Origin: an uncultured Gammaproteobacteria bacterium
GTDB taxonomy: Bacteria; Patescibacteriota; Microgenomatia; Levybacterales; UBA12049
DNA length: 64,000 bases
Assembly: GCA_964474445.1 (NCBI GenBank)
Contig: CAYYSJ010000004.1
Span: 185-64,184 of the forward strand
Reading direction: 5' to 3'
Positions 1-64,000 of this stretch are shown in pieces. A program made the position numbers and the translations under genes. The first letter of the stretch is position 1. Each line of letters begins with the position of its first letter. Under the pieces are notes generated by a model. The model was not told the origin of the DNA. It ran no database searches and worked only from the letters and a program-made list of their open reading frames with translations.

Positions 1-954
1 AGCTGATGTGGCTAAAGGGAAACATCCCAGACTCCCAATTAAGGCCTCTAAATCAAGGCTAAGTTTACAAGGAAGTCAAGATCCATAGACACCCAGGAAG
101 TTGGCTTAGAAGCAGCCACCTTTTAAAGAAAGCGTAACAGCTCACTGGCGGATGGTTCTTGGCGCCGGAAATTACGGAGGATTAAGCCTTGTGCCGAAAT
201 TGGAGAATCTAATTTAGATTGGTAGGGGAGCGTTGTATGCGCAGTGAAGCGGAACCGTAAGGTTTGGTGGAGTACATACAAGTGAGAATGCCGGTATGAG
301 TAGCGTGAGCGAGGTGAGAAACCTCGCCACCGAATGTCCAAGGTTTCCTCCGCCATGTAATTCAGCGGAGGGTTAGTCGGCCCTAAGGGTGTGCCTCGTA
401 TAAAGGGGTGTAGCCCGATGGATCAGGCGTTGAAATTCGCCTACAGAGTATTGTTATTGTAAGGGCGTGACGAAGGTGGAAAAACTAAGCTACCGCAAGG
501 ATAGTGTAAGTGGTAAGGAAGAAGTGATTGGCAAATCCGTCATTTTGTTTATTTGAGCCACGATGCAAAGTCTCGTAAGAGACAATTTAGTACGTTTCAG
601 CTTCCGAGAAAAGCGTCATTATGACAGTCGCAAGGCTCGTCAAAAGCAATATTTTACCGTACCGTATAACCGACACAGGTGGACAGGTCGAGTAGACTAA
701 GGTGATCGAGAGAAAGTGGATCAAGGAACTAGGCAAAAAAGCTGGGCGTAACCTATGGGAGATGCCCTGCCGCAGCAATGCGGCCGCAGCGAAAGATTAT
801 TTAGCGACTGTTTATCTAAAACACAGGTCCCTGCAAAACCGAAAGGTAACGTATAGGGGCTGACGCCTGCCCAGTGCTGGTAAGTCAAATATCTCTGGTG
901 AAGCAGCAATGCCAGCTTAGGATATAAGCTCCAGTAAACGGCAGCAGTAACTAT

Positions 955-1909
955 GATAAAGTCGTAGTTGTAAAACCTAGCTAAATGCTGGAACATCTGT
1001 ACCGTACAAACGGTTGAAGTATCTGGCGCTACTATGCTATTGTAAAAGTGTAGTGAAAATGCGTTCAGTGCAGACAATCAGCAGGAAAGGCTTTAGCCGA
1101 GAAGATTTGGGCTATTTCCTTGCAGGATTTGTTGAAGGGGAAGGAAGTTTTAATGTATCGCTTCGAAAAAAGAGCGATTACAAAGTTAACTGGCAAGTTG
1201 TTTTAAGCTTTAATGTTTCTCAAAAAGATATTACGGTTCTTTCTGTTCTACAAAAAGAACTAGAGTGCGGAATCATTAAAACAAGAAAAGATGGCTTGCA
1301 TTCCCTAGATGTAACAAATGTGCAAGATGTATTAACCAAAGTTATTCCATATTTTCAGAACTATCCTTTACTCTCTCAAAGTAAAATCACGAATTTTCTT
1401 ATTTTTTCTTCTATAGCAAAACTTGTTGAGCAAGGGAAACATAGAGAAAAAGAAGGTTTAAAGGAAATTTTACTTTTAAGAGAAAAACTAAATGAAGGTA
1501 AAGGGAGAAAAAGAAAGTATGAGTATAGAGATGTCTTCTTAAGCTAAAGAATCCTCAGAGACTATATGCTGGGATCTCAAAATTTGAGATATGATATAGT
1601 CCGACCTTGGTAGCGATACCAAGAGACGTATATAATCGTCCTTGTAACAATGTGAACTGTTCTATGGTGACTAACTTCGTTGCCTTAGAGAGTGTGTTTT
1701 AGAAATCCAACTATATGCTGGAACAACTCAGTATCCAACAGTACCAATTTTGGTAACAATCTGTTGGTGGAGTCGATCAGCAGGGAAGATCCTACGAGAA
1801 ATTGAAGGAAACCCTCAGAGACTACATGTTGGACCCGAAAGGGAAGATATAGTCCGAACTTACTGGCGACAGTAAGAGGTTCTGATTATTCAGGACAGTA
1901 ACATTATTG
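955..1909 (+). mobile_element. Group-I-type intron in 23S rRNA (E. coli ~L1917/L1931 region) carrying a homing endonuclease gene; boundaries approximate, may be composite of two introns
   Basis: The conserved 23S sequence stops after ...GTAACTAT (954, ends in U as required for group I 5' splice site) and resumes at AGCGAAGTTCC (1910) after an intron-terminal G. The intervening ~955 nt contains a LAGLIDADG ORF and a ~75-bp internal direct repeat. The conserved 14 nt AACGGTCCTAAGGT expected between the two exons was not found, so the exact exon/intron structure is unresolved. Confidence 0.7.
1014..1547 (+). CDS. LAGLIDADG homing endonuclease (single-motif, intron-encoded)
   Basis: 177 aa; clear LAGLIDADG motif 'LAGFVEGEGSF' near the N-terminus; lies entirely inside the rRNA intron; Lys/Arg-rich C-terminus typical of DNA-binding homing endonucleases. 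Confidence 0.85.
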   Translation: MKYLALLCYCKSVVKMRSVQTISRKGFSREDLGYFLAGFVEGEGSFNVSLRKKSDYKVNWQVVLSFNVSQKDITVLSVLQKELECGIIKTRKDGLHSLDVTNVQDVLTKVIPYFQNYPLLSQSKITNFLIFSSIAKLVEQGKHREKEGLKEILLLREKLNEGKGRKRKYEYRDVFLS

Positions 1910-2380
1910 AGCGAAGTTCCTTGTCGGGCGAGTTCCGACCCGCACGAAAGGCAGAATGACTGAATAACTGTCTTGATCCATTACTCGGCGAAATTGAGAT
2001 GGCCGTGAAGACGCGGCCTAGATATGCATGGACAAAAAGACCCCGGGAGCTTTACTGTAGTTTGGCATTTGGGAGTTCATTTTATATGTTTAGAATAGGA
2101 GGGAGCTTAGGCAATAGTGAAATACCTCTCTTTGGAATGAACAACCATCACCTCTGCCCGCATAAAAATTCGGGAGGGGAACAGTGCTTGATGGGCAGTT
2201 TAACTGGGGCGATTGACTCCTACAACGCAACGGAGTCGTACAAAGGTTGGCTAGCTACGGATGGAAATCGTAGCGATAGCGCAAACGCAAAAGCCAGCTT
2301 GACTGCGAGACATACAAGTCGAGCAGGGACGAAAGTCGGTGTTAGTGATCTTCCGACGCTTAGTGGTAGGCGCGGAACTT

Positions 2381-2413
<33 letters not shown>

Positions 2414-2456
2414 GATCGCTCCCAAGCGTCCACAGCGACGGGGCGGTTTGGCACCT

Positions 2457-2787
2457 TATATGAAAATATCGGGGCGCCTTACTTGTAAAAGTATAGCCTG
2501 GATTATCTATTGAAAATTAACCCATGCAATAGAGATTAGAATTAACTAGCTCAAATCGGTGAACTCCAACTGTGTGTTGGACAACACCGAGGGAAGTCGG
2601 GAAGTACTACTGAGTACCTCCTTGACCCTGTATCGACTGATTCATACTGAGTTTATCAAAGTATGATGAGATAGAAGCTCTTCGTTCATTTTTTGAACGA
2701 AAATCTATAGCTTCTATAATACGGCTAGCTCCTCAGACAACTGAGGATGAAGGGATAGTCAAGACTTTTGGTAACAAAAGAATAATG
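2457..2787 (+). mobile_element. Second ORF-less group-I-type intron in 23S rRNA (E. coli ~L2500 site)
   Basis: Conserved 23S ...GGTTTGGCACCT (to 2456, ends in U) is followed by 331 nt of non-rRNA sequence ending in G (2787), then exon resumes exactly with CGATGTCGGCTCATC (2788). Confidence 0.7.
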
Positions 2788-3026
2788 CGATGTCGGCTCA
2801 TCCTATCCTGGGGCTGGAGAAGGTCCCAAGGGTCTGGCTGTTCGCCAGTTAAAAAGGTACGCGAGCTGGGTTCAGAGCGTCGTAAGACAGCTCGGTCTCT
2901 ATCCTGCATATCCGTCGAAATTTGAGAGGGTTTGGCCCTAGTACGAGAGGACTGGGCTGAGGGAACCCCTGGTGCGCCGGTTGTTTGCGAGATTGCAAGC
3001 ACCGCCGGATAGCTATGTTCCTAACT

Positions 3027-3057
<31 letters not shown>

Positions 3058-3290
3058 AGGCCTCAAGATAAGATTTCATGTCGTAAGACGAAGACCCCTG
3101 GCAGATCACCAGGTTGATAGGCTGGCGGTGGACGCACAGTAATGTGTTGAGCCTACCAGTACTAATGGTCAACGAGTAGACTTAAAGTAAAATTTTCTTC
3201 TCTTCCTTGTCAAAGAGCTGAAATAGGCAATAGCTATAAAATGTTTGTTGTCTAAGTTCTTTACAACTAAATGAGTTTTGTGTTGAAGCT

Positions 3291-3403
3291 TCGGTCTCTG
3301 GAGCGTAGTGGCACCACCTCTTCCCATTCCGAACAGAGAAGTGAAACACTTCAGCGTTGACGATACTGAGCTGTAGAGCTTGGGACAATAGATCGAGGCC
3401 GGG
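3291..3403 (+). rRNA. rrf: 5S rRNA
   Basis: CCATTCCGAACAGAGAAGTGAAAC (loop C consensus CCGAAC..GAAGTGAAAC), terminal helix cggtctc/gaggccg pairing; immediately downstream of 23S. Confidence 0.85.
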
Positions 3404-3426
3404 ACTTGAACACAAAACTAAAGAGA

Positions 3427-3460
3427 ATCCTCCAGAAATGGGGGATTTTTTTTGATTCAG
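3427..3460 (+). terminator. Intrinsic terminator of rRNA operon
   Basis: Hairpin atcctcc-agaaa-tgggggat followed by TTTTTTTT. Confidence 0.6.
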
Positions 3461-3536
3461 TAAGGCAGAAAATTATCTTGTACGACAATTACCTTTTTTT
3501 TACAAACTTCTTACAAGTTTGACTTAGACTATATAT

Positions 3537-4130
3537 TTGATGATTGATTTACCCGAAGAACGTTTGGGAATGCACGAATCTCAGTCTGTAAAACGTCAAG
3601 CGAGAGCTCTGTTAGAAAAGGCGATGAGAGGAAGTGCGGAAATGTGTCTATTTGATGATGGTTTTGAGCATCTTCCACGAATAGGTGAAGATCCCGGAAA
3701 CTATCTTTCTCGTGTTCTTGCAGCTATAGGAGATAAAAAAGATGTTTACTACAAAGATCCTAAACAAAATCAAGGAATAGAGGTCAATATCCATAATCGA
3801 GTGTTAAGAAATGTTGCTTCTTGGCAGCAAGGAGTGGTAGCTGCTGTCACGTACAGAGAAGGGGGAAAAATTGTGGGATATGGGTTAACAGTAGAAAGAC
3901 CAAATGCTTCTGCATCTGTTTTGTTTGACACAAGAGGTTATGAGCTTCCTGAACAATTAGAACATCCACTAGGTCTTCATGATGCAATTAACAGAGCTCA
4001 ACAACTTTTTTTGGGACGACAGATAGATGAGGTAAGGGCGATTGCGGTTGGCATGTTACCTCGAGAAGTCCAAGGAGGAGGACACCTTCACTCATATCAC
4101 CGCCCTCGTTTAAGAACTATCGTTGCTTAA
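3537..4130 (+). CDS. Hypothetical protein (GC-rich relative to surroundings)
   Basis: 197-aa ORF with good coding compositional look, no recognisable motif; noticeably higher GC than flanking genes. Confidence 0.45.
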   Translation: MMIDLPEERLGMHESQSVKRQARALLEKAMRGSAEMCLFDDGFEHLPRIGEDPGNYLSRVLAAIGDKKDVYYKDPKQNQGIEVNIHNRVLRNVASWQQGVVAAVTYREGGKIVGYGLTVERPNASASVLFDTRGYELPEQLEHPLGLHDAINRAQQLFLGRQIDEVRAIAVGMLPREVQGGGHLHSYHRPRLRTIVA

Positions 4131-4182
4131 TTTTGTATCTCTATAAGGGCAGAGAAAATAGCCAAGTTGGTCTAGACGTATT

Positions 4183-4755
4183 TCACTCAAGAGAAGAAGA
4201 TTGAAAAGTGATTCTCATATGCCTTTGTCCTCTTCTGTTAAAATATGCTTTCCTTATATCTCCTTTTGCACCTCTTCGTCGCATCCATTCCTCTACATGG
4301 TTTCCTAATGTATGGAGCGAGCCGGAGTCTGAAACAGTGGCTGTTACTGGAGCCATTTCCTCCCCTCTTCTTGTAAAAAGAACATATTCATTAGGAAAAA
4401 GGGAATCTGTTCCGTCATCAATCTCCTCAGACATGGTCAATAGGTGTAGTATAGCAGACGATTAAAACGTTTCAGAGTTAGATGTGTGGAAATGGGAAGA
4501 GGATCTTCTTGGTCGAAATGCAGTAACTCGTGGGTGGTCAGCAGAGGTTCCATAATCTCTCATAAGGCGTATGGTTTCATCAACAATTCCATATAGTTTT
4601 AACGTGGTAGTAAAGACTCCCTCTGCAGCGACTTTGGTAAAACTTTGTACCCCAAACATAAAAATATCACTCTTTGTAAAATTCCTTCTACCAGATTTTC
4701 CTCCTTGTACTGCTGCTTTTGCTTCAAAACGTTTTACTGAATCAACAATAACCAT
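4183..4755 (-). pseudogene. Hypothetical gene split by a single in-frame TAA (two same-frame ORFs 4755->4462 and 4440->4183)
   Basis: Both ORFs end in the same phase (4755 and 4440 are both multiples of 3) and are separated only by TAA at 4462-4464; no family recognised. Confidence 0.35.
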
Positions 4756-4892
4756 TTAAGGTGATTGTAGGAGGGAAATATAAGAATACAAGTAAGAAAA
4801 TCAGGTGGCAGGGGCTACTTCTTCCAATTGCTTCAAGTAGGCATTTCGTGATATACTTTGTGTATCTTATCTGAAAGAGAATATGATAGTCT

Positions 4893-5993
4893 ATGGTAGA
4901 TTCTTCTAAAGGCGCACAATCAATGGCAGAACTTTTGGCGAAGCACGCAGCTGCTTTTCAGCCTCTGGTAAAAGGCCAAACAGTCAAAGGAACTATCTCA
5001 AAAGCAACTTCCTCTGAAATTCTTATGGATTTACATGGCAAGACTGAAGCAGTTGTCATGGAGAAAGAGAGAAGACTATTGAAGCAACTTCTTCATTTTA
5101 TTAAAGAAGGGGATATGGTTGAAGCAACGGTTATCTCCCCTGAGTCAGAAATGGGTTATCCTGTTGTCTCTTTGAGACGCTTCATGGATGAAAAAGTATG
5201 GGCTGAGCTTGAGAAAACGCAAGGAAGTGGCGAAAAAATGGATGTTTTGGTAACCGAGGCAACAAAAGGTGGGTTTTTGGTTGAAGCAGATAACGGAGTT
5301 TCAGGTTTTTTGCCAAATTCCCATGTTTCATTACAAAAGGATGCGCAGAGTTTAGTTGGGCAAAAAATTAAGGCAAGTATTGTTGAGCTTTCTCGAGAAA
5401 ATAGAAAAGTTGTTTTCTCACAAAAAGGAGTACTTTCTGCAGAAGACTTTAAGAAAGTTGTTGAGACGTATAAGCCAGGAACAAAAGTAAAAGGTGTAGT
5501 CAGTGGAATTACCTCATTTGGTCTTTTTATCAGTTTGCCTCTAGAAAAAAGTGGTGACGAACAACAATATGTTGACGGGCTTATCCACATTTCGGAAGTA
5601 TCTTGGGAAAAAGTTGAGGATTTGTCAGAGAGATTTGCAATGGGGGATGAAGTAGAAGCTGTGGTTATTGGAGCTGATAAAGATAGCAAACGGATTGATT
5701 TGTCTCTAAAGCGCTTAACCGTTGATCCATTTGCTGAGGTTGTGAATGCATTTCCAGTTGATAAAAAAGCAAGTGGCGTTGTGATGGATATCAATGACCA
5801 AGGAGTTACTTTAGACCTCGGACAATTGGGAGATATAACAGTTGAAGGAATGATTAAAAAAGACAAAATCCCGCCAACAACAACCTATGAAATTGGTCAA
5901 ACAGTTAAAGCAACGGTTGTTTCTGTTGATGCAAAGAGACGAAAAGTCATGTTGACTCCAGTTTTGCTAGAAAAGCCTCTCATGTATCGGTAA
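4893..5993 (+). CDS. rpsA: 30S ribosomal protein S1 (four S1 domains)
   Basis: Repeated S1-fold signatures (..GxVxGxVxxIxxFGxFVxL.., 'GLIHISEVSWEKVEDLSERFAMGDEVEAVVIGADKDSKRIDLSLKRL'). Confidence 0.8.
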   Translation: MVDSSKGAQSMAELLAKHAAAFQPLVKGQTVKGTISKATSSEILMDLHGKTEAVVMEKERRLLKQLLHFIKEGDMVEATVISPESEMGYPVVSLRRFMDEKVWAELEKTQGSGEKMDVLVTEATKGGFLVEADNGVSGFLPNSHVSLQKDAQSLVGQKIKASIVELSRENRKVVFSQKGVLSAEDFKKVVETYKPGTKVKGVVSGITSFGLFISLPLEKSGDEQQYVDGLIHISEVSWEKVEDLSERFAMGDEVEAVVIGADKDSKRIDLSLKRLTVDPFAEVVNAFPVDKKASGVVMDINDQGVTLDLGQLGDITVEGMIKKDKIPPTTTYEIGQTVKATVVSVDAKRRKVMLTPVLLEKPLMYR

Positions 5994-6181
5994 TTCATAC
6001 CAACTTTACATTGTTTAATAATCCCTCAAACTGAAGATCAAGATAGTGCTTCTAGATCTCGTCATACATCTTCATAAATCACTCTCCCAACATTACGTTA
6101 TATCCTTCGTTCATATGCCATTTGCATTGCTATAAAAGGCTTTTCCAACTACCATCATTTCCAAAGATAGGAGGTGAGAAT

Positions 6182-6352
6182 ATGGTAGCGATAACATTTG
6201 CAGTACAGAGGGGCTCGATGAGAAGACAGCCTCCACTAGGCATCAGAGCACAAGATCCAGATGTAACAATCAAGGATGGAGGATATGATCCAGATGAGAG
6301 AGGCGTTGCATTGAGATTTCGGGCAGAAGGAGATGCTGTGCGCAGGTATTAG
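6182..6352 (+). CDS. Small hypothetical protein (57 aa) with strong SD
   Basis: AGGAGGTGA 5 nt upstream of ATG at 6182; Arg/Asp/Gly-rich, GC-rich relative to genome; no homolog recognised. Confidence 0.3.
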   Translation: MVAITFAVQRGSMRRQPPLGIRAQDPDVTIKDGGYDPDERGVALRFRAEGDAVRRY

Positions 6353-6567
6353 AGAAAACACAGGAAGGTCAGAGCTCGAGTTAGGAGAAAGAATAACACG
6401 TGCAGATACAGAACTACAAGAGAGAATACATAGTGGTTGGGGAGAGTTAGATGAGAGAAGTAGATAAAGGATTTGGGCTAGTTCTCAGCTTCTTATCGTA
6501 GTATACTAGGGACAGAAAAGTATAAGGGAGTATCTTCATACTTATACTCAGTTTTTAGTATTATCAT

Positions 6568-7983
6568 ATGCCAAAACAAGTAACATCCTTTGTCTGTCAA
6601 GAATGTGGATATGACTCTCCGCAGTGGCTTGGAAAATGCCCTGAATGTGGGAATTGGAATACATTCCGTGAGTTTAAAACACAAAATGCAAAAGTGAAAA
6701 GTTTGGGAGGAAATGCTTCAACCTCACTGAGAATGACAAATGGAGAAGTTCCAAAGCCAGAACCTTTACAGAAAGTTTCACTTTCTCCAAAAGATAGGGT
6801 ACATACAGGATTCTCAGAGATAGATAATGTGCTGGGAGGGGGCATTGTAATGGGCTCTGCAATGTTACTTGCAGGAGATCCTGGTATTGGAAAATCTACT
6901 ATGCTTTTGCAACTCTGTATTAACTTAGCGAGCCAAGGCAAAACCGTGTTGTATGTCTCTGGAGAAGAATCCAAAGATCAGGTAGCAATGCGGGCAATGC
7001 GGCTTCTTGCAAACAAAGATTTGCCGGAGAAATTATTACTTCTTTCTCTTACTGATGTAGATCGGATTGTTGAGATTGTTGATAATACCAAGCCTGATTT
7101 TGTCGTTGTTGATTCAATCCAGACAGTTGAGTCAGAAATTGCCGGAGGATTATCAGGGAGTGTCAGTCAAATTCGATATGCCACCAGTTCTTTTATAAGA
7201 GTTGCAAAAGTGCTTAATATTCCGATTATTCTTGTTGGTCACGTCACGAAAGAAGGAATGGTGGCTGGACCTATGATGCTTTCTCATATGGTTGATGTTG
7301 TGCTATTTCTTGAGGGAGAAAAACTCACCAAAACACGAATTCTGCGAAGTCTAAAAAACCGTTTTGGACCAGTAGATGAAGTAGGAATCTTCTTAATGGA
7401 AGGGGAAGGAATGGTTGAGGTAAAAAACCCAGAACAGATATTTTTATCTTCTGGGCAACAAAATGTTCCGGGCTCTGTCCTCGTTGTTATTATGGAGGGG
7501 ACAAGACCGTTCCTTGTTGAAATTCAAGCACTTGTCGTGTATTCCAAATTCCCAATGCCAAAGCGTGTTACAAGTGGTATAGATAATAGACGTTTAGAAC
7601 TGTTGCTAGCAGTTCTGCAAAAACATGCCAAATTACCTTTGGAAAATTATGATGTCTTTGTCAATATTGCTGGAGGGATAAAAGTACAGGATCCTGCTGT
7701 TGATTTGGGAATTTGTCTTGCAGTATATTCTTCTTTAAGGAATAAAGCGTTAGATAAAACAGTCAGTATTGCAGAAGTTGGGCTCTTAGGCGAGCTTCGA
7801 AAAGTGCCAATGCTTGATAAACGCCTTCGAGAAGCAAAGAAGTTAGGTTTTAAAACAATTATCACAGCACAGGATAAAACATCGCTTATGGACGTTTTAA
7901 CAGGTTTAGGATACACTGCAGGGAGTAAACAGTGGAAAATGGAAGATGAGAGGCACTGGAAAATTCCTGAAGAGGTAGAGTAA
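6568..7983 (+). CDS. radA: DNA repair protein RadA/Sms
   Basis: N-terminal C4 zinc finger CQECGYDSPQWLGKCPECGNWNT, Walker A GDPGIGKST, KNRFG motif, C-terminal Lon-protease-like domain. Confidence 0.93.
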   Translation: MPKQVTSFVCQECGYDSPQWLGKCPECGNWNTFREFKTQNAKVKSLGGNASTSLRMTNGEVPKPEPLQKVSLSPKDRVHTGFSEIDNVLGGGIVMGSAMLLAGDPGIGKSTMLLQLCINLASQGKTVLYVSGEESKDQVAMRAMRLLANKDLPEKLLLLSLTDVDRIVEIVDNTKPDFVVVDSIQTVESEIAGGLSGSVSQIRYATSSFIRVAKVLNIPIILVGHVTKEGMVAGPMMLSHMVDVVLFLEGEKLTKTRILRSLKNRFGPVDEVGIFLMEGEGMVEVKNPEQIFLSSGQQNVPGSVLVVIMEGTRPFLVEIQALVVYSKFPMPKRVTSGIDNRRLELLLAVLQKHAKLPLENYDVFVNIAGGIKVQDPAVDLGICLAVYSSLRNKALDKTVSIAEVGLLGELRKVPMLDKRLREAKKLGFKTIITAQDKTSLMDVLTGLGYTAGSKQWKMEDERHWKIPEEVE

Positions 7984-8022
7984 GCAAATACCAACAAAGC
8001 TAATAAGTTACTTAAGCAATGT

Positions 8023-8829
8023 ATGAAAGAAGAAGATAAATCAATCAAAACAGAAACAATTATCGCAGCAGCAGCTAATCCAAAAGCACAACCGGTGCCA
8101 TCTCATGTTGTGGGGAATTTAGCTGATGAAATTGCAAAGACTTTGATTAAAAGGCTTCCTAATATGTTTGCTGGTAACTCAAAAAAGAAGGTATCCAAAA
8201 AGGGATTAAAAGTGAAAAAGCAAAAAGAAGCAGAAGGAGCAATTTTTTTAGATACATCTGCAATTATTGACGGACGTATCTTTGATGTTATAGAAACAGG
8301 TATTTTAAATGGTTACGTTGTAATCCCAGAGTTTATATTGCTTGAGCTGAAACATATTGCTGACAGTCAAGATATGGTAAAGCGAGAAAGAGGGCGAAAA
8401 GGGCTTGAACTATTAGAATCGCTCAAAAAAAGTAAACGTATTAAAATGCTTACTGTTCCTGGTAATGAAAAGACCGATAAGTTAAAAGAAGTTGATGAGA
8501 AACTTATTGCACTTTCTAAATTTTACAAAGGACGCTTAATTACCTGTGATTATAATTTAGAGAAAAAAGCTGCAATCAGCAGTGTCATTGCAGTCAATAT
8601 GCATGAGCTAGCAAATAGATTGAAAATTCAAGCAGTGCCAGGAGAGTCGTTGCATATTAAGGTGCAGCATATTGGGAAAGAACAAACACAAGGAGTAGGT
8701 TATTTAGATGATGGGACGATGATTGTTGTTGAGCAGGGAAGTAGTGACATTGATGCATTTGTGAATGTCGTTGTCAGTCGTGTTATCCAAACCTCTAGCG
8801 GAAGAATTCTCTTTGCAAAAAAGATCTAG
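8023..8829 (+). CDS. yacL: PIN/TRAM domain protein (YacL-like)
   Basis: Lys-rich membrane-proximal N-term, PIN-like core (IFLDTSAIIDGR...VIPEFILLELKHIAD), C-terminal TRAM-like beta barrel; directly downstream of radA. Confidence 0.7.
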   Translation: MKEEDKSIKTETIIAAAANPKAQPVPSHVVGNLADEIAKTLIKRLPNMFAGNSKKKVSKKGLKVKKQKEAEGAIFLDTSAIIDGRIFDVIETGILNGYVVIPEFILLELKHIADSQDMVKRERGRKGLELLESLKKSKRIKMLTVPGNEKTDKLKEVDEKLIALSKFYKGRLITCDYNLEKKAAISSVIAVNMHELANRLKIQAVPGESLHIKVQHIGKEQTQGVGYLDDGTMIVVEQGSSDIDAFVNVVVSRVIQTSSGRILFAKKI

Positions 8830-8832
8830 TTC

Positions 8833-10602
8833 TTGCTACTCTTTTTCCCCTTACTTATACTTAATTATATGAGGGATTATACAATAAGTATTGTTGCAGC
8901 ACTTCTTGTTTTTGCTGGTGCGTTAGCAACCACAGTATGCATTGTATATCTAGCAGCGGTGCGTATAGAAGCATTTCACGTGGCTCAGTTTCAGCAGGAT
9001 GCTCACGATATCCAGCAAGCCATTCTTAGTCGGGTTACAAGTTATAAAGCAGTACTCTATGGTGGGCGCAGTTTGTTTGCAAGTGTGCCAGTTACTCGAC
9101 AGGTATTTCAATCATATACTGATTCTTTAGACATATCCTCACATTTTCCAGAACTTTCAGGAATGGGATTTACTCGATACATTTCATCATCTGAGGTAAG
9201 TGCCCTTACTGAACAAATGAGGACTGAAGGTGTGTCATCGTTCACTATTTCTCCACCTGGAAACAGAAGTGAATATGCCCCAATTGTCTATATTTCATCA
9301 AGTCCAGGTCAACAAAACCCTATTGTTGGTATTGATATCCTCGCAAATTCTACCCGATCAAGTGCACTAGAGCAGGCAAAAAGAACAGGCGATGTTGTTA
9401 TTACTGATAAAGTGATTTTAAAAAGCGATGCTTCAGCAAAAAAACAGTATTCATTTATCATGTATTTGCCAATTTATAAAAACGGTCAACTCTTTGGTTT
9501 TCTGTATACTCCTTCCCGAACAAACGAACTGTTTGCAAGTGTTATAACAAATAAAATGCCTCCATTGCATGTTCGGCTATTTGATAGCAAAGATGCAAAT
9601 AACCTAACAGAAACACACCAGTTATATGATAGTGAGATACAGACAGTTAGAAAAGGAAAGTATGCAACAACTATTCCTGTTCTCGTTGGGAGTCACACAT
9701 GGATACTTCGGATTGATAGTACAAAAGCTTATGATAATAACCAGCCCGCACGGTTATTATTGCTTTGGATATCTCTTGGAGGGCTTCTTTTGGATAGTTT
9801 TCTTTTTGCCTTTCTTTACTTTCTTATCACATCCAAAAAAAGGGCATTGCTTTTGGCACAAAAAATGACTCAAGAACTGAGGGAAGACAAATCGCGTCTT
9901 GAAGACGCAATGACTAAGGATGAATTTCTTTCTATGGCGGCACACGAACTTCGAACCCCACTTGGAACGATGCGTTGGCGTCTTGAAACAATGCTTGCTG
10001 AAAAGATGTCTCCTCATATTCGCTCTTACCTAGAACAGAACTATCAAAATGTTTTACGGCTTATTCATTTAGTGAGTAACTTATTAGATGTCTCTCGCAT
10101 CGATCAAGGAAAAGTAAAGCAAACAAAAGATATGATAGATGCAGTAACTTTTGTCCAAACAATTATTGATAATCAAAAAGAATGGGCAACAAAAAAAGGA
10201 GTGCATATACTGTTTCATACGTCTTCATCAACGATTCCTCTCGTTATTGATCAGAACCTTCTCGAAGAGATCGTTGTCAACCTGATAACAAATGCTATTA
10301 AATACAATAAACCCAATGGGAAAGTTGTCGTTTCAATAAAACAGGAAAGGAAGAAGTTTATTTTTTCAGTTGAAGATACTGGTATTGGTATACCGAAGAA
10401 AGATCAGAAGACAATTTTTGAAAAATTCAAAAGAGGAAGTAATGTTGACACAAATGCTTATGAGGGGACGGGGTTGGGATTATTTGTTGTAAAATCATAT
10501 GTAAAGAAGTGGCATGGACACATCCATTTGAAAAGTAAAGAAGGCAAAGGAACGATATTTACCATTGATTTGCCTATTGAAGCAGGATACAATAAAAACT
10601 GA
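8833..10602 (+). CDS. Sensor histidine kinase with extracytoplasmic CHASE-like domain
   Basis: Two TM segments flanking ~270-aa sensor domain (…YAPIVYISS…), HisKA H-box 'MAAHELRTPLGTM', HATPase_c 'GTGLGLFVVKSYV…GKGTIFTIDLP'. Confidence 0.85.
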   Translation: MLLFFPLLILNYMRDYTISIVAALLVFAGALATTVCIVYLAAVRIEAFHVAQFQQDAHDIQQAILSRVTSYKAVLYGGRSLFASVPVTRQVFQSYTDSLDISSHFPELSGMGFTRYISSSEVSALTEQMRTEGVSSFTISPPGNRSEYAPIVYISSSPGQQNPIVGIDILANSTRSSALEQAKRTGDVVITDKVILKSDASAKKQYSFIMYLPIYKNGQLFGFLYTPSRTNELFASVITNKMPPLHVRLFDSKDANNLTETHQLYDSEIQTVRKGKYATTIPVLVGSHTWILRIDSTKAYDNNQPARLLLLWISLGGLLLDSFLFAFLYFLITSKKRALLLAQKMTQELREDKSRLEDAMTKDEFLSMAAHELRTPLGTMRWRLETMLAEKMSPHIRSYLEQNYQNVLRLIHLVSNLLDVSRIDQGKVKQTKDMIDAVTFVQTIIDNQKEWATKKGVHILFHTSSSTIPLVIDQNLLEEIVVNLITNAIKYNKPNGKVVVSIKQERKKFIFSVEDTGIGIPKKDQKTIFEKFKRGSNVDTNAYEGTGLGLFVVKSYVKKWHGHIHLKSKEGKGTIFTIDLPIEAGYNKN

Positions 10603-10603
10603 T

Positions 10604-10951
10604 ATGAAGACGATACTGATTGTTGAAGACAATAAAGAATACATTGAACTTCTCAAAGAAAGACTCACAAAGGAAGGATACAAGGTTTTGGAAGCAGTGA
10701 ATGGAAAAGAAGGGCTGGAATGTATTTTGCATGAGAAAATTGACCTTATTCTTCTTGATTTATTGATGCCAGTTATCGATGGAATAGATTTTTATTACCA
10801 GATGACTCATGTTCTGAAAAAACATATTCCAATTATTGTTCTCACCAACGTCTCAACTGCAACAGGGTATAGTGGGGATGTGAAGGAAGTCCTTATTAAA
10901 GCAGAAGTCTCCCTAGACCAGGTTGTGCAGAAAATAGCAGAATATATCTAG
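10604..10951 (+). CDS. Single-domain response regulator (CheY-like receiver only)
   Basis: MKTILIVEDN…LILLDLLMP(D)…; ATG at 10604, 1 nt after the kinase stop (10602); no output domain. Confidence 0.8.
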   Translation: MKTILIVEDNKEYIELLKERLTKEGYKVLEAVNGKEGLECILHEKIDLILLDLLMPVIDGIDFYYQMTHVLKKHIPIIVLTNVSTATGYSGDVKEVLIKAEVSLDQVVQKIAEYI

Positions 10952-11035
10952 CCTTTTTTGTTAGCTCCATTATTCTAATGTATCTCATGAACCTAAAAAT
11001 GTAGTGCAAACGTGATTGGAAGTTGGCTAGATGAA

Positions 11036-13384
11036 TTAGAAAATGTTTTTCTCGCTCCTCAAATGAGAAAGGTGAAGAATCCACAGAGAGAGATTTACGA
11101 GGGAAATTACGAAGAAAATAAGTGCTTTATTCCATCCTAATGTATACCCAAGTGATAGTTCAAAGAGTACAGAAAGCAGGAGCAATGCCTCAAACCATAG
11201 AGCGAAAAACTTAGTTATAAAGATCATAACTCTTTTTTGAAGAGATGGCGCATGTATCGTTTTGGTGATTCCAAGTAAGTATCCTCCTAATTCCACAGCA
11301 TGAATCTCTGACTGGTGAAATCTTGTTGGCTCATATCCTTCTGCCATCACCTGGATATCATACCCTTTTTCAGGGAGTATTTTAAAAAGAAAATCTCCAC
11401 GTATATCAGTATGGGTATGGGCAAAGATTGTTTCACTATCCTGAGCAACAAGATAGACTTCTGCAAGATTGATAGGTGTTCCACTATCTTTTTCAAACAC
11501 ACGTCCTTTAATGATAGTGCCAAGCTTTTTCTGAACTGAAAGAATTCGAGCATAGTGGAGGAAATATGAAAAGAGCCAACGAAGAGGAACATGAATCCTG
11601 CTACTGAAAGAGAGGAGCGTCAAGAAGACGAGAATACTCACGGAAACAACAGCATTGAGGTCAAAAAAACGTACTGAATAGGAAATGTCTTGCACATACG
11701 TTTTGGTAGCGCCGAGGAAGTCAGATAGAATATTGATGTAGTATTTCACTGTAGTAACAATGTTAAAAGGCTCTGCTGTAAGGAAAACAGCAGGATAATT
11801 CTCTCCTGGGTTTGGCCCAAGGGTAAAGAATACATCTTTTTCTTTGTAGCCGACTGCAGTAATATGCACCTGATATTTTCCTTGTGGAAGAGCGAGTACA
11901 TCTTGTCCGTTAAGATCTGTATAGCTTGGGTTCTTGACGGGGAATAGCTGAGGGGGGAGTGGAAGGTATGCCTTTGTTCGAAAATTAAAATAGGAAATAT
12001 ACATTTGTGCTCGTTCGATTGGTTGTTTCGTATCTTTTCTATACACTCGAAGTGGTTGGGAAACAGTAATATCCGCAATTTTATCCTCAACAATATTCCC
12101 TTTTTCATCATAAATTCTGGCAAACTCTTCATAACTTCCTGGAAGAGAGGGGGTCTTTAAACGCCCTTCGTAGACGCCTGGTTGAGTTTCAATAAGGTCA
12201 GTTATTTGAGTATTTGGTTCTTCTGTCTGGTTACTTGTGATGCCCAAAACATACGCATTTCTGACAATAGTTTGAACTTTTGTAACAGTTGTTCCTTTTG
12301 TTACTTGAAAGCGGAAGTTGTAACTGAGATCCTGTGGTACAACTAAGAGAGGTTTAGGGAGTTCTTGGTTTTTAGATGTTGTATCTGTATTTTGTGGTCT
12401 AGGGACAAAAAGCACGATATCGGAGCTAATAAAACTGACGCTGTCTTTATTGACGACAGGTTTTTCTGAAGGAAGTGCAGTTGTGAAGTTAAAAACTTCT
12501 GATGTTTTTGTATTGCCCGAAGCATCAGTTGCCGTCATTTGAATATAGTAAGTAGTATTTGCTGTAAGATTATCAAGAAGAATATCTTGAACACTCGTAA
12601 AAGGTGATTTGTACATTCTTTGGATAAGTTGCGTAGGGGAGGTTCCGTACGAAACTGTTAATTGTGCGGGAACAGATGTTTGAGAAAGCAAGCGGATTGA
12701 ACTATCAATAATAGATCGAAAAGAGAGATTGGTAAAGAAGAGATTGGCAGGTTGTCGAGGAGGAGGAACTGAAGGTGTTGGCACAATTGTTGGCGTAGGG
12801 ATTGGAGTGGGGGTTGCTGCAGGGGGATTTAGTTGGTAAGTTAGAGTGCTGGATTGGTCTGGTGTCGTAACTTGAGATGTGATCAGGCGTACTCTAACAG
12901 GAAAATTGACTGCTGAAGTGCCTGAATAAGAACTGCTCACTGCAAGCTTGAAAGTAACAGACTGATTGGTCGTTTGCGCAGGGAAAGAAGGAATAGTCCA
13001 AGTAATTTTTTGATTTACAAGATCAATAACAGGAGATGCTCCAGATGTTATGCCAGCACTGCCTACTATATAGTTCAGCCCATCTACAGTGGACGTTGCA
13101 GTTCCTCCTTGAATTGTTCCTCTATCCCACTGAGTTTGTATTGTGACAGGCCCTGCGTAGTACAAACGGGAGCCGTAGGTAATGGTATAGGTAACAATAC
13201 TGTCTCCATGGAGGATTCCTGTGGCATCTGATGTAATTCCTACCTGGAAATCTGAATTACGCGGAACAACAATTCCACTAACAGTAACAGATTGGGTATC
13301 TGCAAATAACAGTGGTAGGGATGCTCTCTGTAAAGTCAAAAAAAGAAGAATACCAACACATGCAAGCATGTTAATCTTTTTCAT
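11036..13384 (-). CDS. Large multidomain surface protein (signal peptide, DUF11/FN3-like beta domains, carboxypeptidase-regulatory-like domain, C-terminal multi-TM anchor)
   Basis: N-terminal signal peptide; Pro/Thr linker PTPIPTPTIVPTPSVPPP; 'GTIIKGRVFEKDSGTPINLAEVYLV…DIRGDFLF' (CarbopepD_reg-like); 4 C-terminal hydrophobic helices. Confidence 0.7.
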   Translation of the reverse strand: MKKINMLACVGILLFLTLQRASLPLLFADTQSVTVSGIVVPRNSDFQVGITSDATGILHGDSIVTYTITYGSRLYYAGPVTIQTQWDRGTIQGGTATSTVDGLNYIVGSAGITSGASPVIDLVNQKITWTIPSFPAQTTNQSVTFKLAVSSSYSGTSAVNFPVRVRLITSQVTTPDQSSTLTYQLNPPAATPTPIPTPTIVPTPSVPPPRQPANLFFTNLSFRSIIDSSIRLLSQTSVPAQLTVSYGTSPTQLIQRMYKSPFTSVQDILLDNLTANTTYYIQMTATDASGNTKTSEVFNFTTALPSEKPVVNKDSVSFISSDIVLFVPRPQNTDTTSKNQELPKPLLVVPQDLSYNFRFQVTKGTTVTKVQTIVRNAYVLGITSNQTEEPNTQITDLIETQPGVYEGRLKTPSLPGSYEEFARIYDEKGNIVEDKIADITVSQPLRVYRKDTKQPIERAQMYISYFNFRTKAYLPLPPQLFPVKNPSYTDLNGQDVLALPQGKYQVHITAVGYKEKDVFFTLGPNPGENYPAVFLTAEPFNIVTTVKYYINILSDFLGATKTYVQDISYSVRFFDLNAVVSVSILVFLTLLSFSSRIHVPLRWLFSYFLHYARILSVQKKLGTIIKGRVFEKDSGTPINLAEVYLVAQDSETIFAHTHTDIRGDFLFKILPEKGYDIQVMAEGYEPTRFHQSEIHAVELGGYLLGITKTIHAPSLQKRVMIFITKFFALWFEALLLLSVLFELSLGYTLGWNKALIFFVISLVNLSLWILHLSHLRSEKNIF

Positions 13385-13462
13385 GCTTTAAGCATAGCAT
13401 ATCAAGTATCAGAGCGTCTAAAAAAGTGGAATAAAGATATATTTTTTTGTTATGATGAAAGT

Positions 13463-14032
13463 ATGAAGTGGGTAGCTCTCGGAATATTGTTGGTAGTCAT
13501 TATTGGAGGAGGTATATGGATCTTTTCACCTGGTAAAGATGTTCTATCTTCACAGGATAAAACAAAAGCTTTGCAGACACTGCTTGGAAGGGATGTTCAT
13601 GTAGATGCACAAAATCCTCAGGAAGTAGCATGGACAATGCACACAAATCAGTCTGTTCAATTTTCCTACCCTTCAGATGCAAAAATATATACTCAAGATA
13701 ATAGTGCAGCAATGAAAAATAAAGATATGGTAGATAGCTTTTCTTTTAGTAATCTTACTGATCATGTGACAGCAGTTGTTCAGGTGGTCAAATTTACTGG
13801 AGCACTTATAGAATATCCCGCAGTAAATTTTCGAATTTCTCAGTCAACACTGTATACAGCGACAACCTCTGGTACTCAAACAATTCAATTTATGAAGAAA
13901 GATGACACAGCAGAAAAGTCACTCTTTTTGAAAAAGAATGCTACTATTATTAGCATAGCTGTAACTGGCTATTCTATGCAAAAAGTAGACAATTTATACT
14001 CAAGAATTATTTCTTCGTTGAAGACGTTTTAA
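13463..14032 (+). CDS. Hypothetical membrane-anchored protein
   Basis: N-terminal TM helix (ALGILLVVIIGGGIWIF) then 165-aa soluble domain; no motif recognised. Confidence 0.5.
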   Translation: MKWVALGILLVVIIGGGIWIFSPGKDVLSSQDKTKALQTLLGRDVHVDAQNPQEVAWTMHTNQSVQFSYPSDAKIYTQDNSAAMKNKDMVDSFSFSNLTDHVTAVVQVVKFTGALIEYPAVNFRISQSTLYTATTSGTQTIQFMKKDDTAEKSLFLKKNATIISIAVTGYSMQKVDNLYSRIISSLKTF

Positions 14033-14920
14033 GTAGTATTTTGCTCCTAAACCTCCGAATAGTACCAATGCTACAACAATAGGGATGAGCGGGAGACTCC
14101 CTTGAGAAAAGAACACAAATGTTTTTGTTAATCTCTGGTGAGACTTACCAAAATGAAGGGAAAGGGTTGCTGTATACATTCCTGGCCAAAGAAACGGCTT
14201 AAGCGTTCTTACAGAGACATAATATCCTCTGATGCTTTGTGGCAGTGTAGGAGCAGAGGCTGCATTTACCATTCCTTTTGCAACAATAGTATGAGAAGCA
14301 TCAGTTATTTCCAAAAGTCCATATGGTGTAAGATCGGTATCTCCAGAATTTGTAAATCGAAAATAGAATGTCGTAGGGAATTCGATAAGTTCTCTTTGTG
14401 TTTCAAATGATGGAAGACTTGCTGCTTCGTATTCCTTTCCTGTGTTGGTTCGGACAAAAAGAAGACTTCCTAATGTTCCTTGAATATGTATCTGTTGTAA
14501 TCCTTGTGTATATTGTTCCTTTATATGAGCAAGAATTGTTGCATAATGGCCACCAGGAGTTAACTTATCTTTGTCTATGAAGATAGTAATATTATTTGTC
14601 TCTCCAGGGTCAAGGATAAGTGAATTGTCACTAAAATGTATCCAAGACGAGAGACCGTATTGATAGTTTTGAAAATTTTTATCATCTAAGAAAGAAAGTT
14701 TGTAACCATTTTCAAGCGCAGTAACATCTTGGGCACTAAAGGTAAGCTCTAATGTTTGAGAAGAAGTGTTTTTATAGAAAAGCTTTGTTTGGGGTTGATC
14801 TGTTGCAAGATCTAAATGAATAATGGAAGGTGTAACTGAAATTGTTTGTTGTTGTGCAAAAGCTGGAGAGATCCAAAAGAGTAAACAAAAGATAAATAAG
14901 ATAGATATTGTCCATTTCAT
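14000..14920 (-). CDS. Membrane-anchored Ig-fold surface protein, DUF916/DUF3324 (CscA)-like
   Basis: Signal peptide, beta-rich body beginning '..ISVTPSIIHLDLATDQ…' (pattern typical of DUF916), single C-terminal TM + basic tail (PLIPIVVALVLFGGLGAKYYLKRLQRRNNS). Confidence 0.6.
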   Translation of the reverse strand: MKWTISILFIFCLLFWISPAFAQQQTISVTPSIIHLDLATDQPQTKLFYKNTSSQTLELTFSAQDVTALENGYKLSFLDDKNFQNYQYGLSSWIHFSDNSLILDPGETNNITIFIDKDKLTPGGHYATILAHIKEQYTQGLQQIHIQGTLGSLLFVRTNTGKEYEAASLPSFETQRELIEFPTTFYFRFTNSGDTDLTPYGLLEITDASHTIVAKGMVNAASAPTLPQSIRGYYVSVRTLKPFLWPGMYTATLSLHFGKSHQRLTKTFVFFSQGSLPLIPIVVALVLFGGLGAKYYLKRLQRRNNS

Positions 14921-15022
14921 GGCATTAGTATAAACATTGCCCTAATTTACCTAATTGGTTTACATTCATTGAACATTCTATCCTTGAGGATTCTTTGGCA
15001 ACGAATTAGGTTAATTAGATTT

Positions 15023-16075
15023 CTATCTTTGCTGTTTTTTGACCTCGTGTGTAATATACCAGGAAAGAATAAATTTCAGAAACACACCTCCTAAAATAAC
15101 GACACCAAGGGTACTAAGCACAATAGTATAAGGAAATACAAAGAACGTTGTTGTTGCTTCAAGTGGGACATCTCGTGTGCCATTGTCATAGACAACAAGT
15201 GCAGATGCTGTATATTTACCTATACGAAAGTGAGTAAGCAAGTTCCAGTTAATGACTAAGTGTGTCATAACACGTCCATTTTTGTCGACTTTAGGAGACC
15301 CATCTTGCAGTATTGGCTCTTTTACAAAGAATCCATCTAACCAGCTTGTTTGAAATGTTCTCGTACTACCAGGTAATATAATACCGCTTTCTTTATTGAC
15401 GGAAAGTACTGCAGTATCATTTCCGGAGAGTTTCACAAAAATATTCCCAGTTGGCTTTATGTGCACATTTCCAGTATTTTGCAGTTGTACATTAAAGGTG
15501 ACTGGGAGATATTCGTTAAAGAAAGACGTTGGGATAAAAGAAACAAGTTTGAGTTCTGATTTTGCTTGTGAGGACGATACGTTGAGAAGAATTGGTAATA
15601 CGATTTGACCAAGAAGCTTTGTCCCAGGTGCATTTTGTGTGCCATTTGTTTTAGTAGGTCCAATACGGAGAGCATAGTAATAGCCAAAAGCAGCAGTCTT
15701 AGGAACAGTGATAGTAAAAGGCACATCAACCCATTCTTTTGGTTTGGCCGTAGGCGTTGCAGTCTCAAAGCTTATCCATGAGATAAAAGCATCATTAGGT
15801 TGGGCTGCAACAGGAACTACTTCACCGTTTCGTGCATGAGGGTCAAGTTTGTCAACAACAATAGAGAGAGCAATAGGATCATTAGTATTATTTCGGATTC
15901 TAAATTTTTGTTTCAGTACATCTCCAGGATTTGCCGTAAGATCTAAGAATGTTGGACTTATTGTGAGATTAAGCCCTTGTACTGATTGAGCAAATACATT
16001 TGCTTGCAAAAGAGAAAGAAACAAAAGGAATATGCCAATAAAAAAAATAGCAGTTCGTTTCATATCCTTAATCAT
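15023..16075 (-). CDS. Second membrane-anchored Ig-fold surface protein, DUF916/DUF3324-like (paralog)
   Basis: Signal peptide, 'LTISPTFLDLTANPGDVLKQKFRIRNNTNDPIALSIVVDKL', C-terminal TM anchor + KKQQR tail. ORF could start at 16114; start 16075 chosen from signal-peptide position. Confidence 0.6.
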   Translation of the reverse strand: MIKDMKRTAIFFIGIFLLFLSLLQANVFAQSVQGLNLTISPTFLDLTANPGDVLKQKFRIRNNTNDPIALSIVVDKLDPHARNGEVVPVAAQPNDAFISWISFETATPTAKPKEWVDVPFTITVPKTAAFGYYYALRIGPTKTNGTQNAPGTKLLGQIVLPILLNVSSSQAKSELKLVSFIPTSFFNEYLPVTFNVQLQNTGNVHIKPTGNIFVKLSGNDTAVLSVNKESGIILPGSTRTFQTSWLDGFFVKEPILQDGSPKVDKNGRVMTHLVINWNLLTHFRIGKYTASALVVYDNGTRDVPLEATTTFFVFPYTIVLSTLGVVILGGVFLKFILSWYITHEVKKQQR

Positions 16076-16171
16076 ATACACAATTACCATTTTTTTCAAA
16101 GGGGAAAATAACAAGTGGGAGAGTGGGCTCCCTATATAAGAAAGTGTGGTTAGATGTCATGTCCAATATGT

Positions 16172-17275
16172 CTAGAACTGTCCTGCTGCAGTAATGGTTA
16201 CAGTATCTGTATAATCACTTGCTGGTTTGGTTGTGGCAGAAGCTTCTGCTGAAAAGGTGAGTGTTGCCGTATTCCCGTTTGAAGGAACTGTGTTTGAGAC
16301 AATTTTTTCAAATTGGGTACTATCCAAAGATCCAACAGATGGACTTGATGTGCTGTATTCTGTTGCAACAGTTGGAGAACCACTTCCTGCTGCTACTGCT
16401 AATCCATATCCTGCAGCCCCAGTAAGGTTATGAATATTGCCCGCTCCTGCTGCAAATGCTCCACTGGAAATGGATGTATCACTTGTTGTTGCAGAGGTGA
16501 GCGTACTATTCGCATTAGCATTTTTAACCCATGCCGTCCATCCATTAGCTGCATTAGTACTGACAGTAAGTGTAATACCTGTTGCAGACGTTGGTGCCCC
16601 AGATGTAGTTAGCGTTCCAATTGCAGCTGTATTGCCACTCAAAGACATGGTGAAGCTTGCAGGGACAGTTGCTGTTACGGTAATTTGATCATTGGAAATA
16701 ACTGATGCTGCATAATTTGCCAACTCATTGGCAAGTTGGGTGCCACCACTATTATTTAACTGGATGGTGCCAATTAAATTATTTGCAGCAGCAGTTGGAG
16801 TGGTAAGTGTACTGGTTCCAGTAAAATGAAGACAGTAGGTTGTCCCTGTAGTAAGTGTTTGGCCTGTAGTCACAATAAACGTTACAATACCATTTGAAAC
16901 AGTTGATGTTGTAGCAGTCCCTGGGAATGCAGTTGTCCCAACAGGAATGTTCGTTGCTGTTGTATCCCATGTCCAGTTGGCCGCGGTTTGGTTTACCCCA
17001 AAGTGGGTAGCATCCGCTGTCCCTGGAGTGCCACTGACAGGAAAAGTAATTGCCATTTGCGCAACGTTGGTTGTTTCCGTTATATTCGGATTAAAACAGA
17101 CAGACCCTCCTGTCGCAGTGTTTATTTTTACCCTATCAAGACGGAAATATCCTTTTGCAACTGCACTTGCAGGAGTAGGAAGTAACAATGGTTCAAAAAG
17201 ACCAGCAGCAAGAACGAGTGAAAGAAAAATATGAGGAAGTTGCTTTTTTTGTATCTTGAGAATGGACAGTAATCT
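16172..17275 (-). CDS. Secreted Thr/Ser/Gly/Ala-rich pilin-like surface protein (C-terminal motif ASDYTDTVTITAAGQF)
   Basis: Signal peptide; ~40% T/S/G/A; C-terminal alternating beta-strand motif shared with 17353-18408 and 55442-56215. Confidence 0.6.
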   Translation of the reverse strand, partial: RLLSILKIQKKQLPHIFLSLVLAAGLFEPLLLPTPASAVAKGYFRLDRVKINTATGGSVCFNPNITETTNVAQMAITFPVSGTPGTADATHFGVNQTAANWTWDTTATNIPVGTTAFPGTATTSTVSNGIVTFIVTTGQTLTTGTTYCLHFTGTSTLTTPTAAANNLIGTIQLNNSGGTQLANELANYAASVISNDQITVTATVPASFTMSLSGNTAAIGTLTTSGAPTSATGITLTVSTNAANGWTAWVKNANANSTLTSATTSDTSISSGAFAAGAGNIHNLTGAAGYGLAVAAGSGSPTVATEYSTSSPSVGSLDSTQFEKIVSNTVPSNGNTATLTFSAEASATTKPASDYTDTVTITAAGQF

Positions 17276-17352
17276 CATGTAATAAGCATTACATACAAAT
17301 TGTTTAGTTGTCAATAGGGTTATTCGTATACTACTTATATATTAAGAAGAGG

Positions 17353-18408
17353 TTAGAAAACTGCTGTTGCAATGACAGTGATGATATCTACGTAATCGCT
17401 TGCTATTTTTGCATTAATGCTTGCTTTTGCTTGTAATTGAAAGGTGCCGGTCCCACTTGTAACAGGTAAACCAGTTGAATCAAAAACAGCACGCTTATTT
17501 ACATTATCAAGAATTCCAACGGTATTTCCTGAGCCATTATATGGAGAGAGAATTTCCATTGGTCCACCAGAACTTTGTCCAACTGAGGTTGCTTGCAATC
17601 CATACCCTTCGGAAGTTGTAGACAAATCGCTACTCACTGCTGCTATGGTATATCCTCCTTGTGATGAAAGAAGGCCTCCATTGGTATCATAAGCATAAAT
17701 AGTTGTTCCACCAGTTCCGTTGGTTGAAATAGTGGCGGTTACAGTACTTGTTGACGTTTTGACAGTTCCTGGATCGAGTTGAGGAAAAGTAAGTGCATTA
17801 CTATTTAAAGAAAACGAAAACGTAGGACTGCCTGTTGAAACAATTGTTGCTGGGCCATATGCAGATTGCGTATAGTTGCCTTGTTTAGCAGAAACACTGA
17901 CGGTGTATGTTGTGGAGGGTGTAAGTCCAATCATCGTGAATCCACTCGCCCCCCAAACAGCATTTGTCTGCCAGACAGGAGATGGTCCTAATGTACCATC
18001 TGCTTGCACATATTGTGTTGAGCTACTGACTACTTTAATTGCATACTGAGTGTCACTTGGGTTATTTGCAGTATTAAGCGTGACACTTAATGAGTTATAC
18101 AAAGTGCCGCCATTATTGGAAACGGTTGGTGCTCCTGGAACGTTTGCTGTTAGGAGGTATGTGAGACCTGGTTGATTTGTGTAGCTTGTTGAGTTGAGAC
18201 TTCCTCCATCTAATTGGCCAGTATTGCCAAACAAGGAATAGGTAGTAGATGTCGCACCGCTTATACCACCAGACCCGAAATCATATGCTTTTATTTCATA
18301 GGTTGTACTTTGAGGGCCGGCATCCATTTGTACTGGAGGGGTAAATAAATAGATGAATAAACCAAAAAGTAAATAAACTGTGATAGCTTTAGAAATAATA
18401 TTACTCAT
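17353..18408 (-). CDS. Secreted Thr/Ser/Gly-rich pilin-like surface protein (C-terminal motif ASDYVDIITVIATAVF)
   Basis: Signal peptide MSNIISKAITVYLLFGLFIYLF; T/S/G-rich; conserved C-terminal strand. Confidence 0.6.
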   Translation of the reverse strand: MSNIISKAITVYLLFGLFIYLFTPPVQMDAGPQSTTYEIKAYDFGSGGISGATSTTYSLFGNTGQLDGGSLNSTSYTNQPGLTYLLTANVPGAPTVSNNGGTLYNSLSVTLNTANNPSDTQYAIKVVSSSTQYVQADGTLGPSPVWQTNAVWGASGFTMIGLTPSTTYTVSVSAKQGNYTQSAYGPATIVSTGSPTFSFSLNSNALTFPQLDPGTVKTSTSTVTATISTNGTGGTTIYAYDTNGGLLSSQGGYTIAAVSSDLSTTSEGYGLQATSVGQSSGGPMEILSPYNGSGNTVGILDNVNKRAVFDSTGLPVTSGTGTFQLQAKASINAKIASDYVDIITVIATAVF

Positions 18409-18488
18409 TACGATATGTTTTGAAATACTTTATTTTATTTTTTCTTGAACATTTCTCAGCATACTGATATACAGATTCTATACTACTA

Positions 18489-18905
18489 TTATATTGGTAA
18501 ATAAAATACTGTTAGTCTAAATAGTGGATGTAAGTACGAAAAGGTACATACCTGACTAATACCTCGTCTATTTGCAATCACTTGCATTAAGACTTCATTA
18601 AATGATATCTCAGGTGTGCTCGTTGAAAGAAGAGTTCTAAATGTCAATTTCATATCCGTTTCATCGGGAGAGAGAATATTAATAGATCCTAAAGAAAGTG
18701 CCTTGATGAAGTCTCTGGCTACTGAGGGGCTAATATAAACAGAAAGTGTATCGTACGTTGTATTAATGACAGAAGCTGAAGTAAAAATTTTGTAACGCTC
18801 TTGTGCAAAATAACGGAAAAAAGCAGCAGCATGCAAATGCTTAGGGTTTGCTCTATCAATAAATGCGACAAAAACATCAGGTGCTATAAAAACCTTTCTT
18901 TGCAT
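18489..18905 (-). CDS. PIN-domain toxin (VapC-like)
   Basis: N-terminal 'VFIAPDVFVAFIDRANPKH' (PIN first acidic residue context), size 138 aa, immediately downstream of small HTH gene. Confidence 0.65.
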   Translation of the reverse strand: MQRKVFIAPDVFVAFIDRANPKHLHAAAFFRYFAQERYKIFTSASVINTTYDTLSVYISPSVARDFIKALSLGSINILSPDETDMKLTFRTLLSTSTPEISFNEVLMQVIANRRGISQVCTFSYLHPLFRLTVFYLPI

Positions 18906-18969
18906 AATGTTTCTAAATCAATATCAAATTTCTCATTATTGTAATTACCAAATTTTGCTTTTGCCTTGT

Positions 18970-19245
18970 CTATGACAAGGATGCGCCTTTCCCATTGAGT
19001 TGTAAAAAAGGATCAGTGTTCGAAAACTCTTGTTCCTTTTCTTGCTTAGCTTTTATGATGATACTTTGCTGGGGAGGAGCAATTGTAAGTGCTGTATGTA
19101 ACTTTTGGACTTCACTTTCTTTGACACGCACATTACCCCCAATTTTTACTGCTTGTAATTTTCCTTCTCGAATATACCGTCGAATAGTAAGCGGATGTAC
19201 TTTAAAAATGAACGCGACTTGTTTGACTGATAAAAAGTTATCCAT
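18970..19245 (-). CDS. HTH (excisionase/MerR-like) DNA-binding protein, putative antitoxin
   Basis: 'LSVKQVAFIFKVHPLTIRRYIREGKLQAVKIGGNVRVKESEV' = classic HTH_17-type helix-turn-helix; 35-bp gap to PIN gene. Confidence 0.65.
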   Translation of the reverse strand: MDNFLSVKQVAFIFKVHPLTIRRYIREGKLQAVKIGGNVRVKESEVQKLHTALTIAPPQQSIIIKAKQEKEQEFSNTDPFLQLNGKGASLS

Positions 19246-19321
19246 GGTAAAGATATAAGATATGCGCTGTTAACATGTCAGTAATTTCATTGCACAAATA
19301 TCTGTTATCCACTCTCTATTA

Positions 19322-19360
19322 TCTCTATTTTTTTTCACAAAAAGCAATATGCAATTGTAT
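19322..19360. promoter_or_regulatory. Tandem ~10-bp ATGCAAT direct repeats (iteron/operator-like) in divergent promoter region
   Basis: atATGCAATtgtATGCAATtatATGCAATagtATaCAAgt: 3.5 copies at helical-turn spacing between HTH-PIN operon (-) and giant surface gene (+). Confidence 0.5.
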
Positions 19361-19435
19361 GCAATTATATGCAATAGTATACAAGTTTGTGAAAACGTTG
19401 ACATCTCACTTGAGGCTAAATCATACTACATATAT

Positions 19436-19462
19436 CGCGCGCGTATAGGCGCGCGCATGCGT
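19436..19462. promoter_or_regulatory. Alternating (CG)n palindrome/hairpin
   Basis: atcGCGCGCGtataggCGCGCGCat, perfect GC-only inverted repeat in an AT-rich intergenic region 10 nt before the ATG at 19472. Confidence 0.5.
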
Positions 19463-19471
19463 TTTTGAGGT

Positions 19472-22400
19472 ATGAGAAAAACTTCCCTGAAAAAAATAAA
19501 GAAAGTTACAGCGAAAGATGCACGACAAAATATAAGAATTTCCTTGGAAAATCTTTTCCAACTTTTCTTCATGATTCCTGTGTGGGTGATTGCTATAGGA
19601 ACGGTAGAAGTAATGGTAGCAGGGGAAGTGCATGCAGCAAATAACAACCAACAAATTAACTTCCAAGGGAAAATTGTTAACAAAACTGGAGGGACAAACA
19701 TCACTGACGGAACATACAGCTTTACGTTTAAAATCTTTGATGCTTCAAGTGGAGGAAACCAGCTATGGTCCGAAACGCAAAGTAGTGTTTCCGTGACAAA
19801 TGGCATTTTTCAAGTTGCTCTTGGCTCTACAAGTTCATTGTCATCGTTAAATTTTACCAATCCAAATCTTTGGCTTGACGTTACGTTTAACGGAGAAACA
19901 TTTGGGTCGAGAATCCAACTTGATGCTGTGCCAACAGCAATCGATGCACTTAATCTGGATGGTGTAGTTGCAACGCAGTCAGCAAGTGGTTTTAATTTAG
20001 CTGGAGGAACAAGTACTGTCTCGACAGTAGCCTTTACAACATCAGGAAATACTCTTACAGTACAACCAGGGAATGCAGGATCCTTAACAGTTCAGTCAAA
20101 TGGTGCGAATGGATTAACACTTGATACAGGGTCTGCATCTTCAGTCAGTGTCGGTACCGCTAACGCAAGTTCCATAACAATTGGAAATACTTCTGCTTCC
20201 AATAATACGGCGATTACTCTTACAACAGGTGGATCAGGCATCATTACCCTCGGTAGTAATACGGGCGTGGGAAATGTTGTTGTCCAGCCAAATGCCGGAG
20301 GACAAGCAGCGCTTCTTATTAAAGACAATGGTGCAGGAGACTTGCTAACAGCATCAGCAGGAGCAACACCAAAATTTGTTGTCTCTAATGCGGGAGTACT
20401 TTCATTAATTGGAGGACAGACAACAGATCTTGATACGATTGGCACAACAAATACCCTCAAAATTGGCACCAATAACCAAAATGGTTTAACGCTTGGAAGA
20501 AATGGGGCAGCAACAACAATTGATGGGTTAGGGCTGACAATAGGACCAACCTCATGGACAGCAACTCCAACGATTTCTGGTCTTGTCACCGCATCAAGTG
20601 GTATTTCACTTGCAGCAGGACAATCCTATACAGGCGCTGGTCTTGTTACGCTTTCTTCAGGTGCGGGTGCAGCATTAACGATTGATTCGGGGACAACAGG
20701 TGCACTGAATCTTGGTACAGGGGCAAATGGAAAAACTATTACTATTGGCAATACCGCGGCAAATACAGCACTCACTTTGACAACAGGGGGATCAGGCATC
20801 ATTACCCTCGGTAGTAATACGGGCGTGGGAAATGTGGTTATCCAGCCAAATGCAGGAGGGCAGGCAGCTTTAGTTGTGAATGACCAAGGAGGGGGAGATA
20901 TCTTTACTGCGTCTTCATCTGGAACAACACGATTGAGAATCTCAAGTACTGGTGGAGTTTTGTTTCAAGGAGATACCCTTACTTCCATTGGCAGTGGTGC
21001 TTCAGGAAATGGAAGTAATGCCGTTGAGAATGCTCTTGGAGACGAAGGAAGTATGGTGCCAAACGCTGGATTTGAATCAGCAATGAGTAACGCAATAGCG
21101 GATGGATGGTTTCCTGCAGCAACGACATCCGCTGGTGTCTTTACCCACGACAACTCAACTGCTGCAAAAGGGCAAGCATCATTAAAAGTAACCATTACAA
21201 ATTCTACTGCTGTTATTTATTCCTCATGTGTCCCTCTTTCAGGAGCAGCAGGAAAATATACCCTCAACTACTACATTAAAGGAGCAGCACCACTAGCAAA
21301 TATAGGAGCATGGATTGATGGGTATACAAGCAAAGCAAATTGTCAATCAGATAACACACCAACATTGGCAGTTGCCCAAGTGGCACCTGCAACAACGTCC
21401 TGGACGAAACGTGGAACCGGTACAACTCCAATAGGAAGTTTTGGAGCTACCGCTACATGGGGACGAGTACATTTCTTAGTGTCTTGTACGAGTGGTTGTA
21501 CAGGATCTGTTACCAATATTGATGGAGTACGACTTACAGAGAGCGATACAGGGCAAGGTCTTGACTATGCTGAAAACTATCCTGCGGATCCTCATAACGT
21601 TCCACAACCAGGGGATATTGTCTCCCTGGAAGTATTGCATGGAGTTGCTGCGGTTATCCCAGCAAGTAAGCCGCAACAAGACAGCAGCGTGATTGGTGTT
21701 GTCTCAACAAATCCAGGACAGGTGCTTGATGATGGTTCTGTTACTGACCCTAAAGTAAGCATTGCTCTTGCAGGTCGTATTCCAACGAAAGTCAGTACAC
21801 AAAATGGCCCAATCCATATTGGAGATTATCTCACCTCTTCTAATATTCCTGGTGTTGCAGTCAAAGCTGTTACCGCGGGAGACGTTGTTGGGGTTGCTAT
21901 GGAAGACTATACAGAATCAGATGCCACAGTCATTGGAAAAGTCGTTATGTTTGTTAAAAATGGATACTATGATGGTGGTAGTGGCTTGGCTGATGCTCCC
22001 GCAGGTATGACCAGTTTTCTGGGCACACAGCAAGTGACACAAGCAAGTAATCAAAATACTATCCTTAGTTCGTCAAGTAAAAGTGTATCCACACAAAGTC
22101 TTTCAGAAAACTTTCTTTCATTATCTTCTAATGGGCTTGCGACAATCTCTGGGACACTTCGTGTGAAAGAGAATGGACTTTTTGAAGGCATTGTGACAGT
22201 TCTAGACACCCTTACAACACATAATTTGATTGTTAATAGTCTATCAGACTTTTTTGATACTGTTGTCTTTCATAAGAGCGTACAATTTGCGACAGCACCA
22301 ACGTTGCCTAAAGATACAGCAGGCTTTGCTGTTATCCATAGAGGAGCAAGAAATGTTGACGTTCACTTCTCTGGTTCTTATTCACAGACACCAATCATTC

Positions 22401-22705
22401 AAGCTTCTCTAACAACACATATCACTGCTGATGCCACAGCAAGCGCACAAGCTTTGTTAAAAAACAATTATGCATTTGTTGTAACGCATGAATCATCCAA
22501 TGGGTTTGGAATTCTTCTAAATAAAGAGGCTCAGGATGATGTCTATCTTTCTTGGGTTGCACTCTCAGTTGATAAACCAAATCTTTTTGAAAGTGCTTCA
22601 ACAGTCTCTGTGTTGGGAACACAAACAACACCAACACCAGTGCCATCAATTTTTACACCAAGTTTGACAAATATACAAAGTGCGAGTGGATCGGCAGGAA
22701 AATAA
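19472..22705 (+). CDS. Large repeat-containing surface protein (1077 aa), paralogous in N- and C-terminal modules to the 3854-aa protein
   Basis: N-terminal TM; domain 'INFQGKIVNKTGG…LWSETQSSVSVTNGIFQVALGS' homologous to post-TM domain of giant protein; tandem ~186-aa repeats (TLTTGGSGIITLGSNTGVGNVV[VI]QPNAGGQAAL x2); C-terminal 'DYAENYPADPHNVPQPGDIVSL…IGVVSTNPG…IALAGRIPTKVSTQNGPIHIGDYLTSSNIPGVAVKA' module. Confidence 0.8.
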   Translation: MRKTSLKKIKKVTAKDARQNIRISLENLFQLFFMIPVWVIAIGTVEVMVAGEVHAANNNQQINFQGKIVNKTGGTNITDGTYSFTFKIFDASSGGNQLWSETQSSVSVTNGIFQVALGSTSSLSSLNFTNPNLWLDVTFNGETFGSRIQLDAVPTAIDALNLDGVVATQSASGFNLAGGTSTVSTVAFTTSGNTLTVQPGNAGSLTVQSNGANGLTLDTGSASSVSVGTANASSITIGNTSASNNTAITLTTGGSGIITLGSNTGVGNVVVQPNAGGQAALLIKDNGAGDLLTASAGATPKFVVSNAGVLSLIGGQTTDLDTIGTTNTLKIGTNNQNGLTLGRNGAATTIDGLGLTIGPTSWTATPTISGLVTASSGISLAAGQSYTGAGLVTLSSGAGAALTIDSGTTGALNLGTGANGKTITIGNTAANTALTLTTGGSGIITLGSNTGVGNVVIQPNAGGQAALVVNDQGGGDIFTASSSGTTRLRISSTGGVLFQGDTLTSIGSGASGNGSNAVENALGDEGSMVPNAGFESAMSNAIADGWFPAATTSAGVFTHDNSTAAKGQASLKVTITNSTAVIYSSCVPLSGAAGKYTLNYYIKGAAPLANIGAWIDGYTSKANCQSDNTPTLAVAQVAPATTSWTKRGTGTTPIGSFGATATWGRVHFLVSCTSGCTGSVTNIDGVRLTESDTGQGLDYAENYPADPHNVPQPGDIVSLEVLHGVAAVIPASKPQQDSSVIGVVSTNPGQVLDDGSVTDPKVSIALAGRIPTKVSTQNGPIHIGDYLTSSNIPGVAVKAVTAGDVVGVAMEDYTESDATVIGKVVMFVKNGYYDGGSGLADAPAGMTSFLGTQQVTQASNQNTILSSSSKSVSTQSLSENFLSLSSNGLATISGTLRVKENGLFEGIVTVLDTLTTHNLIVNSLSDFFDTVVFHKSVQFATAPTLPKDTAGFAVIHRGARNVDVHFSGSYSQTPIIQASLTTHITADATASAQALLKNNYAFVVTHESSNGFGILLNKEAQDDVYLSWVALSVDKPNLFESASTVSVLGTQTTPTPVPSIFTPSLTNIQSASGSAGK
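20215..20300 (+). repeat. Intragenic near-identical repeat, copy 1
   Basis: 47-bp core 20231-20277 (ggatcaggcatcattaccctcggtagtaatacgggcgtgggaaatgt) is identical to the copy at 20789-20835; flanks near-identical. Confidence 0.8.
20773..20860 (+). repeat. Intragenic near-identical repeat, copy 2 (558 bp = 186 codons downstream)
   Basis: See copy 1. Confidence 0.8.
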
Positions 22706-23270
22706 ACGGAGTAGTACGTAGCAAGGAGAATGTTTCTCCACGCATAGAAAGTTTTACTGAGAGAGTCACATCTCGGTTGCTATAAACTACTTAAAAAAAT
22801 AATTAAGGTCTCGCTTTCCACAGTCTGTGCCTTAGGCAGATTGCGAAGCAATAAAACTAAGGAGTGAAATCATTCTTCACTAACGTCTTGAATGAAAAAA
22901 GAAAGGAGGTGAATGCAGAAAAATGATACATCTTATTGTTAGTATGGTCAGGGAAGATTACCGTGTCATACGAGAGTATCTAGAAAATATTTCATTATTG
23001 TACATGTCAGAAGTTGTCTAAAGGGCAGCGGGCTAGGTGTTGAAAATTGAGCGATGGGAGCTTCTTAACCTCGTTTTTCACACTAGGCAGGACCCCTGTG
23101 AAGCATCCCTAGCCCTGTCTTTGGACATATGAGATAGATTGTACAGTGATAAAAGGCAGAGTGTCATTGCACGGTCTGCAAAAAGCGAAAACGGGAGAGT
23201 ATTATCAAAAAAAATATGCTCTACGTCTTTTTGCAGTGGGACTGGATAGATAAAAAAATCTAGAAATTGC

Positions 23271-23822
23271 ATGAAATACTCGTCGATCCTATGCTTGACA
23301 AGATTTCTGAAAATATTCCATACTGAGTTGATGTCAGAGCAAAAGGAAAATCATGAAGAAGACCTCTCTAAAAGAGGACTGCTAAAGATAAAAAATATCA
23401 TAATGGGTCTTGCTGCAGTTGCCTTGGCAGCTGCAATTGCATTTGCAGGCTATTTTTATATTCAGTATTATCAAACACAACGACTCCTAAAAAATCCTGC
23501 TCTTGCTGCAGCACAACAAACACAAGCACTACTTTCTGATATTGGTAAGTTGATTGAGCTTCCAGCGAATGAAACACCAACTATAGCAACAGTAAGCGAT
23601 GTCACTAAACTGCAAGGTCAGCCTTTTTTTGCCCACGCGAAGAATGGAGATAAAGTACTCATCTATACGAATGCAAAAAAAGCAATTCTTTATAGACCTT
23701 CACAAAATAAGATTATTGAAGTTGCACCAGTAAATATTGCAGATATAGCAACTCCAACCCCAACTCCAACTGGGATTGCAAAAAGGGCATCTCCAAGCCC
23801 GTCTCCAAGAAGTAGTAGGTAG
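23271..23822 (+). CDS. Hypothetical membrane-anchored protein with Pro/Thr-rich tail
   Basis: TM helix GLAAVALAAAIAFAGYFYI; C-terminal ATPTPTPTGIAKRASPSPSP; true start may be internal (e.g. ~23403). Confidence 0.45.
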   Translation: MKYSSILCLTRFLKIFHTELMSEQKENHEEDLSKRGLLKIKNIIMGLAAVALAAAIAFAGYFYIQYYQTQRLLKNPALAAAQQTQALLSDIGKLIELPANETPTIATVSDVTKLQGQPFFAHAKNGDKVLIYTNAKKAILYRPSQNKIIEVAPVNIADIATPTPTPTGIAKRASPSPSPRSSR

Positions 23823-24755
23823 TTTACGTACGTGGTTAGAATTAATAAGAATGAAAAATCCGCTGATGTTCTTGATCCTTTGAGATACTAAAAAGGGATA
23901 AGAAAGCCTGCCCAACTTTCTTACCCCATGTTAGTTGATGAAGTAAGAAAGCAATAAAATAGCATATAGAAATTGATTGCATTAACAATCCAATTTCATT
24001 ACTTTAGCCTCATCAATTTTCCTTGACAGGCGTCCGACTATTTGCTACTTTTGAGCTGCATTTAGTTTTTTTCCTGCCTAAAGGACTATTTGCTTTTTAA
24101 GGGCATTGCTTCTCGTACGACGAATTTATATACAGAGTAACGAAAGCGATGCTCTTTTTTTGTAAAACACGAATATTTTCGTATTTTTCAAAAAAAGATA
24201 ATTCCTTGAGCCTTCTTAGACTTTTACATCTATCTGAGCCCAACGAATTAACACAGAAATTATAAAAGAACGACTGGTATAGATAACCCTTTTTGAATCA
24301 ACTTCTCAAATTGTGCTTTCCCTTGTCTGAGTAATACTTCTTGTTTGTAGTCATCAATAGTCTTTCGAGCCATTTTTTTGTGGCTACCAAAAACAGTAAA
24401 TAAGGCAGTGAAGAGTTTCATAAGTTGCATCTATTCTATCACGAGCTGTCAAGCGTTGTCAACCTATAGCCTGTAATGACAAAAAATATGTGAGGCCTAT
24501 AATTTATATAGATTAATTTAGATTGTCATATCAATCTAAAAAATATCAATAAAAAAATGTGGATAACTTTGGGACAAAAAAATTATAACTCTTTTTTGGA
24601 GAAGAAAGCAGAGTATCTATATATAAATAGTATAAGTATAGGAAAAGGTATATTGTTTGAGAGGTATACAAAGGCAAGAAAGGAGGATAAAGTAATAGTA
24701 CTTAAGTACAATTTAAAATATCTTTCTATATCAATAATGAGTTTTGAAATAAATA

Positions 24756-25538
24756 TTATTGTGTAGAAAGAGTGGGAGATTTGAATGCTGAGGAGAAAAA
24801 CGATCGCACAGAAGGTTTGTAGTCATATGCGTCAATTGACTTAAGCCAAAGCTTAATAAGATTAGGAATATTCTTGAGAGTTGTTTTGGCTGTTGTCTGA
24901 GCGATTCGTCTATACTGTAGGGTAAAAGGAAGGTTGGTAATTTGACCATACTGAATAAGTTTGATAAGGATGTCTGAATACATCATATCCTTTTCATTGG
25001 TATTGAACTTCAATAAGTCTTTGGGGAGAAGTAATTTGTTAATCATCATAGATTCAAAGTTAATAGAAACAGTGTGTAGTGGCTTGTGATAGAGGGCATC
25101 GTATTCTTGAGGAAATCCAGTTTTACCTAGCTTTTTATTGTTTGCGTTGACTATCGTACATTGTACTCCAACAGCAACAACCTTTTCATTATCCAGAAGG
25201 AATTTCACTTGTTTGGTGAAGCGTTCTTTATAAACACTATCTTTTGCATCCATCATTGCGAGGAATTGCCCTCTTGCTCTTCTGAGAGCACGATTGAGAG
25301 TGATAGCCTTGCCATAGTGCTTTACATTACGATATATTTTGAGACGTTTATCAAATTTTCTGTAGAATTTAAGGATTTTCCATGAATCGTCTCGTGAGAA
25401 ATCATCAATTGCGATAATTTCAATATTACCATAGTTTTGAGACAGAAGGCTATCAAGACATGCAGGCAGAAATGAAGCTGCAGTAAAAACTGGAAGCAAT
25501 ACAGAAACTAACGGTTTATGGTCAACTAATGTATTCAT
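24756..25538 (-). CDS. Family-2 glycosyltransferase (GT-A fold)
   Basis: 'VSVLLPVFTAASFLPACLDSLLSQNYGNIEIIAIDDFSRDDS…' (DXD-type GT2 N-terminal signature). Confidence 0.8.
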   Translation of the reverse strand: MNTLVDHKPLVSVLLPVFTAASFLPACLDSLLSQNYGNIEIIAIDDFSRDDSWKILKFYRKFDKRLKIYRNVKHYGKAITLNRALRRARGQFLAMMDAKDSVYKERFTKQVKFLLDNEKVVAVGVQCTIVNANNKKLGKTGFPQEYDALYHKPLHTVSINFESMMINKLLLPKDLLKFNTNEKDMMYSDILIKLIQYGQITNLPFTLQYRRIAQTTAKTTLKNIPNLIKLWLKSIDAYDYKPSVRSFFSSAFKSPTLSTQ

Positions 25539-25685
25539 AGTGCGGGCAGAGTTCTGCAAAGCAGATAAGGCAGGAAATGTAGTTAGAGCAGTTTATTCAA
25601 TGAAAAGAGTCTACCAAAGAAGGGATATCTTGTCAAATTTTGAAGCTATCTGGAAGCAATAGACGGAGTTCCTTACAAAAAAGGT

Positions 25686-28600
25686 CTATTTCTTATGAAA
25701 GGACAGTCTAAAAAATTTGTTAGGAAGTAAGTTCAGAATAAAAAATATTAGTGTTCCACTAAAGAGCAACAACCCTGCATACTCCAGATATTGTGGAGTA
25801 AAAACGATAATGATATGTTCATTTTCCATTGGTTTTGGTTCATTGTTTGAAATCCTCCATCCGTTCTCCCAATTATTAACTTTCACATGATCTGTTAGTT
25901 CTTTCCCATAAAAGAAGGGGAAGAGTTCAATCAACGTTGAAGTATCACCAGATATTGCATAGGCATGCCAGCCAGGATCATAGGCTTGAGAGAGAACAAT
26001 GGTTGTTGGAGAATCCATAGAGGAAAAGTTTGTAGTAACGTCGTAGAGACTCGGATTTGGGTGAGTAAATGTAGCGTTTTGCATCACACCCTCATGCTGA
26101 TTTTTCCCCTTATCTGCAATAATCTGTGTTAGAAAATTATAGGGAATAGGGGAAAGAGAAAAGCTATCAATTCGATTTTGAGTTAGTTGTTGGCCAGTTG
26201 AGATATTATCCAGATGAAATGCATAGCCAAGATTATATTTTTCTCGTGGTGGAATGATAAAAAAGGAAGTTGTACTATTCGTTGGAAGTTGTGTATAAAG
26301 AAATGAAAATTGTTCCGACGGGTCTTCTGCCCAAAAAGCTAAGGGTTCCCCAATCATATGTGTACTTTTTACACTGAGAAGATAGCCTTGATTGCTTTGT
26401 GCTTCTTTATCAAAGAATGAGAGACATGCATCTGCATGAATAGCAGAAAGTGTAAGGGATCCTTTTTCCATCTTTGCAACCTGAACATTACCCTGGGAAA
26501 TGGTATTGCAGTTGAAAATGTTTGAGCTGGTAAGTTGTGGAGCAAAGGTTGCATATGATTTTGGAATTTGTATCTCTATAGGAAATGGTATAGAAGAGGT
26601 AAGTGCAATACTGATTGGTTTTGAGAAAGCTTCCTGAACTTTATCCTTAGGGAGGATAGTGCTTACGCTCCCTTTTTGTGCATCTACTGCTGTAACATAC
26701 GTATCTTGCGCAATAGGAAGAAGAAATATCCCAAGATTTGTTGATGTATCTGTCTGCAAGACGACAGGGGGCTGGTTGTTAACACTAACCATCAGAGGAA
26801 ATGCTGCCTGGTCAGGTAACGTAAAGAGCGGATAGGTGAGAGTTTCTCCTGATAAAGTCTGACCGCCAATAATGATGTGGGGAATTTGCAGAACAAGAGC
26901 AACTTCTTTCGTATCTTTGGTATATATAAGATTTGCTTGTATGAAAGACTCAAGAAGAGCAAATGATGGAATAGTAACATGATGTACATCAGCAGGAAGG
27001 GTACTCGAAAGTGTCATTATTGAGCTACTCTCTGTAATTGTTACCGGTATTTCCTGTTGGGACCTATTGGTAAAAAGAGACCGAAACGGCATGACGAAGT
27101 TAGCCTCAGTGTTTGCAATGTAGTTACCGTGCAGTTGATAAAAGACATCATTATCACCCCACTGATATGGATTAACAGAAGGGAGATTATCTGCAGTAAA
27201 AATAGGTGAAGTAGGAAGAGCAAAAAGAGTCACTTTACCGAATTGTTTTATTTGTCTGGCACCAATTTGTGAGAGCATATTTTTTGTTTCTGCAAACTGT
27301 ACTGTTCTGGGAGCGAAAGGGTAGATAACATGCTCATCAAGGAGAATTAATCCAACTTGGTATTTCTCGAAAACTTTTTTCAATGTATCAGCATTATGCG
27401 AATAGAGGGCCTGTGATAGTTCCCAATAGTAATTTTCGTTGTAGTTACTCCAAGGATCAAAAGACCGCTCGAGTGTTGCCTGCGGAATTCCATACCAAAG
27501 AAATCCAGATCCCCGGTAATTATTGTCATAATACTCCCAGTTATAGAAGGTTGGTTGAGGAAATATCGCAATCCGTTGAGGAGTAGGCTGACTACTGAGG
27601 AAATTGATAACGTCTTTATGTTCCGGTTCCATTGTCATTCGTACGCTGTCAAAAAGGAAATGTCCCCAAAAAACAGGAAGGGAAAATAACACCAGAAGGA
27701 GAGAAAAAGTTGTTATCACTCCTGTGGAGCTATGATGGACAGCAAAGCGAAGAGTTGGCTTTTCCCATTTTGTGATAAATTTCTTGAATATATTTTGTTT
27801 AGAGAGTCGTTGTTTGGTTTTTTGCATGTAGATTGCAAGTCTCATGACACTCTCTTTCTTTTGCGAGTACTCTAAGAGATTCTGGAATCCAACACTCAAA
27901 AGAATTGTGTAGGAAAAGGAAAAAAGTGTTTCGAACTTGGTAAAAGGAAATCGAAAAGCCTCATTAAAGACAGGCAAAAGGAATCGTAGTATTGCGTTAA
28001 TAACATTTAATCCCCATATGTCGTTACCAAGAAAGAAAAAGCTGATAGCAAAAGTCACAACGAAAGGATAAAACCCAAGATTTTTTGTTTGCATAATAAG
28101 AAAAAGTCCATAGAGCATGAGAAGTGCAAAAAGAAAACTGGGCAAAATAAAAAGAGGAGTTGTCGTATATTGTCTCCACTCCTGCATAATATAGCTGTAC
28201 TGCTGGTTGGTAAATTCTGCTGTATCTAACATAAAACCTTTAAACGTCATCACATCGATAAGGTTGCCCCTATTTTTATTCGTTAAATAAATTTTATTGC
28301 TTGCCATCTGGTTGATTTTGGAATGCATAATTATCGGTGCATTCTGTGGAATACCATAGAGATAGGGGAGAAGCCAAAATGCATTGATACAAAAGATAAC
28401 TCCCAGGACTTTTACAATAATCGAAATAACTGTTTTTCTATTAACCCACCAATAAATTCCCAGGATTGCAAAAATGAGGAAAAGATAACTGATAAAAATT
28501 TGTGGCACAAATCCTTGAGGTGTTGCTAGAAAAGAAAGAAATGTAAACACCGCAAGGTTTTTCCGGATAGGAAATTGTAAATATAAGAAAAGAGACCAAA

Positions 28601-29066
28601 CAAGAAGAGGCAAAAAAGCAAAATGAATAGCAAAGACTTCAAGTGGTGCATAAAACAGTTGTACAACTCCAAGATTAAAACCGTAAAACAATGCGCCAGG
28701 AAGAGCAACTGATTTTTGTTTGAGAAGTCGGTGGAGCAGAAGATACATTCCAAAAATACCGAGGAAATGCATGAGGAAAATAAAGACATATCGAAGGAGG
28801 TCTTGTGGTAAGACAAAACTCATGAACCACAAAAAGAGTGTGTGGACAAAATTTGAGGCATAGGACATACCGTCATAGAGGCCAACACCACGGTATTCCT
28901 GCCAGATCGCAAAAATATTCCTTTGAAGATTTACTGAGAAATTAAGCTCGGGATAGAGGCCATCCCACCCAGCAAGATACGTACCAGGCCGATAATTAGT
29001 AAAAAATAGGATGAGTTCTATGAGGAGTAGCAGACCTAGTGGCCAGAATTTTTTCAGTCTTTGCAT
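25686..29066 (-). CDS. Large polytopic membrane protein, YfhO-like GT-C glycosyltransferase candidate (1126 aa)
   Basis: >12 predicted TM helices in N-terminal ~480 aa ('AGWDGLYPELNF…' start region reminiscent of YfhO family) followed by ~600-aa extracytoplasmic domain and a C-terminal TM. Confidence 0.55.
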   Translation of the reverse strand: MQRLKKFWPLGLLLLIELILFFTNYRPGTYLAGWDGLYPELNFSVNLQRNIFAIWQEYRGVGLYDGMSYASNFVHTLFLWFMSFVLPQDLLRYVFIFLMHFLGIFGMYLLLHRLLKQKSVALPGALFYGFNLGVVQLFYAPLEVFAIHFAFLPLLVWSLFLYLQFPIRKNLAVFTFLSFLATPQGFVPQIFISYLFLIFAILGIYWWVNRKTVISIIVKVLGVIFCINAFWLLPYLYGIPQNAPIIMHSKINQMASNKIYLTNKNRGNLIDVMTFKGFMLDTAEFTNQQYSYIMQEWRQYTTTPLFILPSFLFALLMLYGLFLIMQTKNLGFYPFVVTFAISFFFLGNDIWGLNVINAILRFLLPVFNEAFRFPFTKFETLFSFSYTILLSVGFQNLLEYSQKKESVMRLAIYMQKTKQRLSKQNIFKKFITKWEKPTLRFAVHHSSTGVITTFSLLLVLFSLPVFWGHFLFDSVRMTMEPEHKDVINFLSSQPTPQRIAIFPQPTFYNWEYYDNNYRGSGFLWYGIPQATLERSFDPWSNYNENYYWELSQALYSHNADTLKKVFEKYQVGLILLDEHVIYPFAPRTVQFAETKNMLSQIGARQIKQFGKVTLFALPTSPIFTADNLPSVNPYQWGDNDVFYQLHGNYIANTEANFVMPFRSLFTNRSQQEIPVTITESSSIMTLSSTLPADVHHVTIPSFALLESFIQANLIYTKDTKEVALVLQIPHIIIGGQTLSGETLTYPLFTLPDQAAFPLMVSVNNQPPVVLQTDTSTNLGIFLLPIAQDTYVTAVDAQKGSVSTILPKDKVQEAFSKPISIALTSSIPFPIEIQIPKSYATFAPQLTSSNIFNCNTISQGNVQVAKMEKGSLTLSAIHADACLSFFDKEAQSNQGYLLSVKSTHMIGEPLAFWAEDPSEQFSFLYTQLPTNSTTSFFIIPPREKYNLGYAFHLDNISTGQQLTQNRIDSFSLSPIPYNFLTQIIADKGKNQHEGVMQNATFTHPNPSLYDVTTNFSSMDSPTTIVLSQAYDPGWHAYAISGDTSTLIELFPFFYGKELTDHVKVNNWENGWRISNNEPKPMENEHIIIVFTPQYLEYAGLLLFSGTLIFFILNLLPNKFFRLSFHKK

Positions 29067-29067
29067 A

Positions 29068-29970
29068 TTACGCCTCCTGAGAAATAACTACCTGTGTAGT
29101 AGGAGAGAAATGTCTTATTCTTTTTTTGAGGATTTGCCAGGGAGAATACATGCCTTGCAAAAACATATACAACGGAACAATTGCCTTTTCAGGAAGGATA
29201 GTGACCAGGAAGGTTTGTACTATATTAGTGAGTTTTGCAGAAAAACTCATTTTGTACGAGAGTGTTTGGATAGCTTTCATTCGAATCTTTTGGATTGCTA
29301 CAAAGCGTTTTTTCGGATTTCTTAAGGAATAATTTTTCCCATGGATTCTATAATAGAGAAGTTTTTCAGGCAAATTGGCAAATTGTCCATGTCTCAAGTA
29401 GGAAAAGAAGGTGTAGTAGTCATCGTGAATTGTATTTGTTGCTTCATACAATCTCTTCTTGTTGGGGAGTAAAGATCGCCTAAACATACAAGATGGGTGT
29501 AGCATTGGATTATAAATACCAAATTTCTTGTAGATATCTCTATGAGTTGTGGGAAATCTTTTTTCACCAATAAGGGTATTCGTGGCGTCAATAATATATC
29601 CTTGTGTTCCCAATACAAAAATCTCTGGGTGTTCAACAAGAAATGCAACCTGCTTTTCAAGACGTTCGGGGTGGGCAATATCATCTGCATCCATTCGTGC
29701 AATAAATTGTCCTTTTGCATATAAAAAACCTCTATTGGCAGTGGCGTTATCTCCAAGATGTTTTTTAAAAAAGACAGCACGGATAAATGGAGAGAATCGC
29801 TTCGCATATTTCTTGATAATTTTTGCTGTTTTATCTGTTGAATGATCGTCTACAATAATGAGTTCGAAATTGCTGTATGTTTGATGCAGCATACTTTCGA
29901 TTGCATCCCGAATATACCGCTTGCAGTTGTAAGTAGGCATAATAATAGATACTAATGGTTGTTTTTTCAT
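29068..29970 (-). CDS. Family-2 glycosyltransferase
   Basis: 'VSIIMPTYNCKRYIRDAIESMLHQTYSNFELIIVDDHSTDKT…ARMDADD' classic GT2 motifs. Confidence 0.85.
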   Translation of the reverse strand: MKKQPLVSIIMPTYNCKRYIRDAIESMLHQTYSNFELIIVDDHSTDKTAKIIKKYAKRFSPFIRAVFFKKHLGDNATANRGFLYAKGQFIARMDADDIAHPERLEKQVAFLVEHPEIFVLGTQGYIIDATNTLIGEKRFPTTHRDIYKKFGIYNPMLHPSCMFRRSLLPNKKRLYEATNTIHDDYYTFFSYLRHGQFANLPEKLLYYRIHGKNYSLRNPKKRFVAIQKIRMKAIQTLSYKMSFSAKLTNIVQTFLVTILPEKAIVPLYMFLQGMYSPWQILKKRIRHFSPTTQVVISQEA

Positions 29971-30017
29971 ATCTTATAAAGATGACGCTGCCAGACAATG
30001 CTAGCAGCGTCAAAAAG

Positions 30018-30812
30018 TTATATTGCTGCCCCAAATACTCTTCCCACACTTCGTGCAGCCCGTACAATTCCTGGTTGTCTTCTCAATGCTTCTTGAGCAG
30101 TACTTAGTCGTGCAGTTAACGCACTGTTGATTGCATTTCCGTTATTCACGCCATTTAATTGATGGTAATCAGGAACTAACGAAAACCCTGCTCTTCTAGC
30201 ATGATTTATTGCTTGTTTGTTTATCTGTCCTGCAGTGCAATCTGTTGGATATAGCCAATATTCAATCCCTCCGGAGATAGTAACTTGTGTATTAGCTGGT
30301 ATAACAGCAACTTGAGTTGGTTTTCCATCAACGGTGTCATCCACGATTGCTCCACCTTTGCCGTTGGTATTTATTGTTGCGCCATTGAGGAGCGGTCCTG
30401 AATCTTTTGCCTGGCCACATGCATATTCTGGTCCACTAAATTCGCCCCCTCCTCCAATGCCATATGCTTGCCTATTGAAAAAGTTTCTGTCAATGGCCAC
30501 TGCTAATGCAGCACATCCTAAAGCTCCTAACAAAACTCCTGCCCCGATTGCTGCTGCTGTCCGAGGGTGCTCTCGTATATAGGTAACAGGAGCATTCTGC
30601 CTTGATGGTGCAGCTGCTGCTGACCAGGCTGCTGGTTGTTGTGTTGCAGCCTCAGCTTTCTTGGGTTCTCCTACAGCAGCCGGTACATTAGCTCTGCTTG
30701 TTGCGGCAGCCCTTTCCCTACCCGTGCTGACTGCTGGACGAGGCAATGTTTCATCGGCGAAATCCATACCTCTTGGTGCCATTGGTGCTCTTGGTTGTTC
30801 TGGTGTTGTCAT
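30018..30812 (-). CDS. GC-rich hypothetical membrane-anchored protein (Ala/Pro-rich N-terminus)
   Basis: 264-aa ORF with strongly elevated GC relative to the rest of window; Ala/Pro-rich cytoplasmic N-term, one TM (AAAIGAGVLLGALGCAALAVAI), Gly/Asn-rich C-terminal domain. Confidence 0.5.
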   Translation of the reverse strand: MTTPEQPRAPMAPRGMDFADETLPRPAVSTGRERAAATSRANVPAAVGEPKKAEAATQQPAAWSAAAAPSRQNAPVTYIREHPRTAAAIGAGVLLGALGCAALAVAIDRNFFNRQAYGIGGGGEFSGPEYACGQAKDSGPLLNGATINTNGKGGAIVDDTVDGKPTQVAVIPANTQVTISGGIEYWLYPTDCTAGQINKQAINHARRAGFSLVPDYHQLNGVNNGNAINSALTARLSTAQEALRRQPGIVRAARSVGRVFGAAI

Positions 30813-30868
30813 ATATTTTCACCTCCTTTCGATACTCCATAGATATTTTTGAAATCATAAACAATGAA

Positions 30869-31597
30869 CTAAGAATCAGTTCTTTTCATTCTCATTGCTA
30901 ATATTCGAAGGATAATTCCTGTTATTCCTGTTGGGAAAAGTGCAACGAGAGGGAGTGCGTCGGGTCCAGTGGGAGGTAGCGTTGTTGTGGGAGTTGTTGG
31001 GAAAACTGTCGGTATGCTCGTGACAAGAGGCGTTGGTGTTACTGTGGTGAGAGTACTTGTTGGAGTAATTGACTGTTGGACACAAAATTGGGAAAAATCA
31101 CTAATGCCAGTGCTATTTTCACTTGAGGTGACTTTTGCTTGATTATTACTACATAAAACACTTTGAGGAAGTGTCGATACAACTTCTCCAACAACAGTAA
31201 ACACCGCAGAATCCCCAGGATTAATCGTGTTTGCTTGAATAGTAACTGTTGCCCCAGCTGGACCTGTCATGCTATCAGGGTTTGGTGCAACAGCAAGGAG
31301 TGAAGATGGTAAGAAATCTGTAATGACAACGTGAGTTGCTTTCCCTCTGCCGGTGTTGGTTACTGTTATTTTAAAGCTTACTCTTTGCCCAGGCTGGAAT
31401 CTTGTATCGTTGAGTCCCAGGTCATGAACATAGGTATTACTGATTGGATTAAAGACAGTTTTGATAATAGAGAGATTTGGATTGGCGCAAGACTCGCCAC
31501 CACCATAGATAGGGACACATTCAGCATACATTTTTGGAATAAAGGTGAGTCCTATGATGACTAACAATGCAAAAACTGGCGCAACAAGGCGTTTCAT
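30869..31597 (-). CDS. LPXTG-anchored surface protein with DUF11-type repeat domain
   Basis: Signal peptide; 'GQRVSFKITVTNTGRGKATHVVITDFLP' (DUF11 conserved repeat); C-terminal sorting signal LPPTG + hydrophobic stretch + RMKRTDS. Confidence 0.75.
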   Translation of the reverse strand: MKRLVAPVFALLVIIGLTFIPKMYAECVPIYGGGESCANPNLSIIKTVFNPISNTYVHDLGLNDTRFQPGQRVSFKITVTNTGRGKATHVVITDFLPSSLLAVAPNPDSMTGPAGATVTIQANTINPGDSAVFTVVGEVVSTLPQSVLCSNNQAKVTSSENSTGISDFSQFCVQQSITPTSTLTTVTPTPLVTSIPTVFPTTPTTTLPPTGPDALPLVALFPTGITGIILRILAMRMKRTDS

Positions 31598-31998
31598 TGA
31601 CCTGTAGTTTGACAAAAGGCAATATGAGATCTATATGAAGTTTGTAAACGAAGAGTAAGAAGGGAAAATTATCTTATTTTGCTCTTCATGTACAACACAA
31701 GCATCATGACACTGAATGTATTGAAGCATACTTATTCTCATTGATCCAATGCCTTGTCACTTCTGATGAAATGAGGAATTTTACATAAACAGAGAGTGAT
31801 AGTGGGAATGACAATGTAATAGTGGGGTATTATTCAGCAATGAGAATTATTTTTCTCCTTGACAAGAGAAAGATACGCATTCTATAATACGTTCAGTTGC
31901 ATTTCGAATCTTCTCGATAGCACATTTGTTTTCCATTCAGAGATTTTTAATCTTAAATGATTCTTAATTCATAATTCTATATTCTTAACTCTAATAAT

Positions 31999-33324
31999 AT
32001 GCCTTATACAAAAAAAACTTCCGTAAGTGATTTCATAGGTTCTCCTTCTTGTGAGGAGTCAACTGAAATGAAAGGGTCGAATGACTCATCTGTCCGTGAT
32101 GGATCTGCAGAAGTAAAACCTCTTGAAGTAAAACCATTTCACCAAAGATCTACTTCACGACCAGTACAAACACTTGATAGTGGTGGGTTAACAACGCCAG
32201 CTGTTATGGCAATGCAAGGGCCAACAGAAGAAGTCCAAGGAATTTTGGATGTTCAACCAGAAGGGCATGGCTTTTTACGCCCTAAATTTATTCCAAGTAA
32301 CCGCGATGTCTATATTTCCCAATCTCAAATTAGACGATTCCTCCTCAGGGCAGGGGATAAGGTAACAGGTGTTGCGAGGCCTCCAAAGGACAATGAAAGA
32401 TACTACGGACTTCTCAAAGTTGAGAAAGTTAATGAACAGTCAGCAGATCAGATAGGACGAAGGCCATGGTATGACGACTTAATGCCTATTTATCCTAACA
32501 AACAGCTTGTTCTAGCTACAGATAAGACACCACTTTCAACACGGCTTATTGATTTGGTAGCACCAATTGGATTTGGACAAAGAGGTTTGATTGTTTCTCC
32601 ACCAAAAGCTGGTAAAACAACCATCTTAAAAGAAATTGCAGCAGGTATTTCAAGAAATTTCCCAGATGTTCATTTAATGGCTGCATTGATTGGGGAGAGA
32701 CCGGAAGAAGTAACAGATATTACCATGTCTGTGAAAGGTGAAGTTATTGCATCTAATTTTGACGAAGCTCCAGAACATCAGACGCGAGTTGCAGAGATCG
32801 CGCTAGAGCGAGCAAAAAGACTTGTTGAAATGGGGAAGGATGTTGTCATTCTTATGGACTCTATCACAAGGCTTGCCCGAGCATACAATTTAGCTGTGGC
32901 ACCATCTGGAAGAACTCTCTCTGGAGGATTTGATCCTGCGGCACTCTGGCCAGCAAAGAAATTCTTCGGTGCGGCACGAAATGTTCAGGATGGAGGAAGT
33001 CTTACTATTATTGCAACAGCGCTTGTTGAGACTGGCAGCAGAATGGATGATTTGATTTATGAAGAATTCAAAGGAACAGGAAACATGGAGCTTCATCTCG
33101 TGAGATCTTTGGCAGAAAGAAGAGTCTTCCCAGCTATCGATGTTGCAAGAAGTGGAACTCGGGAAGAACAGAGAATTCTTAATCCTGAGACGTATCAAAA
33201 ACTAGTGACCCTTCACAGAATGCTTGATATGCTTGGTGAAGATGATCGAACTGAGCGATTTATTGAACAACTTGCTAAGGCAGCATCCAATGACGACTTC
33301 CTTAAGACACTGAAAGCTGCTTAA
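31999..33324 (+). CDS. rho: Transcription termination factor Rho (with N-terminal extension)
   Basis: 'GFLRPKFIPSNRDVYISQSQIRRFLLRAGDKVTG' (CSD RNA-binding), Walker A 'SPPKAGKTTIL', 'GGSLTIIATALVETGSRMDD', Q/R loops. Confidence 0.93.
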   Translation: MPYTKKTSVSDFIGSPSCEESTEMKGSNDSSVRDGSAEVKPLEVKPFHQRSTSRPVQTLDSGGLTTPAVMAMQGPTEEVQGILDVQPEGHGFLRPKFIPSNRDVYISQSQIRRFLLRAGDKVTGVARPPKDNERYYGLLKVEKVNEQSADQIGRRPWYDDLMPIYPNKQLVLATDKTPLSTRLIDLVAPIGFGQRGLIVSPPKAGKTTILKEIAAGISRNFPDVHLMAALIGERPEEVTDITMSVKGEVIASNFDEAPEHQTRVAEIALERAKRLVEMGKDVVILMDSITRLARAYNLAVAPSGRTLSGGFDPAALWPAKKFFGAARNVQDGGSLTIIATALVETGSRMDDLIYEEFKGTGNMELHLVRSLAERRVFPAIDVARSGTREEQRILNPETYQKLVTLHRMLDMLGEDDRTERFIEQLAKAASNDDFLKTLKAA

Positions 33325-33558
33325 AGTACCTCTCCATTACGATACCTCTTCAGCCAATTTGACTTCCAATGCCTTGTTTGGTAGCATTAACAATGCCTCA
33401 TGCTAATGTTTGGACGGTTTTCAAAGACGAATACTACTGCCAAGTGGGGGAGAAATCTTTGGAGTTTTGTGCTCTTTCTCACATCCTATTCTCAAAGAAG
33501 AGTTTTTGGCTCTTTGCTGTTTTTTGAGGGGAATAAAAATACTTTAGTACGGTTTTTT

Positions 33559-34536
33559 ATGATGAAAAGGGGACGATATAATCGTCCTTTTTTACATTTT
33601 GCTACTATGGCTGTACTTGGGCTTGGTGTCATGATTGCCCCTCTTCTTGCAGATACCTATCCATTATTTGCTGCTAGTGGGGCAGGGCTTGATAAGGCAC
33701 CTTCTGCAAAATCAGAACAATCAATCGCAGTGGATGAAAATGTGTTTAATACTAAGGAATCTGAAAAACCACGATCTCAAGTTATTAAATACATCGTTGA
33801 AAAAGGAGATACGCTTTCAAGTATTGCACAAAAATTTGGGATATCTGTTGATACCATTAAATGGGAAAATAGTCTAAGCGATGATAGTGTTACAGTTGGA
33901 GATACCTTAGATATATTACCAGTGAGTGGAATAGCCCACAAAGTACAAAAAGGCGATACTGTCTATTCTATTGCGAAGAAATATGCAACAGATGCACAGA
34001 AGATCGTAGATTTTCCATTTAACGACTTTGCTAATCCCGAAACCTTTTCTTTAGTTGAAGGCCAAATTATTATTGTTCCAGACGGTGTCAAACCATCTGC
34101 AGCATCAAATTACGTAGCACCTGCACCATCTTATGCTTCTGTCCCACAAACAAGCACTCAGGTGCCTTCTACTGGCGGATTTATCTGGCCTATCAATGGA
34201 GAGATTACCCAGTATTTCAGTTGGTATCATACGGGACTTGATATTGCAGGAGCTGTTGGAACACCAATTTATGCAGCAAAGTCAGGAACTGTTATGGAAG
34301 CGTCTTGTGGATGGAACTGGGGATATGGATGTCATGTACTTCTGAATAATGGTGGCAGTTTCTCAACAATGTATGCTCATATGGTTACCCAGCCATCGGT
34401 GAGTGTTAGTCAGTCAGTTTCACAAGGACAGCTTATTGGTTATAGAGGAAGTACTGGAAGATCAACGGGTCCACACACTCATTTCGAAATAAGAATTAAT
34501 GGGCATGTTGTGAATCCGTTACCCTATCTGCAATAG
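33559..34536 (+). CDS. LysM-domain M23 family metallo-endopeptidase
   Basis: Two LysM repeats (YIVEKGDTLSSIAQKFGISVDTIKWEN; HKVQKGDTVYSIAKKYATDAQKI) + M23 'HTGLDIAGAVGTPIYAAKSGTV…HTHFEI'. ORF extends upstream to 33400; ATG 33559 precedes signal/TM. Confidence 0.8.
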   Translation: MMKRGRYNRPFLHFATMAVLGLGVMIAPLLADTYPLFAASGAGLDKAPSAKSEQSIAVDENVFNTKESEKPRSQVIKYIVEKGDTLSSIAQKFGISVDTIKWENSLSDDSVTVGDTLDILPVSGIAHKVQKGDTVYSIAKKYATDAQKIVDFPFNDFANPETFSLVEGQIIIVPDGVKPSAASNYVAPAPSYASVPQTSTQVPSTGGFIWPINGEITQYFSWYHTGLDIAGAVGTPIYAAKSGTVMEASCGWNWGYGCHVLLNNGGSFSTMYAHMVTQPSVSVSQSVSQGQLIGYRGSTGRSTGPHTHFEIRINGHVVNPLPYLQ

Positions 34537-34545
34537 AGCATGGTG

Positions 34546-35259
34546 TTACGGTTTGTCGCGTCTGTACTGTCTTGCGTACTCTTGAACACGGTCATTATCA
34601 ACTTTATCAACTCGTTTCCAAGAAAATCGCGTTGTTTTATCTTCCTGTTTTTCATAATAACGCCTACGTACCTCACGTCTTCCAAAAAGTAAAATTGAAG
34701 AACGAATCATAATCTTTTCGCTCCATATTCCTGGATATGTTGATGATTTCGCAGGTTCCTTTACCTCTTCTTCAGGCCTGAGGATAATAAATCTACTTTT
34801 CTTCAAATTTTTCAAGCCAAGCTCTTCTTCTAGGGCTCTTTGTGCTTCATGTTCCGGTGTCTCCTCAGGATGCATTTTTTCAGACACATAGTAATTGTTG
34901 CGTTCTTTTTTAGGTTTGCCGTGTCTTCTGAATTTTTGCCAGTCTTCATGAAGGACATACAGCTGTTTTTTCCCAACAAGACCATACTTTCTTCTATAAG
35001 CAAAAGCATACACATATGCTGGTTTTACGTGTCTGAGAAGGGTATTTTGACCATCAGGAGTTATAAATGGGGTGAGGATGGAATCTCCGCTATCAAGCTC
35101 TCTCTCTAAGTCCTCCCGACTTTTAGCTATCCCCTTACCCCAACCAAGCTGTTCTGGATCAATTATGCCTTCTTGAATATATCTATTTAGTAATTGGCGA
35201 CTAGTTTGTGCTGCTGCTTTTACCTTTTCAGATTTTGACATAGGGAGAGATTCTAACAT
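34546..35259 (-). CDS. NUDIX-family hydrolase (basic, Lys/Arg-rich)
   Basis: Nudix box '…HPEETPEHEAQRALEEELGL…' (GX5EX7REUXEEXGU-like). Confidence 0.55.
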   Translation of the reverse strand: MLESLPMSKSEKVKAAAQTSRQLLNRYIQEGIIDPEQLGWGKGIAKSREDLERELDSGDSILTPFITPDGQNTLLRHVKPAYVYAFAYRRKYGLVGKKQLYVLHEDWQKFRRHGKPKKERNNYYVSEKMHPEETPEHEAQRALEEELGLKNLKKSRFIILRPEEEVKEPAKSSTYPGIWSEKIMIRSSILLFGRREVRRRYYEKQEDKTTRFSWKRVDKVDNDRVQEYARQYRRDKP

Positions 35260-35312
35260 AAAAATAGTTATAGAGCAAAGTAGGTAGGTCTATGAAAAAA
35301 GATTTGCTATAA

Positions 35313-35384
35313 TCGGGAATATGGGCCAGGAGTAGGTCGGTAATACGCCTCATTCGCATTGAGGAGATGGGCGGTTCAATTCCG
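35313..35384 (+). tRNA. tRNA-Ala (anticodon CGC)
   Basis: Manually folded cloverleaf: acceptor GGGCCAG/CTGGTCC with G3:U70 Ala identity pair, AC stem cctca/tgagg, loop ttCGCat, T-loop TTCAATT. Confidence 0.75.
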
Positions 35385-35497
35385 CTCTGGTCCACAGGAG
35401 CAATATCTATCAAGTAGTAAATACCTAGCATTTAGGATTTTTGGTTTCTGTCTCTTTATACTTAGTACAAAATATTTTATACTAAATACTCATTCTT

Positions 35498-35570
35498 GGG
35501 CCGGTAGCTTAGCTGGTAAAGCGCCACTATGGCATAGTGGAGACCGAGAGTTCGAGTCTCTTCCGGTCCA
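35498..35570 (+). tRNA. tRNA-Ala (anticodon GGC)
   Basis: Acceptor GGGCCGG/CCGGTCC (G3:U70), D-arm gctt/aagc with AGCTGGTAA loop, AC stem ccact/agtgg, loop atGGCat, T-arm GAGAGTTCGAGTCTCTT. Confidence 0.8.
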
Positions 35571-35716
35571 CATATAGGATGCCCCTTTTGAGATAAGGGG
35601 CTGTCCATACTTGTGAAATTTTCGAAAAATTAGTAAATTTCCTTGTTTTGAGTCTGCAGAATAGCTTAAAAAGAAGCGGTTTCCTGGTCGACCGCATACA
35701 CCAAACAAAGAGAAAA

Positions 35717-36544
35717 TTAGAAGTGACCGACGCAGCTATTACCATGACTATTACTATTTGTCCCGTCTGGACAAGTCACACCGGTCCATGTTGTGTTTGT
35801 AAGGTTTGCTGTATTCATATTTTGTGCACCAGTAAAATCTACACCATTAAAAGTTGTATTAGTAAAATTTATGTTTTGAAGATTCGCGTTAGTGAACAAA
35901 GATCCATATATAATTTTATCATTCGAGAAATTAGCATTGGTTAAATTACTCCCTACAAAATATAACGTTGCTCCTGGTGTACTAGGTTGAAAACTATTGT
36001 GATCAGGTGGACTAGATGCATAAAGCAAATTACTAAAATCGGCTCCTGTAAGATTAGTATTTGAAAAATCAGTCAGATTAAGCCATGCACCCTTAAAGAT
36101 GACTCCGTGTATGTCAGCGTTTGCAAAATTTCCATCAACAATTTGTGCATTTGAAAAGTCTTTTCCTTGGAACGTACTTGCATAGTGAGTAAGTCTGCAA
36201 AAAGCACACATAAAGGGAAGTCCAAAGCCACCTCCGCTTCCTGGAGCACCTTGGGGGCCAGGTACTCCGCTTGGTCCTGGTATTCCTTGTGGGCCTTGTT
36301 GATTCCACGAAAGAGCAGTCTCATTATCTTTGCACCCTATGTTTTGACTTATAATTCGTATCTGTCCATTGTCTTTGACACAAGCATAAATTTGTTGCGG
36401 TGTTGTTTGGGCAAAGATATGAGTAACCAGAAGTGTTCCAAGGATTCCTAATACTAAAGCAATTACACTAACAATGGGATGGAAATGGAGAAGATCCCTC
36501 TTGCGAGTTACCCCTTTATCTTTAGAGACACTATTTTTTTTCAC
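35717..36544 (-). CDS. Pentapeptide-repeat protein with N-terminal TM and short collagen-like Gly-X-Y tract
   Basis: Repeats A(N/D)(L/F)xx recurring (e.g. NMNTANLTNTTWTGV, ADFSNLLYASS); 'GPQGIPGPSGVPGPQGAPGSGG'. Confidence 0.65.
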   Translation of the reverse strand: MKKNSVSKDKGVTRKRDLLHFHPIVSVIALVLGILGTLLVTHIFAQTTPQQIYACVKDNGQIRIISQNIGCKDNETALSWNQQGPQGIPGPSGVPGPQGAPGSGGGFGLPFMCAFCRLTHYASTFQGKDFSNAQIVDGNFANADIHGVIFKGAWLNLTDFSNTNLTGADFSNLLYASSPPDHNSFQPSTPGATLYFVGSNLTNANFSNDKIIYGSLFTNANLQNINFTNTTFNGVDFTGAQNMNTANLTNTTWTGVTCPDGTNSNSHGNSCVGHF

Positions 36545-36639
36545 TTACTTATATATTAGTAAGAATAAAATAATTGCATTTGTCAAGAGGGCGAAAAATT
36601 AAAGTTAAATATCCGACACTTCTGAAATACAATGGAAGT

Positions 36640-37524
36640 GATGGAACAAACAACAAAAATCATATTAGCGTGGGAACTGTATGATCAGCATGTACCAAAA
36701 GCACATATCGCTCAAAAGCTGCAACTAAGCAGAGCTACCATCTATGAGTGATTAGGAAAAATTTCTGCTCATCCTCAAGGACTCACGGGATTTCTTGACA
36801 CTACCAATCAGCAAAGAAAGGTTCCCGAGCAAAACGTAAGGTTGATGGGCTTTTGAAGGCATGAATATATCGTTTGAGAGAGGAGAACAGGCAGTGTTGT
36901 GGGCAAAAGATACAGGAATACTTGTTTGAAGAGTGTGGAACCTATCTGTCAGTTCTAACCATCTACACAATCCTTTCAGAAAAATACAAACTCAGAAGCA
37001 AGTGGAAAAAGAATCAAAAAAGAGGAACTCCTACTAAGGCAATCAAGCCTCGAGAATTCATCCAAATGGATACCGTCCACTTTGGGATGGTGTTTGCGTT
37101 TACTGCTGTTGATACCTTTGCCAAAGATGTTTCTGTTAAATTGTATCTAACGCTCACAAGTTTAGACGGGAAGGATTTTCTTCAGAGATCATTTACTGAA
37201 CGATTTCACTATGTATAGCTTCTCCAAACCGATGGCGGACCAGAGTTCAAAGGAGAATTCAAACAAGAAGTATTTCATTTTGCAGACAGATTTCGAGTAG
37301 CACGACCATACAAGAGGAATGAACAGTCATTCATTGAGAGTTTCAACCGAACCTTGAGAAAAGAGTGTTTAGGTTGGGGCAATTTTTATCCTCACCAAAT
37401 ACCAGGTCTTGAAAAAGAACTCAGCGAGTATTTACACTATTACCACAACAAAAGACTCCATCTGGGACTGAACATGAAAACACCTAACCAAATACTCAAA
37501 GAATACCAAGTGTCGGATTTCTAA
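36640..37524 (+). pseudogene. IS481/IS3-like DDE transposase, disrupted by premature stop and frameshifts (IS relic)
   Basis: HTH fragment MEQTTKIILAWELYDQHVPKAHIAQKLQLSRATIYE* (36640-36750); rve core 'IQMDTVHFG…FTAVDTFAKDV' (ORF 36874-37218) continues in another frame '…TDGGPEFKGEF…SFIESFNRTLRKECL…YHNKRLHLGL' to 37524. Confidence 0.7.
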
Positions 37525-37678
37525 CTTAACATACCGACTCTCCTTTGCTTTTTTTAGTCTGATTTTCAGGTCCACATTGCCTTTCTTGATCATTTCTGAT
37601 ATACTATTAAAAGTATTCTCCAAAGGGTTACCTTCTCAAAGGAAAAACACCGGGAAAATCGAGAGGAGGTGACATTCC

Positions 37679-37975
37679 ATGCAAGACCAAACATTAACCT
37701 GTGCAGATTGCGGTAAGCAATTTACCTGGACAACTTCTGAACAAGAATTCTATCAATCAAAGGGATTTACTAATCCACCAAAGCGATGTCCTGATTGTCG
37801 AGTAGCTAAAAAAGCTCGAATGGGGGATAATCGTGGTGGATTTGGCGGAGGACAAAGACAATCTTTCCAAATTACCTGTGCCAATTGTGGAAGAACAGAT
37901 ACTGTTCCTTTCCAACCAAAAGGCGATAGACCAGTATTGTGCCGCGACTGCTTTAGACAGCAAAACGCACGATAA
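37679..37975 (+). CDS. Duplicated zinc-ribbon (CxxC…CxxC) small protein
   Basis: Two CPxCG-type ribbons: CADCGKQF…CPDCR and CANCGRTD…CRDCF; Gly/Arg-rich linker. Confidence 0.55.
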   Translation: MQDQTLTCADCGKQFTWTTSEQEFYQSKGFTNPPKRCPDCRVAKKARMGDNRGGFGGGQRQSFQITCANCGRTDTVPFQPKGDRPVLCRDCFRQQNAR

Positions 37976-38110
37976 CCTTAGTAGAAAGTAGTAAGTAGTA
38001 TGTGTTATGTAAAGAGACATCCTTACTACTTTTTATATGGGAAACAATTGCTACTTCGAGTTACTGTATGTTTTTATCGATAAAGAATGACAGGTCTTAA
38101 ATCCTAAATT

Positions 38111-40183
38111 CTATTTCCCAGGAGTTGGGGAAGGGGAAACCAATGGTAGCTGTTGCTTCTGTGGGGGAATAGTTGCCTGAGGAGCTGGTAGAGATAATTG
38201 TTGTTGCGTTTGCGTTGGTACTACTTTTGTTGGGGTAGCTCCTGAATTCTGGTTACCAGCTTTTGCCTGTAAATCATCTATTTCGCTTTGTACTTTAGCA
38301 CCATTTGTTTTATCAGATCCAATAAGTTGTTTCACAACTTGGAGTGCTGCTAATGCATTTTGATAATCCTGTTTTTGCAAATAGGAGTGTGCTATGTTGT
38401 AATATGCATTTGCATAATCTTGCTTTAGGTTAGCTGCAATTTGAAACTGGCGTATTGCATTATCATATTGTCCAAGCTGGTAATAGAGTCCTCCTAATGT
38501 TAAGTATTCCTGCGGATTCGTTGGGTCAAGAGCCACTGCTTGTTGGGTTGCAGCAATTGCAAAATTATCTGCATTTTGTCCAATACCAATAAGAGTTCTG
38601 TAGACAGATGCCAAATTCTGCCATTCAATTGATGATGCAGGAGAAAGAGTCGTTGCTGTCTTGCCAGCAGCGATTGCTTGCTGAATAAGGGTAAATGCTG
38701 TTTGTTGTGACTGAGCACTTGGGGAAGCTCCATTTCTTGTATTCAAAAGTAATAGAGAGTTAGCAAGTGCTATATTAGTTTGTGAAAAGATACGATAGTA
38801 TCCACTTCGATACGGAAAAGTAGTAATAGCTTGTGTCTCTAGTCTGTAAGCTACCGTCCCACTATTATTACTCGCTGAAACGAGCGCTTTTTGGAAAGTA
38901 AAATCTGACATAACAAAGGTCGTTGTATAAAATCCTGAAAAGACAACTATTGCTAAGAGGAAGACAAAAGCAAAAAGAGGTGTGATATTATTTTTCGATC
39001 GTTCTCCCTCACTTGGTGTTGAAAAACTAAATATACCTTTTTTCAATGTAACAAATTGAAATTCAACTTCAAAAAAACGTGTGTTATCATGTCGTACCTG
39101 AACCAAAGTAAAGACAGCTAACAAGAGAAACAGAAGTGTTACTATGGTGTAGGAAAAAGGCATTAAGAAGGAAATGGTCATTAAAAGAAGAAGCGCAATA
39201 TATGCAGGATTTTTAGTTTTGGATCCTTTGTATGATACTAATTTCACAATAAGGAAAATGTAGGAAAGGATGCCCACAATTCCTGTTGTTGCCAAAAGCT
39301 CAAGGAAAAAACTGGAAGATGTTCCAAAGGTAATATACCAAAGGGGATTTGCATTGAAGGAGATTGGCTTAAATCTGGTAAAAACTTCTACATAATTGCC
39401 AAATCCTGATCCAAAAAAGAATCCTTGCGCAACTCGTCCAGCATCTTGGGAAATTGCTGCAAATGCTGTCTGAAACCCTACTTCAAATGGCAAAAGGTTT
39501 GGCTTTTGGGAGGTAAATAGGAGATACACTGCTTCCAATAACCCAAGGAGGATAATCCCACCAAGTCCTGCAAACAATACCCCTTGAGTCGTTTGTCTCT
39601 TTTTTAATAAAGGAATAGAAAGTGTTGCCGCTATTATAAATAGTACAGCGAGATAGAGTGCCTGATCCAGATATGTCCCAAAAGGAGTGAATGTTGCAGA
39701 ATGTGTTGAGCTGAATGGCAGTAAATACACTTTATAATGATTAGCAAGACTTACAAGTCCTGCTAAGGCTCCACCACTTAACAGAGAAATAAGCAAAAAT
39801 CCAAGGCTGTTTTCTCGTCTTGAGGTGTTGTTAATAACAAAAAAGCCAAGGATGAGATATAGGTAGGGTACCGTTGCAATAAGGCTGTTGACCTTATCTA
39901 TTGCAAAAACAGAAGAAAGGAGTAATGCTACTCCGAAAAGCAGAACTGGAATATCAAATGGGGTACGACGGATTCGTACTTGACCATCTAGGAGCATTTT
40001 TACTCCCCATAACAAAAGAGATAATAGTACTACTCCTCCCAAAAGTATTTGCTTAGGTAAGACAATACCATCTGTTGTTAATGGAGTAAAGAATAGAGGG
40101 AACAGGAATAGGGAAATTCCCCAGATAAAAAGTAGTCCAGTTTCAAGATAGGTACTAAATTTTTGGCGAGTTTCAGCATTCAT
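38111..40183 (-). CDS. O-antigen ligase/polymerase (Wzy_C)-like membrane protein with C-terminal TPR repeats
   Basis: ~12 TM helices in N-terminal 400 aa typical of O-antigen ligase family, then TPR-like 'AIAATQQAVALDPTNPQEYLTLGGLYYQLGQYDNAIRQFQIAANLKQDYANAYYNIAHSYLQKQDYQNALAAL'. Confidence 0.7.
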   Translation of the reverse strand: MNAETRQKFSTYLETGLLFIWGISLFLFPLFFTPLTTDGIVLPKQILLGGVVLLSLLLWGVKMLLDGQVRIRRTPFDIPVLLFGVALLLSSVFAIDKVNSLIATVPYLYLILGFFVINNTSRRENSLGFLLISLLSGGALAGLVSLANHYKVYLLPFSSTHSATFTPFGTYLDQALYLAVLFIIAATLSIPLLKKRQTTQGVLFAGLGGIILLGLLEAVYLLFTSQKPNLLPFEVGFQTAFAAISQDAGRVAQGFFFGSGFGNYVEVFTRFKPISFNANPLWYITFGTSSSFFLELLATTGIVGILSYIFLIVKLVSYKGSKTKNPAYIALLLLMTISFLMPFSYTIVTLLFLLLAVFTLVQVRHDNTRFFEVEFQFVTLKKGIFSFSTPSEGERSKNNITPLFAFVFLLAIVVFSGFYTTTFVMSDFTFQKALVSASNNSGTVAYRLETQAITTFPYRSGYYRIFSQTNIALANSLLLLNTRNGASPSAQSQQTAFTLIQQAIAAGKTATTLSPASSIEWQNLASVYRTLIGIGQNADNFAIAATQQAVALDPTNPQEYLTLGGLYYQLGQYDNAIRQFQIAANLKQDYANAYYNIAHSYLQKQDYQNALAALQVVKQLIGSDKTNGAKVQSEIDDLQAKAGNQNSGATPTKVVPTQTQQQLSLPAPQATIPPQKQQLPLVSPSPTPGK

Positions 40184-40343
40184 AGGCAGTATTCATTCAC
40201 TGTAACAATTAGAAAAGCATAATGTCAAGGATAAAATTAGCTACAGGTTTAACTGTAGTACCAGGCAGTTTTTGCCTTTGGTATGAGTCTTCGCTCATGT
40301 TATTGGGTAATCTTTCCAAGCTGTATCTGCCTTTCAAGCATAA

Positions 40344-40715
40344 TCAATTTTGTCTAGAATAGCCTTGGTAGAAGTTTTGTATGTTTTCTTTTTGTGAGTC
40401 ACTCAGATATGAATCAGAAAGCGCTTCAAGTGCTACCAGAACAGATAGTCCTTGAAATCCAAAGAGTATATAAACACCATAATACAAAAGATCCGTTCCC
40501 CACGCATTTGGAATCAATGTATATCCTTTCATTGTATAGGTATACGAATCAACAGAAGGAAGTGCATGATGCCGCCAGATATGTTTTCCAGTACTAAGAT
40601 GATGGAAGACATCTCCTTCTGTTCCAATAGGATGGAGGAAATACAGAAAAATACCAACGAAGTACAAGATAAAAAGGGTAAGGAAGGCAATCTTTCTGCT
40701 AGAGAAAAGCTTCAT
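40344..40715 (-). CDS. Small hypothetical membrane protein
   Basis: Two to three hydrophobic helices; no motif. Confidence 0.35.
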   Translation of the reverse strand: MKLFSSRKIAFLTLFILYFVGIFLYFLHPIGTEGDVFHHLSTGKHIWRHHALPSVDSYTYTMKGYTLIPNAWGTDLLYYGVYILFGFQGLSVLVALEALSDSYLSDSQKENIQNFYQGYSRQN

Positions 40716-40762
40716 AATAAAACTATTCTATACGAGACATAGGCCAAAGCAAACTGCCTGTT

Positions 40763-43700
40763 TTAGTTGATAATAAGCCAGTTAAAGGTGGTATCAATAT
40801 ATTGTTGGACTGGGATGCCCACTGTAAAGGACTTCCCACCAACTTGTCGAAGAAGATATGGTGTATAGGTCGTCTGGCCAACAGGCGTAATATAGATAAG
40901 AGACTTATCTGTCACCAATGGGTCATCAATAGTGACTTCCGTCTGGTGTGCTTTAATAGCTGCAGTACCAGCAGAGCCAGTTGCAACTACTTCTTTATCA
41001 CTCATTGCCAGAGCTGGTTGTACTGCATTGAAGTTAAGCTTTGCGATATTTGCTGCTCCAGATGCGATGACATTTCCAAGCTGGTCTATGTTGAAGATAC
41101 CAGAACCAGATGCATTCTGAACATTAAGAGTACTGGTTGCAAGAGCTGAGGCAGATGCTGAATTATCTCCAAGTCTTAAAGTGAGGTCTTTGTTATTAGC
41201 TAGTGGGGTAATAACATCTGCAGCCAAATTCTTTGCAAAGACTGCATTTCCTCCAACAGTTAAGTTACCATTGGTATCAATTGCGACAAGTCCTCCTTCA
41301 AAGACAACGTTTCCTTGTGCAAGACTTTGGATTTGGAATGTTCCACCTAAGACATTGACGGAATTGGCAGCGAGTATCAGTTGTGTTCCAATTGCCAATT
41401 GTCCCGTCACTGTCGTATCGGCAAGGGAAGTGGTACCAGTTGAGACAAGTCCCTGACCAAAGGTTGCCGTTGCTGCAGAGAGGTTTGGCACATATGCTAA
41501 GAAGCCAGAATACGAGGCTATGTTGGCATATCCTATCTGAGGACTTAGCAATCCTGAATTCGTGCTGCTAATAGAACTAGAGCCTATAACTGTATTCATC
41601 GGAGTAACGTTAGCAGATGGTGTGGCAAAGTAAATATTGGTGATATTTGTGATGTTTTGAGCAGATAATGTACCCACAGTTGCTTGAAGTCCAACAATGC
41701 TGTTAGCCTCAATTCTATTGGCGTGAAGTGTGCCAGAGACCGTAGCATCGCCATTTACTGCAAGATTTTGTGAGTTTAATTTTCCAGAAAATGTTGCATT
41801 ACCTGAATTATCGAAGCTAGCCACGGTTTGCTGTGAAATGGAATTCTTCACGCTTAGCCTGGAGTTTTCCAGGTTAAAAGCGATAGCTGAGGTAGACGCA
41901 AGTGGAGAAATAAGATTGGTGTGAATCTGGTCGACTTGACCAATGGGGGAGAGTGTTCCGTTTCCCCGTCCAGCCAGAACATCATTTACAATACCGGCAA
42001 CATAGTCATGTAGACTTTGTCCAGCAATAGAGACATTGTTGGTTGTAACAGCCAGACTCCCTGTAAGAACTTGTTGTGCTTGAACAGATCCTGCTCGAAG
42101 ATTCCCAACAACCAGCTCTAAGAAAGCACCCATTCGTGATACCGGATTGCCTAACACATCATTTAAGCTGTAATAGTGAGGAATAGTAAAGTCTGCAGAT
42201 GGAGAGGCATCAGTAATCTGCAGATCTCCAGTTGTAGCAAGGTAGACTTGTGGATCATACCAAGTTGATGTAGCATAAACATAGACTTGTCCACAAATTA
42301 CATTTGCTGGAGTTCCTGCAGGACAGGAGACAATCCCAACTTCTCCTGGTTCTCCATTTGAAGGGTCAAAGTTTTGCATTGCTTTCCCAACAATAAATCC
42401 TGCTTGAGTTGCTTTCATCCCATATCCTGCGATATTACTTGATGTAATAGCATCACCAGTTTTAATTGGGCCATTAATGGTAGAAACATAAACGGGTGCA
42501 CGACCAGCCAAATCAATTGGAGGACGATTGCTAGGAGTAATAGTAGAATTCTTACTTACAGTGACATGGTTTTCTTCAATAATAAGTGCTGGATGAGTTG
42601 AAGCAACACCTAATATTGCATGAGAGTAGGCTGTAGTAGTTTTTTGTACTAGTTTGCCGTTCGTAGATTCAGTTGTCCGTTGTGCTGCAGAAACGGATGC
42701 ATCGTAGTTTGTAATATCTATACCATTCCATGTCTTATCTGGTGAAGTTTCCACAATTTCACCAGGAGTGATAATTTGGTTCGACTTGTAAATTTCTGCG
42801 TAGTCAAAACTATGCCCAGAACCATCTAGGAAAACTGTTCCACCTCTCCAATTGATAAAAACGGGAGCAATACTCGTACAAATATTTACTCCCTGTAAAT
42901 ATCCACCACCATTGCTATTATCAGCGCCCATGTATAAGGTGTAGTTACCACAACCTCCACCATTTGCATCAATTTCAACACCATTATTTGCATGTTCATT
43001 GTTATTCCTATTACCAGTGTTATGATTATTAATATCTACCCAGTCTGCAGTGCTGTCATTCCCTATATTTACTTGGCTATCATTTCTAACACCAAAAACA
43101 TAACCATTGTTTCTATTATAGAGTCCAAAAACAGTGCCTCCTAAGCCTCCTACACCTGGTCCTAATGCCCACACATGGTCATTGCCGTTTGTTGAGGTTG
43201 GATTGCTTCCCACAGCTGTTGCTCCACTAATAAAAGCAATACTCGCTTCACTATTACTGCCTGTATCTGCAACTTGGAATACCCCCCATGGAGATGTCGT
43301 ATTCACAACAACAGTTTTTTGATCTGCTCCATTACCATTAATATATACCTGTTGTGTTGGATTAGTTGTTCCAATACCTACGTTGCCAGAACTATTGATC
43401 CATAAGGCATTATCATGGAAGGACTCGCTGTAGGTATTCGCATTCAACGATGTAGGTAGAACAGCAAACAGATTTTGCCATGCATCGCTACCACTTGCAG
43501 TATTATGGTAAAGGAAATTCCAGTTTGCATTTGCGCTTTCATTTGTTCCTCTTTCGTTGAAAAAATATCTGTTTAGATCTAGCTCATCACCAAAGATAAC
43601 TTGGTTGACACTCCAATTACCATTTCTATTTCCTCGTAATTCTAAGGTGGGAGCTCCAGAAGATTGGTATAATTGCAATTGATAGTTGGGATTCGCAGTC

Positions 43701-46700
43701 CCTATCCCTACTTGCCCATTAATAAGTGCCATTGTTGAACTTCCTGCTCCTCCATTGGTGTTGAACAATAGGTGTTGACTTGTTCCCTGTACTCTTAAGA
43801 CTAAATCATTTGCAATTGTATCGGTTGAATATTGACCACCTGAAGTTGCTAGTCCAAGTAGTCCTTCTACTGTGCCAGAGTTGTCTATAGCTATTCTTGG
43901 TGCATTTGTTCCGTTGAGGGTGATACCGGTGGCTACAGTCGTTGTATTTATATATAAGCTGTCAGTTGGATTCGTTGTCCCTATACCAACATTTCCTGCA
44001 ACGACAAGAGATGTTCCGGATGCTGCTGGATCTAAGAAGTAATTGGTGTTCTGTAAATCTTTAAATGAGGATGCTGTGATAACACCAGTATTACTTAATA
44101 TAAACTGTGTTGCTCCAGATGCTGAAGCTGTCATGATATCTCCTGCACCAGGCTGGTTAACCGTGATTGCTGCATTAACTCCTGTTGTATCTATGTTAAG
44201 AATAGTATTCCCAGATGCATTCTGAAATTGCATTGCAGTTGGGGAGTTGACAAGGGAGCGGGAGAGAAGATTACCATTACTATCAACTCGGAATGCGTCA
44301 GCAAATCGAGCAGAAGAGGTTGCTCCAAAAGCAAGATTATCAAGTCTTGTTGAGAGTTGATTTGTCACTCGAAGGACAGAGTCAATATTCACATTAGACT
44401 GGGTAAGATTTGTGCCAAATGGATTGTAGGACGATGCAAGAACTTCTTTGAGAAGGGTATCTTGTGTTTCCATCCACGTGTTTCCTGATCCTGCATTATT
44501 GGATCCGATAATAAGTCCTATGCCATTGCCATAGGATTGGCCAGCAGCAATACTTTGAACAAAATTATTATTGACACTTGTACTCCATGCTGTACCAACA
44601 TCGTCTTTAGTATTGATAGAAGTTGAATATAAGTCGGTTACTGTATCTGAATCAAGCCCAATAACAGAAACACCCCCGCCTTGAGTGCCGACATAAAGCT
44701 GACCGTTCTGCATATTTGCAGCAACTGCTGAAACATTGGAGTTTCCGTTTGCCAATTTCTGATTTGAGTCTGCTCCTGTTACAACTCCTCTGATTGTTTT
44801 ACTGGTATGATTTTGTAAAGCATGATATCCAACTTGATACATATGGATAATTGCTGAAGGAGTAAGAGCACTTGCTTTCACAAATGGTCCATCGATAGAG
44901 CCAGTAAACTTAGTTGATCCATCTCCGCCTGCCCCAATGCCGAAATTAGCTGTCCCAACTACAATAGAGCCTGAGGTTGTGAGCGAGCCAGCTAGGATAC
45001 CATCCCGATAGAGTTTGAAGGTTGTTCCGTCGTATGTTACCACAGCAAAATGCCAGTTATTATCATTGGACGTTTGAGTATCATCAATAATTCTTGTGCC
45101 TCCATTATTGATGGCTGCTCTCAGTTTACCAGCAGCAAGATCACCAATAGACAAAAGGTATGCAGGGGTTATTGAAGAGCCATCCCATTTAGTGACAATC
45201 CTTCCAGTGTTACCACTTGTTTTGTACCATGCTCCGTAAGACCAGGTCGTACCTCCAGAGTCAAGCTTAGATGCCCCTCCACAAGCAGCATTAGTACAAG
45301 ACAAATAAGCGGTTGACCCGTCAAACGTTAACGCTGTCCCCCTCACACCTGATGCAGAATAGGTAACCGATCCATTTGCCGTAAGGGTGATGCCTTTGAC
45401 TGATGCATCGTTGATATTTCCTGATGTTTCGTTGAATGGCCACATCCCACGTGTATCTCCCACCATATCATCAGTAATATAGTTACTGTTGTAGTACTTT
45501 ACAGAAGCGTTGGTTGGATCTCCTTTCTTGAGCTGGAAAGCCATAACAGATCCATTACTACCTTGAGCTCCAAGATAGACAGTATCAGAGATGCCATCGA
45601 CGATTGATGTACCTTCTGTCACAACCATAGAAGTTGGAACAAAGGTTGCGGATGTACTTGCAGGCCCGGCAGTCAAGGAAAGGGAAGAGAAAGTATTATT
45701 ATCTGTTGTTGTTGCACCATAATTTGTTGTTCCACCCTGATTAGCATAAACCTCATCAAAAAGAGTGTTATTGCCAGAACCATTCTGTGCGTTGTACTTA
45801 ATCTTTAAAGCATAGTTAGAAGCAGTCGATGAATTACCAACAGTGGCATATAATGTTCCTCTTGAGGTAAGCCAGACATTTTGAGCATTAGCATTTGGAC
45901 CGAAGTTGGCAACAAGGCTCAGTAGTGACTCATTAATAAGCGTAACAGCTCCATTAGTGCCACCGGCCGTTGCAAGGACAATATACGTTTGACCATTTAT
46001 CACGTTCACTGCCACATCATTGATGGTTGCATTTGGTGTATTGAGATAGATATTAGGCATCAAAGTGTAGGTTGTTGTGCTATTTCTTCCTGAGATGTTG
46101 GTATTTGAATTCACAAAGTATTGTCCAGCATTACTGGAAGATAGGATCTTATAAGAAGTATCATGCTTGAAATCAATAACGTAGAAGCCTCCTACTGAGC
46201 CATTATTCCCAAAGTAAATTTCTCCATTAAGAGCGGCAATACTGGAGCCAGTAGAATTAGTGGTTGGACCAATCATTTGCTCGGTTGCTCCAGAGCCTTT
46301 GTTAAATGCCATCCATAAAGAATTATCTTTTGCATCAAAAATATATAAATTAGTTGTGGTGACGACGAGGATTGCTTTTCGTGGGAAAGCCTGCTGGCCA
46401 CATCTGGTATTTGTCCCAATAACACAGGTATCAGCTGTGGTTCGAGACTCGTTGTACCAAGAAGATGCGGGAGCCTTGTCATCATTTGTCCAACGACCAC
46501 CATCTGAGTCTTTTGAGGTATCATAGAAAAGAACTTTTTGGATATTTGAAATACTTTGGAGATTTTTGTGCCCACCAATAGTGAGGTCTCGATTATCAAG
46601 AGTCATGTATGAATGATCTGATGAGGCAACATTAATAACCTTGCTCGCAGCAGGGAGAACTCCTGCATTGTTATTAACTTTTGGATCATTTGGTGTAATC

Positions 46701-49700
46701 GCAACAGTTCCAATATTGACGCCTGATCCAAATACCTGGAAATGAGCAGAGGCAGTTGAATTACCCCCTATTACTAAGTCATTGTTTGTGTTTGAAGGAG
46801 CAAGTACGCCACCATTGGAAAGTTGCCAGAATCCAGCAATACCGCCATTGGCAGGAGTGACAATTTGTCTGACATAAAGAGTATTCCACTCTTTACCGCC
46901 TTGTGTTGGATCAGAGCCTAAATTATAGGTATCTGTTACATTTGGAATAAGACTATTTTTAATAGTACCGTCATTAGCAATGGTAAAAAGAGGAGTTCCG
47001 GATGTAGATGCAGTAAAGACGTCTCCTAGCCCAGATTGATTAACAACAAAGGTCGCATTGCCAAGAGAGTTCTTTGAAATAGTAAGCCCACTTGAAGCAA
47101 GGGGGGATGTTGTCCCTATTCCAACACTACCACCGTTATTGATGTATAAGCGACTAGCATTATTTAGTACATCATAAATATTAAAGTAGTCAGCAGTTGT
47201 ATTTGGGTCATACACTTCAAGTTTAAATCCACGGAACTGATTGTTTTGTGGGGATATACGTATTGACCCATAATTATCTGTTACTGGTCTTTGTCCGATT
47301 ACAAGGTTATCAAAATTAGGATCAATAGTACTGGCTGTTGCTGATATTATCGCTTGCCCTCGAACATCAAATTTTGCACCAGGGGCGTTTGTCCCAATGC
47401 CAATATTACTGCTTGCTGCAAGGAAGAGAGATGGAGTGGAAAGTGTTATTCCTTTATCTCCACCAACTGAATTATAGAAGGCAAGAGTACCGCCATTAAG
47501 GGAGTTAACTGCAGTTGCAGAGCCTCTAAAGGTTATATTTCCTGATGTACTTGCTGTTCCAGCTGGAACTGTTCCTAAGTCATTTGTATAGGAATTGCTA
47601 AAGATTTGGAACTTTGCAGAAGAAGTAGACGTCCCACCAATTGCTAGGTCATCGGTAATAGTAAATGGTGAAACAACCTGATTAAACCTCTGCCAGAGAC
47701 CATCATAAGTCCCAGATATAAAAAGATTTGTGATGTAGGCTGAGCCAAAGTTGTTTGTTGCTGAGCCTAAGTTAATAGTTGCAGCGGTTGGAATAATACT
47801 ATTTGAGAATTGGCCATTTGGGAAAATAGTATTTGTACCTGATGAGCCAAGGATGAGATTTCCTCTAAAGGTATTTGTTCCATTTGCATTTCCCAGATTT
47901 ATTCCATTTGTTGCCCCTCCACCGATATTAAGAGTAGTTGCTGTAGTATCAAAGAGCCCAACTGTGCCTTGAGTTGTTTTAATATTTGCACCACCTAATG
48001 TGAGGTCCCCATTGTTATTCAACTGAAGCTGAGTTGTGAGGCCACTATCACCACCCACTGAAGTTTGAACTTTCAAGATACTACCGTTTAATAAGTTAAC
48101 ATTAGTCATTGCTCCTCTAAAGGAAAGTCCTCCGGATGAGGTGGCTGTGCCTGCTGTGTTGATTCCTTGGGTGGTGGCAAACACTTGCCAAGGAGTGGCA
48201 GAGCCTGTTGCGTTACCACCGACTGCTAAGTCATTCCATGCGTTGACGGGGGAGAGGACGTTACTTGTTAATTGCCAGAACCCTGATGTTCCACCGCCAA
48301 CTGGTGCAATGAAGTTATTTGCATAGACAGTTCCCCAATAGTGAGTTGGATCACCAAGGTTAATCGTTGTTGATGAAGGTAAAACATTCTGGTTAACCAG
48401 GCCGTTGATGGTTACTGTGTTGCTTGTATTTGTTCCTAGAGTAGTATTCCCATTCACAGACAAAGCTCCTTGCACTGTTGTTGTTCCGCTTACATTGCCA
48501 ATATTGAGTGTTGTTGCTGCTCCACCAAAGGTGATTGAGGTTGGAGTACCAAAGAGTGTGAGTGTTGAACGATTATCATCAATAGTTGGTGTTCTAAAGG
48601 TTGTCGTTCCCGTTGTTGCACCAATCGTGAGTGTTGATGCAGAACCTGCAAAGGTAAGATTAGATGGAGTCCCAAGTAGAGTAAATACACTTGTTGTTGT
48701 ATCAAGAGTTGGTCCATTGACTATGACATTGCCAGTAGCATTATGAGGAGTAAGAGTAATATCACCTGTTGTGCTCCCGCCAACTGTAAGGTTTGCAAAG
48801 TTCGCTGTCTGAATGGTTCCATTTGCTGTTATATAGGTAGAATTTCCGTTCAATCCGCTTGAAACAGATGCAGTTGGTGTTCCAGATCCTATCATGTTCA
48901 GGACAGCAAATTTTGCGGAATTGGTTGCGCTGCCACCAACAAACAAATCAACTGTGCTATTAACCGGATAAATTGCACCGTTAATAGTATCAAGCGTCCA
49001 CCAGCTTCCATTTGTTCCAGTACCGCAACTTCCCCAAGTAGGATTTGCTCCACCAATAAGACATTGGTTCGTTCCTCCTGTTGGTGTTTGTTTAAACAGT
49101 CCAGTAGTATCTGCGTAAAGAACACCACCATTATTGGTATAATTTGTAGATAAAATAGCCCCAGAGTTTTGGAGTCTGAATTTGGTTGTACCAGAAGATG
49201 AGGCCGTTAATAAATCGCCAGCAGAATTCAAAACATTAATAATTACCCCTGCATTTCCTAACGTATTCTTTTCTATATCTAAAGCAGTTGCAGTAAAAGG
49301 TGCAGCTCCAATCCCAAGTGTTCCAGTAATTTGTGATGCCCCAGCACCATTGACATTAAGTGTCCCAGCAATTTGTGATGTTCCCGTACCGTTGACAGTA
49401 AGTACTCCTGCAATGGTGAGAGCACCAGCATTGGTAATCTTATTTGAAGAACTGAAAAATTGGATGTCTCCTCCTGTTGTATTTGTGCCAAGCGTGATTG
49501 TTCCTGTTCCGGCTAAGATAGCAAGAGTATTATTGCTTGTTGTCGTAATTGTTGGATTCGTACCGGTAAGAGCAACCGTTGCAGCAGCAAGGCTGACTGT
49601 TCCTAACCCATTATTTGGTGAAAGGGTAATACCACCAGTTGTATTACCTCCAATGGTAAGTGGCAAACTATTCGTTGTTTGGACACTGCCTGTAGTGTTA

Positions 49701-52327
49701 AAAGTGAGGGTACCTGCACTTGTTGCATTTCCCGTAGTGGCAAAGATTTGAAATCGAGCAGTGTTTGTTGCTGTTCCACCGATTGCCAGATCGTCAGTGA
49801 TATTGGTAGGAGCAAGTACTCCGAGTGTTCTTTGCCAAAAACCAGATATATTTCCACCGGAAATAATGTTTTTCACATAGAGATTATTCCATTCGATAGA
49901 GGATGTTCCCAGATTATATGTATCTGTTGCCCCTGGGATAATATTTCCGTTGACTGTCACGCTGCCTGATCCATTATTCGGAGATACTATAATATTACCT
50001 GTTGAGTTTCCACCAAGGGTGAGTGGTTGATTTTTTGTTGTTTGGATAATACCTGCACTATTGAGCGTTAGGTTTCCAGCAATAGAAGCGGTTGGAGTTC
50101 CAGAGCCAGGTGTGTTATTTAAGAAAGCAAAATTAGCAGAGGAAGTAGATGTTCCCCCTAAAAAGACATCTAGAGTGGAGTTAAGAGGGTAGAGTGAGCC
50201 ATTTGAAAGAGTCCAAAAGTTTGAAGCTGCACAAGGACTCCAAGTTGGTGCTGTTCCTCCGTTGGAGGTAAGACATTGTCCTATGCTTCCTGCTGCTGTC
50301 TGCAGGAAGAGTCCTGTTGCGTCAGTATAAATAACTCCTCCTGCTGTTGTGTAGTTGGCTGATGATATAAAGCCTGTGTTGCCAACAGTAAATTTAGAAA
50401 CCCCACTACTTGACGCGCTAATAAGTGGCCCTGTTCCGGTTTGATTAATAGTGACTGCAGATGCAGCACTTGTTGCCAAAACAGCAAATAAGCTATCGAC
50501 CTCAACAGCGTGAGGTGCTGAAGGGAAATTACCATTGAAGGTAGTATTTTGGAGTGGTTTTTGTACGTCTATAATACCTGATCCATCTGGAGCGAGAGTA
50601 ATATTACCATTTGTTCCAGAGTTGGTATTGAGAGCGAGAGTATTGCCAGCAAGAGTAAATTGTCCACTGGTTGACTGAAATGTTGTAGATGCTCCAATAC
50701 TTAAGTTTCCAGAAGAATTGAGGGCTAAGATAACATTCGTTGTACCTGCTCCTGATTGGGTGATAGGGGGCATCCCTTGGAGTGTTTCTGAGTTGGTTGC
50801 ATAAGCAACTGTTGCCAATTGTTGACGGGGCGTTAATTCTGGTGTTGATCCAACAGTGATACCCAAATACAAGTTCTGATTGTTAGCAAACAATGATTGT
50901 GGAATTGTTGTGCCTCTTCCTAAGAGTATGGAAAAAACACCATTATTGTCAGGAGTAACACCATTTACTTCTTGCCAAAGCAATGCTGAGGCTGAGGACG
51001 AAGGGTCGGAATAAATCGCAAATCGCAAGTTGGTACTTGCGGTAATGGGAGAATTTTGACTATCTGTCAGTCGTCCTTGGAAGGACATGATTCTGGGCGG
51101 TGCTGTTGCTGCCAATGTTGGAGCTTCTTTTGGTTTGGCAATAAAACTATTATAGAGACCAAATCCAATGGCGGTACAAAAGACAATAAGAATTGCCCAG
51201 TTAAAGTAATGAGCTAAAGCATATGTGTGATACTTTCTGTACCAGTTAGGGCGGGTGTAGCGAACATGGTGCCATGCCTTTCTATACCAAGGGAAATGCT
51301 GTATAGATATTGCTTGAGGAGCATAGAAAGTCTTTGGGAGATTATGAGTCTGAAGCAATGGGTTATGAGCAATATTTGCAATTTGAGATTTAAGATTTGA
51401 AATTCCCTTAACATTCGTAAAAAGAGGTTTGCCTTGTATCTTCCACAGCTGTTTATGAATTAAAAGAACTCCTTTGGTGATTGGTATAATCATAACTGTC
51501 TCAAGAAGAAAATCTATTCCTCTTTCCATTTTTTGCATAAGTCGTAGAGGAGGGAAGGAAGAGTACTTCTTAACGATTAAAGGATTGTTGTCTTTTGATC
51601 CATTTTGACTAGTATTTATACTATTTTCTAGCAGAGGCTCCGGGTTACTGCTATTAAGAACTGGCGTTTCATTTAGGTTGCCAGGAATTGCTATCTGTGA
51701 AGAAAGGTATCCTTGCGTATTTGCCCAGGCAAGATATTTACGAAGAGAAGAAAGTTTTCGGTTAATTGAGGTGGCAGAAAAGGCTCCTGTTTCGAGAAGT
51801 CTCAACTTGTACTCTTCCAGAAGAGGGTAAGAAATATAATGAAAAACATTTTTCTCATCTACGCCTGCAGCTTCTTTTATCCTTGAAGTTTCTTCAACCC
51901 ATCTCAAGAACTGTTTCACATCAATGATATAGTTTTTTATAGTAAGACGACTTGCGTTATAGACATATAAAAAATCTTTAAATTCTTTTATTCTCCAGGG
52001 ATCTTGGTGAACTTGTGCTACTCGAGAGACAACTTCATCAAAAGGAGACTGGGCAATAACTCCTTGCATTTTTAGTGCGTGAAAAAACTTATGAAGTGAA
52101 GAAATATGCCTTTCGATTGATCTCACGGAATACATAGAAGATTTTTGAGCTTTAAATTGATTAATAACAGCAAGTGTTACTTCATTAGGTTGAAATGGTT
52201 TGGCAAGTTGTGCTTCGCACCAGGAGATAAAGTGTTTTACATCTACGATGTAATTCTTCACTGTTGAGTGTGATGGGGTTGGTTTTTGTAAAAGTAAGAA
52301 ATTTTTAAAATTTTGAATAAATTCCAT
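40763..52327 (-). CDS. Giant (3854 aa) surface protein: two cytoplasmic tyrosine-recombinase core-binding (SAM-like) domains + TM + repeat-rich extracellular region + conserved C-terminal module
   Basis: Uninterrupted 11.5-kb ORF. Residues ~1-210: tandem 'S..TVKNYIVDVKHFISW…SIERHISSLHKFFHALKMQGVIAQSPF' / 'LTIKNYIIDVKQFLRW…SINRKLSSLRKYLAWANTQGYL' (Phage_integrase N-terminal SAM-like pattern). TM 'YALAHYFNWAILIVFCTAIGFGLY' at ~aa 375. Then Gly/Thr/Asn/Ser-rich beta repeats incl. recurring 'TDTYNLGS…W..LY……GFWQ' motif (x4). C-terminal 'DYAEIY…PGEIVETS…LGVASTHP…IDLAGRAPVYVSTINGPIKTGDAITSSNIAGYGMKA' shared with 19472-22705. Confidence 0.85.
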   Translation of the reverse strand: MEFIQNFKNFLLLQKPTPSHSTVKNYIVDVKHFISWCEAQLAKPFQPNEVTLAVINQFKAQKSSMYSVRSIERHISSLHKFFHALKMQGVIAQSPFDEVVSRVAQVHQDPWRIKEFKDFLYVYNASRLTIKNYIIDVKQFLRWVEETSRIKEAAGVDEKNVFHYISYPLLEEYKLRLLETGAFSATSINRKLSSLRKYLAWANTQGYLSSQIAIPGNLNETPVLNSSNPEPLLENSINTSQNGSKDNNPLIVKKYSSFPPLRLMQKMERGIDFLLETVMIIPITKGVLLIHKQLWKIQGKPLFTNVKGISNLKSQIANIAHNPLLQTHNLPKTFYAPQAISIQHFPWYRKAWHHVRYTRPNWYRKYHTYALAHYFNWAILIVFCTAIGFGLYNSFIAKPKEAPTLAATAPPRIMSFQGRLTDSQNSPITASTNLRFAIYSDPSSSASALLWQEVNGVTPDNNGVFSILLGRGTTIPQSLFANNQNLYLGITVGSTPELTPRQQLATVAYATNSETLQGMPPITQSGAGTTNVILALNSSGNLSIGASTTFQSTSGQFTLAGNTLALNTNSGTNGNITLAPDGSGIIDVQKPLQNTTFNGNFPSAPHAVEVDSLFAVLATSAASAVTINQTGTGPLISASSSGVSKFTVGNTGFISSANYTTAGGVIYTDATGLFLQTAAGSIGQCLTSNGGTAPTWSPCAASNFWTLSNGSLYPLNSTLDVFLGGTSTSSANFAFLNNTPGSGTPTASIAGNLTLNSAGIIQTTKNQPLTLGGNSTGNIIVSPNNGSGSVTVNGNIIPGATDTYNLGTSSIEWNNLYVKNIISGGNISGFWQRTLGVLAPTNITDDLAIGGTATNTARFQIFATTGNATSAGTLTFNTTGSVQTTNSLPLTIGGNTTGGITLSPNNGLGTVSLAAATVALTGTNPTITTTSNNTLAILAGTGTITLGTNTTGGDIQFFSSSNKITNAGALTIAGVLTVNGTGTSQIAGTLNVNGAGASQITGTLGIGAAPFTATALDIEKNTLGNAGVIINVLNSAGDLLTASSSGTTKFRLQNSGAILSTNYTNNGGVLYADTTGLFKQTPTGGTNQCLIGGANPTWGSCGTGTNGSWWTLDTINGAIYPVNSTVDLFVGGSATNSAKFAVLNMIGSGTPTASVSSGLNGNSTYITANGTIQTANFANLTVGGSTTGDITLTPHNATGNVIVNGPTLDTTTSVFTLLGTPSNLTFAGSASTLTIGATTGTTTFRTPTIDDNRSTLTLFGTPTSITFGGAATTLNIGNVSGTTTVQGALSVNGNTTLGTNTSNTVTINGLVNQNVLPSSTTINLGDPTHYWGTVYANNFIAPVGGGTSGFWQLTSNVLSPVNAWNDLAVGGNATGSATPWQVFATTQGINTAGTATSSGGLSFRGAMTNVNLLNGSILKVQTSVGGDSGLTTQLQLNNNGDLTLGGANIKTTQGTVGLFDTTATTLNIGGGATNGINLGNANGTNTFRGNLILGSSGTNTIFPNGQFSNSIIPTAATINLGSATNNFGSAYITNLFISGTYDGLWQRFNQVVSPFTITDDLAIGGTSTSSAKFQIFSNSYTNDLGTVPAGTASTSGNITFRGSATAVNSLNGGTLAFYNSVGGDKGITLSTPSLFLAASSNIGIGTNAPGAKFDVRGQAIISATASTIDPNFDNLVIGQRPVTDNYGSIRISPQNNQFRGFKLEVYDPNTTADYFNIYDVLNNASRLYINNGGSVGIGTTSPLASSGLTISKNSLGNATFVVNQSGLGDVFTASTSGTPLFTIANDGTIKNSLIPNVTDTYNLGSDPTQGGKEWNTLYVRQIVTPANGGIAGFWQLSNGGVLAPSNTNNDLVIGGNSTASAHFQVFGSGVNIGTVAITPNDPKVNNNAGVLPAASKVINVASSDHSYMTLDNRDLTIGGHKNLQSISNIQKVLFYDTSKDSDGGRWTNDDKAPASSWYNESRTTADTCVIGTNTRCGQQAFPRKAILVVTTTNLYIFDAKDNSLWMAFNKGSGATEQMIGPTTNSTGSSIAALNGEIYFGNNGSVGGFYVIDFKHDTSYKILSSSNAGQYFVNSNTNISGRNSTTTYTLMPNIYLNTPNATINDVAVNVINGQTYIVLATAGGTNGAVTLINESLLSLVANFGPNANAQNVWLTSRGTLYATVGNSSTASNYALKIKYNAQNGSGNNTLFDEVYANQGGTTNYGATTTDNNTFSSLSLTAGPASTSATFVPTSMVVTEGTSIVDGISDTVYLGAQGSNGSVMAFQLKKGDPTNASVKYYNSNYITDDMVGDTRGMWPFNETSGNINDASVKGITLTANGSVTYSASGVRGTALTFDGSTAYLSCTNAACGGASKLDSGGTTWSYGAWYKTSGNTGRIVTKWDGSSITPAYLLSIGDLAAGKLRAAINNGGTRIIDDTQTSNDNNWHFAVVTYDGTTFKLYRDGILAGSLTTSGSIVVGTANFGIGAGGDGSTKFTGSIDGPFVKASALTPSAIIHMYQVGYHALQNHTSKTIRGVVTGADSNQKLANGNSNVSAVAANMQNGQLYVGTQGGGVSVIGLDSDTVTDLYSTSINTKDDVGTAWSTSVNNNFVQSIAAGQSYGNGIGLIIGSNNAGSGNTWMETQDTLLKEVLASSYNPFGTNLTQSNVNIDSVLRVTNQLSTRLDNLAFGATSSARFADAFRVDSNGNLLSRSLVNSPTAMQFQNASGNTILNIDTTGVNAAITVNQPGAGDIMTASASGATQFILSNTGVITASSFKDLQNTNYFLDPAASGTSLVVAGNVGIGTTNPTDSLYINTTTVATGITLNGTNAPRIAIDNSGTVEGLLGLATSGGQYSTDTIANDLVLRVQGTSQHLLFNTNGGAGSSTMALINGQVGIGTANPNYQLQLYQSSGAPTLELRGNRNGNWSVNQVIFGDELDLNRYFFNERGTNESANANWNFLYHNTASGSDAWQNLFAVLPTSLNANTYSESFHDNALWINSSGNVGIGTTNPTQQVYINGNGADQKTVVVNTTSPWGVFQVADTGSNSEASIAFISGATAVGSNPTSTNGNDHVWALGPGVGGLGGTVFGLYNRNNGYVFGVRNDSQVNIGNDSTADWVDINNHNTGNRNNNEHANNGVEIDANGGGCGNYTLYMGADNSNGGGYLQGVNICTSIAPVFINWRGGTVFLDGSGHSFDYAEIYKSNQIITPGEIVETSPDKTWNGIDITNYDASVSAAQRTTESTNGKLVQKTTTAYSHAILGVASTHPALIIEENHVTVSKNSTITPSNRPPIDLAGRAPVYVSTINGPIKTGDAITSSNIAGYGMKATQAGFIVGKAMQNFDPSNGEPGEVGIVSCPAGTPANVICGQVYVYATSTWYDPQVYLATTGDLQITDASPSADFTIPHYYSLNDVLGNPVSRMGAFLELVVGNLRAGSVQAQQVLTGSLAVTTNNVSIAGQSLHDYVAGIVNDVLAGRGNGTLSPIGQVDQIHTNLISPLASTSAIAFNLENSRLSVKNSISQQTVASFDNSGNATFSGKLNSQNLAVNGDATVSGTLHANRIEANSIVGLQATVGTLSAQNITNITNIYFATPSANVTPMNTVIGSSSISSTNSGLLSPQIGYANIASYSGFLAYVPNLSAATATFGQGLVSTGTTSLADTTVTGQLAIGTQLILAANSVNVLGGTFQIQSLAQGNVVFEGGLVAIDTNGNLTVGGNAVFAKNLAADVITPLANNKDLTLRLGDNSASASALATSTLNVQNASGSGIFNIDQLGNVIASGAANIAKLNFNAVQPALAMSDKEVVATGSAGTAAIKAHQTEVTIDDPLVTDKSLIYITPVGQTTYTPYLLRQVGGKSFTVGIPVQQYIDTTFNWLIIN

Positions 52328-52862
52328 AGGGCAGTTGTTTATCTATCAATCGATGGTTGTGAAATGGTGGTGAAAATGCTTCTAGCTTCGAAATTATACG
52401 GATTATACTCATTATCAACCAAACAATCACTACTACTATTAGATTAGAAAGTATACAGTATCTTGTCAATAACCTGGAGTAATATTAAATTGATCTAGTA
52501 TGATCTATTAAATAGGTCATGAAATTTAATTTTCATGAATTTATGAAAAGAATTTTCTATAAAATAATTCGAAAATATTGTGTTCAAGAGGCTAATCTTT
52601 CTAGAGAACGCTCCTGTTAGTTATTTATGGTGAAAAATAAAACAGGAAAATATTCGACTTATTTTCTTATGAAAATTGCCCTTTTTCACGAAAATTAACT
52701 TATACAGGCTCAATTGGCAGCAATTGCCTTTGAGTGATAGGCTCAAGATAGGGCACCTTTAGATTATTCTAGTAATCTAAAAATAAATTTAAGAGAAAAA
52801 GTGACTTTTGTGTCTCACTCTTGTAGTATTTCTGCTAAACTTTTACTATAGATAATAGGTAT

Positions 52863-53747
52863 ATGAAAAAGTATTTTGTTGTCCTGCTTTTGCTTGTCCT
52901 ATTTTTAGGAGTATCACCCCAAAATATATCTGCTGATACATCCTCTGGTAGTGGACAAGTAATTGTTAAGGTGAGTATCAATGGGTTTACTTTCAGCCTT
53001 TCAGGTTATCTTGCTCCATATGCTTCTATAACGCTTACCAGCAATGGGAATGTTTTTGCTTCGACAACTGCGGATGCTCAGGGAAACTTTTCCTTCCCTT
53101 CAGTCAAAGTTGCAAAAGGATTCTCTCTGTTTTGCCTTGATGGTATTGACTACAAGAGGCTTGGAGAATCTGAAGCATGTTTTACGATTCCTCCAGTCAT
53201 AGGCCCATTCAGTAAATCAGCAATTTTCTTACCTCCAACACTTGGCGTTTTTCGTAGTGATGTAACTATCGGGGATAATGCTCTTGTCTTTGGATATGGT
53301 ATGCCAAATGCGCTTATCAGCATTAAGTTAGACAATAGGGTCATTTGTGAGAAAACAGCCGACTCAGGAGGATATTATGAGTGTAATTTTGCAATTAGGA
53401 AAGAAGGAAATCATGAGGTGTATGCAGATTCACGCTTGAATGGTAAAGCTTCTGAACCTCAGCTTAAGCGAGTTATTATTAAAGGAGTATCTCTAACAAA
53501 AGTGACTCCTACTCCGTCTCTGGGCAACATTATTGATATTCTCCATGGGTTACCAGGTATCTTGATTGCCCTCTTTATTGGTCTTTTGCTTATTATCCTC
53601 CTGATTATTCTCCTCAGACGTCGTAACCCCTCATGGTTACCTCGAGTATTTCTTCCAAAACCTGGAGACCTTATCCATCATGGGTGGGATAGTTTTTTTA
53701 GAGAAAGGAAGCTGCACCACTGGTGGATGAAAGGAGTAGGGTACTAG
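52863..53747 (+). CDS. Surface protein with Ig-like (carboxypeptidase-regulatory/Big-like) domains and C-terminal TM anchor
   Basis: Signal peptide; 'ASITLTSNGNVFASTTADAQGNFSF', 'ALISIKLDNRVICEKTADSGGYYE' beta-sandwich repeats; TM 'ILIALFIGLLLIILLIILL' + RRRNP. Confidence 0.6.
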   Translation: MKKYFVVLLLLVLFLGVSPQNISADTSSGSGQVIVKVSINGFTFSLSGYLAPYASITLTSNGNVFASTTADAQGNFSFPSVKVAKGFSLFCLDGIDYKRLGESEACFTIPPVIGPFSKSAIFLPPTLGVFRSDVTIGDNALVFGYGMPNALISIKLDNRVICEKTADSGGYYECNFAIRKEGNHEVYADSRLNGKASEPQLKRVIIKGVSLTKVTPTPSLGNIIDILHGLPGILIALFIGLLLIILLIILLRRRNPSWLPRVFLPKPGDLIHHGWDSFFRERKLHHWWMKGVGY

Positions 53748-54450
53748 TATAAATAGCTACAGTAGTTTGTTTAAGCTAACAAGAATGCATGTGAAGAATC
53801 GTCTAGCTTATAAAAAGGGATCTAGATAGAAGAAGTGTGGGAAAGTAGACGATTATAAGGGACAAATAGTAAGTTCTACAAGAGCAATATGATGGGAATT
53901 AGACATATTAGGTTGTTTGATACAACGAAATCAACAGACAAAACTTTATTCTTATGGGACTATTTTAAATCTTAAAATTTTTTTCACAAGGTTGTTGAAC
54001 ATCTACGTATGAAATCCATTAGAAGGAGTTTGAAATAAGCCAGCTCCAGAGAATTTCACACAATGGCAATCTAAAGTACAGAAATGAAGCGATTATCACT
54101 AAGGCAATAACCCTGCTAATCTTATATGTCAATAACTATATAAACGTATCGAAATGCATCATGAAAAATGAAATGTTACAGGGTGTTTGCATCAGTTAGA
54201 CATTAACCAATCTTGAGTCTATCTCCAAGTTACTGATTTTTCTGTCTCATAATCAAGCTTTTGTTGCTTGGTAATAAGGTCTAGAGAGACTCTAGCTCAA
54301 GAGATGAATGCTTTTAGTTTTATCAAAAGTAGCCAGGTGAGAGTTATCCTATCTTCATTAGAAATCTTGACTGAACTCGTTTTGCATAAGTAGCAATGTG
54401 AGCGTCTATATGAAGCACATTATTATATATGTATTATATGCTTGCTAGCC

Positions 54451-55437
54451 TTATTCTGCAGACTGTTTCATACGTCTTTGCACACGAGTAAAAAGGAATA
54501 TGCCAACAGTAAGAAGCAAGATTATTCCAATCATGTATTGAATCGGTAAGGCAAAAAAATAGATTGTCCGGTGAAATAACGGCCCTTGTGGCGAAAGTGA
54601 GACAGTGAGTGTTGCTGTGTAAGGTCCGAAAAGAAATGTTTCAGGCCATACAGCTTTATTCTCCAGGAATTGGTGCGTGTCTTGAAGGCTCCGCGAGGAG
54701 TTAGAAAGGATATTTTGTTGCAGTAGGTCGACCTTTCCTATCAGTTGACCATAGAGATTGCGAATAAGTATCTGGCCTTGGGGTGCAATGTAGTAGGAAC
54801 TAAGATTGTGGACAATAACAGTGAAAGGAATTGGACCATTGGTCACATAGAAAGGAGCACCAAACTTTTCAATAAAGCCACGTGCTGTATCTTTAGGCCC
54901 TATCGAGAGAAGAACATTACTGGCAATGCCTCCGGCAATTGCTGAGCCTGTTGTACTTGTTTTAGCTGTTTTTGAGAGAAAGACAATTGAAAAGTAATAA
55001 TCAGCAGGTGGTTCATCTTTTGGAAGACCAACCTTAAGAGTAAGGGCTTTTTCTTCCTGGGGATCAAGAGTAACCTCATTCACGGCTGTATCACCATCAA
55101 GTACCTGAATTTTTTGAAAGATATCCTTATCTCTTAAGATAAAGTCTTTTTCGTCTACAAATCCCACATGTCCAAGGCTATCCTTAGCAGTAAAAGGGCG
55201 AAGAGTGATAGAAAGAGTTACTGGCGTATCAGCCCTATTTGTAATCGTAACAGGGTGTTTAATTGCAGTTGGGGGAGTCGCGTCAACTTGGATAATAGGA
55301 GGAAAGACACCCAAAGAGAGAGTTTCAGCGTGAGCAAAAGAGGTAAGAGGAATGAAATAGAAAATCAGTAACAGGAAAGATGCTGTGGATATAAACAGGT
55401 CGCTTCTTTTACTCATAAGTTTTAACTTCTTATTCAT
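54451..55437 (-). CDS. Membrane-anchored Ig-fold surface protein, DUF916/DUF3324 (CscA)-like (third paralog)
   Basis: Signal peptide, 'LSLGVFPPIIQVDATPPTAIKHPVTITNRADTPVTLSITLRPFTAKD', C-terminal TM 'YMIGIILLLTVGIFLF' + TRVQRRMK. Confidence 0.6.
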   Translation of the reverse strand: MNKKLKLMSKRSDLFISTASFLLLIFYFIPLTSFAHAETLSLGVFPPIIQVDATPPTAIKHPVTITNRADTPVTLSITLRPFTAKDSLGHVGFVDEKDFILRDKDIFQKIQVLDGDTAVNEVTLDPQEEKALTLKVGLPKDEPPADYYFSIVFLSKTAKTSTTGSAIAGGIASNVLLSIGPKDTARGFIEKFGAPFYVTNGPIPFTVIVHNLSSYYIAPQGQILIRNLYGQLIGKVDLLQQNILSNSSRSLQDTHQFLENKAVWPETFLFGPYTATLTVSLSPQGPLFHRTIYFFALPIQYMIGIILLLTVGIFLFTRVQRRMKQSAE

Positions 55438-55441
55438 AAAT

Positions 55442-56215
55442 CTAAAATGTAGGGATGGCTATATAGGTAATAGTGTTTGTATAAGTATCAGGTTGTTGAG
55501 AAGCCGAAACGTTTACCTTGTAGGTCACTTGGGACTGACTACCTGTTGTTCTAGTTGTTCCATTCATGACTATCTGAGCTGGTTTTCCTATTCCAGCATT
55601 GGCAAATGTTTTATAAAAGTTCGTTGTATTAAAGTCAGGAGTGCAATCAGTACCAACAACATTATCACAGCGATATCCAAATCCGTAAGTAAGTATATTT
55701 ACCCAGGTGGCTGCTGTCACATCGCTACACAAGCCACTATCGCATGTTGTATCAGGGATAAAGGAGTTGGTTGCTGTAAGAGGATTATTTTCACGAGCAT
55801 TTACTGTATAGGTAAAAGGTTGGCTACCACTTACTGTCAGCGTGTTGGTACGACTGACAGGGCTTGTTGGGTCAATTGATCCAAAATCAATGGTTGTCGG
55901 GTTAACAGTGAATGTAAACGTTGGTGTCCCACTTGGACTTCCTGATGATGTTTGGTTACAAAAAATTCCCCCATAAAATCCTGCACAAATTTTATAGTTT
56001 GTTCCCGTGAAAAGGCCAGGAGCTATCTCTCCTGATGTAAAGGTGAGCTTATTACCGCTCCCACTCACTTGTCCTGCTATGGAGTTGAAATTACCAAGAG
56101 TGATAATAAAGAAATCATTAGCCATACGAAACGCAAGTGCAACTTGCGTAATAGACAAATAGATCAATAGGCATATAAACGAGTGAAAAAGGAGAATGGG
56201 CAGGAATTTTTTCAT
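55442..56215 (-). CDS. Secreted Thr/Ser/Gly-rich pilin-like surface protein (C-terminal motif PDTYTNTITYIAIPTF)
   Basis: Signal peptide; T/S/G/N-rich; conserved C-terminal strand as in 16172-17275 and 17353-18408; 4-bp gap to downstream DUF916-like gene. Confidence 0.6.
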   Translation of the reverse strand: MKKFLPILLFHSFICLLIYLSITQVALAFRMANDFFIITLGNFNSIAGQVSGSGNKLTFTSGEIAPGLFTGTNYKICAGFYGGIFCNQTSSGSPSGTPTFTFTVNPTTIDFGSIDPTSPVSRTNTLTVSGSQPFTYTVNARENNPLTATNSFIPDTTCDSGLCSDVTAATWVNILTYGFGYRCDNVVGTDCTPDFNTTNFYKTFANAGIGKPAQIVMNGTTRTTGSQSQVTYKVNVSASQQPDTYTNTITYIAIPTF

Positions 56216-56232
56216 AGCATTTGTATAGCTGA

Positions 56233-56868
56233 TTATTTCTGTGCTTCTTGACGAAGGTCTTCTGTCTCTTCTAAGATCTCATTTAACTTTTCAACATCAG
56301 CTTCTTTTAAGTTTTTTTTCTCATTTTTCATAACATCCTCTACATCATGAGAAATCGTATCTGCTGCTTCAGTACTTCTTTCCTGAAGCTGTTGTATCTC
56401 TTCTTCTTGTTGCTCTCGATCCCTATATTCTTTGCCAAAAAAGTAGGGAAGTGGAGAAATAAAAAGGAATGATCCAAGCTGAATATAGGTACCAAGAGAG
56501 CCTCCATTTTTGAGGATTTCAGGCACAAACATAGCAATAGTTAAGAGAGCATACACAAAAACTGTTTCAGGCTCAAAGATAAACGTAATACCAAATCCTA
56601 AGAAGTAGAGTAAAAAGAAAAACCAGCTTGTCATTTGGCCGGTAGCATAGATCAGGAGAAAAATAAGAGTATTAAGGATAAAGATATCCGGAATTCCTCC
56701 CGCGAAGGTATCTTTTTTCTGTTTATGACGTATAAAAGAGAGTATAATATAGGCGAAAACGAGCCCAGCTAAGCCCTGGATAATATACTGATTGAGAAAT
56801 GTCTGTTCCCAGATGAAAACAACCACGAAAGAGCATAGTAAGACAAATACATGCAAAAGGAGTTTCAT
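56233..56868 (-). CDS. Polytopic membrane protein with acidic coiled-coil C-terminus
   Basis: 5-6 TM helices then 'EQQEEEIQQLQERSTEAADTISHDVEDVMKNEKKNLKEADVEKLNEILEETEDLRQEAQK'. ORF extends to 56928; ATG 56868 (MKLLLHV) chosen. Confidence 0.45.
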   Translation of the reverse strand: MKLLLHVFVLLCSFVVVFIWEQTFLNQYIIQGLAGLVFAYIILSFIRHKQKKDTFAGGIPDIFILNTLIFLLIYATGQMTSWFFFLLYFLGFGITFIFEPETVFVYALLTIAMFVPEILKNGGSLGTYIQLGSFLFISPLPYFFGKEYRDREQQEEEIQQLQERSTEAADTISHDVEDVMKNEKKNLKEADVEKLNEILEETEDLRQEAQK

Positions 56869-57075
56869 ATAGTGATAGTAGTGGATTTTGGAGACAGAGA
56901 CAAGAGTAAAGAACTGAGATGAGGTCAAGATTCAATAGATCAGAAAAACAGAACCGTTTTTGTAAAAGGAGACTCACGATTTTTTAAAAGTAAACCTCTT
57001 TTCGCCCTTTAGTTGCGATAAGTCCTATAATTCAAAAATTATTTTCCCATAGTAATTATGAGAAATGAGGCTATC

Positions 57076-57104
57076 TTGACAGTGTGGAGGTTGGTGCCTA
57101 TAAT
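57076..57104 (+). promoter_or_regulatory. Consensus sigma70-type promoter (TTGACA-17 bp-TATAAT) upstream of leuS leader
   Basis: ttgacaGTGTGGAGGTTGGTGCCtataat: both hexamers match consensus exactly with 17-bp spacer. Confidence 0.65.
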
Positions 57105-57187
57105 CTCCTCATGGCACAAGAATCTTTTTCACATTCTTTTGAGCTCCTTTTTGGGGTGATGAGTTAGTGGGAGAGAAAAGAAGTTTT

Positions 57188-57213
57188 CGACCCCGTTAAT
57201 CGGGGTTTTTTAA
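57188..57213 (+). terminator. Intrinsic terminator/attenuator hairpin inside leuS 5' leader
   Basis: gaCCCCGttaatCGGGGtttttt ~80 nt downstream of promoter and ~110 nt upstream of leuS ATG. Confidence 0.55.
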
Positions 57214-57322
57214 TAATATTGTCATTGTGAGTTGCCTAAGGGAAGGGGTTTATCTTCATTGCCACCTTTGGATTAACTTAGGACTTCTCGCCATGACAAA
57301 GAGAGGATGCTATACTTGGACT

Positions 57323-59905
57323 ATGGCAAAACAGATAAAAAATCAGATTCCAAAATTTAATCCTGCAGAAATAGAGCCTAAGTGGCAGAAAGTCTGGATT
57401 GAGGCAAAGACCTATGAGCCTGATATGAATAAGGCAGAAAGGCCTTTCTACAACCTTATGATGTTCCCATATCCTTCTGCTGAAGGATTGCATGTCGGGA
57501 ATGTGTATGCACAGACTGGAAGTGACATTCAAGGAAGATTTCAGAGAATGCAAGGAAACGATGTCTTTCAGCCTTTTGGACTGGATGGCTTTGGTATCCA
57601 TTCAGAGAATTATGCCTTAAAAGTTGGCAGGACACCTCAGGAACACGCTGTAATATCTGAGAAGAATTTCTATCGTCAAGTTCACGAGACAGGTTCTGGA
57701 ATGGCATGGGATGAGAAGGTAGAGACCTATGATCCTAACTATTATAAATGGACGCAATGGCTCTTTATTCAGTTGTTTAAGGCAGGCCTTGCCTACCGGA
57801 AGAAAGCTCCTGTAAATTATTGCCCTTCTTGTAAGACAGTTTTAGCTGATGAGCAAGTAATTGATGGCAAGTGCGAGAGATGTGGGACTGTCGTTGAGAA
57901 ACGCAATCTTGAACAATGGTTTTTTAAGATAACAGATTATTCAGAGAGACTTCTCAATAATATTCCGGGGCTTGATTGGTCTGAAAAAGTGAAAATTGCC
58001 CAAACAAATTGGATTGGGAAGAAAGAAGGAATTGAAATTACCTATCCGATTGAAGGGACAGACGAAACGGTAACTGTATTTACGACTCGTCCAGATACTA
58101 ATTTCGGAGCAACCTTCTTGGCACTTGCTCCTGAGCATCCTTTGGTGAAAAAAATTACTACTCCAGACCACAAAATAGATGTTGATCAATACATGAAAGA
58201 GGCAGCAAAAAAATCAGAGATTGAGCGTCAAGCAGAGGGCAGAGAAAAAACAGGTGCCTTTACTGGCGCCTATGCCCTCAATCATCTCACAGGCTACAGA
58301 ATGCCTATTTGGGTCTCTGACTTTGTTTTGGTTGGCTTTGGAACAGGGGCATTAGTCGGTGTTCCTGGGCATGACATGAGAGATTTTGAGTTTGCACAGA
58401 AGTTTGATCTTGAAATAAAAAGAGTTGTTGTTGGGAAAAATGGTGATACATCTCCAATTACCCGAGCAGAACAGGTGCAGGAAGAAGAGGGAACAATGAT
58501 CAACTCAGATTTCTTAAACGGGATGAATATTCACGATGCAACAGAGAAGATTATGGATGTCATGGAAGAAAAAGGTTGGGGCAAAAGAATTTCAACCTAC
58601 CATCTCAGGGATTGGTTAATATCACGACAGCGTTATTGGGGCCCTCCAATTCCAATGATTTATTGTGAAAATTGTGCAGCAAAAGGAATTGTTTATGATA
58701 CAAATGAGCTTGCAGAGGAGCGTGGTATACAAAGGCCTGAATTGCCAGGTGGTATGGCTGGGTGGTTCCCAGTGCCGGAAAGTGAATTACCTGTTCTATT
58801 GCCTGAGACAGAAAACTGGAAGCCAACAGGGACTGGTCAGTCTCCTTTGGCTCAAATTCCGGAGTTCTGGCAGACAACCTGTCCAAATTGTGGAGGTCCA
58901 GCAAGACGAGAAACTGATGTCTCAGATACTTTCCTAGATAGCGCATGGTATTTCTTTAGATATACTTCAACGGACAAAGAGCATGAAGCCTTTGATGTGA
59001 AAAGAGTAGAGAAGTGGATGCCAGTTACACTCTATACTGGCGGAGCAGAGCATTCAGTGCTACACCTTCTGTATGCTCGATTTGTTACGATGGTTCTGAA
59101 AGATTTAGGCTATATTAGCTTTGAAGAGCCATTTGCTAAGTTTAGAGCACATGGTCTTATCATTAAAGATGGTGCAAAAATGAGTAAGTCAAAGGGAAAT
59201 GTTGTTATACCAGATGTATATATTAAGAAGTTTGGAGCTGATACATTACGATCATATTTGATGTTCTTGGGGCCATTCTCTCAGGGTGGAGATTTTTCTG
59301 ACAATGGTATTGAAGGCACGCACAGATTCCTTAGGCGTGTCTGGGTAATGGTTCAGGATTATATGCAGTCAGAAGAAGAGGGAGAAATCAGCAAAGAGCG
59401 TGAATTCATACTCAATAAAACCGTGAAAAAAGTAACAGAAGAGATGGAAGCTCTAAGATACAATACAGCAATTGCAGCACTTATGGAGTGGTATAACTTC
59501 TTGAGTCAGGAAGTAAAAAGTATGAATCAAGAACTAAACAGAAGAGAGATTGAAGCATATGTCAAATTGTTGGCACCAATTGCTCCTCATATGACAGAAG
59601 AACTATGGCAATTACTCAGAGTAAATACTGTAGAAGAGCATGATGTAGACTTTGAATCAGTTCATCAAACTCCTTGGCCAAGTTATGATGAGTCACGGCT
59701 TGTCTCAGATACTATAAATATCGTGATTCAGGTGAATGGTAAGGTGAGGGCAACAATGACAGTCTCAGCTCAAGATTCACAAAACCAAAAGAAAGTTGAG
59801 CAGCTTGCTGAAGCTAATGAAAAAATTGTGGGATGGATTAATGGAAAAACAATGAAACAAGTTATTTTTGTTCCTCAAAAGCTGATTAACTTCGTTGTGG
59901 CCTAA
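57323..59905 (+). CDS. leuS: Leucyl-tRNA synthetase
   Basis: HIGH-region 'PYPSAEGLHVGNVYAQTGSDIQGRF', KMSKS 'KMSKSKGNVV', CP1 editing domain, class-I anticodon-binding domain; ATG at 57323 (ORF opens at 57227). Confidence 0.93.
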   Translation: MAKQIKNQIPKFNPAEIEPKWQKVWIEAKTYEPDMNKAERPFYNLMMFPYPSAEGLHVGNVYAQTGSDIQGRFQRMQGNDVFQPFGLDGFGIHSENYALKVGRTPQEHAVISEKNFYRQVHETGSGMAWDEKVETYDPNYYKWTQWLFIQLFKAGLAYRKKAPVNYCPSCKTVLADEQVIDGKCERCGTVVEKRNLEQWFFKITDYSERLLNNIPGLDWSEKVKIAQTNWIGKKEGIEITYPIEGTDETVTVFTTRPDTNFGATFLALAPEHPLVKKITTPDHKIDVDQYMKEAAKKSEIERQAEGREKTGAFTGAYALNHLTGYRMPIWVSDFVLVGFGTGALVGVPGHDMRDFEFAQKFDLEIKRVVVGKNGDTSPITRAEQVQEEEGTMINSDFLNGMNIHDATEKIMDVMEEKGWGKRISTYHLRDWLISRQRYWGPPIPMIYCENCAAKGIVYDTNELAEERGIQRPELPGGMAGWFPVPESELPVLLPETENWKPTGTGQSPLAQIPEFWQTTCPNCGGPARRETDVSDTFLDSAWYFFRYTSTDKEHEAFDVKRVEKWMPVTLYTGGAEHSVLHLLYARFVTMVLKDLGYISFEEPFAKFRAHGLIIKDGAKMSKSKGNVVIPDVYIKKFGADTLRSYLMFLGPFSQGGDFSDNGIEGTHRFLRRVWVMVQDYMQSEEEGEISKEREFILNKTVKKVTEEMEALRYNTAIAALMEWYNFLSQEVKSMNQELNRREIEAYVKLLAPIAPHMTEELWQLLRVNTVEEHDVDFESVHQTPWPSYDESRLVSDTINIVIQVNGKVRATMTVSAQDSQNQKKVEQLAEANEKIVGWINGKTMKQVIFVPQKLINFVVA

Positions 59906-61752
59906 TCTACTATTTAGCTTGTCATTGTGAGTAAATTTACTGTAAGAAAGGTGCTGTCAGTTGTAAGACTGCTTTGCTAAAGGTGAAAACGATTTTCTCT
60001 TAAGAGATGGCTGTTTTTTTCATGCTTGAAGCTAAATGATCGATACAATCTTTTTTGTTGCTTAGATAGGAAAAGAAACATTAAAGATTTAAGGTATGGG
60101 TGGAACTCCTAAAATCGTTAAAGAATACTTCATTTTACTGTACTCCCGCGTAATTTTTAGATATCTTTTGACACCTTTGGTTAGTAATTTGATATAGATA
60201 TTTAACTTTCTTGAAAAGCACCCCTCTGTTTTTTTCGGAGTGCTAACATTAAATTACACTAGCACAATGCTTTCTCTAGACATTGAGGGAAAAGTCATGA
60301 ATTTTCTGGCATATGCACTAAACTACAAAGTAAATCATAACTGATAGATGTACTAATTGTTGCTGTAGGACTTTTCAGAAATGCCATAAGCAAACAGTTG
60401 CTAAACAATTATGTTTAGCAACTTACAGTAGTAGATAGATATAGAAGCGGATACCCAGTTACTGAAGTAACAAAAATCCAGAGGCAGGGGTATAACAATA
60501 TATGCTATAGGTTTTAGATATGGATATGGTAAAAGTTGGTGTGTTAGATACTTGGTCCCCAGTATGGCAGGTAAGAATGCAAAAATATTGCAATATAGAG
60601 AAAAGATTTTGTCAAAAGATCATGATCAAATTTTTAATCAAAAGTGAAAAAGAAAGATTCAATAAACTGACAGTTTCATGACTCACCGTCAGATTTTATA
60701 ATATAACCATGAAACAAAATTTTTCTATCTCCTTACTTTTTTCTTTTTATTTTAACGTTACAAATCATACTAATTTTTCAACTTTTCCTGTTTTTCCTCC
60801 CAACTAAAAATTACTGTTCGTGAAAATGCTCATTTTCATTACTAGTATTTCTGAGACTAGAAAGTTATCGGAAGATAAAAGGGGTGAATACTTGTTTTGG
60901 AAATTTCTCGTAATAAACACCCTAGTTATGACTAGTCATTAAAAAGTTGAAGTAAAATACATTCTGATATGTTAAAAAATATTGGCAGATGTGACTAAGG
61001 ATTGACAAAATAAAAACAGCATATATTTGCAATCTATTCCATTAAAATCAAGGCTGAAAAATAAGATTTTTACCAATTTTTGCAAGAATAAAGCAAGGAG
61101 CACTACTTATTTGTGAAAAAACATTTTCACACGCATATTTATCTTATCTAAAGGCAGAATTCGTGGGTTAAAAAATATTATGCGTGACTCAGTAAGTGGA
61201 TCATTCTATATCACCAATATTCGTCATGTTATTTCGGGATCTGGCGTAAATATGAGCTTATTGCATGTTTTTGCCGAGTTTTCTTGAGGTTTCCATACAG
61301 AAAGTGGGGCACTATTCTCTTTGTATGCAGAGTATTGGTGGTTATAGCTCTGTAAAAACTTGCTAGTTAATTCTTCGAGAAGAGACAGGGAGCATATGTC
61401 CTTGAGACAAAATTTTTGGTAAGGTGAGAACTCTTATATGGAGTCTTTTTAAAAAAAACAGCATTGTGTTTTTTTATCTGTTTCTTTCTCTGGATGGTGG
61501 TTTTCATTGGTTGAACTGAAAAACTGTTGGTGTCACTTTTATAAAACTGCTTGTCCCATTGGAAAGATTCTTGTCCGAGAACAATCGAAAATAACTATTG
61601 TAAGAATTCCAATACGGTCATTCATAGTGTCAACTTTTGGGAATTGTGAAATGATGTAATTTTGATTAATGTCATGTGTTTTAGACTGTCACTCTCGTTG
61701 CAATTATAGAAACGATTGATATAACTCTAGGGTTTATTTTGCAGCCGGTTTT

Positions 61753-63684
61753 TTAGTTAAGTGTCCGGGGAGTATACTGCTCCAAGACTTGTTGTAACTT
61801 TGGGTTAAGAAGAGTCTTTTTCTCTTCCTGTGCAACAGGAAGAGTGAAGAAGACTGTTGTACCATGCTGAGGGGTAGAATTAACATAAATATTTCCTCCA
61901 TGTGCTTCTACAATACCTTTGGCAATATATAGCCCAAGACCTGTTCCTTCAGTCGGTTCTGAAGTCCGATTTTCCCTTATCTGAGAAAACTTTTGAAAAA
62001 GTAATTTCTGCTTTTCTGTTGGTATACCAATACCAGTATCGCTTACAGATACAAGAATACCCGGGTTAGTTGGTGTATGAGGAAGTTGGGGGCTGTATTG
62101 GCCAACAACTTTTACTTTAATTTCTCCTCCTGCTGAAGTGAATTTAAGACTATTTGAGATAAGATTGTTAACGACTTGCTCAATGCGAGTTATATCAATG
62201 AATGCTTGAGGAAGCGTTTCTTCAAGGACACTGGTTAATTTGACCTGTTTTTTGTTAGCTTCTGGGGCAAATAACTCAATACTTTCCATAACAGCTTGAG
62301 AAATATCATTTGGCGCTTGCCAAATAGTAAAGTGGCCTGCTTCAAGCTTTGCAGCATCAAGTAACGAATTAATATCATTTAAAAGTCTTTTTGATTGTTG
62401 GTCTATAATAACCGCAAGTTTTTGCTGACTTTGTTCAAGGCTTTCACTTTGTGCCATCATCTCAGCAGCAGCTTTAATAGCTGTAAGTGGTGACCTAAGT
62501 TCATGGACGACTGCGTTTGTAAATTCTTCCTTCATTTGTTGGAGTGATTTTTCGAGGGTAATGTCATGAATCAATACTGTGACGCCTGTAACTCGTCTCT
62601 GCATACTTTGCAAATCGTCAGTTGGCCCAAAGACAGGCGTGACAACGACCTGAACTGTTTTTTCCACCAATTGAAGCTCTTTTTCCTCAATTGTTTTCCC
62701 CATAATAAGGGCTTCTTTAATTTTTGCTCCAAAGTCATAATGCTTTGAAAGCATATTGACCGCATCAAAAATAGTTGGGTTAGTTAAATGAGGAATACCA
62801 AGGAGATTTTTTGCAGCCTGATTGATAAGGGTTAATTTGTATGAGCTATCAATCATAAGAATTCCATCCGCAAGACTTGCAATCATTGAGAGAATTTTTT
62901 CTTGCTCAGTTCCTATAACTTCTTGGAGTTTAGAAAGTGCGTTAGAAGCAGAAGATGTTAGTTGATACAAAATAGTCATATCCTCTTCTTTGTAAAGGCC
63001 TGGTTTGGTAGAACAAATACTGATAAGACCTACTATTTCTCCTTTAATAATCAGAGGAATATGGAAAAATGAAGCAAGAGGGTCTGTATTATCTTCGTCT
63101 GCAAGAAGGCCTGTCTTGAATTCTTCATAGTGCTGGGGAAGAGGATGGTCCATAAGTGATGCAAGAGAGGCAAGCATGCTTTTTCTCACCTGTTCAATAA
63201 AATTGCTTCCGACGCGTTCTTCAAGAGCTATTTTAAAGACGTAGCTATCTTCGTGGATGATAAGAGAAGAAGTGGTGGAATAGGGGAAGAGGTTTTTAAG
63301 GCTCCCTGTAAGGGTATCAATAACCCGCTCGACGTCAAGAGAATACCCGATTCTCTCCTGTAGAGCTTTCAAAACGGAAAGCTCGTACATACGCCTTTTG
63401 GTATTGGCGTCTTTCTCACGAAGTTGTTTCTTGAGTTTATCTAGCTGAAACGAAAAGTAGACAGCAAGCGCTCCAAAAAATACTACAGCAACGGTAGATA
63501 TAAGAGTGGGTAAGGACATATTATTAGTATTATGTATTGCGTAGTAAGTATCAAGTATGAAGCCGGGAGGAGGTATCCTTAATATATAATACTTGCTACC
63601 TGCTACTAACTCATCAAAGATTCCAGTTTGTCTCCAGTTTTCTTGCTGCCAATAACAATAACGTAGGTACCAAGCACAAAACAA
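61753..63684 (-). CDS. Sensor histidine kinase with GAF/PAS-like sensor region
   Basis: TM 'LPTLISTVAVVFFGALAVYFSF'; HisKA 'VVHELRSPLTAIKAAAEMM'; HATPase_c 'GTGLGLYIAKGIVEAHGGNIYVNSTPQHGTTVFFTLP'. ORF opens with TTG at 63684; first ATG at 63519 (MSLPTLI…) is a more likely start. Confidence 0.85.
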   Translation of the reverse strand: MFCAWYLRYCYWQQENWRQTGIFDELVAGSKYYILRIPPPGFILDTYYAIHNTNNMSLPTLISTVAVVFFGALAVYFSFQLDKLKKQLREKDANTKRRMYELSVLKALQERIGYSLDVERVIDTLTGSLKNLFPYSTTSSLIIHEDSYVFKIALEERVGSNFIEQVRKSMLASLASLMDHPLPQHYEEFKTGLLADEDNTDPLASFFHIPLIIKGEIVGLISICSTKPGLYKEEDMTILYQLTSSASNALSKLQEVIGTEQEKILSMIASLADGILMIDSSYKLTLINQAAKNLLGIPHLTNPTIFDAVNMLSKHYDFGAKIKEALIMGKTIEEKELQLVEKTVQVVVTPVFGPTDDLQSMQRRVTGVTVLIHDITLEKSLQQMKEEFTNAVVHELRSPLTAIKAAAEMMAQSESLEQSQQKLAVIIDQQSKRLLNDINSLLDAAKLEAGHFTIWQAPNDISQAVMESIELFAPEANKKQVKLTSVLEETLPQAFIDITRIEQVVNNLISNSLKFTSAGGEIKVKVVGQYSPQLPHTPTNPGILVSVSDTGIGIPTEKQKLLFQKFSQIRENRTSEPTEGTGLGLYIAKGIVEAHGGNIYVNSTPQHGTTVFFTLPVAQEEKKTLLNPKLQQVLEQYTPRTLN

Positions 63685-63968
63685 ACCTCCTTTGCTAGCA
63701 GAAGGCTAATTTGAAAAATTTGGGGAAGCAAACTCGCGTAGTTACTGACCACAAGATAGGAGCTAACTGCATCAATAATAATTCCAAGTGCAATGAAAAA
63801 AACTCCAAGAGAATTTGTTTTAAATCCAGAAGCAAGAATACCTGTACCAAATTTCTTTGTAACAGAAGCCATTACAATGCCTGCAGCAATTGCTGCAAAC
63901 GCAGCGATAAAAGATCCTGCTTCAACAATAATAGTTAAGAGTCGCTGTGTATCAATTCCTTCAAACAT
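63606..63968 (-). CDS. Small hypothetical membrane protein (three TM helices)
   Basis: 120-aa ORF, hydrophobic helices; stop overlaps upstream end of kinase ORF. Confidence 0.35.
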   Translation of the reverse strand: MFEGIDTQRLLTIIVEAGSFIAAFAAIAAGIVMASVTKKFGTGILASGFKTNSLGVFFIALGIIIDAVSSYLVVSNYASLLPQIFQISLLLAKEVCFVLGTYVIVIGSKKTGDKLESLMS

Positions 63969-64000
63969 AATCGTTTTGTAACATAGATGATGAGAAGAGA

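Follow-up and report, generated by a model that had tools for sequence, protein, structure and literature searches.

A divergent module of the Pam type, probably for a chaperone-assisted surface fibre, in a Levybacteria genome

Three closely packed open reading frames (ORFs) lie on the minus strand between positions 56868 and 54451 of the window, by which we mean the whole 64,000-nucleotide stretch of DNA analysed here. It belongs to a genome of the Levybacteria (class Microgenomatia, CPR/Patescibacteria), and the three products are referred to as M, B and C:

56233–56868, minus strand: M, a 211-aa polytopic membrane protein, first gene of the predicted operon
55442–56215, minus strand: B, a 257-aa secreted protein, minor pilin-like
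54451–55437, minus strand: C, a 328-aa membrane-tethered protein with two β-sandwich domains

The ORF list bears out the minus-strand coordinates and the 4-bp B/C spacing given in the initial annotation: four nucleotides lie between the stop codon of B and the start codon of C ('TAG attt ATG'), and 17 bp separate M from B. Such gaps indicate co-transcription of the trio, and from this layout 56868–54451 is predicted to be a single operon. A promoter and terminator scan of 53600–57400 gave counts not above those of shuffled sequence, and at the Rfam gathering threshold RNA elements were absent within and beside the operon. GC content is even over region and window (37–43%) and shows no sign of horizontal transfer, which was therefore dropped as an explanation. 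The locus adjoins leuS, comEA and comEC, and a giant tail-fibre-like protein is encoded nearby.

M combines about six hydrophobic segments with an acidic, coiled-coil-like tail of roughly 65 aa, which hydropathy and the positive-inside rule place, by prediction, in the cytoplasm. Upstream, its reading frame meets no stop as far as a TTG at 56928; the ATG at 56868 is the start in homologues and in an independent gene call, and on an identical contig the called gene is likewise 211 aa long. Six positions are invariant in an alignment of 21 orthologues (S81, Y88, L90, P100, P139 and F143). Profile searches with M found neither a Pfam nor a PDB family, and matches to DUF6057, Peptidase_M50 and Wzy_C were discarded as noise, scattered as they are over 1–5 of the 21 members.

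B and C are best described with reference to the Pam pilus, which became known only in 2026, from a single cultivated species of the Saccharimonadia, Ca. Mycosynbacter amalyticus, and comprises the pilins PamA, PamB, PamE and PamT, the chaperones PamC and PamD and the anchor PamR (bioRxiv 10.64898/2026.03.03.709456). In this preprint, PamC and PamD are described as FimC/PapD-like with a C-terminal transmembrane (TM) helix; PamR, modelled on the structural template RbmA, has such a helix as well. Pam pilins are reported there as restricted to CPR, and distant homologues had already been noted in Microgenomatia.

The 257 residues of B start with a Sec signal peptide (..VALA|F) and a conserved N-terminal segment of roughly 60 aa, followed by a pilin-type Ig-like domain of ~160 aa (residues ~98–257) with four invariant cysteines. 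The protein ends in ...PDTYTNTITYIAIPTF; its C-terminal strand motif, read from the translation, is DTYTNTITYIAIPTF, and the terminal strand of the B family follows the pattern YxNxITYIAxPTF. The NCBIfam model CPR_Pam_pilin_C (NF058581) is matched by residues 105–257 on model positions 2–148 of 148 (E = 6.9e-5) at 23 bits, under the curated cut-off of 55 bits. PamT (NF058579) is matched by residues 13–156 on model positions 9–141 (E = 1.1e-3), and the 18.5 bits are far under the cut-off of 240 bits for this equivalog. In the family, all 28 sampled members match CPR_Pam_pilin_C (best E = 3.7e-13), the scores listed (21–42 bits) staying below 55, and 23 of the 28 match PamT (best E = 8.9e-14), far below 240 bits. 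CPR_Pam_pilin_C is also matched by ten more distant cluster representatives. B is PamT-like in architecture and is not a PamT equivalog.

In the AF2 model of B, pLDDT exceeds 80 at residues 100–257 and falls below 50 at 25–90. Foldseek searches of the PDB with the C-terminal domain returned nearly exclusively subunits of donor-strand filaments, among them TasA, the PapG pilin domain, CS20, CsuE, CfaB, FimG/F and PapA, although the matches are weak (best E = 1.6e-3, target TM-score 0.35–0.55). TasA is the top match (E = 1.6e-3, TM-score ~0.33), and the Sulfolobus 0406 filament is also listed. Together with the match over the whole CPR_Pam_pilin_C model, these folds lend substance to the initial description of B as pilin-like. 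Predicted viral structures yielded nothing at E ≤ 1e-3, which leaves a phage tail-protein origin of B without support. A type IV pilin was also rejected: pilins of this class bear a class III signal peptide (G|F/M-T-L-x-E) and keep a hydrophobic helix at the N-terminus after maturation, and B has an ordinary Sec-type signal and a mature part modelled as all-β.

The AF2 model of C (mean pLDDT 90) comprises a signal peptide, two domains at residues 42–179 and 187–296, and a TM helix at 299–327; Sec signal peptides were recognised on all components by inspection of the translations and from the N-terminal helices of such models. The best Foldseek E-values against the PDB belong to RbmA (1.3e-10) and to the Enterococcus faecium WxLIP structures 9i1y/9i25 (2e-10 to 2.6e-10), a set that includes WxLIP bound to a WxL protein, followed by the chaperones CfaA, CsuC, Caf1M, DraB, SafB and FimC (3e-9 to 1e-6). 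Despite its E-value, RbmA superposes poorly on C (TM-score 0.25/0.34, rmsd 15 Å), whereas chaperones of the chaperone-usher type reach a target TM-score of 0.5–0.58 at an rmsd of 8–9 Å. The Pfam family WxLIP_PGBD (DUF916, PF06030) is found at E ≤ 0.01 in 29 of 31 C-family members, with the C of the window itself scoring 17.1 bits where the cut-off is 27.3. No Pfam match to DUF3324 was found for the second domain in C or its family members, and no NCBIfam model matches C. The mature N-terminus of the family is strongly conserved (SLGIxPPIxQ).

Taken as a structure prediction, C can be assigned with confidence a two-domain PapD/WxLIP/RbmA-like fold with a TM anchor, and it resembles PamC and PamD as far as their published architecture goes. 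The initial annotation had called C a DUF916-like protein with a C-terminal TM segment, which agrees with the Pfam signal and with WxLIP as a top fold match. Its further designation as an anchor is probably the wrong role, since fold and inter-domain arrangement suit a membrane-tethered PapD-like chaperone at least equally well. When the PDB was searched by sequence with profiles of B, C and M, no meaningful match emerged; the searched copy seems to lack the Pam pilin structures, or these are too distant for detection.

How general is this arrangement? The gene immediately before B is M in 63/69 loci, and the one immediately after it is C in 70/72, so that the search for the same pair in relatives was rewarded; leuS is found upstream in 57 of 61. 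Some 70 species-level genomes keep the trio in synteny, at 40–75% identity, which upholds the earlier argument for a functional unit rather than chance. The M-B-C core beside leuS is conserved across Levybacteria and recognisable in at least ~70 of the 209 species-level genomes with a B relative. Two further genes, X (a large pilin) and Y (a second chaperone), come after C in 28 of 53 loci. The X proteins of relatives score 20–34 bits against CPR_Pam_pilin_C, again below 55. M-B-C-X-Y is the ancestral form of the locus; X and Y, present in about half of the relatives, are missing from the window locus and have been lost from it. By their taxonomic names all homologues belong to Patescibacteria, Levybacteria or Microgenomates, bar a few evidently mislabelled MAG titles. 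Where a protein name is given it is almost always 'hypothetical protein', and many of these proteins are nameless.

Some 36 kb away, at 14–18 kb, the window holds a second set of genes, which brings its total to three pilin-like and three chaperone-like genes:

17353–18408, minus strand: P1, pilin-like, 351 aa, in the paralogous module
16172–17314, minus strand: P2, a two-domain pilin-like protein of about 368–380 aa, whose gene call begins 12 codons inside the ORF
15023–16114, minus strand: D1, a chaperone-like protein paralogous to C, with a TM helix at its C-terminus
14000–14920, minus strand: D2, another chaperone-like protein paralogous to C, again with a C-terminal TM helix

P1 is made up of an N-terminal segment with an SxNYx[IL] motif, an fn3-like middle domain (a weak Pfam fn3 match) and a pilin-type C-terminal domain, the latter matched by the P2-family HMM at E = 2.1e-20. 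Neither P1 nor P2 matches CPR_Pam_pilin_C, and the P2 family as a whole matches none of the Pam models; a 51%-identical orthologue of P1 matches PamT model positions 11–79 (E = 7.4e-12). P2 is the candidate shaft pilin of this module.

As initially noted, pilin-like genes are here too followed by genes for TM-anchored proteins, and a C-terminal strand motif visible in the translations is common to all three pilin-like proteins (SDYVDIITVIATAVF in P1, SDYTDTVTITAAGQF in P2). Against 500 composition-preserving shuffles, the C-terminal domain of B scores z = 7.2 with P2 and 6.5 with P1 (0/500 shuffles as high in either case), and P1 with P2 scores 13.6. The N-terminal halves of the three show no detectable mutual similarity (z < 0.2), so the proposed kinship of the pilin-like proteins stands for their C-terminal domains (z 6.5–7.2 for B) and fails for the remainder. 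Taken alone, a direct BLAST comparison between B and either P1 or P2 is non-significant (E = 0.013–0.04 in a tiny database). Profile comparison with hhalign aligns the B and P2 families across both C-terminal domains (E = 1.8e-5), and the X family bridges the two (X-B 7.6e-12, X-P2 8.3e-9). The kinship of the three DUF916-like proteins holds throughout (z = 15 for C with D1 and for C with D2, 8.5 for D1 with D2), and when D1 and D2 are left out of the C-family HMM, it still matches both at full length (2.2e-22 and 1.8e-10). By these comparisons C, D1, D2 and Y are judged to be one homologous family, and B, X, P1 and P2 are likewise judged homologous in their C-terminal pilin domains.

A motif shared by B and P1 at their N-termini was rejected (direct shuffle z = −0.2; B-family consensus against P1 only z = 2.7). 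Its sole support is that both families match N-terminal positions of the PamT model, which we record as a lead only.

The idea that M-B-C repeats the cassette at 14–18 kb as a copy had to be given up: the chaperone-like proteins of the two sets are ~23% identical, the likeness of B to P1 and P2 is confined to the C-terminal domain, the gene for M is single-copy in the window with no counterpart at 14–18 kb, and the ancestral gene order is unlike P1-P2-D1-D2. The two cassettes are therefore ancient paralogues, modules of a single type of system, and not duplicates. In a distant relative both modules are again found, ~30 kb apart.

With Pam, the M-B-C and 14–18 kb modules share restriction to CPR, Sec export of all components, a pilin-type Ig-like C-terminal domain in which Cys pairs and the last strand are conserved, a single-domain PamT-like subunit beside two-domain pilins, two-domain PapD-like partners tethered via a C-terminal TM helix, and a locus without usher, sortase or ATPase but with the giant tail-fibre-like protein close by. 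They differ in class (Levybacteria instead of Saccharimonadia), in scores under both curated cut-offs, in a P2 family and chaperone-like proteins missed by the NCBIfam models, in the split into two loci with one chaperone-like gene per pilin, and in genomic setting, which for Pam is beside ATP synthase genes. The M-B-C operon of this genome also has no shaft pilin, and it starts with the conserved polytopic M, of whose kind the accessible preprint text makes no mention; M is a new candidate component of a Pam-type system.

The WxL/WxLIP systems of Firmicutes (DUF916-DUF3324-TM; PDB 9i1y, 9i25) likewise combine an anchored protein of two Ig domains, the first of DUF916 type, and a C-terminal TM helix with adjoining genes for secreted partners thought to be bound by β-strand insertion, in an envelope without outer membrane (PMC10599100). 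In the window, however, the partners carry the Pam-type pilin domain and no WxL domain, the DUF3324 sequence signal was not found, and polymerisation is not proposed in PMC10599100. Chaperone-usher pili (Pap, Fim, Caf1, Csu, CFA/I) have similar chaperone and subunit folds, and donor-strand complementation followed by exchange is presumed for both. They differ from the window system in having an outer-membrane usher, a periplasm and chaperones free of a membrane tether, and the window system has two-domain shaft subunits; PapD and fimbrial Pfam families gave no match passing the cut-off in it. Such a pilus was rejected because no usher family occurs in the scanned window ORFs or among the Pfam marks of neighbouring genes in relatives. 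The scan took in 33 of the 38 window ORFs of at least 130 aa, that is, all non-nested ones, the other five lying inside longer ORFs. It also returned no sortase, and the ends of B, P1 and P2 (...IPTF, ...TAVF, ...AGQF) are without LPXTG, hydrophobic stretch or charged tail, so a sortase-assembled pilus was discarded as well. TasA fibres, archaeal threads and the Sulfolobus 0406 filament also polymerise by strand complementation without an usher; to our knowledge, none of them needs a dedicated two-domain chaperone.

These comparisons lead to the reading we consider probable: M-B-C is a divergent, minimal, chaperone-assisted module of the Pam type for a donor-strand surface fibre, and an ancient paralogue of the 14–18 kb cassette. 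B would be exported by Sec and its signal peptide cleaved, leaving a C-terminal domain that would be an incomplete Ig-like pilin domain. C, the putative equivalent of PamC/PamD, would stay in the cytoplasmic membrane via its C-terminal helix and hold this domain through β-strand complementation, until its strand is swapped for that of a neighbouring subunit and a filament grows. The single-domain, PamT-like architecture of B makes a minor subunit (tip or initiator, or base) most likely, not a shaft pilin. B is conserved at 45–75%, against ~40% for shaft pilins, which is unusual for a host-binding tip. Two-domain proteins would serve as shaft pilins: X, encoded just downstream along with a chaperone of its own, Y, in about half of the relatives, and in this genome P1 and P2 with D1 and D2 as chaperones, which would have the two loci cooperate across 36 kb. 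One chaperone per pilin would be the rule in both cassettes. M, presumably co-transcribed, may, with low confidence, serve the module as a platform or anchor in the membrane.

Could C and B instead form a display complex of the WxL/WxLIP (Csc) kind, in which C binds B and presents it by β-hairpin insertion as a monomeric adhesin or binding protein, without any polymer? We hold this to be unlikely. WxLIP has been proposed to put a hairpin into its partner (PMC10599100), 29 of 31 C-family members have a DUF916/WxLIP_PGBD N-terminal domain, E. faecium WxLIP, in one structure with a WxL protein bound, is among the top fold matches, and B is highly conserved at a locus from which X and Y are gone. 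Yet B, P1 and P2 have no Pfam match to a WxL domain at E ≤ 1, the single Trp read from the sequence of B makes a dual WxL motif impossible, and no WxL chain occurs within its top 50 PDB matches, its C-terminal domain pointing to the Pam pilin model and donor-strand pilins instead. The missing DUF3324 match in the second domain of C also speaks against such a complex, and two-domain pilins with one chaperone each suit a fibre.

Rather improbable, too, is a Pam-type system in which C is a PamR-like terminator or anchor of the fibre base and B the membrane-proximal subunit. RbmA, the template of PamR, does give the best E-value for C, PamR too has a C-terminal TM helix, and the conserved mature N-terminus of C, the high conservation of B and the adjacent M would suit a basal element. 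The superposition nevertheless favours chaperones over RbmA, C, D1, D2 and Y are one family whose number tracks that of the pilins as for cognate chaperones, and a TM anchor is described in the preprint for PamC and PamD as well. That there is no functional unit, only unrelated Thr/Ser-rich secreted and Ig-fold membrane proteins alike in composition and adjacent by chance, is extremely improbable. Dissimilar N-terminal halves and the non-significant BLAST of B against P1 and P2 could be read this way, but the shuffles (z = 6.5–15), the profile links through X, HMM matches down to 2e-22 and the synteny refute it.

CPR bacteria are regarded as living in attachment to host cells, and surface fibres are likely organs of contact. 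The class of system was already known from Pam pili, published in 2026, and the mechanism proposed here follows the published one and adds no new principle. The Levybacteria version is distant and unannotated: a strongly conserved Pam relative sits below the thresholds and leaves an annotation gap, for which alignments of B, C, X/Y and P2 could seed broader HMMs. A compact three-gene core beside leuS is now defined, and chaperone-like proteins of CPR are linked to the DUF916/WxLIP family of Firmicutes. A bolder and quite unlikely extension of the fibre reading would make M-B-C a self-contained, Levybacteria-wide minimal donor-strand module, with the ~65-aa acidic coiled coil of M coupling fibre assembly, anchoring or turnover to the cytoplasm in place of usher or PamR, and with DUF916/WxLIP and Pam chaperones as one ancient monoderm family of membrane-tethered pilus chaperones. 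If true, this role of M would be absent from known donor-strand systems.

One more gene borders the trio on the other strand:

52863–53747, plus strand: E, a 294-aa secreted protein with a Big_6 Ig domain and a TM helix near the C-terminus

E is an uncertain candidate for membership in the Pam-type system. The Big_6 assignment comes from Pfam (1.7e-7), and a role as a PamR-like or chaperone-like component was rejected with hhalign probabilities of 0.3–3% against chaperone and pilin families. E is convergent with C and adjoins the locus in 36 of 53 relatives, which makes it a frequent but not universal neighbour.

The window encodes three pilin-like and three chaperone-like proteins, which are distributed over two modules:

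56868 (ATG start), minus strand: M, polytopic membrane protein, 211 aa
56215-55442, minus strand: B, secreted pilin-like protein, 257 aa, with the C-terminal end ...PDTYTNTITYIAIPTF
55437-54451, minus strand: C, TM-anchored chaperone-like protein, 328 aa
18408-17353, minus strand: P1, pilin-like protein
17314-16172, minus strand: P2, pilin-like protein
16114-15023, minus strand: D1, Ig-fold chaperone-like protein with C-terminal TM helix, downstream of P1/P2
14920-14000, minus strand: D2, Ig-fold chaperone-like protein with C-terminal TM helix, downstream of P1/P2

ORF calls confirmed M, B and C where the initial annotation had placed them, with intergenic gaps of 17 bp between M and B and 4 bp between B and C. 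The reading frame of M extends back to a TTG at 56928; its ATG start is the one used by orthologues and by a separate gene call made on a contig of identical sequence. Such identical contigs come from the samples SRR12266073 and SRR31070047.

B, P1 and P2 all show the C-terminal strand motif [ST]-D/T-Y-x-[DN]-x-[IV]-T-x-[IT]-A-x-x-x-F. At 26% over 169 aa of the two C-termini, and with E 0.04 in a very small database, the BLAST similarity between B and P2 is marginal. When 500 composition-preserving shuffles were made per protein pair, the C-terminal domains reached z=7.2 for B and P2 and z=6.5 for B and P1, with no shuffle equalling or exceeding the observed score; P1 and P2 gave z=13.6, and the N-terminal halves of the three proteins showed no mutual similarity. 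Profile comparison with hhalign aligned the C-terminal domains of the B and P2 families over their whole length, with E 1.8e-5 and 78% probability, and the large pilin X, encoded downstream of C in relatives, matches both the B family (97.5% probability, E 7.6e-12) and the P2 family (95.8%, E 8.3e-9). At the profile level the X family closes the gap between the C-terminal domains of B and P2. The chaperone-like proteins are more readily connected: BLAST finds D1 and D2 from C at E 2.5e-7 and 1e-6 (~23% identity), shuffle tests among the three give z=15, 15 and 8.5, and an HMM of the C family from which D1 and D2 had been left out recovers them at 2.2e-22 and 1.8e-10. By these comparisons C, D1 and D2 are homologous along their full length, and the likeness of B, P1 and P2 exceeds composition, in their C-terminal domains only. 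Mere compositional bias among the pilin-like proteins, which the initial annotation had named as the finding that would undo its reading, is thus not what the shuffle, hhalign and HMM results point to.

At E<=1e-3 a profile of B, run against 1.84 billion representatives, finds 1790 clusters of 50% identity; relatives of B are encoded in 209 GTDB species-level genomes. Informative record titles all name Levybacteria/Levyibacteriota or a 'Patescibacteria group'. Dozens of GTDB representative MAGs with the locus (L008, L010, L013 and others) are titled 'uncultured Gammaproteobacteria bacterium'; they carry the Levybacteria-specific locus and CPR-type neighbours, and the name looks like a generic label wrongly applied in one bulk submission. 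Across 80 loci, counting for each feature those with enough flank, a C-family gene lies immediately 3' of B in 70 of 72 and M immediately 5' in 63 of 69, with leuS divergent upstream and comEA/comEC beyond it in 57 of 61. That these genes stand together by chance is refuted, and we leave it practically no weight. In 28 of 53 loci C is followed by X (465-485 aa), usually together with Y, a further chaperone paralogue (hhalign E 3.4e-86 against the C family), as in the relatives' loci L004 (9833-12229) and L006 (11939-14408). Since X and Y follow C in relatives, we infer that the ancestral operon is M-B-C-X-Y, of which the lineage of the window and those closest to it (L005, L008, L010-L012) retain M-B-C alone. 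In L007 (10907-13282) a single 791-aa ORF combines a C orthologue (residues 1-324) with an X-type pilin, either a gene fusion or an assembly/frameshift artefact.

None of the 80 loci examined has a P1-, P2-, D1- or D2-type gene beside B. The 14-18 kb module has a conserved neighbourhood of its own, seen in two relatives, in the order giant protein, HTH_17, 138-aa gene, pilins, two chaperones and, in opposite orientation, a 190-200-aa gene; the window and one of these relatives also have a 780-aa protein there. The modules lie ~30 kb apart in a 608-kb Levybacteria contig, compared with 36 kb in the window, and relatives have roughly one chaperone per pilin. Of the idea that the same cassette occurs twice, one part holds: pilin-like and DUF916-like proteins do form a functional unit that recurs. 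The locus is not a second copy; it is an ancient paralogue.

A related system was described recently. A 2026 preprint (bioRxiv 10.64898/2026.03.03.709456) presents solved thin filaments, the Pam pilus, from Ca. Mycosynbacter amalyticus, a CPR bacterium; they polymerise via donor-strand exchange, and PamA/B were identified as subunits from the density. The M. amalyticus proteins named are PamA WP_260763287.1, PamB WP_260763280.1, PamT WP_260763289.1, PamC WP_260763277.1, PamD WP_260763284.1 and PamR WP_260763282.1. As described there, the operon has no usher; it also carries PamE and PamT, a single-domain tip pilin, along with PamC/D, two FimC/PapD-like chaperones each with a C-terminal TM helix, and PamR, an RbmA-like, TM-anchored protein proposed as fibre terminator and anchor. 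The preprint gives homologues as CPR-only, chiefly from Saccharimonadia and Microgenomatia, those of the latter found by language-model search only (~21% similarity).

No Pfam family was found for B. Against NCBIfam (release June 2026), residues 105-257 match positions 2-148 of the 148 in CPR_Pam_pilin_C (E 6.9e-5; 23 bits, below the 55-bit cut-off), and CPR_pilus_PamT is matched at 18.5 bits (cut-off 240). Within the B family the pilin model is matched by all 28 members (best 3.7e-13) and the PamT model by 23 of the 28 (best 8.9e-14); ten more distant cluster representatives also match the pilin model, and the C-terminal domain of X covers the whole of it at 20-34 bits. An AF2 model from the 28-sequence alignment shows residues 100-257 of B as a confident all-beta domain (pLDDT mostly 80-94); residues 25-90 are conserved, yet poorly defined. 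Foldseek matches of B in the PDB are weak (best E 1.6e-3, TM-score 0.35-0.55 on target) and almost all are donor-strand filament subunits, including the TasA fibre, the PapG pilin domain bound to PapD, CS20, CsuE, CfaB, Csu, FimG/F, PapA and the Sulfolobus 0406 filament. Four cysteines (C158, C163, C183, C191) are invariant in the family; conserved Cys pairs are likewise reported for PamA/B in the preprint (bioRxiv 10.64898/2026.03.03.709456). Single-domain architecture and PamT similarity suggest that B is a minor subunit, for which a basal or initiator role is as plausible as a tip role given its high conservation and pairing with M. Directly before the pilin domain, hydrophobic residues alternate in the family consensus NYKVRAGFQY as they do in a beta-strand, and this segment could be a donated strand. 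The B family (55916-56215, minus) and P1 family (18109-18408, minus) have in common a threefold S-x-N-Y-x-[IL] pattern in their mature N-termini, and P1-type proteins of a relative (L091, 3933-5018 and 8895-9950) match PamT model positions 3-79 at ~5e-12. A direct comparison of the B and P1 N-termini was not significant, so a PamT-like N-terminal element in both modules is only a lead.

For C, AF2 (pLDDT 90) predicts a signal/anchor helix, two beta-sandwich domains (42-179, 187-296) and, at 299-327, a TM helix. Because Pfam WxLIP_PGBD (= DUF916) is matched by 29 of 31 C-family members (best 1.1e-9), the label 'DUF916-like' is right at the family level. Foldseek matches are strong: V. cholerae RbmA (1.3e-10) comes first, then E. 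faecium WxLIP at ~2e-10 (9i1y, as well as 9i25 in complex with a WxL protein), followed by many chaperone-usher chaperones (CfaA, CsuC, Caf1M, DraB, SafB, FimC, YadV). Globally, C superposes best on these chaperones (TM-score 0.5-0.58 on target, rmsd 8-9 A) and less well on RbmA (0.34, 15 A). The initial annotation saw an anchor in C; it is more likely a tethered chaperone. A PamR-like anchor, to which the RbmA match would correspond, is improbable beside those superpositions. The WxLIP matches recall the Firmicutes DUF916-DUF3324-TM proteins, which a 2023 paper (PMC10599100) shows to consist of two Ig-like domains and a TM helix and predicts to insert a hairpin into WxL partners; a similar display complex without polymerisation would suit C, and with the filament subunits matched by B we regard it as unlikely, if slightly less so than the anchor. 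The defining signals of sortase pili and of type IV pili are absent, which excludes both.

We consider M-B-C to be probably a Pam-type, usher-less fibre module whose donor-strand assembly is assisted by chaperones. The folds and export by Sec are either shown or can be seen directly. Following Pam and chaperone-usher precedents, C would complement B by a strand, this strand would be swapped for that of a neighbouring subunit, and the subunits would polymerise. B resembles PamT as a single-domain subunit, P1 and P2 fit the scheme as multi-domain pilins, and C, D1 and D2 resemble PamC/D, or one of the three PamR. In contrast to Pam, the system falls below both curated NCBIfam cut-offs, belongs to another CPR class, is spread over two loci, and has a conserved extra membrane protein (M) as well as a compact core that goes with leuS. 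It is a divergent variant of a kind of system known only since 2026.

M itself has about six hydrophobic segments, an acidic coiled-coil-like tail and the conserved motifs TGG..S.LFFLLYFL.FG and GS..LISPL.YFFG. It matched no family in Pfam or the PDB and has no paralogue within the 64-kb window. Going only by synteny and hydropathy, M may be a membrane platform, or an anchor, whose tail lies in the cytoplasm.

Further features adjoin the modules:

52863-53747, plus strand: E, 294 aa, secreted, Big_6 Ig domain, TM helix and short basic tail, convergent with C
40763-52327, minus strand: giant protein, 3854 aa, two N-terminal Phage_int_SAM, Laminin_G_3, long Gly/Thr/Ser-rich repeats
19472-22705, plus strand: 1077-aa protein, divergent from the P1-P2 module
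18489-19245, minus strand: HTH_17 (excisionase/MerR-like) gene, 91 aa, and a 138-aa gene without known family, between the P1-P2 module and the 1077-aa protein

E occurs, on the opposite strand, in 36 of 53 loci; hhalign gave it no homology to either the chaperone or the pilin family. The 3854-aa and 1077-aa proteins have in common the block AGRxPxxVSTxNGPIxxGDxxTSSNIxG... and each adjoins one pilin/chaperone module, as do their counterparts of up to 7095 aa in relatives, where a giant protein with N-terminal Phage_int_SAM domains comes after M-B-C. A conserved 'tail fibre-like protein' is mentioned near pam operons in the preprint (bioRxiv 10.64898/2026.03.03.709456). The HTH_17 and 138-aa pair recurs at the equivalent position in relatives and may therefore be a local regulator.

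Two further sites lie elsewhere in the window:

57076-57104, plus strand: perfect sigma-70 consensus TTGACA-17-TATAAT upstream of leuS
57189-57207, plus strand: terminator-like hairpin just ahead of the leuS coding start
1-3184: partial 23S rRNA, model positions 1001-2925 across 3184 nt, with ~1.26 kb extra
1014-1547, plus strand: LAGLIDADG endonuclease ORF inside the 23S rRNA (E 3.8e-22)

The elements before leuS may form a leader or attenuator; no Rfam family (e.g. T-box) reached its gathering score there. The 23S rRNA insert looks like an rRNA intron with a homing endonuclease, a kind of intron common in CPR.
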